Program-made: the position numbers and the translations under genes
Source: Octopus vulgaris
Taxonomy: Eukaryota
Direction of reading: 5' to 3'
DNA length: 64,000 nt
Assembly: GCA_951406725.2 (NCBI GenBank)
Contig: OX597815.1
Location: 205,468,001 to 205,532,000 of the forward strand
The notes under the pieces: generated by a model
Told to the model about the DNA's origin: nothing
What the model saw: only the letters and a program-made list of their open reading frames with translations
The model's database searches: none
In this document: positions 1 through 64,000 of the stretch, in pieces
How the letters are laid out: the number at the start of each line of letters is the position of its first letter
Position numbering within the stretch: position 1 is the first letter of the stretch

Positions 1-289
1 ATATGAGCTGGGGAATGTGGGAGAAAGGAAGTGATGGGTGACAGTACAGAAAAGGATGAAGAGCTGTAGAATGGCATTGATAATACATGAGGAAGACAAC
101 TGTACAAAGAAGTGAAGATCACTTAATGTGGTTAGAGCTTGTGGAATAGAGAGACCCAAGAAGACATGGGATGAAGTAGTGAAGGCTGATCCCTGAACCT
201 TGAACATCATGGAGGAGATGACAACAGATTGGGATGACTGCTTAAGAAGACCTGTCCATCTTGTTGAAGCTGAGATTCAAGAAGCACTG

Positions 290-322
<33 letters not shown>

Positions 323-814
323 GAGTTCATGGCTGTTTCCTGCACCAGCTTCACATAGAAGCTCCAGCCCATCCAAAGTACCTTGGATTGCAGAAGACCT
401 GCTGTGCTTACCTTGGATCATAGGGCAACCTGCTGTGCTCGAGGAGACCTATTGAGTCAAGTACATTAACATCAAAAAATCAAATGGAAATTGTAGCTGT
501 GATACCTGTGCCAGTGGCATGTAAAAAGCACCATCCAAACGTGGCCGATGCCAGCGCCGCCTTGACTGGCTTCCGTACCAGTGACATGTAGAAAGCACCA
601 ACCGATTGTAGCCGTTGCCAACCTCTCGTGGCACGTAAAAAGCACCCACTACACTCATGGAGTGGTTGTCATTAGGAAGGGCATCCAGCTGTAGAAACAC
701 TGCCAGATCAGACTGGAGCCTGGTGCAGCCTTCTGGCTTCCCAGACCCCGGTTGAACCATCCAACTCATGCTAGTATGGAGAACGGACGTTAAATGATGA
801 TGATGATGATGATG
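1..814 (+). mobile_element. 3' end of RTE-like LINE: degenerate RT C-terminus, modular 3' UTR and (GAT)n tail
   Basis: GRPxKTW-like remnant near 150-190; GTGCCAGTGGCAC/AAAAAGCACC modules; ...aggaagggcatccagc...ggacgttaaa(tga)n end shared with many other copies. Confidence 0.65.
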
Positions 815-974
815 CATATAAATATTCTATATATATGCAAACAAACAAAAAAAAAGGCACTCAACACATTACTGAATAATCTGAGCCAGGTTTCTGTTAG
901 AAGCCTGCGAAACTTTAAGTCACATGGAACCGAATCAGACTGTTATAAATAATAATAACAATGTTGGTAGTCCA

Positions 975-2110
975 TTGGTATCCAATGATGATAAAGTCTT
1001 GTGTTCTCAGCGATGAGAGTACATGTGATTCTGCAGTCCACAGCTGGAAGCACGCAGACACCCACAGCTGTTACAACAATAGTTTGTTGACTGGATTGAG
1101 ACGGATGCTCACAATGTCTTTCTGTTGCAGCAGTGATACGCTGTCACTGGTCCTCTTCAAAGGCAGTTGCTGCTCATGAGTTGAGAGGCCTCCATGCTGA
1201 TCTGTCTGTGGTAGAGGCTTCAAGTTCACTCCATTTCAGGTTGCTTTTCGGGACGTCCTCATGCCACAGTTTAGGACTTCCTTTTTGCATGAGCCCGGAG
1301 AGAGCTCATCATACAACAGCTGTTTGGACACGTGGCTATCAGTGATTCTGATGACATGGCTAGTCCATCGTAACTGAGTCTTCAGCAACATTGACTCAAT
1401 GCTTGTTGAACCAGCTCTGTCCTGCACTTTCAGGTTTGTCACTCTGTCCTGCCAGCGAATGCCCATGATCCTGTACAGTGCCCTTGTGTGAAACTGTTCC
1501 AGCTGTTTGATGTGCCGGTGGTATGGGGTCCATGTTTCACTTCCATATAGTTGTGTAGAGATGACTACAGCTTTGTCGACAATCCTTTCTGCTGGAGGAA
1601 TTTCATTTTCAGTCTTCCGAGTGCTGGATTGGCCTTGTGGGATTCTGGATGAGATTTTGTTGTCTGGTGATCCATCAGCTGAAATTGTGCTGCTAAGGTA
1701 CTTGAAGCTCTCCATTCACTTCAGCTGGACTCACTCAATAGTGATGTTTGACTGGGGGAAAAATTGTGTTCGGAGCTGCTTGGACTAGAACTTACATTTT
1801 CTCAAGGCTGATGGCCAGTTCAAAGAGCCTTGATGTTTCCATGAAGCAATCAACAATGGTCTGTGGGTGCTTTCCTTTGTGTGCCATAAGGGCTCAATCA
1901 TCTTCAAAAACTTCAGTGATGAGCTTTTCCACTGTGTTTGAGCAGAGAGTCTGCGGAGGTCAAAAACAGAGCTGTGAGAGATATTTGATGTACATGCCCA
2001 GGTCTAAGTCATACACTGTGTAGTGTAGTACTTACACAAAGAAGAAGTTGGACAAGAGTGGGTGGTAGGGTGAGTACGCATCCCTGTTTCATGTTACTGG
2101 AGATGTTGAA
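975..2110 (-). mobile_element. Degenerate RTE-clade LINE reverse transcriptase fragment
   Basis: ORF 1236-1715 reads FKYLSSTIS..ISSRI..LYGSETWT..LEQFH..IMGIRWQDRVTN..QLRW..HVIR..KQLLY.EL, with frameshifts. Confidence 0.85.
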
Positions 2111-4323
2111 ATAATAATAATAATATATGTGTGTGTGCTGTCTATGACACTAATCCAATACTGTAGTCATTTATAATCAGAACTGGTACATATCACTTCC
2201 TACTACCTGTTACCCCCTGGAACCACTTCCATCCCTCAATCTTATCATCATCCCTTCCTACATTATTTTCTCTTACCACCACCGTTCTGTGCCTTCAGTT
2301 ATTTCTCCCCACCCCCTCTGCCATACCACATCTCAACACCTCACATATCTGCTAACATTCTTAATGCCCTCCATGTCTGCCATCATATAATCCCACTCTC
2401 TAGAACCACCCTTATGTACCTCTATATCTCCTTCCTCTCCATTCCTACACCTTGCACATCTTCCCCCTACTTTCTGATCTGTCTTCCTTACTGAGCCACT
2501 TCTAATCTTCCATGTTACCATTCCCCTTTCTCCATACTGGTATTTCCCATTAACCATACGTCCACCTGTCCACCTTCGTTCATCTCTCATCTCTAATCAT
2601 CTCTTATGAAACTACCAACCCTCCCCTTCCCCCTTGATTCACTGTTTATATCTTATGCTCATCTTCTTGTATCTTCTAAGGTCGCTCTAGCACCTGACCA
2701 TGACCATGTTTATCTTCTTCCCAGCAACTCCCACCCTTATATAATGCTTGGTATCTTCCCTATAGCAAGATACTTGTGCTTATTCCCCTATTGTACTTCA
2801 GCTTCTCAGCACTAGCCGCTCAACAGCTCCACTCTCAAATACTCCCTCCACTTAGTGGGGCGGGTATTTGGCAACCTCATTTGTGTTGAGAAACCAAAAA
2901 AAAAGCACCCAGCACACATTGTAAAGTGGTTGACATTAGAAAGGGCATCCAATCGTAGTAACCATACCAAAACTGACAATGGAGCTCAATGCAGCCCTGC
3001 AGCTTGCCAAATCCTGTCCATCCACCCAACCCATACCTGCATGGAAAATGGATATTAAATGATGATGATGATGGTTGTGTGTGTGTTTCTGTCACTGTAT
3101 CATACTTTAACCTCTCATCACTTAGCATAAAGCCACCTCCCTCAAATTAGTAAGAAACTCTAGGAAGAGCTGAACAACAAAAGGCTTTCAGAGAATAAGC
3201 CCCACCTCATGCAAGTACTTCGATCCAAACAATCTAAGGGGACAGGACCACAACCAGATTATGACTCCTGGATACCCCTCTGCTGCTACATTCTGTACTA
3301 TTGTGTGCTTTGCAACCCTCCTGACTGGTTAAGGTGCCTCAGATCCAAGGTTGAGTGTTATAACAAGTTCAGTCTGAGACATCAGTTGACTGCAGGGTAA
3401 ATCATGCCTTATGAATCTCACTTCCATTCTTTCTTAACCATACAAAGTTGGAACTCTTCTCAGCTACTTCTGCCATTGCTTTAAGAACTTTGGTTCTCTC
3501 TCTCCCATAGGATCATAAACAGATTTGCCCACAATCCCTCTTGCACTCATACCTCCAAGGGGGTGTGGACTTTGGTTTGCAAGGCAGATCCTCTATGTCT
3601 AATGGCTAAACTGTCATATTTTTTAGCCTTGTTGATGTGAGCTTCCTCCTTCCAGTTTTCAGATGACTGAGTTAGTTCAAGCAGAATCACTTGTTTTGAT
3701 GAAAGTGAGCTGAGTACAATATCCAGTCTCATACCAGTCCTGGTGATTTTTCCATTCTGGAAAGTCTGCTGAGCACTCCTAGTTATCAACTCCATCCAGT
3801 AGATCCTGCTTTCATGATCCAATTTGCAGCTGTTCCAGGCCACAGTTTTTTACAACCTGCTGTCTAGAACATCAGTGGAGCTTCCAATGACATCATCTTC
3901 TTTCCCATGATGCAAATCACATGTAAGATCTTCAAGTACTTGATTATACCTCCATGAGTGTCTCCCTTGGGTTAATGCATAAGCTCAGGACATGTTCCAC
4001 TGATTGTTTGCCTTAGCAGAATGGGCTTGTAGGGTTATCTAATTTCCACCACCTCACCAGGTCTGTATTTGAGGGCAGGAGATCATATGCAGACCTGAAG
4101 AGAAAGCTAACACCAAGAGGAGCCATATGTCATTCCAGCTGAAATTTCTTTGGAGCGCACTCTCCCACATTGTCCACTGTTCCAGTTAGTTCTTCTGGAA
4201 TCTCTTGGCATCCTCTTCTCCCACACTTGTTAAATTGCCATGTCTCACTTTGAACTTCACTCCATTGAGTCTAGTATCCACCTTTTGGTCTGAGTATGTC
4301 CCATTATTTTCCTGAATTCAAAG

Positions 4324-4692
4324 GTGGGACGTAAAAAGCACCACCCGACCGTGTCCATTGCCAGCGCCGCTCCGACTGACCTCCGTGCCAGTGGTACGTT
4401 AAAAGCACCATCCAATCGTGGCCGTTGCCAGCCTCGCCTGGCCCCCGTGCCGGTGGCACGTAAAAAACACCATCCAATTGTGGCCATTTGCCAGCCCCGT
4501 CTGGCACCTGTGCGGGTGGCACGTAAAAAGCACCCACTACACTCACGGAGTGGTTGGCGTTAGGAAGGGCATCCAGCCGTAGAAACACTGCCAGATCAGA
4601 CTGGGCCTGGTGCAGCCTTCTAGCTTCCCAGACCCCAGTTGAACCATCCAACCCATGCTAGCATGGAAAGCGGACGCTAAATGATGATGATG
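4324..4692 (+). mobile_element. RTE-related 3' fragment or SINE with (GAT)n tail
   Basis: Modular GGTGGCACGTAAAAAGCAC units plus the conserved tail. Related copies at about 2890-3073, 5101-5508, 6228-6659, 19060-19393, 31318-31683, 37483-37617 (+) and 9659-9776, 30662-30930, 46330-46595, 58205-58363 (-). Confidence 0.8.
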
Positions 4693-6227
4693 AAAGCTCT
4701 TTTTTTATTGCATTCACTGCTTCCTGAATCTTCGATTTCTTGCCAGTTCTCAGCTTAGGTTGAATTGATCTTATGACCTCACCTAAAACCTCAAGCATAT
4801 ACAAAAGCCTTACTTTTCACGCCTTGTATTCTTCCTCGATGGACTTCAGGGATAGCTTCAGCTTTGCTTGGCAACAGTTGAAAGTAATACCAGTGAGATC
4901 AGGTGGGACACCAACTCATTTCCTGGTGTATTTATTAATTTTGGGCTCCATCATTTCCATGACCAAGACGTTTGGAAATATGCTGTGCTTCAAAAGGCCC
5001 GGCAAGCCAAATGAGACCATAACCTCGTGGTCTATGCCAGGGGCGTTACCAGCCCACTTATGTATACCTTTTCCTTCTTTGGACACTAAACTATGCTTGT
5101 GAAGACCTGTTGAGGCAAGTGAAATCAAAATAAATTCGATGACTGGCATCCGTGCTAGTGGGGTGCAAAGAGCACCATACGAGCATGATCGCTGACATAG
5201 CAGCTAACTGGCTTCCGTGCCAGTGGCACGTAGAAGGCACTATTCAAGCGTGATCGTTACCAGCATCGCCTTACTGACACCTGTGCTAGTGGCATGTGTA
5301 AAAAGATTCGAGTGAGGTCGTTGCCAGTACCACCTGACTGGCCCCTGTGCTGCGGAGTGGTTGGCGTTAGGAAGGGCATCCAGCTGTAGAAACTTTGCCA
5401 GATCAAGATTGGAGCTTGGTGCAGCCATCTGGTTCGCCAACCCTCAGTCAAATCATCCAACCCATGCTAGCATGGAAAGCAGACGTTAAACAATGATGAT
5501 GATGATGATAGTTCATATATCAGCAAAGCTAAAGGAAATTTGGTATCTGCATGAACTGCAGGCACTAAATGTTGCATTTGCTAAAGAGGCCACTTAAGTC
5601 TGTTGCCTGCAAGCTCTCCTCTATCACTTGCTTGGTTTTCTTTCCCTTTTCTGTATCATTCAGGGATGTCATCACCCTCCAAAGCCCTTGACTAATTCTT
5701 TTACTACCGTTGAAATGTGTTGGTTGGCTACAGTAAATGAGATTTTATCCACTATTTTCCTTTTCTATGTGAGAGACTCTGTGACTTTGGAGGTTTTGAA
5801 GCTCACTCTTGATGAGTTGACTACTTTGTCTAACTGCTTCAGCATCCTGTGTGTCTCATCTTCCCTTGTGGACAGTGCTGTAGTGTCATCCATAAAGGCT
5901 CTCAGAAGGGGCATTTGCTATATGTTTCCTGGGCCTGCCAGACATTAACCACTCACGACTACCATGAAGATGTCTGTTGTGAAATTCTATATGGAGAAAT
6001 GCATTGAGAAACCATTAAAGCACATCTCCAACATTTCTTGGAAGTCCTTTGGCACATGATTCATCCCAAGAGCCAGTTGGATCATCTTGTGTGGGACTAA
6101 TCCACAAGACATCGAGGTCCTTCCTTTCTGCTCTAGCTCTCTGGATTGCTTGCTAAATAATTGAGGTATGCTCTGTGCATCAAGACACTCCTGGAATGCC
6201 TCCTTTCAGGACTGACATAGTTTTTAT

Positions 6228-6659
6228 CGCCTGGCCCCCATGCCGGTGGCACGTAAAAAGCACCATCCGTTCGTGGCCGTTTGCCAGACTCATTTGGCAC
6301 CACCATCCGTTCGTGGCCGTTGCCAGCGCTGCCCCGACTGGCCCCCCCTGCCGGTGGCACGTAAAAAGCACCATCCGTCCGTGGCTGTTTGCCAGCCTCG
6401 CCTGGCCCCTGTGCCAGTGGCACGTAAAAAGCACCATCCGTCCGTGGCTGTTTGCCAGCTCCGTCTGGCACCTGTGCTGGTGGCACGTAAAAAGCACCCA
6501 CTACACTCACGGAGTGGTTGGCATTAGGAAGGGCATGCAGCCGTAGAAACACTGCCAGATCAGACTGGGCCTGATGCAGCCTTCTGGCTTCACAGACCCC
6601 AGTTGAACCGTCCAACCCATGCTAGCATGGAAAGCGGACGCTAAATGATGATGATGATG
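6228..6659 (+). mobile_element. RTE-related 3' fragment with 4-5 internal modules
   Basis: Repeated roughly 60-bp modules followed by the shared tail and (GAT)n. Confidence 0.8.
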
Positions 6660-9617
6660 AAAGTATTTCGTGTACCTTCCTGCCGTAAGAGATCTTTTCT
6701 CTTCAGCATTCAGAAGCAATGTTGGACTGAACTGATTGATATTACATGAGTTTTCTTGTTTGGGAATATCCACATGAATAGCTATCATCCACTGGTTGCT
6801 GATCTCAGGTTCTTCTCTGCTGACCTTAACTTTTGGAACCACACAAGAAGATTGGGACGCTTTTTATATGGCAGATAAGGAATCTCATTTGGCCCAGATA
6901 ATGATTTGGTTTTAGCTTTCTGAATAATTTCTTTATTTCACTGAGAGCTGGCAGTTTGTTGTTGAACATTTCCTCTGGCATTGTCTGCCACACCAGACCC
7001 TGGATCTCAAGTGATGCCTTACAAAGAGAATCAGAATAAGTTTTCTTCAGATACTGTTCAAATGTTTCTTTATTTACTGTGAGTGTCCCAGATAGATTTT
7101 GGCTGCTTACATTGTTTCTTGGCAAATTGGAAGGGGCTCCTGAAGAAGTGATCTTGGGTCTTCTTTATACTTCTCTTTCTCTCTGATTCTGCTCTTCTGA
7201 AAGGAATTGTGTTTTGCTTTCAAATATTTCTAAAGCTTCTCCTGACCTGAAATCTGATCTCCATTCACCTTTGTTTCTTGACATCCCTTTTCTTTCTCCT
7301 GATGGATTTATGAGGAAGTGTTTTTATTCTTGGTAATTTTATCCGACAGGTGTCCCTACAGGTTACATAAACAGTATCACTAAATGTACCTAGTTTGTGT
7401 TTCAGGTGAGCTTCCGATATTTGGTGTGAAGGGTCTGTGCAAATTCCTTATCTAAATCAGGAGCACAGATGTTCTTGGCACTGTGGTGTGGATCCTGACC
7501 TTGAACATCCCGTGTGGGTCTTGCATACACACATACAAGGTGCATTAAAAAATTATTCAACTTTATTCTTTCCTTCCGAAACTAATGCCACCCTTCCTTG
7601 CACATGCATGGAAATTTTTGCGCTGGTTGGCCACATCAGTTCCTAGCTGTTACACCTAGAGTACAAACATAGCATGTTCATAAAAATTTCTGTAGTCCTC
7701 CCCCTATCATGTGCATACTTTAACATCATATATATTGTACTTACACATACTCATGTACACTACACAAACTCTAAGTAGCCATACATATATGCATACTCAT
7801 ATCCGTTCACTACGGCACTGAAGTGAGCATATAAGTGCATTCACACATAGACAAGTACCTCCATATTATCATATTATACAACAACCAAACTTCCTAAAGT
7901 TACACTGTTGAAAGCTAGCATTTAAGTTTGTTGGTATTCACAAAACAATGGTAGATTATCTAAGCTTGTTCAGTAAGTACCTTTAGTCCTGAAAGTAAAC
8001 TTGATTTACTTGGTCCACAGTTCTATGTATACATGTGTGTGTAGGTAAATGTGTGTATATTTGTGTCTCCTTGTCTTGACATTGTGTGTTGGTTGTAACT
8101 TGTCTGATCATGGGAATATTACTTGACTTGGACAGAGGTGAGGGTTGAAGATGAGAATGCTACCTGACTGTAGAAAATCTTTCTCAATAAATTCCATTTG
8201 GCCCATGGAAGCATGGACAAGTGAACCTTAAACTGATGATGATGATGAGACACACACACATTTTTTTGTTTCAGTCATTTGACTGTGGCCATGCTGGAGC
8301 ACTGCCTTGAAGGATTTTAGTCAAACAAATTGACTCCAGGACTTATCTTTTTATAGCCTGACACTTATTCTGTTGGTCTCTTTTACCAAACCATGAAGTT
8401 ACAGGGATGTAAACTCACCAACACTGGTTGTCAAGCAGTGATGGGGTAACAAAGATGAACCGCTTGTGAGAGTGGTTCAACCTTGTAAAATTTAGTGTAT
8501 ATGTGGCTATATTGCCTGAATCCATCTTTATCATCAATCTCTTTACTATAATCCTTGAGAAAGTTCAAAATGCAGAATTATAGAGAAGATCAAACCCAGT
8601 ACATTCTTGTTAAGTGTGTTAAAAAGGGAGTAAACAAGAACTCAGTTTACTGTGTATTCAATATTAGAAATGGGTACATAATAGTTTTAGTAGAATCTCG
8701 AGCAGGTTGACATGGAACCAGGACTTTAGAATTACAAGGATAGTAGCAGCAAGGACACCTGTATAATGTGCACTGCTCAGATGGCTTATTAGAAGTAACA
8801 GATAACTTCTGTCACCTAAGCAACTTACCATATTTTAACGGGTATAAGGAATCCCCTAATTTGGGGGGCTAAAAATTTGGAAAAATGGTTTTGTAAAGGA
8901 TTATAATACTGTCCATGTATAAGAAACTCCCATATTTTTTAAACCTAATTTTTGATAAAAAAGGGTTCCTTATACATGTTAAAATACAGTAATTAGTACT
9001 GCTGATGGTTGTAAGAAATGTGGTAAGGAAGGACTTGCTGTATGGCAGAATACAGAGGCCAAAAAAATGAGTTTGATATGTAATGTTAAGTTGTATCAAA
9101 CGATTGGAGTGCAACTGAGGTGAGAAAGTAAATGGATTTCAAATACTCTGGCTGATATGTGTAGAAGAAATGGTTGGACTAACAATGTCAAAAGTGGCGT
9201 ATACCAGTGATGGAGAGTCTCACGAAGGCAATGACAAGTGACCAAGACCTTTGGTGATTCACTTTACTTGAGAGGACATACCAAGCTAAGTGAAATTGTG
9301 TCATACAATACATGTAAAAGACACCCAGTACACTCTGGAGTGGTTGGTGTTAGGAAGGGCATCCAGCCATAGAATCAAAACAAACTGGAGCCCAGTGCAG
9401 CTCTCAGTCAAATTATCTTACCATCTTACTCACGCTAGCATGAAAAACAAATACTAAATGATGATGTGGTAGAGGAGGAAGAGGTGGAATACACAAAGAC
9501 AAAGTGAGGTGAGGTTTTGTGGTACAAAGCCTCACATAATTATAAGAAATGGTCATATCTTGTATAGTAAATCTGTCTGACCTTCCAACTTTGACAAACA
9601 GGTGGTAAAATAATGAT

Positions 9618-9963
9618 TTAACCTTTTTCTTACCACATTTCTGTTGAAATATACTATATCGTCGTCATCATCATTTAACGTCCGCTTTCCATGCTAGCAT
9701 GGGTTGGACGATTTGACTGAGGACTGGCGAACCAGATGGCTGCACCAGGCTCCAATCTGATCTGGCAGACTTTCTACCTTTGTTTAAATTAGTTTTGAAA
9801 ATGATGAAAAATTAAACTAAAATAACTTTGTCATTATTAAGTAGGTGTTTGGAACATAACGAGAATTTTTGATGGAATGTTTTAATTTAGATTATTTTAA
9901 AACAAGAAGTTTGTGTCACGGAGCCAGGGGTGCTTCCAAGTGGGTTGATACCAAAAGGATTAA
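9618..9963. mobile_element. piggyBac-like MITE (family B) with a nested RTE tail
   Basis: Degenerate TTAA-CC(C)TTT...AAAGG-TTAA ends; internal similarity to 38027-38249. Confidence 0.6.
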
Positions 9964-10821
9964 TCATCCATTTTTCTGTCTGGTATCGACTGGACTGGTG
10001 AACTATACAGCATTTTTCTCCTTATCTTATCTATGACATCCATTGTGAACTATACGTAATCTTAGGCATCTTTCGTGCTTCAATGCTACTATAATGATTT
10101 ACCTTGCATGTCAAACCAAGTGCAGTTTTCTTAGCTCCAGACTTCCGTCAATAATATCTTCTGTGCCCAACTACTTTATCAATTCATTTGCACTCATCCT
10201 TTTTACACATCCACTGAATCATTCTTAGTTCAATTTCTACTCAGTCTTATGAATTCAGTTTACTGGATCAGTGAATAAAGGATTTGTGTAGTCTAAAAGG
10301 AAAATAACAACCTATAGTGTGGCATATTTGATCTTTTTGTAGATTGTTAGTAAGTGCTTATGGCTAAAGAAATAATCAGATTTTGTTGTAGTCTGTTAAC
10401 ATCAAGAAGCTTCCATGTGGTCACTCAACCTGTTGAAAATTGTCTCTAACTCTCCCTCAGATCACATCCTATTGTCTTAAATAAGGAAAAGCCACATTAA
10501 ATAATGTAGTGCATCTGGGTGGTCATGGCATGAATGTCTGCTATTAAGTGTGCTTAATGAAGGTTGACCTAGGGCTGAATACCAACTACATGAAGCTTAA
10601 CAAAGAAAAAAAAAATGATCAGTATATATGAGTTTTAGTTTGTGACTGCTTTAATTAAATGTTGTATATTTCTTTGAAATATATAACATCTACATTGAAT
10701 TGATGATAAAGAATTAGTGAATGATCTGCTCCCCATTGGATGATGACTATCAGGAGCTGTTGCTATTTTAGAGGAAGGTGGTGGGATTGTGGGTTAATTG
10801 GATGGATGAGGTTTCTTTTAT

Positions 10822-11045
10822 CAGGAAGCTGGCAGAAACGTTAGCACGCCGGGCGAAATGCGTAGCCGTATTTCGTCTGTCGTTACGTTCTGAGTTCAAA
10901 TTCCGCCGAGGTCGACTTTGCCTTTCATCCTTTCGGGGTCGATAAATAAAGTACCAGTTACGCACTGGGGTTGATGTAATCGACTAAATCCCTTTGTCTG
11001 TCCTTGTTTGTCCCCTCTATGTTTAGCCCCTTGTGGGTAGTAAAG

Positions 11046-11050
<5 letters not shown>
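10822..11050 (+). mobile_element. tRNA-derived SINE (family M)
   Basis: A-box-like GCTGGCAGAA, B-box-like GAGTTCAAATTC and central GCCTTTCATCCTTTCGGGGTCGATAAA. Other copies at 23042-23253 (-), 34952-35182 (+), 38300-38541 (+), plus many decayed ones. Confidence 0.85.
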
Positions 11051-11093
<43 letters not shown>

Positions 11094-11547
11094 AAAGCTA
11101 TTTCTTATTTATAGAATGCCAATGATTAAGCATAGGTACAGGCATGGCTGTGTGGTTCAGAAGTTTGCTTCCCAACCACATAGTTTCGGGTTCAGTCCCA
11201 CTGCATAACACCACTCCAGGTTGACCTAAGCCTTGTGAATGGATTTGTAAGCTGAAAGAAGCTTGTGTGTCTGATAGTTTCCTTAACCTTACATTGCATG
11301 ACAGTTCCAAACAGATGTTACCATTATGCAAATGATGTCCTTTTCAATCGTTTGATCATCATCATCGTTTACCATCCGTTTTCCATGCTTGCATGGGTTG
11401 GACGGAGCATGGATTACCTTGCTTCAAAACAGTGAAATTTAGTGACAGGAAGAGGATTCAGCAAGAGAAAATTTACCTCAACAAATTCCATTCACCCATG
11501 CAAGCGTGGAAAAGTGGATATTAAAATGGTAATGATGATTAGAAGTG

Positions 11548-11890
11548 AAGGCGCATGGCTCAGTGGTTACAGCGTTGGGCTCACAATCATGAGGTAGTGA
11601 GTTTGATTCCTGGATCAGGTTGTGTGTTTTGTTCTTGAGCAAGACACTTTATTTTATATTCACTCAGCTGTAGAAATGAGTTGCGCCATCACTGGTGCCG
11701 AGCTGCATCAGCCTTTGCCTTTCCCTTGGATAGCATCAGTTGCACGGAGTGGGGAGACTGGTATACATCGGCAACTGTTGATCTTCCATAGACAGCCTTG
11801 CCTAGATTGTGCCTGAGAGAGGAACTTTCTAGGTGCAATCCCATGGTCATTCATGACCAAAGCGGGTCTTTACTCTTTTACCCTTGATAA
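11548..11890 (+). mobile_element. tRNA-derived SINE (distinct family)
   Basis: GGCGCATGGCTCAGTGGTT...GAGTTTGATTCC head followed by a CORE-like cttgagcaagacactt segment. Confidence 0.6.
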
Positions 11891-13895
11891 CTTGTGTTTA
11901 TTTTTTTTTTACTTGCTGGTTTTGGAGCAAGGGGTAGTGTTCCAGATCTCAAGCTCTCCTAAACTGGTGAAATTGATACCTTTTGACTCTTTGCTTGTCA
12001 TCATATGTGGGGGAAAAAGGAAAGAGGAAATCCCAGAGAGTTAATGTTCTGGAATGGAAGGAAGGACTCAGTATAGTAATTAGTGCAGGACCTGGGGTGT
12101 TTGGACACAACAAAGGGGATTAGCAGATGTTGGGCAAGTAGAACATAAAATCCTGAAAGAGGATGGCCTGAGGGTAGTCTGCTCTGAGGATCCAAGGCTA
12201 TTATGATGGCAGCAGAAAAGGCAGAGGCAAGGAGACAATGAGCCAGAGCTGGAGCATGTCTAAGTAATTTTAAGCCAATCAGTCAGATGGCTTTTTTTTC
12301 TGGATGTGGCCTAGGATGTCCATGTGTGCAGCAGCTACATTGTCTTAGATGCGAGTACAATACTTCATTATGACCTGCACTTGTGATTTGTAGAGTGTCA
12401 GCAATCGCTGTAGGCTGAAGTAATCATCATTTAATGCCCTCCTTCCATGCTGGCATAGGTTAGATGGTTTGACAGGAGCTGGCAAGTGAGGGGACTACCC
12501 CAGGTTGTACTGCATGTTTTGGCATGTGGCTGGATGCCCTTCCTAATGCTAACCACTTTGCAGAGTGTACTCAGTGTTTATATATATGGCACCAAGAGCC
12601 AGTAAGATCACCAAGTAACTGAGGCGGGGCATAGTATTAAGGGAGGTGGCTTTGTGCCAGGTAATGAATAGAGGAGCAGAAATGGATGTCTTGCAGTAGA
12701 GGGAATCCATATCTACTTCAGTTGAAGAGAGAGAAAGGAGGATGATAAGATGGTGAAGGTGTGACAGAGCATGCACTCAAGTTACAGGATAGTGTATATA
12801 AGTGAAGTTGAACCAGGGTTTGAGTAGAGTGAGTGGATGGGTAAGTTTGTAAGATTGCAAAAGGAGAGTGGAAGATGGAAAAGAGGGGACGTGTAGTGAG
12901 TGTATGTATAGTAATTCATGCCTTTGTGGAAGGTGATCATTGTACAGAGAAGGGAATTTAAGGTGATAAAGGAAGTGGTTATTTATAACTTTTCCCATCA
13001 TCTTTGAGAGTTGGAAACAGCAATATGCCTGTAGATAGTAAATTTGGAGAAGATGCCCTACTTGGGGATAAGACATATTGTACAGTCTCACCTGGTTCTC
13101 ACTACCATGGCTAACCACACATTAAATACTTCACCTTTTATTTTTTCTATCCCAAACTGCAGTCCTCTAAAACTCCCCTCTATTTATACTCTCCTACCCT
13201 GATGTAATCTCCAGGGATACAGGCATCCAGCAACAGGACCTCCGTAATGCTATGATGGACTGTGAAGTCTGGCGTAGCATGGTAAATTCCATTGTCTCGA
13301 CCACGGTCGAACAATGATGATGATGATGATTTATATTTCCCCAACAGATATCAACCTGCAGACCTTCAAGCTGAACATCTTCTGCTTCGACCACACCAGT
13401 TTGAGAGAGCTTGCAAAGCACCAGCCTTTATGAGCTCCTCTGTCTTACTCTCTCTTAATGACAGAATAGATTAGCTGGATTGAAGCTTTCTAGGCCCCAC
13501 AACCACCCATGTACATATTGCGTAATCTGTGTCAGTAGATTATAATAAATACATTCAAAGGATGACTGATTAGGAGAGCAGCTCTACAATAAGTGAGTTG
13601 TGAACTCGACTGTCTAGTGACAAATCTTTTCGACATTCTGAATGTTTTATGGATATTTTAATATTTTATGTGTATTACTTGAAAATTGATCTATATAAAA
13701 TTGGCTGCTGTCAATATCAGATCACTCTAAGTGATCATTATTTAAAGTAAATTTCCACCTTTCATCATCATCATCATCATCATCATCGTTTAGCGTCCGC
13801 TTTCCATGCTGGCGTGGGTTGGACAGCTCTTTACTTCAACAAATTATATTAAGCTTAAAGAACTTTTAAAAAATGAAGTTGTGCAATAGATGGAT

Positions 13896-14694
13896 GGAAG
13901 CACTCCGTCGGTTACGACGACGAGGGTTCCGGTTGATCCGATCAACGGAACAGCCTTTACTCTTTTACTCTTTTACTTGTTTCAGTCATTTGACTGCAGC
14001 CATGCTGGAGCACCGCCTTTAGTCGATCAAATCGATCCCGGAACTTATTCTTTGTAAGCCCAGTACTTATTCTATTGGTCTCTTTTGCCGAACCGCGAAG
14101 TGGCGGGGACGTAGACACACCAGCATCGGTTGTCAAGCAATGCTAGGGGGACAAACACAGACACACAAACACACACACACATATATATATATATACATAT
14201 ATACAACAGGCTTCTTTCAGTTTCCGTCTACCAAATCCACTCACAAGGCATTGGTCGGCCCGGGGCTATAGCAGAAGACACTTGCCCAAGATGCCACGCA
14301 GTGGGACTGAACCCGCAACCATGTGGTTGGTTAGCAAGCTACTTACCACACAGCCACTCCTGCACCAAGCCTGCTCATGAAATTAACGTGTAAGTGGCTG
14401 AGCATTCCACAGACACGTGTACCCTTAACGTAGTTCTCGGGGATATTCAGCGTGACACAGAGAGTGACAAGGCCAGCCCTTTGAAATACAGGTACAACAG
14501 AAACAGGAAGTAAGAGTGAGAGAAAGTTGCGGTGAAAGAGTACAGCAGGGATCACCACCATCCCCTGCCGGAGCCTCGTGAAGCTTTTTAGGTGTTTTTG
14601 CTCAATAAACACTCACAACACACAGTCTGAGAATCGAAACCACGATCCTACGACCTTGAGTCTGCTGCTCTAACCACTGGGCCATTGCGCCTCC
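13896..14694 (-). mobile_element. tRNA-derived SINE with a CORE-type SINE nested inside (about 13956-14363)
   Basis: The outer element matches the uninterrupted copy at 57661-58048 and is split at 'agcct', which appears on both sides of the insert. Confidence 0.85.
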
Positions 14695-17159
14695 TGTGCA
14701 ATAGATAAGTTATGTAACAAAGAAAGGAAAGGTGGGATATAATAATTTTTTTCTACTATAGTCACAAGGCCTGAAATTTGGGAGAAGGGGCTAGTCTATT
14801 ACATCAATCTCAGTGCATAGTTTGTACTTAATTTCATTGACCCCGAAAGGATGAAAGGCATAATTAACCTTGGTAGAATTTGAACTCAGAACCTAAGGGC
14901 GGACGAAATGCTGTTAAGCATTTTGCCTGGTATACTAATGATTCTGCCAGCTCACTGCTTTGAGATGGGATATAATAATGGCCCTTCTTACTCTAAGAAT
15001 ATCAACATAACCATTTGACATCCATTTTTCGTGCTTGCATAGGTTAGACAGATCTTCTTTAGCATAGTATCTTCTCTCTTATTGCAGTCCTTTGTCTTCT
15101 CTTTGATGAGTTTCATCTTGTTAAGATCAGTTTTCACCACTTGGTCCCATATATTCTTTGGGCTTCCTCTTCTGCTAATTCCTTCCACTTGGATCAATTA
15201 GTTCTACTTTATTCAACTGTCACTCTCTGTACACATTACTTGTCTGTAATAAAGCAGTCTCTTGTCTTGCACACTACGGCTGATTCCCTTTCACTTGGCC
15301 ATAAATTTGGGAGGATAGGGCAGACCATTACTTACGTTATTTATTTGGAATGGATGGAAAGTTATGGTTTGAACAGATCGTAATGACTCATAGTTAAATA
15401 AAAGCCTTTTCTCTTACACTCTACACATATCACCATTCACTGCTCTGGTTTCATATACAGATAAGCACATGCCTGTGAACTTGTAGTAGATGAGGTATAG
15501 TTAAAAGCAGCTGTCCCAAGCCTGAAACTAAGTATTATAAGGGCTTAGTCATGTGTTTTATCAGTCATCATTTTTATTGCCAAAATGGCAAGAAAGACGC
15601 AGAAATTGCAATACAGTACATTACATGCAAATAATAAACACAAAATTCACAAAATAAATACAAGCTTATGTGCCATGAGAAGAAAATTATGATTTTTCAA
15701 ACAGTGGCCCTTTAAAAAATGAGAATGTGTTGTAAAAATGCCAAAAAGTGTATGAAAAATGTAGAAAGAGATGACTTTCTATGCTCTGAGTTCTGACTTT
15801 GCCAAGGTCATCTTTGCTTTCATACTTTTAGGCTTGATAAAAATGTATCAAACTTGTGCAGGGAATCGGCAAAACTAAGAATGATGGAATGGATGCTGCC
15901 TTGCAGTTTTTATTTCTGCTCTTCACATTCTGGGTTCAAATCCCATCAGGACCTGTTTGGTCGGTAGACTTATTCCAGTTTGTAGCTTGACACCTTGGGT
16001 GCCTTTAGTAAAGTCTATTCTGTTGCAAGCTTTCAGGGTAGGTTTCTGGTTTGAAGATGTCTTCCTCCCACCTGTCTCAGAGGTGCTGTGAAATTTCATT
16101 GGCGTTGCCTTCCTTCCTGACTAAAAAATAAAAAAAAATAAAGGTGGTTGTAGAACATTGTAATGAGTTAAAAATATACAGAATTATTTGTGTGTGTATA
16201 CCCCTTCATCCCTCCCTCTCTCTCTCACTCTCTCTCTCTATATATATATTTGTATTTAACTGTGTTAAATAGTGACATGAATCTGTTGTCTATGTGATAT
16301 TGTTCTGAATAAAATATATACTTAAATTTATCAATAGCTTAATAATGGTTCTTTCTGATACAAAAGAATATTTAAGAAACTTTGAAATAAATGCCATATG
16401 ATATTAATGCCACTCCTGCAACAGTTTCTTATATCCTATTGTCCCCAACCCTCTACCCAGGTTTCACCAGTCACTGCATTGCTCTCTCTCCCTTTTTTAC
16501 TTTCATGTAAACTCCCTATTCATGCCCCTTGGGCAATCCTCTTCCATCTCACCTATATTCACATCCTCATACCTTGAGAGTGTGTTCTGGCACATCACCA
16601 CCATCCCTCTTGCTCTCTCTCATTCTCTCTCTCGCTTCCTCATTCTTTCTCTTCCTCTTACAGGGGTAACCATGTATCCCCTCTACGACAAGACACCAGT
16701 TTCTGACCCTCTGTCTTACTCTAACCTCTCATTACCTGGCACAAATCCACCTCCCTCAATACCAGCCCCTCTCAAAAAATCTTTGCCTTGCAAGTTGCTT
16801 GATGGCTTCATTGGTACTGGTACCATGTAAAGGGCATCCAGTCCACTCTGTAAAGCGGTTTGCATTTGGAAGGTCACCCAGCCATAAAAACCATGCCAAA
16901 GCTGACCTCACCAGTGCTGGTGCCACATAAAAAGCACCTAGTCCACTCTGTAATGTGGTTAGCATTAAGAAAGGCTTCTAGCCATAAAACCATGCCAAAA
17001 CAGACCTCACTGGTGTCAGTGCCATGTAAAAAGCACCCAGTCTACTCTGTAAAGTGGTTGGCACTAGGAAGGGCATCTAACTGTAAAAGCCATATCAAAA
17101 CCACTTTTACCTTCTATTTTTCCAAACAAGATTGTATTTGCAAGTCACCCAATCATTCT

Positions 17160-17560
17160 ATCTCTTTTACTCTTTTACTTGTTTCAGTCATTTGACTGCG
17201 GCCATGCTGGAGCACCGCCTTTAGTCGAGCAAATCGACCCCGAGACTTATTCTTTGTAAGCCCAGTACTTATTCTATTGGTCTCTTTTTTGCTGAACCGC
17301 TAAGTAACGGGGACGTAAACACACCAGCATCGGTTGTCAAGCAATGCTAGGGGGACAAACACAGACAAACAAACACACACATATATATATACATATATAC
17401 GACAGGCTTCTTTCAGTTTCTGTCTACCAAATCCACTCACAAGGCATTGGTCGGCCCGGGGCTATAGCAGAAGACACTTGCCCAAGATGCCACGCAGTGG
17501 GACTGAACCCGGAACCATGTGGTTGGTTAGCAAGCTACTTACCACACAGCCACTCCTGCG
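17160..17560 (-). mobile_element. CORE-type tRNA SINE (family C)
   Basis: Head GCAGGAGTGGCTGTGTGGTAAG..GGTTCAGTCCC, CORE-like cttgggcaagtgtc, internal (TA/TG)n and GTAAAAGA tail. An inverted, internally deleted copy lies at 17748-18010. Confidence 0.85.
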
Positions 17561-19394
17561 GATATGATTGAATTACCTCATTTTTCTCTGTTTTTTTTCT
17601 TCTTCTTTTTTCTTCCCAACCAATGCCTTAAATTCTAAGATTGACTTGTTGGTCTGGTAGTCCTCTGTAACACCAAGTATTCTGAGATAGCATTTCACTT
17701 TGAATGCTGATAATTTCATCTCATTGTTTTTTGAGTATATCTATATCAGGCACAGGAGTGGCTCTGTGGTAAGTAGCTTGTTTACCAACCACGTGGTTCC
17801 GGGTTCAGTCCCACTGCATGGCACCTTGGGCAAGTGTCTTCTACTATAGCCTCGGGCCAACCAATGCCTTGTGAGTGGATTTGGTAGACAGAAACTGAAA
17901 GAAGCCCGTCATATATATGTATACATATATATGCGTGTGTGTGTTTGTGTGTCTGTGTTTGTCCCCCTAGCATTGCCGCAGTCAAATGACTGAAACAAGT
18001 AAAAGAATAAAAAAGAGAATATCTTACAGCCACACACTGCAACTGCAGTTATCTTAGCTTGTGTTAGCCTTAGTTTGTTTAATCATATCGATGTCCTTAC
18101 TGCTCCAGATCTAATTCAATTTTGCTAATTGTACTGTTACATTCTCAGAGACTAAACGAACGCATCCAGTGATTTCAACTAAATTCCATTCACTTCCAAG
18201 TGTATCTAAGCCGGTTTCATTGTTTCTTCTGTGTATTGTTCTTCTGTGTCTATGACTTGACTGCTTTTTTTTAACAATTGATTTCTATACCATATTTACT
18301 TGGAGCAATAACTAGTCTTCTCATGATCAAATAATTCACCTTTAGAATTGGCTGAAAAATCAGTGTCACCTGCAAGTCTTTGATAAATTGGTGATCATTC
18401 CTCCACTAATCTTTCCTGTGCCTTCAAAATTCTCTTGGGCATGTTATTTGTTCAAGAGAAATACATTGAAAAGTTCTGATGATAATGAGCAGCCCTTTGA
18501 AATTCCAATACTTGCTTCAAACCATTCCATTGTTTCATTGTTTTCTTATATTGTTTTTGCAGTTATTCAATTAAATGCATTAGGATATATTACACTTCAT
18601 GTTACTTTGTTTTTTTTCTCTGTCAGCAAATGTGTGATAAAATTGCTTTTTATGGTCTCAGCAATGCTTCTCACAGAGGTTATGTCCTACAATATTGCAA
18701 CCTCATTGAACCCCTGCTTGTTCGTTAGCAATTATTTTAGTTTATTACCTGTAATATGTGGCAACTTTTTAACTCTAATATAAAATTTAGCTCAAAGTAA
18801 TTAGTTTTTGAAGTGTTTAGTCCAGCTACTATTATAATAACAACAGTTGTTTCGTTATATTTCCTTTTACACTAGAGCCAGTTCATTAAAACAACGAAAC
18901 ACACAGAAATATTACAAAAGATGTGAGAATAAACAAAGCAAAGTTATATTAAAATGAGGGTAGGGAAAGAAATATTATGCAATATGTTAAAACCTTTAAA
19001 TATTTTAAACTTGCACAAAATAACTAAATGGTCATATATAATAATTATTATAATTTAAAGAAACAAGAATCGAAATCGGAATCGAAATTGAACCAATCCT
19101 ATGACTGGCACCTGGCAGTTGCCAGGACCCCTGGACTGGTGGTACGTAAAAACCACTATCCGAATCGTGGCCGATGCCAGCGCCACCTCGACTGGCTTCC
19201 GTGCCGGTGGCACGTAAAATGCACCCACTACACTCACAGAGTGGTTGGCGTTAGGAAGGGCATCCAGCTGTAGAAACACTGCCAGATCAGACCGGAGCCT
19301 GGTGCAGCCTTCTGGCTTCACAGACCCCGGTCAAACCATCCAACCCGTGCTAGCGCGGGAAACGGATGTTAAACGATGATGATGATGATGATGA

Positions 19395-22211
19395 CTCCAT
19401 CAAATGCCAGTGGGGCAAGCTAGAAGTAGTTGATAGCGTTCATTATCTTGGTGACTAAGTCAGTAGTGGAGGTGGATGCTCCAAGAGCGTAGCTGGAAGA
19501 ATAAGATTAGGCTGGGCAAAGTTCGGAGAGCTCTTACCTCTGTTGAAAACAAAGGGCCTCGTCATCAGTGAAAGGCAAACTGTATGATGTCTGTGTGCAA
19601 ACAGCTGTGCTACATGGCAGTGAAACATGGACTGTGACCACCGAGGACATGCGTAGGCTTGAAAGAAACAAAGATAATATACTTTGTTGGATGTGCAATG
19701 TCAGTGTGCATTTATGACAGAGTGTAAGAGAAAAGTTGGGCTTAAAAGGTATCAGATGTGGTGTGCAAGAGAGATGACTGTGCTGGTATGGTCATGGGAT
19801 ATGTATGGGCGAGGACAACTGTGTAAAGAAATGCTGATCTCTAACCATGCAGAGAGCCTGTTGAAGAAGTAGACCCAGGAAGACATGGGACATGGTGGTG
19901 AAGCATGATCTTTGAATGTTGGGCCTCATGGAGGCAATGACTAATGACTGAGACCTTTGGTGATATGCTGTACCTAAGAAGACCCAATAAGCTAAGTAAA
20001 ATCAAAGTTGTGACCGATGCCGGTATCATGTAATTGGAAGCCATGCTGGTGGCACATAAAAAGCACCTGTAGAGTGTTGGGCCTCACAGAGGCAATGTGA
20101 CTGATGCTGGTGTTGCATACCTGGCACCCATGCTGGTGGCACATAAAAAGCACCTTTCAAATGTTGGGCCTCACGGAAGCAATGTGTCCGATGCAAATGT
20201 CGTGTAAATGGCACCTGTGCTGGTGGCACATAAAAAGCACCTTTCAAATGTTGGGCCTCACGGAAGCAATGTGTCCGATGCAAATGTCGTGTAAATGGCA
20301 CCTGTGCTGGTGGCACATAAAAAGCACCTTTCAAATGTTGGGCCTCACGGAAGCAATGTGTCCGATGCAAATGTCGTGTAAATGGCACCTGTGCTGGTGG
20401 CACATAAAAAGCACCTTTCAAATGTTGGGCCTCACGGAAGCAATGTGTCCGATGCAAATGTCGTGTAAATGGCACCTGTGCTGGTGGCACATAAAAAGCA
20501 CCTTTCAAATGTTGGACCTCACGGAAGCAATGTGTCCGATGCAAATGTCGTGTAAATGGCACCTGTGCTGGTGGCACATAAAAAGCACCTTTCAAATGTT
20601 GGGCCTCACGGAAGCAATGTGTCCGATGCAAATGTCGTGTAAATGGCACCTGTGCTGGTGGCACATAAAAAGCACCTTTCAAATGTTGGGCCTCACGGAA
20701 GCAATGTGTCCGATGCAAATGTCGTGTAAATGGCACCTGTGCTGGTGGCACATAAAAAGCACCTTTCAAATGTTGGGCCTCACGGAAGCAATGTGTCCGA
20801 TGCAAATGTCGTGTAAATGGCACCTGTGCTGGTGGCACATAAAAAGCACCTTTCAAATGTTGGGCCTCACGGAAGCAATGTGTCCGATGCAAATGTCGTG
20901 TAAATGGCACCTGTGCTGGTGGCACATAAAAAGCACCTTTCAAATGTTGGACCTCACGGAAGCAATGTGTCCGATGCAAATGTCGTGTAAATGGCACCTG
21001 TGCTGGTGGCACATAAAAAGCACCTTTCAAATGTTGGGCCTCACGGAAGCAATGTGTCCGATGCAAATGTCGTGTAAATGGCACCTGTGCTGGTGGCACA
21101 TAAAAAGCACCTTTCAAATGTTGGGCCTCACGGAAGCAATGTGTCCGATGCAAATGTCGTGTAAATGGCACCTGTGCTGGTGGCACATAAAAAGCACCTT
21201 TCAAATGTTGGACCTCACGGAAGCAATGTGTCCGATGCAAATGTCGTGTAAATGGCACCTGTGCTGGTGGCACATAAAAAGCACCTTTCAAATGTTGGGC
21301 CTCACGGAAGCAATGTGTCCGATGCAAATGTCGTGTAAATGGCACCTGTGCTGGTGGCACATAAAAAGCACCTTTCAAATGTTGGGCCTCACGGAAGCAA
21401 TGTGTCCGATGCAAATGTCGTGTAAATGGCACCTGTGCTGGTGGCACATAAAAAGCACCTTTCAAATGTTGGGCCTCACGGAAGCAATGTGTCCGATGCA
21501 AATGTCGTGTAAATGGCACCTGTGCTGGTGGCACATAAAAAGCACCTTTCAAATGTTGGGCCTCACGGAAGCAATGTGTCCGATGCAAATGTCGTGTAAA
21601 TGGCACCTGTGCTGGTGGCACATAAAAAGCACCTTTCAAATGTTGGGCCTCACGGAAGCAATGTGTCCGATGCAAATGTCGTGTAAATGGCACCTGTGCT
21701 GGTGGCACATAAAAAGCACCTTTCAAATGTTGGGCCTCACGGAAGCAATGTGTCCGATGCAAATGTCGTGTAAATGGCACCTGTGCTGGTGGCACATAAA
21801 AAGCACCTTTCAAATGTTGGGCCTCACGGAAGCAATGTGTCCGATGCAAATGTCGTGTAAATGGCACCTGTGCTGGTGGCACATAAAAAAGCACCTTTCA
21901 AACGTTGGGCCTCACAGAGACAATGACAAATGACCAAGATCTTTGGCAATATGCCATGCTTCAGAAGAAGACCCATCAAGCCAAATGAAATCATAGTCAT
22001 GGCAGAGACTGGTGTCACACAACTGGCACCCATACTGGTGGCACGTAAAAGCACTCATTACACTCTCAGAGTGATTGGCATTTGGAAGGGCATCCAGCCA
22101 TAGAAACAATGCCAAATCAGACAGGAGTATGGTGCAGCCCCTCAGCTTGCCAGCCCTGGTCAAACCATCCAATCGATGCCAGCATGGACAACGGACATTA
22201 AATGATGATGA
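19395..22211 (+). mobile_element. 5'-truncated RTE LINE with an expanded tandem array in its 3' UTR
   Basis: 19400-19960 reads LEVVDSVHYLGD..RIRLGWAKFGELLPLL..KGKLYDVCVQTAVLHGSETW with stops and frameshifts; the element ends in the shared tail and (GAT)n near 22211. Confidence 0.85.
20131..21915 (+). repeat. 87-bp minisatellite, 20 near-identical units plus a partial unit
   Basis: Unit starts run from 20131 to 21871 at an exact 87-bp period. The only variant I saw is gggcc>ggacc in units 5, 10 and 13. A diverged unit starts at 20044. Confidence 0.97.
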
Positions 22212-23650
22212 TATTGACCTAGGTTACTTAGTTCTGGATGTGAATCTTTGATCTACAAAACTGGTGACCAGCTACTGTTAATTCATTTAATGCTCCCCAG
22301 ATTTGATGAAAACACAAAATTGCTTGCACCATGGTTTGAACTCTGATATTTAAAAAAAACCCCAAAAAACCCCCCTCCAACCAAAACTTTTACTGCAAAA
22401 CTTTTAGCTGTTTTTAGTTTGTATACTCACGACAATGCCTATTTCAGCACTTAGTGTAATAGTCAGTATTTGTTTTATATTGGATCTTGTTCATAGGTTT
22501 GGTTCATAACAATTCCAGATCAACAAGTATATTCAACAAACATTTCTGTTGTTCCTTTTATTCAAATACTTCACAGGGCAAAATGCTTAGCAGCATTTCA
22601 TCTGTTCTTACATTCTGAGTTAAAATTCTGTTGAAGTTGACTTTGCCTTTCATCCTTTAGGGGTTGATAAATTAACTACTAGTTGAATACTGGGATCGAT
22701 ATAATCAACTATCCCTCTCCCCTGAGTTCCAGGACTTGTGCCCCTAATAGAAAGGATTATTATTATTATTATTATTGCTGTATCCAGTGTCAAATGATTT
22801 CTTTTGAGCAGCTGTAAGGCAGATTTTGACGGGCAGGATATATGTTATTGCTGGTTCTTATTTTACTAACCCTTATAAACCAACAAGGAAACCTCTATGT
22901 GGTTGCTTAACAATCTAGGAATCAATGACCAAATCTTTCTCAAATCACAGACTTTACAAAAGGATTCATTGAATAATGTTATTAGAAATACATCGCCTTA
23001 CAAAAAAAAATAAAGAATGGTTGATCATGGTTTGAATACCTATTTCTTTACTATCCACAAGGGGCTAAACACAGAGAAGACAAACAAGGACAGACAAAGG
23101 GATTAAGTCGATAACTGGTACTTAATTTATCGACCCCGAAAGGATGAAAGGCAAAGTCGACCTCGGCGGAATTTGAACTCAGAACGTAACAGCAGACGAA
23201 ATACGGCTATGCATTTCGCCCGGCGTGCTAACGATTCTGCCAGCTCGCCGCCTTAAATACCATTTAATATTGATAGGTGCTAACTGGCAAGCTGACGAAA
23301 TTGTTAACACCTGGCAAAATGTTTAGCGGCATTTCATGTCTTTACATTCTGAGTTCAAATCTACCAAGGTTGGCTTTGCCCTTCATCCTTTCAGGGTCAA
23401 TAAAATAAGTACCAGCTAAAAAACAGGGTTGATGTAATCGACTTAACCCCTCCCGCAAAGTTGCTGGCCTTGTGCCAAAATTTGAATTCAATATAGACAG
23501 GTTTGCTTGACAAGGGTTCACTTGAGGCTAAGTGTCAATAGCAACTAACCTTCATTTTTTACTGTCTTCAATTCTGATGATTTTATTTGATGTGCATTAT
23601 TTTGTCAGTCTTTTAAAAAAAATTAGGGAGTCAAGAGAAGCTTATATTTT

Positions 23651-23878
23651 TTAACCCTTTAGTGTTTAAACTGGCCATATCCGGCCAAAATATTCTACCT
23701 ATTTTATGTTCAAACTAGTCAGATATGGTCATTCATAGCTACCTTATTGTGTCATTTTAAAAATAAACAATCACATCATTGAAATCTCAAGGCCATGAAA
23801 TGATGCAAGATTAATTTTACATGGTGTGAATACATAAGCTTTACATTTGACAGAATAATCTGAATGCTAAAGGGTTAA
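23651..23878. mobile_element. piggyBac-like MITE (family A)
   Basis: TTAA|CCCTTTAG...CTAAAGGG|TTAA. Relatives at about 26400-26632, 29977-30203 (inverted) and about 48107-49005 (interrupted). Confidence 0.8.
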
Positions 23879-23990
23879 GGCCCAAAGAAGGTCCGTTTAA
23901 AGAAATTAGTCTTCATAGGGTAACTGCTGCATTTATTGACTATATAAACAGTTCAGCTGTTTGTTTCTCTGGAGATTGTCAAAATAATGT

Positions 23991-24042
23991 GGACACCTCT
24001 GATGAGAACCCAATAAGGTTTGAAAATCGATTAAGGTTGTTC
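23991..24042 (+). ncRNA. Minimal type I hammerhead ribozyme (Penelope-like element remnant)
   Basis: Stem I ggacacct/aggt(t)gttc; CTGATGA; stem II gaacc/ggttt; GAAA; palindromic stem III atcgat; UH = TA. Confidence 0.72.
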
Positions 24043-24342
24043 ATCATTTTTCCAGTTTGTGGAGAAACGGCTGTAATTTTCCCTATTTATAATTATACCA
24101 TATGTTACATACTAATATTAGAGCAAATGTTATGTCAGTTGGGAAAATAAATATAACAGGTTAATCAATAATTACCTTAATGCTAAAAACATGAAAATGC
24201 ATAGTTGGAACTAATTACTTACAGAGCTAATTAGACCATGGTTAGCTCAGTGATGTCCTTGTATAGCAACACTATAGGGTCATGGCTGATGTAGAAAATA
24301 ATGTTGGCTATATGGTCAAGAAGTTGGCTTGTCGTGCATATG

Positions 24343-24912
24343 TTAGTTAGTTAGTTAATTTTTTGGCTCAAAAAGCAAAAAGCAAGGCCATGTAGGGGGA
24401 CATGGAGTTATGTACAGGGAGGGTGTTCATGCAAAGAGTTCAGGCCACTTGAGGTCAAGGGAGACTTTGAACCAAGCGGTCGTCGGCATCTTCACCATCT
24501 CGTCTGGCAGCTTATTCCACGGATCCACAACCCGGACAGAGAAAGCCCCTCTCCTTCAATTGAGATGAAATCGTCGCAGGTAGAGCTTTTCGGAATGACC
24601 CCGCAGCCGACGCTCTGGAGCAGGAGTGAAGAACAGCTCTTTCGAGAGGTTACACTTTCCGCTTATGATGTTGTGAGCAAGAATGAGATCACCACGGCAT
24701 CGTCGTTTTTCTAGAGAATAAAGGTCGAGCGTCTTCAGCCTTTCTTCATAAGACAAATTCTTGAGACCATGAACCATGCGGGTAGCCAGCTTCTGGACTC
24801 TTTCGAGATGCTGTATGACTTTGAGGAGATAAGAAGAGGCTTGAATCCCGTACTCCAATATGGGTCTCACCAGCGTGACATAGAGCGGTAGGAATATAGC
24901 TGCTGTGAGCAT
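24343..24912 (-). mobile_element. CR1-clade LINE 3' fragment
   Basis: LYVTLVRPILEYG..LERVQKLATRMV..LSYEERLK.LDLYSLEKRR.RGDLI; (CTAA)n tail. Confidence 0.92.
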
Positions 24913-25044
24913 TCCAGGTTCAATCCCATTGCAATGAATGGCCCCTTGGTTCATTGTCTTCTACCAGAGAATAAAGGACACGGATGAAATCAAGCAAAGA
25001 ATAACTACAGAAGTTTTGTTAGGTGGACTGTATTTGTTCTTCAG

Positions 25045-25441
25045 TGTTAGGCTTAGTCACAGGATGAGACAATTAGGTGCAGCTGTTTGGCTGCCAATGG
25101 TTTGGCATGGCTGGCTGGACAGTCAACCTGTTTTGGCACATCAGGCAAGCACACATACACACACATGCATGTGTGTGCTGAAATATGCTCATACAATGAG
25201 TGTTACACATTCATATATATGCGTATGTGTGGGCGTGCGTGTGTGGAATGCGTCCCCGCTTTTGGTACTATTTTATAAGTATTACTACGCTGTGTCTAAA
25301 GTTATATAGGTGTCGCTGCGCTGAATGTGGCCAGTTCGTGTAACATGAAAAGTAAATAAACACGTAAAACAATAACAGTGGCTTTCATATTGGTTGTCTA
25401 TCCCATTAGAATGAAATAACACATAACATGGTGGCAGCGGT
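25045..25441 (+). mobile_element. Gypsy-type LTR (about 25045-25428) followed by a tRNA-Leu primer-binding site
   Basis: TGTTAG...CATAACA ends; AATAAA near 25355; TGGTGGCAGCGGT follows immediately and is complementary to the tRNA-Leu 3' end. The 3' part is homologous to 28511-28661. Confidence 0.7.
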
Positions 25442-25666
25442 AAATAATTAATCGGAAACTGTGCCTTTACAACAAAACAGAAAGAACATCCTGCCACCGG
25501 TTCGATACCGTTAAAGAAAAAAAAATATACATGAACTTTCAAAAAACTGCTATGATTAATTTAATTTTGCTCAATTTGGTTTTCATTTTCTTATTAAATT
25601 TTTTTTAGGCAATTGAAACTAATGGTATATTTTGATAAAAAAAAATGTAAATATTTTCTCTTTTTA

Positions 25667-26050
25667 TCTCTCTCTATATAAACGGCAGTTTGTCTGTGTG
25701 TGTTTCTGTGTGTCTGTTAGGTTGTACCCTCACCCTAACCACGGCTTTCAACCGATTCTGATGAAACTTGACACACACATAGCCCAATGTCATAATTCAA
25801 AACTAACGCAGCGAAAATTTTGAAAAGTTCCCCCAGTTCTGAAAAAAATCGATAAATTCGACATGGGGTCGAGAATCAGAAACACAAACCACAGACTGTC
25901 TTGGGGACGCAACTCCACCTTTTTAACTCTCAAAAATAAATTTACCATAATTTTTTTCCATTTTTTTGCTATTTTTTGGCTATAACTCTCTAAGAATGCT
26001 TTATAGTTATTTCCCTTACAAACCCGAGCAACGCCGGGCGATACTGCTAG
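25667..26050 (+). mobile_element. Non-autonomous Helitron
   Basis: A|TC... start, subterminal hairpin CCCGAGCAACGCCGGG and CTAG|T end; near-identical copy at 46941-47333. Confidence 0.8.
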
Positions 26051-27294
26051 TTCATGATAAAGTTTTTTCAAAAAAAAAAATGAAAAAAAATGAAAAGATA
26101 AGAGTAAATCAGAGAGGGAAGGATAGAGAGAGCAATTTATTTAATTGAATGCAATTGGTATAAACACCTTCCCTCTCCTCATACACAACAATAAGAGAAA
26201 TATGCTCATATTCATAAAGGAGAGAGTGTGGTAATGGTGAAAACGAGAGAACAATGAAATGTCTGATGTCAAGTCTCCATCAAGTCAGCGATGCTAAAGA
26301 GGTGGCGCCAAAACAACTGTGCCAAAATATTTCATACCCACTTGACCCTTTGCTTGGTTTAATGCTGTCACCTAGCGATTGGGGGGCCTTTGGCTGCATC
26401 CACACATTTACAGATATTTAAACTGGCCATGTCCGGCCGAAAGTATTCTGCCTGTTTTATGTTCAAACTGGCCACATCTGGTCTCTTACACCAACCCTAC
26501 AATATCGTTTTAAAAATTAACAGCTACCTCTTCAAAATCTCATAGCTACAAGATAATGCAAGATTAGTTCAAAACAATGTGGATAAGAAAGGGATTAATT
26601 TTGGCAGAATAATGTGAACACTAAAGGGTTAAACTAGGTTTCAGGTCAGAGGATAAACTATGAGCAGTGATTTCTTCTTCCTTTTTCATCTCCTAGTCTT
26701 GGAGATACTGAAAAAGGTTACAGGTGCTGCCCTACCTATTTTAATTAAGGCAGAAAAAATGTGTTATGAAGGATCATAGAAAAGCTGATGCAAAATAGTA
26801 TTAACAATGGTTAAACTATAAAATGTAGCTTCATTGTATAGCAAGGTGTGGAAGAACAGTCTTAGAACTACAGAAGGAGAGTGTTGGGTAAGAAATGTGA
26901 ACTGGTGGACTATAAGAAAACTATTGGAAATGAATAATTTGTGAAGGATATTGAATTTGTGTTGTGGAGCTAGAGATATAATCAGGATTAAGTTAAGTAA
27001 TAATTTCATTAGGAATTTAAATCATACAAAATTCCTTCTTCAATTTGTTTGCTTTTTTTTGTTTTAGCTTTAATACTAAATAACAAGATTCGGGACTAGA
27101 AGCACATTGAGGGTTTATGTTTTTTAATATATTATGTAAATGAAGTCAGTGTGTTGACAGGATCATTAGCACACCAGGCAAAATGCTCAGTGGCATTTCA
27201 TTCCTCTTCACATTCTGAGTTCAAATTCAACCAAGAGTTGATATAATCGAATTACCCTCCCCCAGAATTGCTGGTCTTGTGCCAAAATTTGAAA

Positions 27295-27620
27295 TACATT
27301 GTTAGGTCATCACATAAATAATGCAGTTTTTTGAATTTCATGAACTAAAAGTCAGAGAGGGAAGGGATTATCTACCTGCATCAACTTACTATAAAAGCAG
27401 GTAGTAATTTTACTATGTCCTTATTCTTAGTGTGAGTTTTGAAGAGTGCAGTTCAATCTTAACAGATATTTTTTCAAAGCTATAATGGAAGTGACAAAGG
27501 AGCATATTCAGAATATTTTGCTTTATGAGTTCAATAAAGGCAACAATGCAACTTTATCTTAATTTTGAAAAATAAAAGAAGTATTAAAAAATTGCATTAT
27601 TTATGAGATGACCCAGTGTA
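27295..27620 (+). mobile_element. Internally deleted mariner element
   Basis: TIRs (ggtcatcacataaataatgca / tgcattatttatgagatgacc); the ATG at 27485 gives MEVTKEHIQNILLYEFNKGNNA, resembling a mariner transposase N-terminus, before the deletion. Confidence 0.75.
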
Positions 27621-27948
27621 TAAATGAAGTTGCTTTTTATAGCTTGAATTAGTTTATGAGCAAGTTTGAATTGACAAGGAAGCTCAAGAATCCTAGAATT
27701 GAACAACAGAATAAAAGTAGGGAATTTGTAGTCTGAGTAATGATATCATGAATGAAATTGCTAATGTTGGGTAAATAGAAACTTGATGTTTTATAAAAAA
27801 AATAAAGATTAATGTGATACTCACTTTCTGAACCAGCAGTAGAAATAAGAACTGAAAATCAGAGATTTCTGGTAATTGTAAATAAATTCTTAATTTAAAC
27901 ACCAACACTGTTTTTGTGTCACAATGAGCATTAGGAGAGTATCTAGAG

Positions 27949-28150
27949 CAGTGCTTTTCAAACTTTTTGCTGGAGCAGAACCCCAAGGAAACATTCTACT
28001 GGCTCAAGAAACCCCTGTGCAATAATTTAATAGTCTTATGCACACATATCTGCACAGGAGAATTAAAAATTACTGCTGATTTTAAGCAGTTTTGTAACTT
28101 CTTGCGGAACCCCTGGACTGTACTGGCAGAACCCTGGTTGAAAACCACTG
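27949..28150. mobile_element. hAT (Charlie-like) MITE
   Basis: CAGTGCTTTTCAA...TTGAAAACCACTG TIRs; 8-bp TSD atctagag/atctaaag. Confidence 0.8.
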
Positions 28151-28208
28151 ATCTAAAGTATAAAATGGAAGGGTGAAGAATTTAAAAAGAAAGGGCTCCA
28201 GAACCAAT

Positions 28209-28439
28209 TTAACCCTTTCATTACTGTATTTATTTTGAGATGCTCTGTGATTCCTTCAGTTAATTTTAAATATAACAAAGAATTTAGTAAAATAGTTTAG
28301 TTTATCATTAAGCTAGTGTTAGGAACATAAATTGTGACTAAGGTTTGGTGGAAAAATTTAATCCAAAATTTATGAAAACAAGACATTTGTACTACAGAAC
28401 CAGAGGCGGTTTCAGCCGGGTTGGTATCAAAAGGGATAA
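28209..28439. mobile_element. piggyBac-like MITE (family B)
   Basis: TTAACCCTTTC...AAAGGG ends. Copies at 31258-31847 (with an RTE tail inserted), 38027-38249 and 38883-39109 (inverted). Confidence 0.8.
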
Positions 28440-28510
28440 CTATCTGAAGTTCTGTCATAACATATCAAATGGAATGTAATGTATCCTCTTTCTGTCTTTT
28501 TAACTCTTAG

Positions 28511-28989
28511 TGTTATGTGTAGTTTCCGTCTGGTGGGATAGACAACTCTATACGAAGCATAGTTATTCTTTTTCGTGTTATTTACTTTTCCATGTTACAC
28601 GAACTGCCACTATGCTTCGTATAGAGTTGTCTATCCCACCTGACTGAAACTACACATAACATGGTGGCAGCGGTGGGATGCGAACCCACAGCTCCGAAGA
28701 GACTGGTGCCTCAAACCAGTCTCTTGTGTTCTTGTGACATAAAAAGAACACTTGATTGTTTTTCCTTTGTGTGTCCCTGTGATTGTTGTTTTACCCAGTT
28801 GTGGCATCCTGGTACCTCCGTACGCAGTGAGGATTACATCACTTGGTGTGAGGATTCCTTCTTTGATTTTATCCTCTTGTGTCATGTGTTCTGGGAACAC
28901 CTTTTTGTGGAGGTTGACAGGCAAGATATCACTCTGGGCTCCAGTGTCGATCTTCAGCCTTAAGTCAATGTTTATTCTTTTTCTTGCCA
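28511..28989. mobile_element. Rearranged Gypsy-derived insertion: fold-back LTR end + tRNA-Leu copy + inverted protease fragment
   Basis: TG..CA termini; CTTAG direct repeats at 28506-10 and 28990-94; 53-bp inverted repeat; PBS; minus-strand KIDTGAQSDILP...LTAYGG retropepsin motif. Confidence 0.85.
28662..28719 (-). pseudogene. Partial tRNA-Leu copy (positions 27-76 including CCA)
   Basis: Minus strand reads CTGGT-TTGAGGC-ACCAG-TCTCTTCGGAGCT-GTGGGTTCGCATCCCAC-CGCTGCC-A-CCA: anticodon arm, long variable arm, T arm, acceptor 3' strand and CCA. The D arm is absent. Confidence 0.85.
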
Positions 28990-29453
28990 CTTAGTACTTC
29001 TAAAATCATGTTTGAATGTTTCAAGTTTAAAAAATTACTTAACATTAAGATCAAAGTGCTTGCCTTATTTAATTTTGAACCTATTTATTGAAATCATCAT
29101 CATCATCATCATCATCATTAAAATTTTCTTTCTTAATCTGGGCCATTTATTACACGATACAATAACTCAAGAAGTAGGTCACTTGTTTCTTTGCTTTGAC
29201 CTTTTTTTTTTTTAATTCACTGCAAAAGGAATTCACAGGAATTTCACTAATATGGAATCAATATTTCATGTGTGCTGAATCAACAGTTGAAGGAACCAAA
29301 AACTGAAAGTCAAAAGCTAGGACTACTAATAGTAGTCCTAGATGATGTGGGCCTCTCACTGGGTTCTTCTCAATACCAGCCAAAAGTTAAATACGTTTGT
29401 CCTCAATGTATGAAATAAAATGAAAACTAATAACTGCTTTATTCTCTTTTCAG

Positions 29454-29537
29454 GATCAACAATGTATTTGCTTCCAGCGAACCCTACAAGTCACTCCAGA
29501 CATGATTCATCGGCTGGGGTTAGAGAAAGACCTTGAG
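29454..29537 (+). CDS. WDTC1: WDTC1-like coding exon (first securely identified; phase 0/0)
   Basis: ttttcag|GAT...GAG|gt. Encodes DQQCICFQRTLQVTPDMIHRLGLEKDLE, matching the recalled WDTC1 N-terminal segment (FERRYHVTDPFIRRLGLEAELQ). Confidence 0.88.
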
Positions 29538-32500
29538 GTTTGTAAATTAGCTCTTAATATACAATCACAACATGATTGAAATCCTTTGCACAAATAACCC
29601 TTTTTTTTTTTTACACTTCTCTCTTTGTGCTCAGATAACATTCCTCACAAAGGGACTCATACTTTATATAAAGTGTTAATTTTAAGGACTTATACTACTT
29701 AAAAATTGTTTAATTAAATAAATTCTTTTACTGGTTTCAACCAGAGGCTGAGGCCATGACATTTTATAGTTGGTGCCCATTGATGTTCTGACGTTTTATA
29801 ATTCATACCCCTTGGCTCAAATAAAAGGGAAATAAATACTACTTAATTATGTGGTTGGTGTTGGAAAGGACATCTAACCATAGAATATTTATTCCTGACG
29901 GAAGCAATATTATTATGTTTCTGTAAGTTTAGTTGCAGTCAGGTAGCTCTGTCTTACTTGTGTGAGTATTGACAGATTAACCCTTTAGTTTTTGGATTAT
30001 TCTATCAAACATAATGCTTATTGATTCCCATTGATTTGAATTAATCATGCATTATCTCATATCTTCAAGATCTTGATGGTGTAATTACTTAATGTAGAAT
30101 AACATTGTAGGGTAGGTGTGAGGGCCTGGATCTGGTCAGTTTGAACATAAAACAGATTAAATATTTTGGCTGGATATGGCCGATTTAAATACTAAAGGGT
30201 TAATGGTTAAGTGCTAATGAAATAACTATTTCTAACAGAGTTACAAGGTCAGAAATTTGTGGAAAGAGGTTAGTTAATAAAAATTGACAACAGTAACCAC
30301 AGTACATGATCGCTGCTTTATTTCATTGACCCCAGAAAGATGAAAGGCAAAATTGGCCTTGATGAGGTTTGAACTCGTAGCATAAAACACTAGAACAAAT
30401 ACTGCAAGGCATTTTACCTGATGCTTTTGATGATAACCATAAAGTTTTATGGACACATGCATGGTCATGTGGTTAAGAAGTTCACATTACAGTCATGTTG
30501 GTTTCAAATGTTGGCATATGACCAGCGTGTTCTGTAGGGAGGAGGCAAGTCAGTTACAATGACCCCAGTGTGCAACTGATACCTATTTTATCAACCCCTG
30601 AACAAACGAAAAGCAAAGTTGGCCCAACAGCATTTGAATCCAGAATATAAAATTGGAAGAAATCATCATCATCATCATCATTTAACGTCCGCTTTCCATG
30701 CTAGCATGGGTTGGACGGTTCAACTGGGGTCTGGGAAGCCAGAAGGCTGCACCAGGCCCAGTCTGGTCTAGCAGTGTTTCTACAGCTGGATGCCCTTCCT
30801 AACGCCAACCACTCCGTGAGTGTAGTGGGTGCTTTTTACGTGCCACCGGCACAGGTGCCAGACGAGGCTGGCAAAAGGCCACGATCGGATGGTACTTTTT
30901 ACGTGCCACCGGCACGGAGACCAGACAAAGCCACTAGCAATTCTTCCAGCTTGACACTTTATGATAATCTAATATTGGTTTCAAATTTTGGCACAAGGCC
31001 AGCATGTTCAGTGGGGAGGAGGTAAGTCAGTTACATCAACCCCAAGAGTTTCTGCCAGCTTGCCGCTCTTTTCAAATTTTGGTACAAGGCTAGCAATTTC
31101 AGGGGAGGGGCTAAGTTGATTGCATCAATCCCAGTGTTCAACTGGTACTTATTTTATTGACCCCCAAAATATGAAAGGCAGAGTGGACCTTGACAGAATT
31201 TGTAGTCAGATGTGAAGACAGGCAAAATGCTGCTAAGCATTCTGCCAGCTTGCCGCCTTAACCCTTTCATTACTGTATTTATTTTGAGATGCTCTGTGTT
31301 TCTTTCAATTACTTTAAGCACTATCCGAATCGTGTCAAATGCCAGCGCCGCCTTGACTGGCTTTCGTGTCGGTGGCATGTAAAAAGCACCATCCAAATCG
31401 TGGCCGAAGCCAGTGCCGCCTTGACTGGCTTCCGTACCGGTGGCACGTAAAATGCACCAATCCGACCGTGGCCGATGCCAGCCTCGCCTGGCACCAGTGC
31501 AGGTGGTACGTAAAAAGCAACCACTACACTCACGGAGTGGTTGGCGTTAGGAAGGGCATCCAACTGTAGAAACATTGCCAGATAAGACCGGAGCCTGGTG
31601 CAGCCTTCTGGCTTCCCAGATCCCCGGTCGAACCGTCCAACCCATGCTAGCATGGAGAACGGACGTTAAACGATGATGATGATAACAAAGAATTTAGTAA
31701 AATAACTTAGTTATTATTCAGCTAGTGATAGGAACATAAATTGTGACTAAGGTTTGGTGGAAGATTTTAATTCAAAACTGATGAAAACAAGACATTTGTA
31801 CTCAGAGCCAGAGCTGGTTTCGGCCGGGTGGGTAACGAAAGGGTTAAGGTAATTTAATATTAATAAATGTCTGTCTTTGTAATTGAGCCTTGTATCAAAT
31901 CTACAAATGAAATATAGTCACTAAGTAATTCATCTTGATCAGTTGTTCAAGGTTTTAACAGTTTCCCCAGGATAATCTTGCTGAAATAAGTGCCATTGCA
32001 GTTGGGTGGTTTATGCTATGAAGATAATATGGTGGGAGACCAGGCTTCTTGTAGCATGTGGTTTCTCACTTCCCCTAACAAGAAGTCTGCAGGAAGACAG
32101 AGAAAGAAACAGAGAGGCAAGTGTAGTGGGGAGCAGAAGGCATAAGTAGGGACATAAGTAGCTGTAGAAAATTATATTTCTCTCTCTACTGCTCTCTCTC
32201 TCTCACTCTCTCTCTCTACTTTCTCTCTCTCTCTCTCTACTTCTCTCTCCCTCTACCTCTTTCTCTCTCTCTGTCTCTCTCAAGATGTGGAAGAAAGAGG
32301 AAAATGTATTTATTTCTTATTTTCAAATGTCAATTTATTATTTCATGTGTAGCTATACATGAAGAAAACTTCAAGTAAACTTTTCAGAAGTTCAGGTAAG
32401 GGGCTATTTTACAGTATAGCTGCTGTTGTTTAACCCCAGGTCAGACCTGATTGAGTAGATGTGCAATCAAAAGCAGGTCAGTCATGACCATGTTCATTTT

Positions 32501-33469
32501 ATTTTTTTGTTTTTTTCTTAGATATTGTGTTTACCTCAGACTACGTTGTCTTGCCTGTTCTGATATTTTAGACAGAAGGTAAAATTTCATTGAAATTTGG
32601 CCTCTGGTTGAATTGCCTATGTAGAGCACCTTTTATATACAATATATTGTTGGTAGGGGGAACGAACCCCTACCACCCTCTAACAGGTAACAGGATTGTG
32701 AGACTGACTCAGTTTCAAGTTATTTGGCTCATCCTCAGTTGCAGGCACAAATTCTGTCTGTCTGTCTGGGACCTCTGTATCTCAACCGACACTTGCTCGA
32801 CATAGACATATTATACTTTTTTGGAATCAGGATGATCCCAAGATTGAAAATCTGCCCTTCATTTGGTTCTTGAACATCCAACATTGAGGTCTGATTTTAA
32901 AAGCACTTGGGTCACTATTTTATAGCATGTAAAGCTTGGCTGATTCTCGTAGAACTAATGAGGACTAATACCTTGCTCACACATGCAAAGCATATAATCC
33001 TGCACATGCACAAAACAAACAGATATATGTTTGTTAATCTTACTTTCACACCATATGTATCCAACTTAAAAGTCTACAATTTTTTTCCTTCTGGTGTGGC
33101 AGTGGTAAGTGTTTGTGTCTTTCATGAATTATGATTGTTAACACTAACTATTGTAAGTGGTTAATTAAATTTCAGCATCATTATATTAGCGGTATAGAAT
33201 ATCTGGAGTCTACTAAAAAGCTGTCACCCTTTTTTTTGTCTTGGGATGATCAGTCTTACACAAGTAGATGTGATGCATTGGAAGTTATGCCAGACTAATG
33301 GACTTCCAACAAATATGGAAACTGTTAATTTCAGAAAAAAAGTTTGGAAATAGTGTGAAAGGGAGGATTTGCAGGTTGTCACCAGAAGATTTAAAGAGAC
33401 AAATTGCCATTATTTTACCGTCAAGGATCACCATGCAAAAAAAAAAAAGAAATAATTAATCTATAAATA

Positions 33470-33870
33470 TAGGCGCTGGAGTGGCTGTGTGGTAAGTAGC
33501 TTGTTTACCAACCACATGGCTCCGGGTTCAATCCCAATGTGTGGCACCTTGGGCAAGTGTCTTCTACTATAGCCTCGGGCCGACCAAAGCCTTGTGAGTG
33601 GATTTGGTAGACGGAAACTGAAAGAAGCCTGTCATATATATGTATATATATGTATGTGCGTGTATGTTTGTGTGTCTGTGTTTGTCCCCCTAGCATTGCT
33701 TGATAACCGATGCTGGTGTGTTTACGTCCCCATCACTTAGTGGTTCGGCAAAAGAAACTGATAGAATAAGTACTGGGCTTACAAAGAATAAGTCCCGGGG
33801 TCGATTTGCTTGACTAAAGGCGGTGCTCTAGCATGGCCGCAGTCAAATGACTGACACAAGTAAAAGAGTA
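33470..33870 (+). mobile_element. CORE-type SINE (family C)
   Basis: Full-length copy. Others at 39262-39662, 41817-42222, 42726-43133, 47350-47733 (+) and 40503-40899, 54075-54489 (-); a decayed one at 45623-46065. Confidence 0.88.
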
Positions 33871-35560
33871 TATGTCAGGCAATGTAGGGAGATGTTATCC
33901 TCAATGGCTGGAGGAACAGTATCATCATCAACAGTTACAAAAGTGAAGGATTGGCTTTACAAAGAACTAACTTCAGGGACATCAAATTGATGAAAGCAGC
34001 AGAAAAAAATTACAGCAAAGTTAATTAGGAAGAGAATGAGCTTCGTTTAGATGTAGGATGAGGTAGCACCAAAGCTAAAAGAGACTTGTGAGTGAAGAGC
34101 AAGCCACAATACTTGACAGTTGCTGACCTTGTGAAAGCCTCTAACAGCGTACCGCATTCTGTAGTCTGGTAATCATATAAAAAAAAAACTACATGTTGAT
34201 GAAAGATGAGAAAAAGAGTTATACAAGCTGTGTACCGAGATTTTGCTAACACTGGTAAGTGTCCATCAAGTCTCAGTTCTCAACCCCCTCCTTTTTTGTT
34301 ATAGTTCTGTAGGCCATAGCTGGAATTTAAGTTTGGTTGGCTGCAACTTAAATCTCAAAGCTGAATTTGTTGAATGATTAGCAAGGAAATTCCAAATGTG
34401 GAAGAAGTAAAGCCTAAAATTGAGGCCTGAAAAGAAAAAAAAAAGAAGTAGCTATGTTAATAATTTTTGGTTAACTGGAAAGATAACAGGAGTCTAATGC
34501 AATCTGAGAAAGGGCAATGCTTGATATGCAGAAAGGAAAAACCCAGCATAAACTAAGGATGTACTAGAAGTGCAGAATATGAAGATAAGGCAAACTTCAT
34601 ACATAGCAAATGCAGGGTAGTTAACAGAACACTCATGAAATTAGTTACTTTAAATGCTTAGAAGGCTACATACAAGCCTGAAATTTGGTGGGAGATGGTG
34701 GCTACTTGATTGAATCAACCCCAGTGCTCGATTGGTACTTATTTTATTGACCCTGGAAAGATGAAAGGCAAAGTCAACCTCAGTGGAATTTGAACTCAGA
34801 ACTAGGGATAGACAAAATGGCACTAAACATTCTGTCCAGCAGCATGCTAACAATTCTGCCAGTCCTTTCTATCAAAGGCACAAGGCCTGAAATTTTGTGG
34901 GGATGGGGGGCTAGTCAATTATACTGACCCCAGTGTGTGGTGAGCTGGCATGGGCGGCGAGCTGGCAGACATGTTAGCACGCCGGTCGAAATGCTTAGTG
35001 GTATTTCGTCTGCCACTACGTTCTGAGTTCGAATTCCGCCGAGGTCGACTTTGCCTTTCATCCTTTCGGGGTCGATAAATAAAGTACCAGTTTTGCACTG
35101 GGGTCGACGTAATCGACTTAATCCCTTTGTCTGTCTTTGTTTGTCCCCTCTATGTTTAGCCCCTTGTAGGCAATAAAGAAATATATATTGCCCCCAGTGT
35201 TGAACTGGTGCTTATTTTATTGACCCTGGAAAGATGAAAGGCAAGTCAACCTCACTGGAATTTGAACCTAGAACATAAAGATGCAGAATAAATGCCATGA
35301 AGCATTTTGTCTGGTGTGCTAACTATTCTACCAGCTCATGCCTTTTATAATAATAATAATAATTATTATTATTATTATTATTATAATAAGCCAGTCTAAA
35401 TGTTTCTCTATGACAAAGATTGGATTTGTTTCAGTTTTATTTGTAATGAAATTCAAATGTATTTTTCACTTCAGCTGCATTTTGCCTATTTTTTTTTCCC
35501 CTCTCTTTTAAATACTTTCTTACACACATTTAACCTTATAACATTTACATTTCCTCACAG

Positions 35561-35607
35561 GGTCACCAAGGCTGTGTGAATTGTTTAGAATGGAATGATA
35601 AAGGAAC
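35561..35607 (+). CDS. WDTC1: WDTC1-like exon, start of WD40 repeat 1
   Basis: ctcacag|GGT...AC|gtgagt; encodes GHQGCVNCLEWNDKG(T); 47 nt, phase 0/2. Confidence 0.95.
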
Positions 35608-36107
35608 GTGAGTAATCTAAACTTTAATTTATCTTCTGTCTTCACATTTTCTGTTGTTCTTTGTCTCGCTGGTGATATTTTTGACCAACTGGCATTGCAT
35701 ATACATCATTAAATGAAAGCAAATATTTCGTTTCATTTTCGTCTTATTTTTTTTCGTTTTTTTTTCAATTTAAATATTCCCATTTGCAAGAATTTGATCC
35801 TGGAACTACAAACCACCAAAATGGATATCAAATTATTATTGTTAGTTTAGAAGTCTATCTTTACTTTTTTCGCATCTTTCTTTTTTTTTCTTTGTATCAT
35901 CTAATTGTAACTATAAATGTTCTATTCCTTGTCCAAATCATAGTACAGCACATGACATTTTACATGAAAAAAAAATGACATTTTATCTACTTATCTATTG
36001 TGACTCCATTTTAATGTTAAAACTTAAATTAGAAATTTTCTAAAAAAAATGTAATTAAAGTATATACTATAAAATTTTCTAAGTAAAGGTTCTCTTATAT
36101 ATATTGA

Positions 36108-36493
36108 CTAACAGTATCGCCTGGCGTTGCTCGGGTTTGTAAGGGAAATAACTATATAAGCATTTTTAGAGAGTTATAGCCAAAAAAATGCATTAAAAAT
36201 GGAAAAAAAAATTATGGTAAATTTTTTTAAATCGTTGACTCATCGTAGACATTTTTAGAGAGTTACTTCCCTTATATAATAGCGAAAAAATGCATTAAAA
36301 TGGAAAAAATGATGGTAAATTATTTTTAAAATCGTAGACTCATCATAGACGCGTGCTAATACCCAGAAGGGCTCGATATGAATCACGACTATAAGATACC
36401 CGCTTTTGGTTACACTGCACTGCAAAATGTGGGAGTAGTTAGGAATCTAAATCGTAGGAGACAGACACACAACTTGACTTTTATATATAAAGA
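36108..36493 (-). mobile_element. Non-autonomous Helitron, second subfamily
   Basis: Same 3' hairpin and end region as 25667-26050 but a different 5' half; sister copy at 40084-40481 with intact CTAG. Confidence 0.78.
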
Positions 36494-37042
36494 TATCACG
36501 GCTTAAAAGTAGAGGAAAGATAAAAACCTACAAAACTTGGAAGATAGCATTATATTGTGGTCTTATGTAAGGTATAATGGTTTAAATCTCCCTGTAAACT
36601 TAATAGAAAAATCACGAAATACATAATGTTTCTCTTTACTGGTTTGGTATTTTGTGTTAAGAAGGGTACCCAATTCTGAACTTAAGATTCACTTAAATAT
36701 CCAAATTTACAAAAGTATCAACCTATGATATCTTAGAAAATAAATGCATATGTGAAGTTCAGATACTAAATCGTTATCATCATTATCATTGCTGGTGTGG
36801 ACAACCCTTGCCAGTTGACCACACTAGTAAGGGTTGGATGGTTTGACCAGAGCTGGCAAGCTGGAGAAGCTGCACCAGGCTCCAGTCTGATTTGGCATGG
36901 TTCCTACAGCTGGATGCCCTTCCTAATGCCAACCACTTTACAGAGTGTGCTGGGTGCTTTTACATGGCACTAGATATTGTAAGGTTTTTTTTTTCCTTTC
37001 TTAATTTAGATTTATGCTATGGTCATAGTCAACTATGGATCT

Positions 37043-37453
37043 TGGTCTCAAGAATTTGTCTCAAGAATTTGTCTCAAGAATTCTCTAGAAAAACAACGAC
37101 GCCGTGGTGATCTCATTCTTGCTCACAACATCATAAGCAGAAAGTGTAACCTCTCGAAAGAGCTGTTCTTCACTCCTGCTCCAGAGCGTCGGCTGCGGGG
37201 TCATTCCAAAAAGCTCTATCTGCGACAATTTCATCTCAATCGAAGGAGAGGGGCTTTCTCCGTCCGGGTTGCGGATCTGTGGAATAAGCTGCCGGACGAG
37301 ATGGTGAAGATGCCGACGACCGCTCGGTTCAAAGTCTCCCTTGACCACAAGTGGCCTGAACTCTTTACATGAACACCACCCTGTACATAACTCCATGTCC
37401 CCCTACATGGCCTTGCTTTTTGCTTTTTGAGCCAAAAAATTAACTAACTAACT
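37043..37453 (+). mobile_element. CR1-clade LINE 3' fragment
   Basis: Near-identical, in reverse complement, to 24343-24715; (CTAA)n tail. Confidence 0.92.
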
Positions 37454-40400
37454 ACAGGATTGCTTAGGAGAATTATTCAAATATTTTGGCATTAGGAAGG
37501 GCATCCAGCTGTAGAAACTCTGCCAGATCAAGATTGGAGCCATCTGGTTCACCAGTCCTCAGTCAAATCGTCCAATCCATGCTAGCATGGAAAGCGGACA
37601 TTAAACGATGATGGTGATCCCAAAATTTATCTAGACCACTTTTTCTTGATCCATATTGATTTCTAAATCGAGATGATTACTTCTGTTGATTTTTATATAT
37701 TCTGTAATCTTTCTGAGTAAATAAGGTTTTTTGGATACATAACAAACTGAACAAATCTTTAAAGAATTTTATGTTGTTACTATAAACAAATCAGATGCTC
37801 ATTATTTTGATGAATATTCAATGTGTGCAAAACAAAAATCATCACTTCTTTAATTTGGCTGAGAAGACATTGATTGAACAGTTAAATACAGTATCTATGA
37901 GCGTAACTTGGCAGCATAAATTTCAAATTTGAAGTCTGCAATCCTAATTATCAATATGTAGTTCATTCAGAAGTACTTTGATAAATTATTAAAAAGTTAA
38001 AAATTTTTTTCTTATGCCTTTTACCTTTAACCCTTTCGTTACCGTATTTATTTTGAGATGCTCTGTGTTTCTTTCAATTACTTTAAATATAACAAAGAAA
38101 TTGGTAAAATAACTTAGTTATCATTAATCTAGTGTTATGAACATAAATCGTGACTAAGGTTTGGTGGAAGATTTTAATTGAAGCCTTAAGAAAACAAGAC
38201 ATTTGTACTACAGAGCCAGTTTCAGCTGGGTTGGTAACGAAAGGGTTAAAGTTAAGGAAAATAGCATTAAGACCTACTTTCATGATCACTGTATTATATA
38301 AGGCGGCGAGCTGGCAGAATCGGTAGCACGCCGGGCGAAATGCGTAACCATATTTCGTCTGCCGTTACGTTCTGAGTTCAAATTCCGCTGAGGTCGACTT
38401 TGCCTTTCATCCTTTTGGGGTCGATTAAATAAGCACCAGTTACGCACTGGGGTCGATGTAATCGACTTAATCCGTCTGTCTGTCCTTGTTTGTCCTTGTT
38501 TGTCCTCTCTGTGTTTAGCCCCTTGTGTGTAGTAAAGAAATACATATTAAATATACTTTGATGATGTAGTCTCATGATCAGTGAGTCTGGAGACTTCTAG
38601 GTTTACTATAAAATCACAGCTTTGAAATTGAAGCAATTGCTTCACGTTGCAAACTACATTTATCCCTTTGGACCATGTTCATCATGAAATCTGCAATCAA
38701 AATAAGTGATATTTATTTCTTACTTAAACACAAGACCACAAATTCATAAAATGGGTGATGTTATAACATTTGTACCTTTTGGGATTTTGGCATAGGGGAA
38801 GTAGAAAGACTTCAACTGGGAAAAAGTTGTTTGCAGGTTTGACAATGAGTATATTTGGTTGAATGTATCCTCATTATGTGTATTAACCCTTTCATTACCA
38901 TCCCGGCTGAAACCAGCTCTGGCTCTGAGTACAAATGTCTTGTTTTCATAAGTTTTGAATTAAATTTTCCACCAAACCTTAGTCACAATTTATGTTCCTA
39001 ACTCTAGCTGAATGATAACTATGTTATTTTACTAAATTCTTTGTTATATTTAAAGTAATTGAAAGAAACACAGAGCATCTCAACAGAAATACAGTAATGA
39101 AAGGGTTAAGGCTACTTTATCAACACCAGAAGGATGATAAAAAAAATTGTCAGCCTTGACAAGCTTAGAACATTATAAAATATTAAGTGAAACCCTCTAC
39201 ATTTTCTCTCAATTGCTCTGATTAATATGTAATATTAACTGAAATTTTTATTAAATGTATATAGAAGGAGTGGCTGTGTGGTAAGTAGCTTGCTTACCAA
39301 CCACATGGTTCCGGTTTCAGTCCCACTGCATGGCACCTTGGGCAAGTGTCTTCTACTATAGCCCCGGGCCGACCAATACCTTGTGAGTGGATTTGGTAGA
39401 CGGAAACTGAAAGAAGCCTGTCGTATATATGCATATGTATATATATGTATTTGTGTGTCTGTGTTTGTCTCCCTAGCATTGCTTGACAACCGATGCTGGT
39501 GTGCTTACGTCCCCGTCACTTAGCGGTTCGGCAAAAGAGACCGATAGAATAAGTACTGGGCTTACAAAAGAATAAGTCCCGGGGTCGAGTTGCTCGACTA
39601 AAGGCGGTGCTCCAGCATGGCCGTAGTCAAATGACTGAAACAAGTAAAAGAGAGAGTAAAGAGAATCAAATTTTATTGTTATTTCTCATATGTTAGTAAA
39701 TGTGTGTTGAAATATTTTGCTCTCCCAAAATGAATGTACATTAGAATTTTCTAGTTCTTCCGTCTCCTCTAAGCTTAAAATATAAACATTAAATGATGAG
39801 TGAATCATCAGTGCTTAGTCTTTGACTGAAACTTGTTGCAGTTATGCATTTGAGTAGCATTTTTCAATTTTACAAGTTTTGACTCATCTTTCTTGAATAA
39901 GTACAAGATCTTGAAAGGCTACAAAATGCAAGTGTTTTGTTTTTGGAAGGAAAGATTTTTTTTTTTCCTTATTCATGCTATGAAGCAAGTGTTAAGCTAC
40001 TGGTTATGTCAAGCCACCTCGATATATTTGTATTTCATTTATAACTCTAATCCTGTGTTTTAATAAATCATTGTTATTTTACACTAGCAGTATCGCCCGG
40101 CGTTGCTCGGGTTTGTAAGGGAAATAACTATATAAGCATTTTTAGAGAGTTATAGCCAAAAAATAGCAAAAAAATGCATTAAAAATGGAGAAAAAATGAT
40201 GGTAAATTTTTTTTAAATCGTAGACTCATCGTGGACATTTTTGAGAGAGTTACTTCCCTTATATAATAGCGAAAAAATGCATTAAAATGGAAAAAAATTA
40301 TGGTAAATTTTTTTTTAAATCGTAGACTCATCGTAGACGCGCGCTAATACCCAGAAGGGCTCGATATGAATCACGACTATAAGATACCCGGTTTTGGTTA

Positions 40401-43188
40401 AACTGCACCGCAAAATGTGGGAGTAGTTAGGAATCTAAATCGTAGGAGACAGACACACAACCTCTCTTTTATTGATAAAGATTACAATCTTTACTTTTTT
40501 TTTTACTCTTTTACTTGTTTCAACCATTTGACTGCGGCCATGCTGGAGCACCGCCTTTAATCGAGCAACTCGCCCCCTGGACTTATTCTTTTTGTAAGCC
40601 CAGTACTTATTCTATCGGTCTCTTTTGCCGAACCGCTAAGTAACAGGGACATAAACACACCAGCATCGGTTGTCAAGCAATGCTAGGGGGACAAACACAG
40701 ACACACAAACACACACACGCATATATACATATATACGACGGGCTTCTTTCAGTTTCCGTCTACCAAATCCACTCACAAGGCTTTGGTCGGCCCGAGGCTA
40801 TAGTAGAAGACACTTTCCCAAGATGCCACGCAGTGGGACTGAACCCGGAACCATGTGGTTGGTAAACAAGCTACTTACCACACAGCCACTCCTGCGCCTA
40901 TGTTTAAATGCTTGACTAAAGGTGGTGCTCCAGCATGGCCACAGTCAAATGACTGAAACAAGTAAAGAGAGTAGGATAAGTAGTTTGAAATTTGATTACT
41001 TCATTTAGAAATTAAATTGTGTGCTGGCTTGGCTACAGTCGGTTCTGTTGGACCTTGTGGTAGGTGACCAATTGAAGCACTTTGTGTTACATTGATGTAT
41101 TTTTGTTTCTCCCCCTCCCCTTTTTTTTTCTTGTTTTTCTTTTGTAAAATATATTCCTGTTCATATTTTGAATAAAAGATATATATCTAAAAAGAATTAC
41201 TTTTGATGTTGGCAAAAATTCCCTTGGGTAGCACACTACATTTCAAATTAAATATAACAATGTCTAGTCTTTGAAGACTCTAGATTCTTTTGAGTTATTA
41301 GATTACAGGCTTCTGAGATTCAATTTCTTGTATTATTAAGTATCAGAAAGTGAGCGGGTAGGAGAAACTCCTATATAAAAATGTATGCCCTCCTAAATTG
41401 GGGATAGAGGCCCCTTAGCTAAAAATAATATAGTTAAGCTTCAGATTGGACTCTAACAATGTACATATTGGAAGCAAGACATGAAACAAGAAAGAGTTCT
41501 ATAGAAATGCATTTCAAGAAAAAGCGTTTGTGAATGCACCCAGTGACCACAGTGTAATTACATAACTTATTTTCCTGCCATCTTCATCTTTCTATCAAAA
41601 AATACCAAAAAAAAAAAAATAAAGAAATGTTCATAATTTTTTGATCAAAATAGTTAGCAGTAAGCACATCCTTGAGATAAGGTCCATTATCTGTTGAGAT
41701 GCTTACTTGTTAGAGGTTAGTGTAATTCTTTTTCTTTTTTTTTTCTTTTTGTTTGGATAACCTTATTTGTAATGAGAATGCTTGTAGTAAAGATAATGGT
41801 TGTAGCAAATGAACAATAGGCACAGGAGTGGCTGTGTGGTAAGTAGCTTGTTTACCAACCACATGGTTCCGGGTTCAGCCCCATTGCATGGCTCCTTGGG
41901 CAAGTGTCTTCTACTATAGCCTCAGGCCGACCAAAGCCTTGTGAGTGGATTTGGTAGACGGAAACTGAAAGAAGCCCGTCGTATATATGTATATATATGT
42001 ATATGTGTGTGTGCATGTATGTTTGTGTTTGTTCCCCTAGCATTGCTAGACAACCGATGCTAGAGTGTTTATGTCCCTGTTACTTAGCGGTTCGGCAAAA
42101 GAGACCGATAGAATAAGTACTGGGCTTACAAAAGAATAAGTCCCGGGGTTGAGTTGCTCGACTAAAAGGCGGTGCTCCAGCATGGCCGCAGTCAAATGAC
42201 TGAAACAAGTAAAAGAGTAAAAGCTCAAGCAAGAAAGGAGGTGAGGAAGAACCTTTAGCTCTGTTGACAGTAGAGGTTTCTCTATCTCTGTAAACTGCAT
42301 GAAGTCTGATGCTGTTTGAATGTAAGATATGGATACTGAGTGTATCGAGAAGATATCTGAAGTGAAATGAGATATTAGGTATGTAAAATTAACTTGCCGT
42401 AAACGAGGAGCATAAATACTCAGAGTAGCTGAGCGATAAAGCATCAACTGATGTGTGAAGGAAAGATAACTATGTGGTTATATGGATATGTGATGTGAAC
42501 GGAGGGTGAGTACAGTGTACTGATAATGGTGAGTATCTGCAGCTCGGGGAAACACAAGGTTGATAGTGAGGTCAGCTCTCAGAATGATGAAGATTACAAG
42601 AATAATGATGCGAGATTGAGATGTGTGCTGATGTGCCATACTGCTGACCCATTCAACCCGTGCCAGTCTGTGGAGGACAAGCATTGTAATCAATGACGAT
42701 TCTGTTTTGTTTTTTTTTTTGCATATAGGCGCAGGAGTGGCTGTGTGGTAAGTAGCTTGCTAACCAACCACATGGTTCCGGGTTCAGTCCCACGGCATGG
42801 CATCTTGGACAAGTGTCTTCTGCTATAGCCCCGGGCCGGCCAATGCCTTGTGAGTGGATTTGGTAGACGGAAACTGAAAGAAGCCTGTCGTATATATGTA
42901 TATATATATATATATGTGTGTATTTGTGTGTCTGTGTTTGTCCCCCTAGCATTGCTTGACAACCGATGCTGGTGTGTCTACGTCCCCGTCACCTAGCGGT
43001 CCGGCAAAAGAGACCGATAAAATAAGTACTGGGCTTACAAAGAATAAGTCCCGGGGTCGATTTGATCGACTAAAGGCGGTGCTCCAGCATGGCCGCAGTC
43101 AAATGACTGAAACGAGTAAAAGAGTAAAAAGAGTAATCTCTGTGATGTCCTAGTTTCTTTGATGTTTGAGATGGTTCTTCTGTTTTAG

Positions 43189-43300
43189 GTTATTGGCAAG
43201 TGGATCTGATGATGTTCAAATTATTGTGTGGAATCCATTCCGTCATAAGCGCTTAACCACAATCAGGACAGGACATCAAGGGAATATATTTTCTTTGAAG
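43189..43300 (+). CDS. WDTC1: WDTC1-like exon (WD40)
   Basis: ttttag|G...AAG|gtatt; encodes LLASGSDDVQIIVWNPFRHKRLTTIRTGHQGNIFSLK; phase 2/0. Confidence 0.95.
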
Positions 43301-44502
43301 GTATTTTATATTTTCATTTGACTCCAATGGATGTTTTCATGATATTGTTTGTTGTAGCATTGGTTGAAGTGAAGAAGGTGTTGATGATGATGATGGTGGT
43401 GGTATTGGTGGCAGCGACAAAATTTGGCAGATGTAGTGGCAGCTGCTGTGGTAGAATTATCATTGTTATTGTTTAGCCTCAATCAAGTAGTTCTGTGTTC
43501 AGAGACAACCCAGTCTTGACCATCTTGTCTTTTTCTATATTCAGATTACATTTGCTCTGCATTTTTCTTTAAGATGTTTTTTGTATGATCTGGTTGCTGT
43601 CTCTAGCAGGTCAAGAATTCTCCCTTGTTGGCTATCCCCAAACACATTCTAGCCATGACTATCCTGTTTTAATTTCAGGAATAATGTAGCCTGGATTACA
43701 TTATTCAATGTGTTCAATTTTTAAAGATGGCAGTGTGGGGCTTGAAAGAGATTTGGCTGCTATTTTTAGCAGCTTGATAAAACATATAAAAGTGTCGGTG
43801 GTGGTGCTGGTGGAGGTGGTGGTGCTGTGTTGTGATATCCGTCTCAGTATAGTAACAATAGGAGTGGTTGTTATGACGAAGACCTATTTTTGATTGTCCG
43901 TTTAATGAATCTCCTCTTTATAAACCACTGCATCAATTCCATCTTGTTGAACTGTTCTGATAGTTGTTATGGTTTAACCCCAAATCAATCATGATGAAGC
44001 AGACTTACAATCAAAAGCAATTCCAGCTGTGACCATTATTGTCGTTTTAGGGGTATCAAGAACAACATGATCTAATTTGTCCATTATCTTTGAAAACTGG
44101 AAAGCTGCTTTTGGAAGTGGGATTTGGCTGCTATTTCTAGTTGGCCAAGTAACTGCATAGGGACTTCTCCAGTGGCTGATGGTAACAATAGTGAAAATAG
44201 TAGGCAGCAACAGTAACAATGGTTTTATATTTAAAGTTGGCGACTACAATAAAAGGAAAAAAAAACTGCATTTGGTATTGTCTGTGTTTTTATAAATGTT
44301 ATTATCTACTAGCTAATGCAGTTACTATATTTATATTACGAATACAAAAGGATTAACACATCCACCCACGACCACACAGGATTTTGATGCTGCACTTGCT
44401 ATGGATACAATCGTGGATGCCTGGTTAAGAAGCTTGCTTTGCAACCTCAAAGTTCAAGCCCTGATATTACTGAGTGATACTTTGTGAAAGTGTTCTCTGT
44501 CT

Positions 44503-44805
44503 TCATCATCATCATTGTTCGACCGTGGTCGAGACAATGGAATTTACCATGCTACGCCAGACTTCACGGTCCATGATGGCATTACGGAGGTCCTGTTGCT
44601 GGATGCCTGTATCCCTGGAGAGTGTGCGCCCTCTGGTATTGCGAGTAGATGGCTTCCAGAGGAGAAGAGTAGAAATTACTTCTTTCTCAGCTCTACAACA
44701 ATGTCCAGCAAACTGGACTCTCCTACCTTTCACAAGAGATGACACAGGTGGTAGTTTCCCATATATTTGCATTTTGGTTGGATGGTGCTTCCACGAGAGA
44801 TTTTG
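44503..44805 (-). mobile_element. RTE-like LINE 3' end (second family)
   Basis: QIYGKLPPVSSLVKGRRVQFAGHCCRAEKE..LLLWKP followed by a (TGA)n tail; shorter copy at 13205-13330 (+). Confidence 0.75.
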
Positions 44806-47767
44806 AGCTCTCTGTCATAGCCTCAGGTTGATTGAAACCTTTTCATTAAAATTTGATTGTCAGTCACTCTTTGGAAGCTCATTGGCCCTTTGGCTCAGAC
44901 CTAAGGGTTGTATTTCTATACATGCGTCTGTGTGTACGAGATGGAAAGGATCAGTTTGTCAAACAAAATTACCAAGCAGTATTCTGTTTTGCCCCTTTGC
45001 ACCCAGGTCAGCTTTGCCTTTCTTCCTTTACTAGGTTAATAAAATAAGTAACGGACAAAGTAATGGGAGTTGGGGAAGTGATGTAAGTATATAAGGCATG
45101 CCCCAACATGACTGCAGTCCGGTTATTGAAACAACTAAATAAAATAATAAGATAATATCTAGTAAGTAATCGGCATCATTGAACACTGACAATCGTATGT
45201 TTTTCCAGCTTCTATAAATGAAGCCAATTGCAGCGTGGAAGGTGTTTGTAAGCCATTTAAGAAACACACAAAAACCGTTAGATTCACTTCAACATTTGAA
45301 CTTAATTTGTCAAAATATTTTCGTCGCTTTGAGACCGCGACCTGTTCACTGACAAAATTCTCTGTGTTTCTTAAATGGCTTATAAACACCTTCCCACGCT
45401 GCAATTGTTTTCGTTCCAGCACATGATCTCAGATCAGGTCACTTGCTATGCAAGTACATATCTGTAATATAAATGAAGCATACCAGGCATATTTTAGAAG
45501 TATCTCTCCAAATCTATAACTCCAATGGATATTTCATAAAAAAAAAGTCTGTGTCTTGAGCTGACAATCGCATTACAGTGCAGCTCATTCCAGCTTCCAA
45601 GATATTTTCAAACAACAATATAGGCAGTGGTATGGCTGTATGGTTAGGGAACTCATTTTGCAACTATGTGGTTTTCAGTTTAGTCCCACTGCATGGCACC
45701 TTGACGAAGTGTCTTCTACTATAGATTTGGGTTGATCAATACCTTGTGAGTAGATTTGGTACGTGCAAACTGTGTGGAAGTTCATTGTGCATGTGTGTGT
45801 GTGTGTGAATGGTTACATGTTTATGTATTTGTGTCTGTTTATCAAACACCCGCATACCCACCACTTGAGTTGACAACCAGTATTGGTTTGTTTACATCCT
45901 CGTAACTTAGTGGTTTGACCTAAGAGACTGATAGAACAAGTATTAGCATTATTAAAAAAAAAAAAAAAACAAATTATTAGGGGTGATTTGTTTGACTAAA
46001 TCCCTTCAAAGTGTTGTCCCACATGGCTGCAGTCCAATGATTGAAACAAGTAAAAGATAAAAGAGAACTAAAAGTATAAGACTTATCATTGAACAGGAGA
46101 TCAGCCCCTCACACACTTAACTCCAGCTTCTTCTACTGGTTCTCATTTTTAGCTTTTCGAGAACACATGTTACCCCATCTGTGAATTGGATCCACTAACT
46201 AACAATTGTAAGGCAATACTTTGCCACACTCCTTTACTAGCTGTTAACCATAGTTAGCATAAATGATTTCCATCTATCATGTATTAATTGATTAGCAAGA
46301 TTCAGAAACATATGATTGGTTCAGTCTTTATAGACGGTTTGACTGAGGGCTGGCAAGCCAGAAGGCTGCACCGGGCTCCAGTCCAAACTGGCAAAGTTTC
46401 TACAGCTGGATGCCCTTTCTAATGCCAATCACTCCAAGAGTGTAGTGGGCAAATTTTATGTACCACCGGCACAAGGGCCAGTCAGGCGGTACTGGCATCG
46501 ACCACGCTTGAATGGTGCTTTTTATGTGCCACCGACATGAGAGCCAGTCAGGCAGCACTAGCAACAACCACGCTCGAATGGTGCTTTTTACCTGCCCTTC
46601 ATATAATGTTGAAAATCTAGCCAGTGGTCAGTTTTTTTTCAAGTGTAGACCCTAATGTTGGGAAATGTATTTTGTTACTTCACTGTGAAAGAAATTATCT
46701 CTGGTGATCTGTCTAGAAACTGAGGTTGGGGGTAAGCAAGGGCATGTTCCCCATAGAAAATCCAGCTCCAAAATAAGCCTCATGATAGCAAGGGAGAATG
46801 GGTACCAGCCAGCCAGCCCAAAGGTTGGGGTGGGCTGCTTCTGTGTCTGCCTCAGTTACAATGACATTGAGGTAGATCCAGCCACCCCTGTTAATGGAGA
46901 CCAAAACCCAGATATATGAGTGTGTGTATATATATATATATCTCTTCTCTCTATATATAAACGGCAGTTTGTCTGTGTGCGTGTCTGTGTGTCTGTCAGG
47001 TTGTACCCTCGCCCTGACCACGGCTTTCAACCGATTCTGATGAAACTTGACACACACATAGCCCAATGTCATAATTCAAAACTAACGCAGCGAAAATTTT
47101 GAAAAGTTAACCCCAGTTCTGAAAAAAATCGATAAATTCGACATGGGGTCGAGAATAAAAAAAAACAAACCACAGACTGTCTAGGGGACGCAACTCAACC
47201 TTTTTTTACTCTCAAAAAAAAATTTACCATAATTTTTTTTCCATTTTTTTGCTATTTTTTGGCTATAACTCTCTAAAAATGCTTTATAGTTATTTCCCTT
47301 ACAAACCTGAGCAACGCCGGGCGATACTGCTAGTATATATATATATATATAGGCGCAGGAGTGGCTGTGTGGTAAGTAGCTTGCTAACCAACCACATGGT
47401 TCTGGGTTCAGTCCCACTGCGTGGCATCTTGGGCAAGTGTCTTCTGCTATAGCCCCGGGTCGACCAATGCCTTGTGAGTGGATTTGGTAGACGGAAACTG
47501 AAAGAAGCCTGTCGTATATATGTATGTGTGTTTGTGTGTCTGTGTTTGCCCCCCTAGCATTGCTTGAAAACCGATGCTGGTGTGTTTACGTCCCCGTCAC
47601 TTAGTGGTTCGGCAAAAGAGACCGATAGAATAAGTACTGGGCTTACAAAGAATAAGTCCCAGGGTCGATTTGCTCAACTAAAGGCGGTGCTCCAGCATGG
47701 CCGCAGTCAAAATGACTGAAACAAGTAAAAGAGTAATCATTTGTCTATGGATTTTCTTTGTTTTCAG

Positions 47768-47955
47768 TTTCTTCCCAACTCTAATGATTCGATAATTGTG
47801 AGTGGAGCAGCTGACTGCAAGATCCGAGTCCATGATGTAAATATTCAGGAAACCACACATGTATTTGGCTGCCATGCAGGCCGTGTGAAGCGACTAGCTA
47901 CTGCTCCGAATGTTCCGTTTATGTTCTGGAGTGCTGCAGAAGATGGCACTATCAT
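47768..47955 (+). CDS. WDTC1: WDTC1-like exon (WD40)
   Basis: ttttcag|TTT...AT|gtaag; encodes FLPNSNDSIIVSGAADCKIRVHD...HAGRVKRLATAPNVPFMFWSAAEDGTI; phase 0/2. Confidence 0.96.
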
Positions 47956-49539
47956 GTAAGAAAATTCCTTTAATTTCGAAAGATTTTAAAACTTGTTTCT
48001 ATTTTTAACTGATCATGTTGCTATAGGGGAGTCCAGTTGACCGTTTCTCTCAAGTATTGTATAGTCTTGGTCAGGACTATCAAATTTGGGTGTTGTGAAA
48101 AGAGGTTAGTCCTTTAGTATTTAAACTGGACACATCAGGCCCCAATATTCTACTTGTTTTTTTGTTCAAACTGGCCAAATCTAGCCTCTCACTCCTACCC
48201 TGCAATGTCATTTTGAAAATCTCAAAGCTACAAAAATCATCAAAATCTCAAAGCTACAAGATAACGTGTGTGTTTAGTAACCAAATGTCGTAAGTGCCAT
48301 CCCAGCCATTTTCAAGATTAATATAACATTTTCTTTGTCTCAACATCTAGAATCAAAAAAGTTGGGAGGAAGAACCAGTGAAGCTTGCAATAAGTTAAAA
48401 AATCTGGCTGAAAAAATTGTACCTCTATGCTATTGACATGATGCTCACTCACCCAAACTCAGACCAGAGAGTTTAGTAACACACCATCGTAAGCACACTC
48501 ACTCAATGAATAACTCCAGTGTGGTCCCTGTATCGTTTTACGAGGTGTTATGGCTCATTACCATCATAATGATAATGGGCTATTATCTTACTATCTTGTC
48601 TTACTTACCTCTTAAAGATACTTACCTTGGTATATTAAAACACAAACAATACCTTTGTGGGGTCTCTGTATATTTTTTACTAGGTATTATGGTTAAAATA
48701 TGCAATGCAATACACTGTTTTGTAGTACCGGTATATTCTGCAAAATGAGAAAGACGCAGTCATTGTTTCATCTTTCAGATGCATACCTAAATAAATAATT
48801 ATACGTAGGTGGAATGACTAGAGGAGGTCTTCGCGGTCATTTTAAGACCAAAACCAGCTTCCTAACTTAATTCCTTGCCGAGATATCGCATTCTGAATGT
48901 TGTGAAACTTTGACTGCATTTTTCTTGGTTTTTAAGTTGTGCTGCTTACGATGGTCTATTACTAAACGCCTCATTTAACAGAGTAATCTGAATGCTAAAA
49001 GGTAAAACCTATTGTTTCTGGCTGGTCTCTTTGACTCTTTTGATACCAACCCGTTTGAGGCTTCGTGGACTGGTTCTCTGATAAAAAGACAGTGTACAAG
49101 TAATGTGTAAAGTATTAAATCTCATCATCATTGTTTTTACTTTCCCATGTGTCCACTTTACCATGCTTGCATGGATCAGATGAAATTCATTAAGACAGAT
49201 TTTCTATGGTTGCATACCCTTCTTGTTGGCATTTGTAATCCAGGCAAGGTAGCGTTTCCATATGGTTAAACATGTTTTTATTGAAAGACTGGAAACAAGG
49301 GATACCACTTGCATGATGGTGACATTCATTTATAACTAACTACAGCGTGATCTCAAGACAAAGGAACACAAATACCCTCACATACAGCCATGCAGACACA
49401 GACAGACAAGCACACACAGACACAATAAGTTACTTTCACTTTCGCTTTACGTAATTATATAATTTATTTTTGCTGCTCTCATTTTTTTTTTTTTTTTATT
49501 GGCTGTTCTCATTCGTTGCTTTTCTCAATATCCTAACAG

Positions 49540-49764
49540 GCAATTTGATCTGCGAACTCCAATTATCTGTGATAGCACACCCCAGAATGTTTTAATCAAT
49601 CTTAATGCACATATGGGACTTCATGCTGAAGCAAAGTGCATTGCTATCAATCCTTTACGGCCAGATGAGATGGCAGTTGGAGCTAATGATCCTTACGTTC
49701 GGGTGTATGACAGAAGAATGTTGTCATGCAAAAGTATCAAATTTCCTACTGATAATGGATCACG
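49540..49764 (+). CDS. WDTC1: WDTC1-like exon (WD40)
   Basis: ctaacag|G...CG|gtaag; encodes QFDLRTP...EAKCIAINPLRPDEMAVGANDPYVRVYDRRM; phase 2/2. Confidence 0.96.
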
Positions 49765-51071
49765 GTAAGTTGAGTGACCTCAGTGTGTCAAATTCGTATT
49801 TTTTCTTATATTGTAACATATTTATAATCAACTGGATTTTACTCTGTCTTTATTTACAACTAGATTCAGTAACTATAAATATTAAACTGTTAAGCTTTAT
49901 GATAAATCTCGGGTCTGTTATTTGCATTGGTCTGTGCGGGTATTAACTTGCATATTCTCTGCATAGTCGGTTTTTCCATTTTGTATTCTTTTAAAAAAAA
50001 CAAAAGCTGGCCTACTTTACAAATCAGGAGTGTCCATTAGAGCAGTGCCTATCTCTGTTTCCCTAACACTAATCCAATGATAAGTGTGTTTTTCTTGGAT
50101 TGTAACATTAGTTTATCTGGGTAACTTTCTCTCCGGGAGTTAGCACACAGTCTTATCTATGTGAACTAAGATACTTTGAATAAAAAATATCCTGCCCACC
50201 AGAAATAAAGAATTCTAAAACCTGTGATGGATTTGATCTTATAACATAGGAGCTGATAGTTTCGTTACCTTACTCACTGGGCCATTTAACATCACAATAA
50301 ATTTATTATAGATTAACACATTCTTTGCTCATATTTTAATAAAACAAATAAACTTTATATTTTAGTTTTAAAAAGTTTTCAAGCTTTGAGGCCATGGTGA
50401 CTTTTGTTATGTTTTAACCTCTTTCTTACTAATGAATATTTGTAAATTAGATAGTATAGATTTGTGTGATTACAACTCTTTTTTTTTTTTTATCTATTTT
50501 TACTCAGTTTTTTTTCTTGCTTTTTTTTTTTTGATGTCAAATATAATTTGTATTCAAAAGTACATCCGCCAATTTGCACTAAATATTTTGTAAAACATTG
50601 AGCAGTAACCTTCAAATTTGGATTATATGGTGTTCTACATAAATTCTGTTTAAAACTATTCAACTCTCAGATTCTCTTTTTCTAAAATTTCAAAGACAAA
50701 ATTCTATTAAGGTTTTTTTCCATAAATTTTGGAAGATGTTTTTATTTTTTTACCTTCTTGATCAGTATTTATACACACCGTCAAGAATAATAATAATGAT
50801 AATTTTTTCAGATCTTTAAATTCAGCTTTAGGGATGCTATTTTTTTTATATATATCTACATCTACACTGTTTCAATTGGTTTGGTCTGTGATCATCACCA
50901 GATGCCTCACTCTAGGATGTGTAAATAGAAACAAAGGTTTCTAATTTGAATCCAGCTTAAATTTAACATCTCTATTCATTTTCTAAATATTATAAAGCAA
51001 GAATCAACTCTGATATTTTTCTATTCCTTGCTTTAGTTTCATAACCCTATTTTGATCCTCTCTCTTACTAG

Positions 51072-51160
51072 GTTACAATGGGATAGCCCTGTGACTCCAC
51101 CCAGCTTAAGGGAAGAGGACTACAACTTACATTCGGGCTGTGTACAATACTTTGTTGCAG
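51072..51160 (+). CDS. WDTC1: WDTC1-like alternative exon A (89 nt)
   Basis: cttactag|G...GCAG|gtataa; encodes LQWDSPVTPPSLREEDYNLHSGCVQYFVAG; phase 2/1 fits both neighbouring exons; resembles recalled LPDGAAQYYVAG. Confidence 0.88.
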
Positions 51161-51193
51161 GTATAAATCTGTTTGTTTTAATTGTTCTTCTAG

Positions 51194-51282
51194 GTCATTT
51201 GAGGACACTCTGTCTCTGATGCGGTCTGCGTACAGTGCGGAGTTCCCTATGCCTCAAGGCTGTGTTAAGTTCTACATAGCAG
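51194..51282 (+). CDS. WDTC1: WDTC1-like alternative exon B (89 nt, mutually exclusive with A)
   Basis: ttcttctag|G...GCAG|gtaata; encodes SFEDTLSLMRSAYSAEFPMPQGCVKFYIAG; same length and phase as exon A, with a homologous C-terminal half. Confidence 0.82.
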
Positions 51283-52889
51283 GTAATACAACTGCAATTA
51301 ATGCCTGCAACTGTCTAATGGTGTTACTTCAACTCATTGCACACAATTCTCATTATGTATCTGCTCTCTTTAGATTTCTTAATTGGTTTAAAGAAGCACA
51401 TCCAAAGTCTTTTTAACCTTTCACTTTTGGAATTGAAATGGCAATCAATGCTCTGTGTTTTATAATTAGGTTTGCATGTATCCCATTTATAAAATATCTC
51501 CTTTGAATTAAAATAACACAACAGCATTTACATCACATGGCATTGAAGAATAATTCTATTTTAATTATATCAGCAAATATTCATGTTTGGAAAAATTCTA
51601 AAATATACAGTAGGAGATTTTAAGCCAGTAATTTCTTATCCTTGATTTTACAAAACCAAAAAGCAACAATGATTTTGAAATGAATTACAGCTCATTAATA
51701 GCTGTGATTTTTCCAATTACAATCGCAATTTATCTTTAAACCAATTAAATGTTTGTCTTACTTTGTAAAATATTGCTGCATATTTTACATTGGTTATATT
51801 AGAAAATGTTGTATTATTGGAATATAATTCAGTTTTAATGTGTGTTTGCCCGAACATTAGCTAAATTATGTAAATTCATCTTGGCTATAATGGTAAACCA
51901 TTTATTCTGCCTCCGCAGTTACATTTTCACTCAGTCTGCTTCCATCATTGCTTACCGACTTCCCCCCTCTCTGATAAATTAAAGCTGTTATAAATATTAT
52001 AGCCCTTATTTTTTTTATTATTTATTCATACTGAAATGAATTTTCGTCAATGATTTAAATCTCACATGTGATAATCTTGCACGGATAAAAGAATCTTGAC
52101 TCTAAACAGAACTAAAGTGGCTGTCAAGTTATTGATGAAGCAGGTAGTACACTGTTGAGGTTAAAAGTTGAGGTGAAGCATGCAGGCATAAGTAATTTGA
52201 TAAGAAAGGGAATGCAACATCAGTGTAATGTAGTTGAAAACCGTTATTCGTTGGTAAGAGAGAAAGAAATGTAGTTTTGTCTAGTGTTGGTCTTGGGGTC
52301 CAGCCAGTGTGCCGTCATCCCCAGGTAGGATCTGTTATGGGCCAACCAACAGTCCATAGGTTTGTCCACTTTGATTTTTAAATTGTTCTTTCCAAAAGTA
52401 TTATATTCTATTGTTGTTTGTCTGTATATACATATGAGAGATGGATGTTGTATCTATAGGTGGTAGGTCTGTGAGTTTTGTATGATGGGGCTGCGGTTGA
52501 GGAGCTTTTAATGCAGCTGCTTGTACAGATTTTAATCTGTGTGTTGTGGGAGAAGGGTATGTTACCTTGGAAATAAGAGTTATTTGTTCATACCAAAGCA
52601 ATTTTGAAAATAAGGACTGAATATTTACTGATGGTGAAACTCAACTCAATACTAAGAGCAGAGTAAAATTTATTTTAATATTACATTCAACTGGCTCTTG
52701 TAGTTTTGCTTAGCATTTTATTCAGCCACTGGATAAATATACCGTCCAAGTGAAATTTGAAATCAGTGAGATGGCAGAAACATAAGCGTGCCAAGCAAAA
52801 TGCTCAGCAATATTTTTCTTCAGTTCAAATTCTAAGTTCACCGAGGTCAACTTTGCCTTTCATCCTTTCAGAGTCAACAAAGTAAGTAG

Positions 52890-53465
52890 TATTGGGGACC
52901 ACCAGCCTCCTCTTCAACACGTCTAAAATGCTGTCTGTCACCACTGTGCTGTGGCAGACAGGCATGCAGATTCCACAGCCACTGTGCCTTAGACATGGCC
53001 TTCCTGTAGGCCGACTTGAATGAAGTGCTATCAAGAACCTTGTTGGCATCCATAGAGGCTACCAAGTTGAAAGTATGGGCCGTGCACTTCTTGGTCAGGA
53101 CTATCGCCCACATCCTCAGCCTCGGGATCCATGTCTAGGTCCACATCCTTGCTGTTCTCCACATCTGGATCAGCAGCAGCCTCAGGAATGTCTGTACCAA
53201 ACTCCATAAATTCCTTAACAAAGTTTTTGCTGTTACCCATCCTGGTCACCTTGACATGCAATTGGAACTTGTAATGAGTGTCCACCTTGACCTGGGTGAG
53301 AACATCTAAGGTGTGATGTCCTCTGAGCCAAGAGCAGGCCAGGATGGCGTGTTGTCTAATGTTGGTCTTGGGGTCCAGCCAGTGTGCCATCATCCCCAGG
53401 TAGGATCTGTTATGGGCCAACCAACAGTCAGCAGTGGTCACCATCCAGAAGATATCCTTGAGCAA
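52890..53465 (-). mobile_element. hAT (Ac/ZBED-like) transposase fragment
   Basis: TTADCW..HNRSYLGMMAHWLD..ILACSWLRGHHT and CTAHTFNLVA (CxxH motif), frameshifted. Confidence 0.85.
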
Positions 53466-54286
53466 TCTGTAATATCAAGGTGGATTGCAGCAATTTAAAA
53501 CCAACAAGGAAATAATTCACTGTCACTAAGAGTGACAAAGGTTCATTGCTAGAAATAGGAACCCTAGTCTCCTTAGCCACAAAGCACATGGTCTCTTTGT
53601 ATTGACAGGAGAGAAAACCCTACCCGCTGTGAACAAGATGCATTAGATTAGCATGCCAATTTTGTATAGGAAATGAATACTTATCAATAATGCTTACTCC
53701 ATCACAACTGATAGAGGCCAACTCACCCTGTCAGTATTATGGAGAATGTCATTGGAATCGATGACTGATTTCACTAAATGGTAATGTGAAAATTATAAAA
53801 TAATCAAGGTGGCTAGCAGAAATTTAAAACCAACAGGGAAATAACTCACCATCACTATATATAAACTGACGAAGGGTATGATCAAGGCCTACTAAAAAAA
53901 TAGAAACTAACCTCTCATCCACATCTCCATGCAAGCTGTAATGGTTTTTGTGAGTACATGGTTTGTACAATTTTTTGTGGGTAGGAAGGAGGCAGGACAT
54001 TTGATAGCAATGTCTTATAACCATATTTTTGTTTATAGAAACCGCACATATTGTAGTTTAACATTTACTAGGCTCTCTTTTACTCTTTTACTTGTTTCAG
54101 TCATTTGACTGCGGCCATGCTGGAGCACCGCCTTTAGTCGAGCAACTCGACCCCGGGACTTATTCTTTTTGTAAGCCCAGTACTTATTCTATCGGTCTCT
54201 TTTTGCCAAACCGCTAAGTGACGGGGACGTAAACACACCAGCATCGGTTGTCAAGCAATGCTAGGGGAACAAACACAGACACACAT

Positions 54287-54317
<31 letters not shown>

Positions 54318-55225
54318 CATATATACGACAGGCTTCTTTCAGTTTCCGTCTACCAAATCCACTCACAAGGCATTGGTCAGCCCGGGGCTATAGCAGAAGA
54401 CACTTGCCCAAGATGCCACGCAGTGGGACTGAACCAGGAACCATGTGGTTGGTTAGCAAGCTACTTACCACACAGCCACTCCTGCACCTATTTGTTACTA
54501 GGCTGTTCTAAATTCATGGAAATATTGCTTATAATTCAAAGCCATGCTATCAAACTTTTGAAAATAGTGACACTACCTTGATAGGTGATGCGTTGGTTGG
54601 CGGTGGTGGGAGGGATGAATAACCAAGAAGAGAGAGATGGAATGATGGTCAGAATTTGATAAGTTCAGAACTTAAGGTTCGTTTATTCGTTATTTCATTA
54701 AAGACTGCATCAACCCTAGTACCTAAGTATCAACCAGGTATTGGGGTCAGTGTAAACGAGTTAACTCTTTATCACATTATAATTACATTAATAATGCTTG
54801 CGGAGCTAATTGGTTTCAGCTTTGTGCTGCAAGAGAAGTTTATTTTCATGAAACAGCTTTAATTTTGAGTAGGCTGCACATTTCTCCAGTTGACTCTCCC
54901 TAAATCTGCTTCATATTAAGCTTGTTAGGTTAGATATAAAACACCTGTTTTCTACCTGTGCACATATGTATTTGCATATGTCAGTTTGTGATTATATATT
55001 ATGTATTTATGTATGTGCGTGTGTGTTTACATATGTATGTGTTTGTGTGTATGTGTGTGTATATATATATGAATCCTCATGCACACACTTGCGACTGAAT
55101 GTATGTATTTGTACATATGTATGTGTATATGTGCACACATACACACACACACAGGGCTTGCATATATCTGTTTTTGTTTGTGTGTGTGTGTAAGTATGTC
55201 TAATGTCCAATCAATTTTATTTCAG

Positions 55226-55429
55226 GCCACTTACCTCAGAAACAGATGGACTACCGTAAGCGGTATCGCACCCTTGCCTCCACCTATGTCACATATAGTC
55301 CAGATGGCTCTGAGCTGTTGGTTAACCTGGGGGGTGAACAAATTTATTTGTTTGATGTAAATAAAAAAAGAAAACCACAAAAGTTTGACACGTCTTTGGT
55401 ACTAGGTAATGCAAATGGCATAGTAAAAG
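55226..55429 (+). CDS. WDTC1: WDTC1-like exon (WD40)
   Basis: tttcag|GC...AAG|gtaag; encodes HLPQKQMDYRKRYRTLASTYVTYSPDGSELLVNLGGEQIYLFD...; phase 1/1. Confidence 0.96.
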
Positions 55430-56407
55430 GTAAGTTTCTTTTTCTTTTTTTTTTTTCACATAGTTTTAACCTGTAACAAGTTCAATCTCTATTTTTCATT
55501 AGCTACTCGTGTTGATTATTCCTAAAATTCATGTTTTTTTCCCTGATAAATGATTCTTAAATAGATATTTTGTATTAGATTTTCAAAGATTTTTAGCTTA
55601 AAACAAAACCCATTACCATCACCACCTTTATTTCAAATACTGTTTTACCATTCCAGAACTACCTGGAAAGGTTTGTAGTTCAGGATCTCCCCTATAGTTC
55701 TTAATCTTATGTAATCTTGTTTATGAGACTCGACAGAACCAGATGGACTACCGTAAGCAGTATCGCACCCTTGCCTCCACCGCCTTGCCTCCAAATCTAT
55801 CTCACCACCTCCTTCCATATTTTCCTTAGCCTGTGACCATAATGGTTACTTTTTACCATCAACCCACAATGCTTTTTCCATTGACATGCATAAGCTGTTG
55901 TAATTGTGTATCCACACCATTGAAGCTGGGGGGTTTTTTTGTGTTATTGTTACTCATTAGCATATACCTTCAGTGCTTGACCACTTTCTCAACTCACTTC
56001 AGCTCAAACCTTTGGTGTAAATTAGTATTGTACATTCAACACACTACAACCAGCTCATAGGCAATTGGTTGAGGTATTAGAGCATAGGATAGATTGCCTT
56101 GCAGTCTTTTCTCTGGCTCTCCCTCTGCTCTGAGTTTCAATTACTACCAAGTTGAACTTTGCACTTCATTCTTATGGAAACAATAAAGTACCAGTCTTCT
56201 ACTGGAATCTATTCTTCTCCTTCTGTCTCATTTTTTCTTTCTGTTTGTCTGTCTCTTTAGATATAAAAATACCTATCATATGCCTTATGTCACAGCTTCA
56301 TCAAGGATTGAGGGCCTAAAGACAAGGCAATCAGCTCATATGTCTTCAGTCGGTGACCATCTCCTTTCTCTGCTTTCCATGTTTGTCTACCATACAACAT
56401 CACATTA

Positions 56408-56456
56408 CTTACATGTACTCTTACATGTACTCTTACACGTACTCTTACATGTACTT
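56408..56456 (+). repeat. 12-bp tandem repeat, about 4 copies
   Basis: (TTACATGTACTC)n. Confidence 0.85.
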
Positions 56457-57254
56457 CATATGATCTGCTTTTGTGAAATATTGAAACAGGCTCTTCTTGA
56501 GTAGTCTTCTTTTTTTTGTTAGTTTTCTTATTAACCAGTATTTAAAGATTTTTTAGCCTTTTCTGTGTTTGTCTTTAGCCTTTTGACCCCAACACACTCG
56601 TCCACATTTTGAACTTTTTTCTGGGTTCTTGAAGGGATTCTACAACGAGGATCATGTCATAAATATCCAACAGTTTCCAGCTCCTCTAAAGCTTGTTTTA
56701 AGTATATTTAATTCCTACATATTCTTTTACTCTTTCACTTGTTTCAGCTTGAGGGCTGTGGCCATACTGGGGCACCACCATTGGTGCTGTTACATCTTCA
56801 TTTCCTCTTTTAATTGTTGGCATTTGGTGAATGAGGGAGTTTGATGTTGCTGCCCTCATCCGTGTTTCCTGCCATGAAGTTGGTTCATCTAGGGCTCTTG
56901 ACAGTAAGAGATCCACTTCTGGTTTGAAGAACTATGGGCCCTTGAATCCTAAACTATTGCAGTATTTGGTCCTTTGATAGCAAGTCTGATATCTTTAGCA
57001 CTATACACTGATACCCTGATGTTAGTATAAATTTTATTGCCAAAGTTTGGGACAATCTTAAATGAAACAGCAATACATAATTTCAGAATCTTGAAATAGT
57101 ATTCCACTGTTTCTAAAATGTACATTCCTGGACGGCTACAAAGGTGTTGTTGTTTAAATGTTTTGCGGGTTTTTATATGATGTAGACTAATTGTTTCAAT
57201 TAACAGTGTTTTGTTATGCTTTCTTTTCATCTTCCTTGTTTGCGATTCCAACAG

Positions 57255-57423
57255 AAGCAACTCTATCAACTAATGGCTTCAGTGTACCACATCGAGCAGG
57301 TACAAATGGAGTTACAACACCAATGGTGCCAAAATCTAGTAGATCAACATCTCCTTCTTCCTCAACAACTTCATTACAAGCAGAAGATGATCCTGAAAAG
57401 TTTAAATGTAGGATTGGGAAAAG
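57255..57423 (+). CDS. WDTC1: WDTC1-like exon (Ser/Thr-rich linker)
   Basis: ccaacag|AA...AG|gtaga; encodes ATLSTNGFSVPHRAGTNGV...KCRIGK; phase 1/2 bridges the flanking exons; the STNG/TNGV motif resembles the vertebrate linker. Confidence 0.85.
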
Positions 57424-57660
57424 GTAGATACGATGTATTCTCCTTTTGTTCTTTTTTGTTTTTTTTTTTTTGTTTTTTTTTTTCCATTTCATAAAATGCG
57501 TTGAAATATAGATACATTGTATCTATATTGTATATGAATGTACACACATGTGCATGCACATGCATACATGTGTGCACACACACACAGGTAAACAGACAGA
57601 CCTAAATATAAATACATAGACAACAAACTCATGCAAGTGTATAACCATACATATACTTAC

Positions 57661-58048
57661 TGGAAGCACTCCGTCGGTTACGACGACGAGGGTTCCGGGT
57701 GATCCGATCAACGGAACAGCCTGCTCGTGAAATTAACGTGTAAGTGGCTGAGCACTCCACAGACACGTGTACCCTTAACGTAGTTCTCGGGGGATATTCA
57801 GCGTGACACAGAGAGTGACAAGGCCAGCCCCTTTGAAATACAGGTACAACAGAAACAGGAAGTAAGAGTGAGAGAAAGTTGTGGTGAAAGAGTACAGCAG
57901 GGATCACCACCATCCCCTGCCGGAGCCTCGTGGAGCATTTTTGGTGTTTTCGCTCAATAAACACTCACAACGCCCGGTCTGGGAATCGAAACCGCGATCC
58001 TATGACCACGAGTCCGCTGCCCTAACCACTGGGCCATTGCGCCTCCAC
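57661..58048 (-). mobile_element. Full-length tRNA-derived SINE
   Basis: Minus-strand head TGGAGGCGCAATGGCCCAGTGGTTAGGG...GGTTTCGATTCCC with A and B boxes. Confidence 0.88.
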
Positions 58049-58600
58049 TTCATATACTTACACACACGCACACACAAACAAACGAACATACATATAGAGG
58101 ATGGTAAGTGGTGACATGGAGGAAGAAGGAAAAGATAAAGAAGTAGAAGGAGAAGGAGAAGTGGAACTTTATCCTACTCATTAATGACATGGCTTGCAGC
58201 ATTACATCATCATTATCATTGTTTAACATCTGTTTTCCGCGCTAGCACGGGTTGGACGGTTCGACCGGGGTCTGAGAAGCCAGGAGGCTGCAGTAGGCTT
58301 CAGTCTGATCTGGCAGTGTTTCTACAGCTGGATGCCCTTCCTAACTCCCTGAGTGTAGTGGGTACATATATTATATAAATGCTTATACACACATACACAA
58401 TGAATTTCTATTAGTTTCTGCCAACCAGATCAATTGACAGGGCTTTGTTAGGCTTGGGACTATAGGGGCTTTAAACATACAAACAAGAAAAAGGTTTATA
58501 TCATTGTGTTTGTCAAATTATCACCTTTCTGACTACTGTTACATATGTTTTTTTTTTCCTTTTGTTTAATCTGAAATCAACAGTATTTTCCCTTTTATAG

Positions 58601-58783
58601 GTATAAACGAGATACCAAACGTTTGTCACCTCCAGTGGAAGCTCTTAAGAAGAAAGCCAACAATTATTTTGAAAAAGACCAATGTAGGAAAGCCATTATT
58701 TTATATAACCAAGCGATTTCAATGATGCCTCATGCTTCAGTTCTCTACGGCAACAGAGCTGCAGCATATATGAAGCGAAAATG
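58601..58783 (+). CDS. WDTC1: WDTC1-like exon (TPR)
   Basis: ttttatag|G...TG|gtaaat; encodes ...LKKKANNYF...AIILYNQAISMMPHASVLYGNRAAAYMKRKW, the WDTC1 TPR signature. The gene continues beyond the window. Confidence 0.97.
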
Positions 58784-59751
58784 GTAAATTCTCTTTATAC
58801 TTACACTTTTTTTGTTTGAAGTTGCATGTACAGAAGGACAAAAATATTCTAGTTCATGTCTACCAACTTTTTCTTGAATTAAAAAGTGGATAAGTATTAA
58901 ACCAATGTCACTTGCACCATTCTAAATGAAGTACAAATAAGATTAGAGTACCAGTCTAAGAGGATAGGATGGCACAATCATTATTGTTGGTCAGTATGCC
59001 TTGCAATATTTGATCCAGCTCTTTTGCATTCTTAGCTCAAATCCTGTTGTAACCTACTTATATGATAAATTTAATCTGTTGATGGTTTAACACCCATTAG
59101 ATGCTTTTTATAGAAGAGCATCTAAAGGTAAACAATTGGGCCAGGCCACCATTTAAGGATACCTCCCTCCCTCTCACGAGTCTTAGAGGCTCTGAAATGG
59201 GCAATAGGCATTGTGTTCCATCTTGAGTAAGTGATAAAAAAAAAAAATGGAATATTGATGAGATTTGTGATGAAATCTTCAATTTTGGGATATTTAGAAA
59301 GAATGCTACAACAATATGAATTATACATAGTTATCAATAATACACAGAATTCACACTTTGTTTTGTTCTTCATTTTTATGTCTGCTTTTTTAATGCTAGC
59401 ATGGGTTAGATGAGTTGGATACCCTTCCTGTTGCTAAGTCTTACCTGCTTGTCAAATAAAGAATCTTAGACAATTTGTTCTCAGGGCAAATGACAACAGC
59501 ATCACTTGTAGCTCAGTTATTTTCAGAGAAGCATAAATATAAACAAACACACACACACACACACACAAAACAGCCTTCCTTCAGTTCCCTTTTTCCAAAC
59601 CCACTTGGTCTGTTTACATCCCATAATTTAAGGATTCAACAAAAGAGACCAGTAGAATAAGTACCAGATTTAAAAAAAAAATAATTACTGAGGTTGATTT
59701 GTTTAACTAAACTTTCCGAGTCAGTCCAATGAATGAAACAAGTAAGAGATA

Positions 59752-62700
59752 AAGGCGGCAAGCTGGCAGAATCGTTAGCACGCCGGGCGAAATGCTTAGC
59801 GGTATTTCGTCTGCCTCTACGTTCTGAGTTCAAATTCCGCTGAGGTCGACTTTGCCTTTCATCCTTTCGGGGTCAATAAATTAAGTACCAGTTACGCACT
59901 GGGGTCGATATAATCGACTTAATCCGTTTCTCTGTCCTTGTTTGTCCTCTCTGTGTTTAGTCCCTTGTGGGTAGTAAAGAAATAGGTATTTCGTCTGCCG
60001 CTACGTTCTGAGTTCAAATTCCGCCGAGGTCGACTTTGCCTTTCATCCTTTTTCGGGGTCAATAAATTAAGTACCACTTACGCACTGGGGTCGATATAAT
60101 GGACTTAATCCGTCTGTCTGTCCTTGTTTGTCCACTTTGTGTTTAGACCCTTGTGGGTAGTAAAGAAATAGGTATTTCGTCTGCCGCTACATTCTGAGTT
60201 CAAATTCCGCCGAGGTTGATTTTGCCTTTCATCCTTTTTCGGGGTCGATAAATTAAGTACCAGTTACGCACTGGGGTCGATGTGATCGACTTAATCCGTT
60301 TGTTTGTCCCCTCTGTGTTTAGCCCCTTGTGGGCAGTAAAGAAATAGGTATTTCGTCTGCCGTTACGTTGTGAGTTTAAATTCCGCCGAGGTCGATTTTA
60401 CCTTTCATCCTTTCGGGGTCAATAAATTAAGTACCAGTTATGCACTGGGGTCGATATAAGCGACTTGATCCATTTGTCTGTCCTTGTTTGTCCTCTCTGT
60501 GTTTAGCCCCTTGTGGGTAGTAAAGAAATAGGTGTATCGTCTGCCGTTACGTTCTGAGTTCAAATTCCGCCGAGGTCGACTTTGCCTTTCATCCTTTCGG
60601 GGTCAATAAATTAAGTACCAGTTACGCACTGGGGTCAATGTAATCGACTTAATCCGTTTGTCTGTCCTTGTTTGTCCTCTCTGTGTTTAGCCCCTTGTGG
60701 GTAGTAAAGAAATAGGTATATCGTCTGCCGTTACGTTCTGAGTTCAAATTCCGCTGAGGTCGACTTTGCCTTTCATCCTTTCGGGGTAGATAAATTAAGT
60801 ATCAGTTACGCACTGGGGTCGATATAAGCGACTTAATCCATTTGTCTGTCCTTGTTTGTCCTCTCTGTGTTTAGCCCCTTGTGGGCAGTAAAGAAATAGG
60901 TATATCATCTGCCGTTAAGTTCAAATTCCGCCGAGGTCGACTTTGCCTTTCATCCTTTCGGGGTAGAGATAAATTAAGTACCAGTTACGCACTGAGGTCG
61001 ATGTAATCGACTTAATCCGTTTGTCTGTCCTTGTTTGTCCTCTCTGTGTTTAGCCCCTTGTGGGTAGTAAAGAAATAGGTATATCGTCTGCCGTTACGTT
61101 CTGAGTTCAAATTCCGCCGAGGTCGACTTTGCCTTTCATCCTTTCGGGGTAGATAAATTAAGTACCAGTTACGCACTGAGGTCGATGTAATCGACTTAAT
61201 CCGTTTGTCTGTCCTTGTTTGTCCTCTCTGTGTTTAGCCCCTTGTGGGTAGTAAAGAAATAGGTATATCGTCTGCCGTTACGTTCTGAGTTCAAATTCCG
61301 CCGAGGTCGACTTTGCCTTTCATCCTTTCGGGGTAGATAAATTAAGTACCAGTTACGCACTGAGGTCGATGTAATCGACTTAATCCGTTTGTCTGTCCTT
61401 GTTTGTCCTCTCTGTGTTTAGCCCCTTGTGGGTAGTAAAGAAATAGGTATATCGTCTGCCGTTACGTTCTGAGTTCAAATTCCGCCGAGGTCGACTTTGC
61501 CTTTCATCCTTTCGGGGTAGATAAATTAAGTACCAGTTACGCACTGAGGTCGATGTAATCGACTTAATCCGTTTGTCTGTCCTTGTTTGTCCTCTCTGTG
61601 TTTAGCCCCTTGTGGGTAGTAAAGAAATAGGTATATCGTCTGCCGTTACGTTCTGAGTTCAAATTCCGCCGAGGTCGACTTTGCCTTTCATCCTTTCGGG
61701 GTAGATAAATTAAGTACCAGTTACGCACTGAGGTCGATATAATGGACTTAATCCGTTTGTCTGTCCTTGTTTGTCCTCTCTGTGTTTAGCCCCTTGTGGG
61801 TAGTAAAGAAATAGGTATATCATCTGCCGTTACGTTCTGAGTTCAAATTCCGCCGAGGTCGACTTTGCCTTTCATCCTTTCGGGTAGATAAATTAAGTAC
61901 CAGTTACGCACTGAGGTCGATGTAATCGACTTAATCCGTTTGTCTGTCCTTGTTTGTCCTCTCTGTGTTTAGCCCCTTGTGGGTAGTAAAGAAATAGGTA
62001 TATCGTCTGCCGTTACGTTCTGAGTTCAAATTCCGCCGAGGTCGACTTTGCCTTTCATCCTTTCGGGTAGATAAATTAAGTACCAGTTACGCACTGAGGT
62101 CGATGTAATCGACTTAATCCGTTTGTCTGTCCTTGTTTGTCCTCTCTGTGTTTAGCCCCTTGTGGGTAGTAAAGAAATAGGTATATCGTCTGCCGTTACG
62201 TTCTGAGTTCAAATTCCGCCGAGGTCGACTTTGCCTTTCATCCTTTCGGGGTAGATAAATTAAGTACCAGTTACGCACTGAGGTCGATATAATGGACTTA
62301 ATCCGTTTGTCTGTCCTTGTTTGTCCTCTCTGTGTTTAGCCCCTTGTGGGTAGTAAAGAAATAGGTATATCATCTGCCGTTACGTTCTGAGTTCAAATTC
62401 CGCCGAGGTCGACTTTGCCTTTCATCCTTTCGGGTAGATAAATTAAGTACCAGTTACGCACTGAGGTCGATGTAATCGACTTAATCCGTTTGTCTGTCCT
62501 TGTTTGTCCTCTCTGTGTTTAGCCCCTTGTGGGTAGTAAAGAAATAGGTATATCGTCTGCCGTTACGTTCTGAGTTCAAATTCCGCCGAGGTCGACTTTG
62601 CCTTTCATCCTTTCGGGTAGATAAATTAAGTACCAGTTACGCACTGAGGTCGATGTAATCGACTTAATCCGTTTGTCTGTCCTTGTTTGTCCTCTCTGTG

Positions 62701-64000
62701 TTTAGCCCCTTGTGGGTAGTAAAGAAATAGGTATATCGTCTGCCGTTACGTTCTGAGTTCAAATTCCGCCGAGGTCGACTTTGCCTTTCATCCTTTCGGG
62801 GTAGATAAATTAAGTACCAGTTACGCACTGAGGTCGATGTAATCGACTTAATCCGTTTGTCTGTCCTTGTTTGTCCTCTCTGTGTTTAGCCCCTTGTGGG
62901 TAGTAAAGAAATAGGTATATCGTCTGCCGTTACGTTCTGAGTTCAAATTCCGCCGAGGTCGACTTTGCCTTTCATCCTTTCGGGGTAGATAAATTAAGTA
63001 CCAGTTACGCACTGAGGTCGATATAATGGACTTAATCCGTTTGTCTGTCCTTGTTTGTCCTCTCTGTGTTTAGCCCCTTGTGGGTAGTAAAGAAATAGGT
63101 ATATCATCTGCCGTTACGTTCTGAGTTCAAATTCCGCCGAGGTCGACTTTGCCTTTCATCCTTTCGGGGTAGATAAATTAAGTACCAGTTACGCACTGAG
63201 GTCGATGTAATCGACTTAATCCGTTTGTCTGTCCTTGTTTGTCCTCTCTGTGTTTAGCCCCTTGTGGGTAGTAAAGAAATAGGTATATCGTCTGCCGTTA
63301 CGTTCTGAGTTCAAATTCCGCCGAGGTCGACTTTGCCTTTCATCCTTTCGGGGTAGATAAATTAAGTACCAGTTACGCACTGAGGTCGATGTAATCGACT
63401 TAATCCGTTTGTCTGTCCTTGTTTGTCCTCTCTGTGTTTAGCCCCTTGTGGGTAGTAAAGAAATAGGTATATCGTCTGCCGTTACGTTCTGAGTTCAAAT
63501 TCCGCCGAGGTCGACTTTGCCTTTCATCCTTTCGGGGTAGATAAATTAAGTACCAGTTACGCACTGAGGTCGATATAATGGACTTAATCCGTTTGTCTGT
63601 CCTTGTTTGTCCTCTCTGTGTTTAGCCCCTTGTGGGTAGTAAAGAAATAGGTATATCATCTGCCGTTACGTTCTGAGTTCAAATTCCGCCGAGGTCGACT
63701 TTGCCTTTCATCCTTTCGGGGTAGATAAATTAAGTACCAGTTACGCACTGAGGTCGATGTAATCGACTTAATCCGTTTGTCTGTCCTTGTTTGTCCTCTC
63801 TGTGTTTAGCCCCTTGTGGGTAGTAAAGAAATAGGTATATCGTCTGCCGTTACGTTCTGAGTTCAAATTCCGCCGAGGTCGACTTTGCCTTTCATCCTTT
63901 CGGGGTAGATAAATTAAGTACCAGTTACGCACTGAGGTCGATGTAATCGACTTAATCCGTTTGTCTGTCCTTGTTTGTCCTCTCTGTGTTTAGCCCCTTG
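59752..64000 (+). repeat. SINE-derived satellite, about 184-bp unit, about 23 copies, running off the window end
   Basis: One family-M SINE head followed by head-to-tail units ggtat(t/a)tcgtctgcc...aaagaaata; unit starts at 61078, 61262 and 61446 give a 184-bp period. Confidence 0.97.

Follow-up and report, generated by a model that had tools for sequence, protein, structure and literature searches.

The stretch analysed here, a 64-kb window of the Octopus vulgaris genome (contig OX597815.1), carries part of a WDTC1-like gene that matches a protein labelled Octopus vulgaris at 100% identity. The first coding exon of this gene lies 4.3 kb before the window and the second at 29454-29537, so that a 479-bp cassette situated between them is intronic on the gene's strand, within an intron of about 34 kb. 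The second exon begins 460 nt past the cassette's right target-site duplication, in agreement with the WDTC1 exon that a preliminary description of this DNA had placed about 460 bp downstream. A simple pattern search of the gene strand found no strong splice-site motifs in the cassette, and no intact tRNA gene or Rfam RNA was detected in the region, where three weak matches all fell outside the cassette. The features are as follows.

25201-25428, forward strand: ordinary long terminal repeat (LTR) of an older subfamily of the cassette's family, with its primer-binding site (PBS); a separate insertion
28506-28510, forward strand: left copy of the target-site duplication (TSD) CTTAG, single in the empty allele
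28511-28607, reverse strand: arm A, R-U5 of a Gypsy LTR reversed, starting at the LTR 3' end and stopping 2 nt short of the predicted +1 (97 nt)
28608, forward strand: single extra C at the turn
28609-28661, forward strand: arm B, apparent copy-back of arm A over its first 53 nt
28662-28719, reverse strand: tRNA-Leu positions 27-76 with CCA (58 nt), the first 18 nt being the normal PBS
28720-28725, forward strand: putative self-primed extension of the anticodon-stem hairpin (6 nt), which overlaps a short stretch of imperfect homology to the protease region
28723-28989, reverse strand: protease region of the family in minus-strand order (267 nt), ending at an internal CA
28990-28994, forward strand: right copy of the TSD CTTAG, single in the empty allele
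29454-29537, forward strand: second coding exon of the WDTC1-like host gene

The cassette is a real insertion, and its LTR, primer-tRNA and protease pieces all belong to a single Ty3/Gypsy family. It spans 28511-28989, starts with TG (at 28511) and finishes with an internal CA (28988-28989) that the TSD adjoins directly; its length, its TG..CA ends and the 5-bp duplication CTTAG coincide with those of the preliminary description, as does a 53-nt inverted repeat (28511-28563 against 28609-28661, two mismatches). Under the local base composition, the chance that a given end is matched exactly over 5 bp is about 0.001. As RNA, 28511-28730 is predicted to fold at -125.9 kcal/mol (z -15.7), a value equalled by 0 of 200 shuffles. 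The neighbouring LTR, originally delimited as 25045-25428, is confined to 25201-25428, and 25045-25200 is not part of it. From 25201 to 25667, this older-subfamily copy carries its LTR, a 13-nt PBS and a leader joined straight to the 3' untranslated region by an internal deletion.

The insertion is polymorphic, being carried by some sequenced samples and missing from others. Contig 13 of run X2 joins 28505 directly to 28990 and represents the exact empty site: CTTAG stands there once, and none of the target is missing. This is the very allele that the preliminary description had suggested looking for. A near-exact skip of 482 bases, against 484 expected and with 7 bases of slack, was found in organism D. 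Counting a junction as bridged requires 31 bases inside the cassette; by this measure, the filled left junction is bridged in runs X5, X3 and X4 (47 bases inside, 0 differences) and the filled right junction in X3 (38 bases inside), and X1 (19 bases, plus an unresolved skip) and X8 (28 bases) fall short. The outer junctions in other runs carry the cassette's private base. None of the contigs listed spans either of the two internal junctions, for which the assembly is therefore the source. Across 28990-29500, the empty haplotype in X2 shows 3 flank differences, compared with 7 (X8) and 11 (X3) in filled haplotypes, a pattern attributable either to an old polymorphism with recombination or to precise loss of the cassette at a later time.

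Searches of the genome with the whole cassette (best 40 of 409 candidates) and with its hairpin half (best 40 of 332 candidates) returned only separate LTR and protease matches elsewhere, and junction-centred searches gave one spanning match each, which is the cassette itself (16 of 16 candidates; best 40 of 62). Because it is single-copy in these searches, the cassette is very probably not a mini-element, but one accident and not a new element. It can probably neither transcribe nor copy itself, and is probably neutral and functionless.

Natural copies of the parent family have TG..CA LTRs of 229-251 bp, a tRNA-Leu PBS immediately 3' of the LTR, which comes in two lengths (18 and 13 nt), and a purine tract immediately before the 3' LTR. 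Their Pfam domains stand in Ty3/Gypsy order (RVT_1, RT_RNaseH, Integrase_H2C2 and rve, the last below cut-off), preceded by a CCHC knuckle and then a DTG motif, both upstream of the reverse transcriptase (RT). With its LTR, PBS and polypurine tract (PPT) and its PR-RT-RH-IN order, the parent is, as judged from these sequence features, a Ty3/Gypsy LTR retrotransposon, an assignment made to superfamily level. Its TSD is 5 bp in six of the nine copies with both ends (four exact, two with one mismatch); two of the remaining three lie within TA repeats and one has no TSD. The LTR pairs of family copies differ at 1 to 10 sites, and since the parts of the cassette are about 2% from their best matches, its age is similar to that of the family's copies.

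Arm A is 95/97 identical to two solo LTRs (L096 and L098), arm B runs on into primer tRNA sequence, and each arm has one private change relative to the closest LTRs (L091/L097-L100). For prediction of the transcription start, 32 of 42 distinct LTR copies were anchored in an alignment and 10 were dropped, with ungapped counts over copies that are related to one another. A TATAWA motif lies 31 nt (18 copies) or 30 nt (7 copies) before an initiator-like A in 25 of these 32 LTRs, a distance in keeping with general TATA-to-initiator spacing, and is lacking in seven. The most variable upstream columns among these ungapped, related copies are -3 (0.56) and -2 (0.47), and arm A terminates at -2. Arm A is thus likely to be a complete minus-strand strong-stop DNA ending at the predicted transcription start. 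The extra C at 28608 was possibly cap-templated, as is known for terminal C residues, or else untemplated. At the variable columns 2-3 nt ahead of the predicted start, two of the 32 LTR copies have an extra G. At the turn, natural copies match over 3-4 nt; no thermodynamic bias toward fold-back pairing was found (pair probability about 0.01), and pairing so unfavoured fits a rare event.

The tRNA segment is in register from the PBS, is changed at positions 34 (A>G), 47, 48 and 58 (A>C) relative to the AAG gene, and stops just before G26, the next template base. ARAGORN made 68 redundant tRNA-Leu calls (30 overlapping loci), 53 of them AAG and 15 TAG, all with A58 and G26 and none GAG, and no genomic Leu-GAG gene that might have served as the source was found among the best 40 of 88 candidates. 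The chance that two of the four changes fall on 34 and 58 is 0.004, or 0.012 when 37 is allowed too, for positions chosen post hoc. Human tRNA-Leu carries I34, m1G37, m1A58 and m2,2G26, RT stops at 37 and 26, and inosine is read as G (PMC5066629); zebrafish tRNA data agree in general with the human modification pattern (PMC11417395), and m1A is described as causing RT arrest and context-dependent misreading (PMC4787781). With its CCA, G34, C58 and end before G26, the segment appears to have been copied from a mature, modified tRNA-Leu whose octopus modifications we infer from this pattern. G37 is not misread in the cassette and the changes at 47 and 48 are unexplained; given the background change of about 2% in the cassette, any one of the four may be a later mutation.

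Next to the tRNA segment, the 11-bp snap-back of the preliminary description divides into 6 nt that are new (28720-28725) and 5 bp that are simply the tRNA's own anticodon stem. The protease part that follows is 93-98% identical to 40 genomic copies among the matches listed, and its closest family copies are different from those of arm A. Its earlier label as aspartic protease holds in so far as a DTG motif is located between the CCHC knuckle and RT; for the 90-aa fragment itself, Pfam gave no relevant hit and PDB none at all. All 29 natural copies examined have other letters past the CA. Read in the element's sense, the right end is a TG lying two bases past a purine run of 8-9 nt, and a run as long as this stands before 11-13 of 252-286 internal TG sites. 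Ranked by likeness to the PPT, this site leads in L091 and shares the lead in L093; in the two copies most similar to the protease part, the number of sites that do at least as well, this one counted, is 17 (L092) and 21 (L101). The likeness is modest, and is suggestive of a right end made beside a PPT-like purine run. Just past the CA, the parent and the right flank outside the TSD agree at about 8 of 9 positions.

We consider it likely that the cassette is one aborted reverse-transcription product, inserted by both ends, probably by the element's own integrase. RT primed on tRNA-Leu(IAG) would have copied R-U5 to the 5' end of the RNA, yielding arm A and one C. Without the jump to the 3' R, the DNA end would have primed on its own U5, or on that of a sibling molecule, and 53 nt would have been copied back as arm B. 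RT may then have continued into the attached primer tRNA, passing 58, reading inosine 34 as G and halting before dimethyl-G26, whereupon the end would have folded onto the anticodon stem, gaining 6 nt, before a switch to the protease region of genomic RNA. A purine run there could have acted as a stand-in PPT to give the second strand and the TG..CA end, with both ends finally joined 5 bp apart. This reading develops the earlier suggestion of an aberrant cDNA formed by template switches and integrated through the inverted U5 end, which is authentic, together with a cryptic CA. That suggestion is supported, and X2 provides the clean empty site; the cassette's TG..CA ends, 5-bp duplication and lossless empty site form the combination by which we recognise an integrase insertion of this family.

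Other relics of primer read-through exist in the genome. A pattern search for the PBS and T-arm gave three exact matches, or nine with one mismatch allowed, the nine being the cassette, two matches at one locus on C8, one on C20, four intact tRNA genes and one LTR-less fragment. At L105:5225-5483 (G000:C8, ~92.40 Mb), a 31-nt tRNA-Leu 3' end and a complete family LTR lie within a dispersed repeat, which we take to be Tc1/mariner-like; about 16 nt of target are missing and there is no TSD, and this relic looks like repair capture of over-long plus strong-stop DNA. At L154:1474-2346 (G000:C20, ~61.33 Mb), an LTR is followed by 46 nt of tRNA-Leu (to position 39), which is joined via a 3-nt homology to gag at about nt 840; this copy is truncated, with no 3' LTR in the stretch examined. 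Position 58 is read as A in both, and the tRNA ends in the three relics are at positions 27, 39 and ~46. Three independent events (the cassette, C8 and C20) indicate that primer read-through recurs in the family and that RT passes position 58 in vivo. Among the three relics, the cassette alone combines a fold-back with a demonstrated TSD. A partial duplicate of the C8 relic (146 bp, without the LTR) is present 851 bp upstream of it. The match at L151:1500-1545, a tRNA-Leu 3' fragment with T at 58 and no adjacent LTR, was rejected as a read-through relic and is a pseudogene or a retrocopy.

The same aberrant cDNA might instead have entered through host repair at a break, or through integrase acting at U5 only together with repair, in which case the TSD and CA would be partly due to chance. 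One-ended integration is documented (PMC5041404), and the C8 relic, which lacks a duplication and has lost about 16 nt of target, is a repair-like capture of cDNA from this very family; the resemblance of parent and flank beyond the CA and the weak PPT rank in two of four copies point the same way. Set against these are the exact duplication of the family's 5-bp length (chance about 0.001), the CA end and the lossless empty allele, on account of which we favour integrase joining of both ends and judge repair to be unlikely. A normal element, or nested insertions, later rearranged at the DNA level by inversion, deletion and acquisition of a tRNA gene fragment could account for arm A and the protease part matching different subfamily copies best, and a deleted element of the family does lie 3 kb away. 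Such a history is nonetheless very unlikely: the tRNA part has CCA, the PBS register and a G34 unlike any gene scored, the internal CA is abutted directly by the TSD, and one private change per arm fits arms that were identical at birth.

The mini-element raised conditionally in the preliminary description, a mobile non-autonomous element with hairpin LTRs, would share TG..CA ends and a 5-bp TSD with terminal-repeat elements of the TRIM type, some of which bear tRNA sequence (Helenus, PMC10886601). It has the lowest probability of the readings weighed here, as each internal junction was found once (16 of 16 candidates; best 40 of 62) and the cassette is devoid of direct-repeat LTRs, U3/TATA, an A box and an intact Pol III promoter, the A58 of the B box being changed. 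Hardly more credible is a fold-back artefact of assembly or sequencing inside a real insertion, to which hairpins and internal junctions unbridged among the contigs listed might lend themselves: the outer junctions in other runs carry the cassette's private base, two sites distinguish the arms from each other, and no genomic template among those scored holds the tRNA part. We return to the preferred reading, a self-primed strong-stop product joined at both ends, in comparing the cassette with known systems.

Self-primed minus-strand strong-stop DNA of HIV-1 is reportedly treated in Guo et al. 1997, and a strong-stop model for the origin of SINEs is said to be due to Okada and Ohshima 1993. The cassette was rejected as a tRNA-derived SINE, since tRNA positions 1-26, with the A box, are absent and position 58 is changed. 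The self-primed product of HIV-1 is called a dead end and was undetected in endogenous reactions (PMC6088434); in vitro, HIV strong-stop DNA can anneal within its own U5 and be elongated from there as far as the primer's 5' end (PMC4668388). As in HIV-1, the cassette's strong-stop DNA would have primed on itself without transfer; unlike the in vitro product, the Gypsy cassette appears to have passed two more switches and sits in the germline with a TSD of family length. Read-through of primer tRNA past m1A58 is said to block integration (PMC8599865), and Ty3/Ty1 offer a dead-end plus strong-stop DNA (PMC5371799). The cassette resembles these cases in that RT copies primer tRNA past the PBS, but in them a plus strand begun at the PPT does the copying, and its over-long versions are said not to integrate, whereas here the copying strand would be a folded-back minus strand, with 58 nt copied. 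Primer remnants are also known at 2-LTR circle junctions (PMC5618025).

TRIMs (Helenus/Ajax/Cassandra) are, like the cassette, short elements with TG..CA ends, a 4-5 bp TSD and tRNA-like sequence (PMC10886601); they have two direct LTRs, a PBS, a PPT, a Pol III promoter and many copies, of which the cassette has only the PBS. Its assignment to TRIM/Helenus was rejected, its arms being inverted and partial and dispersed copies absent (16 of 16; best 40 of 62 junction candidates). Aberrant one-ended integration of retroviruses similarly combines one authentic and one abnormal end, but host-joined ends usually show long duplications or deletions and not the normal short duplication, unlike the exactly 5 bp found here (PMC5041404). 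Chimeras of tRNA and LINE-1 likewise unite a tRNA copy and retroelement DNA in a single insertion; they have 9-19 bp TSDs and contain mostly 5' tRNA halves, whereas the cassette holds the 3' part and is no such chimera (PMC13174262). Within a literature search that covered older yeast and retrovirus work and subscription papers poorly, we found no germline, TSD-flanked, integrase-like insertion of self-primed strong-stop DNA.

If our reading of the cassette is right, it would provide inherited, in vivo evidence that a retroviral 'dead-end' intermediate can reach completion and enter the genome in the usual integrase geometry, and that TG/CA alone suffices as a second attachment site. It would also show that genomic relics can report RT stops on the primer and its modified bases. 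More tentatively, and with somewhat less than even confidence, we suggest that self-primed strong-stop DNA can be rescued by Gypsy RT through tRNA copying and an internal jump, that an end formed at a PPT look-alike is acceptable to integrase, and that this is a recurring route. By such a route, LTR elements would furnish introns with tRNA-U5 fusions and with long hairpins that are new. The relics would constitute a datable record of in vivo RT stops and of tRNA modifications (I34, m1A58 and m2,2G26) in species never measured for them.

Two observations concern the wider surroundings. A tandem array of a dispersed repeat with a period of about 184 bp occupies 59752-64000 of the window, within the WDTC1-like gene region. 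Elsewhere in the genome, tRNA-Leu genes form a dense cluster at G000:C14 40.77-40.86 Mb, and LTRs of the family occur in a run, spaced 9-14 kb apart, at C2 14.63-14.74 Mb.

Follow-up and report, generated by a model that had tools for sequence, protein, structure and literature searches.

Two adjacent exons of equal length and phase in an Octopus vulgaris gene raise the questions of whether they are spliced as alternatives, what would keep them apart in the transcript, how old the pair is, and what the choice between them changes in the protein. The exons lie in a 64,000-nt stretch of the genome (GenBank assembly GCA_951406725.2, contig OX597815.1, positions 205,468,001 to 205,532,000 of the forward strand; hereafter the window), and the octopus positions given below are window positions on the + strand. 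Published work is cited from excerpts of the papers named. The reading that we hold to be probable is that octopus WDTC1 contains an either-or exon pair whose members are spliced singly, that the pair goes back to one duplication before molluscs split from other lophotrochozoans, and that the exclusion has two layers.

The constitutive exon upstream of the pair (49540..49764; WDTC1 residues 162-236; donor phase 2) carries two WDxR-like motifs, FDLR and YDRR. It is identical to the corresponding part of WD and tetratricopeptide repeats protein 1 of O. vulgaris and O. bimaculoides, matching P0001 and P0121 exactly. Exact mapping of the peptides P0001, P0121 and P0123 placed residues 18-451 on coding exons spanning 29454..58783, namely 29454-29537, 35561-35607, 43189-43300, 47768-47955, 49540-49764, exon A or exon B, 55226-55429, 57255-57423 and 58601-58783. 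The constitutive exon downstream of the pair (55226..55429) was mapped in the same way and encodes residues 267-333, with acceptor phase 1. The octopus protein is WDTC1/DCAF9 (adipose), with WD40 and TPR architecture, as judged by the exact match to named proteins and by the structural model described below; the earlier note on this DNA had named the gene correctly. WDTC1 is a conserved ubiquitin-ligase receptor linked to fat storage in flies and mammals, and the mammalian protein binds DDB1-CUL4 and recruits substrates (PMC10483223).

Three further features of the locus should be mentioned. An alternative C-terminus is recorded for octopus WDTC1 as well (P0123 and P0124; 714 versus 719 residues); it is encoded by exons past 58783, and one species has it annotated together with A, another with B. 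A 48-nt partial copy of the downstream exon (55237-55284) lies in the next intron at 55734-55781; it is identical at 46 of 48 positions and has no flanking splice sites. Finally, an 87-bp tandem array occupies 20044-21915 (21.5 copies, 98% matches) and is open for more than 600 codons in one frame on each strand, and the weak Pfam matches found there derive from the repeat.

Exon A (51072..51160) and exon B (51194..51282) are each 89 nt long, encode residues 237-265, have phase 2/1, are preceded by AG and are followed by GT. The spacer between them (51161..51193) measures 33 nt and contains the donor of A as well as the pyrimidine tract and acceptor of B, with candidate branch points at 51167 and 51181. 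This anatomy agrees with what the earlier note had described, and so does the computed frame. Either exon alone preserves the reading frame, a transcript that skips both meets a stop 31 nt into the downstream exon, and a transcript containing both, with or without the spacer, meets a stop inside B, 66 nt short of its end. Since both of these stops sit 5' of later junctions, nonsense-mediated decay is expected for the two aberrant forms, as it is for transcripts with such stops in general.

Segments of 89 nt between an AG and a GT occur 16 times in 49765-55225; the frame stays open through four of these, and likeness to the exon is confined to A and B. When the 2,966 six-frame pieces of the window were scored with a profile of 96 orthologous peptides from outside the cephalopods, A reached 36.4 bits and B 22.3 bits, with the next best piece at 5.3 bits. 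Together with strand 260-263, which appears in the structural models of both forms, these scores show that A and B encode the same protein region. The earlier note had called the two peptides homologous, and the orthologue profile, which finds only A and B, upholds this; their direct likeness, however, is low, with 35 of 89 nucleotides and 6 of 29 residues identical (the latter mostly near the end) and a BLOSUM score of 25 (shuffle p 2e-5), compared with 22 for the best unrelated 29-mer in the window. The homology of A and B therefore rests mainly on the orthologues. The stretch holding the pair was found once in the 2.8-Gb genome, with no match to a second copy elsewhere.

Both forms were present in automated annotations, which we took as database entries. 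In Octopus, P0001 carries A (isoform X1) and P0121 carries B (isoform X2), and in Sepia pharaonis both forms map to a single contig (P0125 with A, P0126 with B). The two forms are annotated in O. vulgaris, O. bimaculoides and S. pharaonis, the annotated B forms being P0121, P0122, P0124 and P0126, of which P0122 is from Argonauta. Among the 13 long cephalopod proteins listed, none contained both exons or neither.

Evidence from RNA came from assembled contigs of three of 14 probable RNA runs (X1, X4 and X8, whose RNA status was guessed) and one DNA run. Such contigs drop rare forms and give neither expression levels nor tissues, stretches that they leave uncovered carry no weight, and as the aligned stretch stopped short of the downstream exon, junctions to that exon were read from loose contig ends. 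The earlier note had named four junctions as a check. The joint of the upstream exon to A (49764>51072) was found in 3/3 runs, and so was the end leading from A to the downstream exon (51160>55226), where the loose ends match the start of the exon at 55226. The end leading from B to the downstream exon (51282>55226) was found in one of the three (X4), at a depth of 4 versus 16.3 for the A contig, and the joint of the upstream exon to B (49764>51194) in none of the three sets of contigs. No contig of these three runs joined A to B. X4 also yielded a 91-nt contig that spans exon B and extends a single base beyond it at either end; such a piece would be expected if the assembly graph branched on both sides of the exon, and it is indirect evidence for B. 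A, whose joints appear in all three runs and which each of the six long Logan proteins in the Sepia cluster contains, looks to be the major form, and B, whose end appears in one run, is apparently the minor one. We consider it very likely that the octopus WDTC1 pair is real, with both exons in use.

The pair reaches far beyond cephalopods, a point that the earlier note had missed. In the deep-sea gastropod Gigantopelta aegis both forms are annotated, X2 being A-like and X1 B-like. Three of the 30 protein clusters looked up (Octopus, Sepia and Gigantopelta) showed both forms and the other 27 showed one form among their listed members; for the two largest clusters, 15 of 40 members were listed. 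A further 145 representatives at 50% identity included 30 that matched the exon profile, none of them twice, and a query with the B region (residues 232-271) returned no candidate, a result that is uninformative on B since the cluster representatives carry A. The upstream exon was used to search metagenome contigs and turned up 68 loci; at 25 of them the two flanking exons are both present, with more than 250 nt between them. A pair was found in one of these 25 (locus L002), a single exon in 23 and no candidate exon in one; by protein likeness, 20 of the single-exon loci come from one group of related animals, one is clam-like and two are termite-like. Arthropod WDTC1 loci and clusters examined had one exon or one form at the blade-4 position. 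In clam-type WDTC1 (P0042, P0043, P0046 and P0082; L031, 1509-1567) the exon is single and much shorter, measuring 59 nt in L031, and the variable first half of the loop is lost from it.

At L002, an A-like exon (A') is followed by a B-like exon (B'), each 92 nt long with phase 2/1, in the same order as in octopus and 253 nt apart. The frame outcomes are the same as for the octopus pair, and the reading frames of both exons are kept in Sepia and Gigantopelta as well as at L002, a check on related species that the earlier note had called for. In a tree of 447 columns, with L002 represented without its variable exon, the molluscs formed a clade (98/95) that did not include this locus, which grouped weakly with Owenia, Lingula and nemerteans. 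The donor following B reads GTAATACA in octopus (51283-51290) and GTAACACA in L002 (6246-6253 of that contig), and the A donors are weaker in both. Judging from these sites, the stronger donor of B is possibly a retained asymmetry.

How A and B are kept apart may be considered in two layers. In the steric layer, the branch point and pyrimidine tract of B would lie almost on the donor of A, so that the two exons could not be joined. A motif scan placed the candidate branch points of B 7 and 21 nt from the donor of A, and a further one falls within exon A, which would be excluded too if that site were used; as the whole spacer is 33 nt, the distance from donor to branch point is necessarily below 50 nt. 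In the frame layer, transcripts with both exons or with neither would hit an early stop and be removed by nonsense-mediated decay. The octopus exons would then be spliced singly, mostly A, with B as a minor form. Steric exclusion, as proposed in the earlier note, is on this site geometry quite likely to block A-B joining in octopus, but it cannot be the general rule for the pair, because the L002 spacer of 253 nt has ordinary branch-point candidates at -24, -37 and -50. The frame layer would be common to octopus and L002, and the steric layer, missing in L002, was likely gained in the cephalopod line, although spacer length is known in two lineages only and the direction of change is unproven.

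Two other mechanisms found no support. The donors GTAAGT, GTATAA and GTAATA are of the major type and none has the U12 consensus, which speaks against U2/U12 incompatibility. Competing RNA duplexes of the docking-site/selector (Dscam) type were sought over 300 nt per side, and the best 30-nt duplexes in six region pairs were no better than chance pairing, since 13-24 of 25 shuffles did as well. Regulatory elements in the roughly 200 nt 3' of B (51283..51482), another suggestion of the earlier note, are weakly indicated at best. This flank is free of simple repeats, as had been stated, but it is not special in that respect, as Tandem Repeats Finder reported no repeat anywhere between 50533 and 54074. 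One related organism (DNA run X20) showed 22 changes per 612 nt over 50810-51421, compared with 48/650, 15/161, 17/257 and 19/224 in neighbouring pieces; this somewhat higher conservation says little for the intron flanks because part of the low count belongs to the exons. A single TGCATG, presumably an RBFOX motif, lies about 190 nt 3' of B (51473-51478) and may be a chance occurrence.

Against this reading of the octopus pair, exon B might be a relic or splicing noise that yields no useful protein. Its spliced form was seen in one of three runs at the low depth given above, unspliced sequence at B was present in X4 and X8, and the long Logan proteins of Sepia all carry A. We nevertheless regard this as very improbable, as B is better conserved between Octopus and Sepia (25/29 residues) than A (23/29), its first 18 residues being unchanged, and it has retained its length, phase and splice sites. 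These residues fall in variable columns: at positions 240-254 the most frequent residue occurs in 16-49% of 86 animals. In addition, a B-like exon is the sole recorded form in chiton, Lingula and Tubulanus. A different objection concerns the mechanism: frame shift, nonsense-mediated decay and regulatory proteins alone might exclude joint use, with the 33-nt spacer spliceable and its shortness incidental. The early stops shared by octopus and L002 and the long spacer of L002, with its ordinary branch-point candidates, fit this proposal, and we found no minimum intron size for octopus in the literature searched. The spacer, however, is shorter than the minimum intron of about 40 nt in C. elegans, where excision of the 14-nt and 30-nt spacers was never observed in the material excerpted (PMC4165533), and shorter than the donor-to-branch-point distance of less than 50 nt used as a criterion for human exon clusters (PMC5740500; PMC7969005). 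The other eight mapped introns of octopus WDTC1 each exceed 1,100 nt. Exclusion by frame alone is therefore, in our judgement, rather improbable, and we continue with the two-layer reading.

The age of the pair was assessed from exon scores and trees. The patchy distribution (three of 30 clusters and one of 25 loci) would also suit independent duplications, one among coleoids, one in a line of gastropods and one in that of L002, the likeness among species then arising because one copy stayed ancestral-like and the other drifted. Against this, the scores were 64 for octopus A with Gigantopelta A and 56 for octopus B with Gigantopelta B, versus 27 for A with B in octopus and 44 in Gigantopelta, and like-type scores across species exceeded A-B scores within species throughout, except for the ambiguous B' of L002, which is about equally close to A types and B types over its full length. 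A precedes B in both genomic cases. In an exon tree of 30 columns, weak for that reason, the A types of coleoids, gastropods, Lamellibrachia and L002 formed one clade (97/98), a group picked after viewing scores on the same data, and the B-like forms included those of chiton, Lingula and Tubulanus. In the AU test, p was 0.004 for three independent duplications and 0.018 for a mollusc-only clade, and both are rejected; a duplication in coleoids separate from one in gastropods (p 0.055) and a grouping of coleoid A and B alone (p 0.097) were not rejected, and the SH test retained every hypothesis (p 0.06-0.17). We consider independent duplications unlikely, and a single old origin with later losses rather likely on these comparisons. 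A and B would then descend from the duplication of one exon, an event that predates the separation of molluscs and other lophotrochozoans.

The protein models suggest what the exon choice may change. AlphaFold2 predicted a seven-blade propeller with a helical-repeat insertion for both forms (mean pLDDT 78.7 for A and 80.0 for B). The top structural match was DCAF8 in its DDB1 complex (Z 42.4, rmsd 2.8, 373 aligned residues), and DCAF5 was also a fold match. In the models, the exon accounts for the latter half of the loop that follows strand 214-218 and for strand 260-263, and we assign these to blade 4, as its C-D loop and its outer strand. The earlier note had spoken of a WD40-propeller loop; part of a loop is indeed encoded, but the outer strand had been missed. 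This strand is predicted alike in both forms. The preceding loop is proline-rich and predicted to be disordered in A (pLDDT below 50 at 233-244), and in B a helix is predicted at 238-250 with low confidence (pLDDT 63-66) that is absent from the A model. The two forms would thus keep the outer strand of blade 4 and differ in the loop before it, disordered in A and helical in B. A role for the SP/TP motifs, which the earlier note had pointed out in A and not in B, is not supported, as decapod-type A has IPVIHP where octopus A has these motifs.

In WD40 propellers the bottom face carries the C-D loops, and the loop in question follows YDRR. The segment of human WDTC1 between residues 242 and 343 presumably starts roughly within the exon-encoded region, to go by the residue numbering and a vertebrate-like fragment (P0332). 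That segment is required for strong TRiC/CCT binding (PMC10483223), and WDxR motifs are DDB1 contact sites (PMC7457511). Because the loop adjoins a WDxR-like motif, we favour an effect on DDB1/CUL4 docking, folding or a side-face partner over one on the top-face substrate pocket, although on the models such tuning by the switch is no better than a tentative proposal.

More speculatively, the splice switch may give one CRL4 receptor gene two propeller surfaces, one floppy and one helical, beside a DDB1-docking motif, so that tissues could retune ligase assembly or substrate range; most snails would have kept only A and other lines only B, and cephalopods would have kept both and hardened the choice as their spacer shrank to 33 nt. 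We hold this as a possibility with the odds against it. The switch would then be more than 500 million years old, and a change of exclusion mechanism could be traced within one orthologous pair. Natural alternative loops retained across phyla point to a functional surface so far unstudied, and spacers of 33 nt in octopus and 253 nt in L002 within one orthologous pair make the evolution of exclusion mechanisms testable.

The pair belongs to a known kind of splicing, that of homologous mutually exclusive exons, which are common: 629 human clusters are reported, 57 of them with possible steric interference (PMC5740500). The earlier note knew of no description of such exons in this gene, and we too found no paper on the WDTC1 blade-4 pair in the literature searched, with subscription journals mostly outside reach; both octopus forms, however, were already in automated annotations, unremarked. 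What is new is that the annotated isoforms are read as one old pair, that the pair extends beyond molluscs and that its spacers differ in length. Human WDTC1 itself has a mutually exclusive candidate, exon cluster 176 in the supplement of PMC5740500, but this involves a 47-nt exon of the first WD repeat, equivalent to octopus 35561-35607 and unrelated to the blade-4 pair, and a 32-nt intronic candidate without clear likeness to that exon.

The closest parallels in arrangement are egl-15 5B/5A and let-2 9/10 of C. elegans, tandem homologous exons with spacers of 14 and 30 nt, below about 40 nt as in octopus (PMC4165533). Joint inclusion was not seen in the C. elegans steric pairs as excerpted, just as no A-B joint was seen in the octopus contigs. 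The exons of five C. elegans clusters have lengths of 3n, whereas those of the octopus pair are 3n+2, which adds the frame-shift layer, and the 253-nt spacer sets L002 apart from the C. elegans pairs (PMC4165533). Exons 4a/4b of OGDH are likewise an old pair with restricted intron size, and their branch point lies near the upstream donor, under a threshold of about 50 nt, like the octopus candidates; the OGDH intron is longer, with a distant branch point and a long pyrimidine tract, whereas the entire octopus intron measures 33 nt and its branch points are candidates (PMC7969005). In evolutionary history, the pair resembles the exon clusters of lophotrochozoan muscle myosin heavy chain, with an early protostome or annelid-mollusc origin and branchwise loss as suggested here, although that gene encodes a motor protein and has many clusters, and WDTC1 encodes a ubiquitin-ligase receptor and has one pair (PMC3912159). 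In structure, the octopus protein, known from its model, shares with DCAF8 in complex with DDB1 (9u7t) a seven-blade propeller, inserted helical repeats and two WDxR-like motifs.
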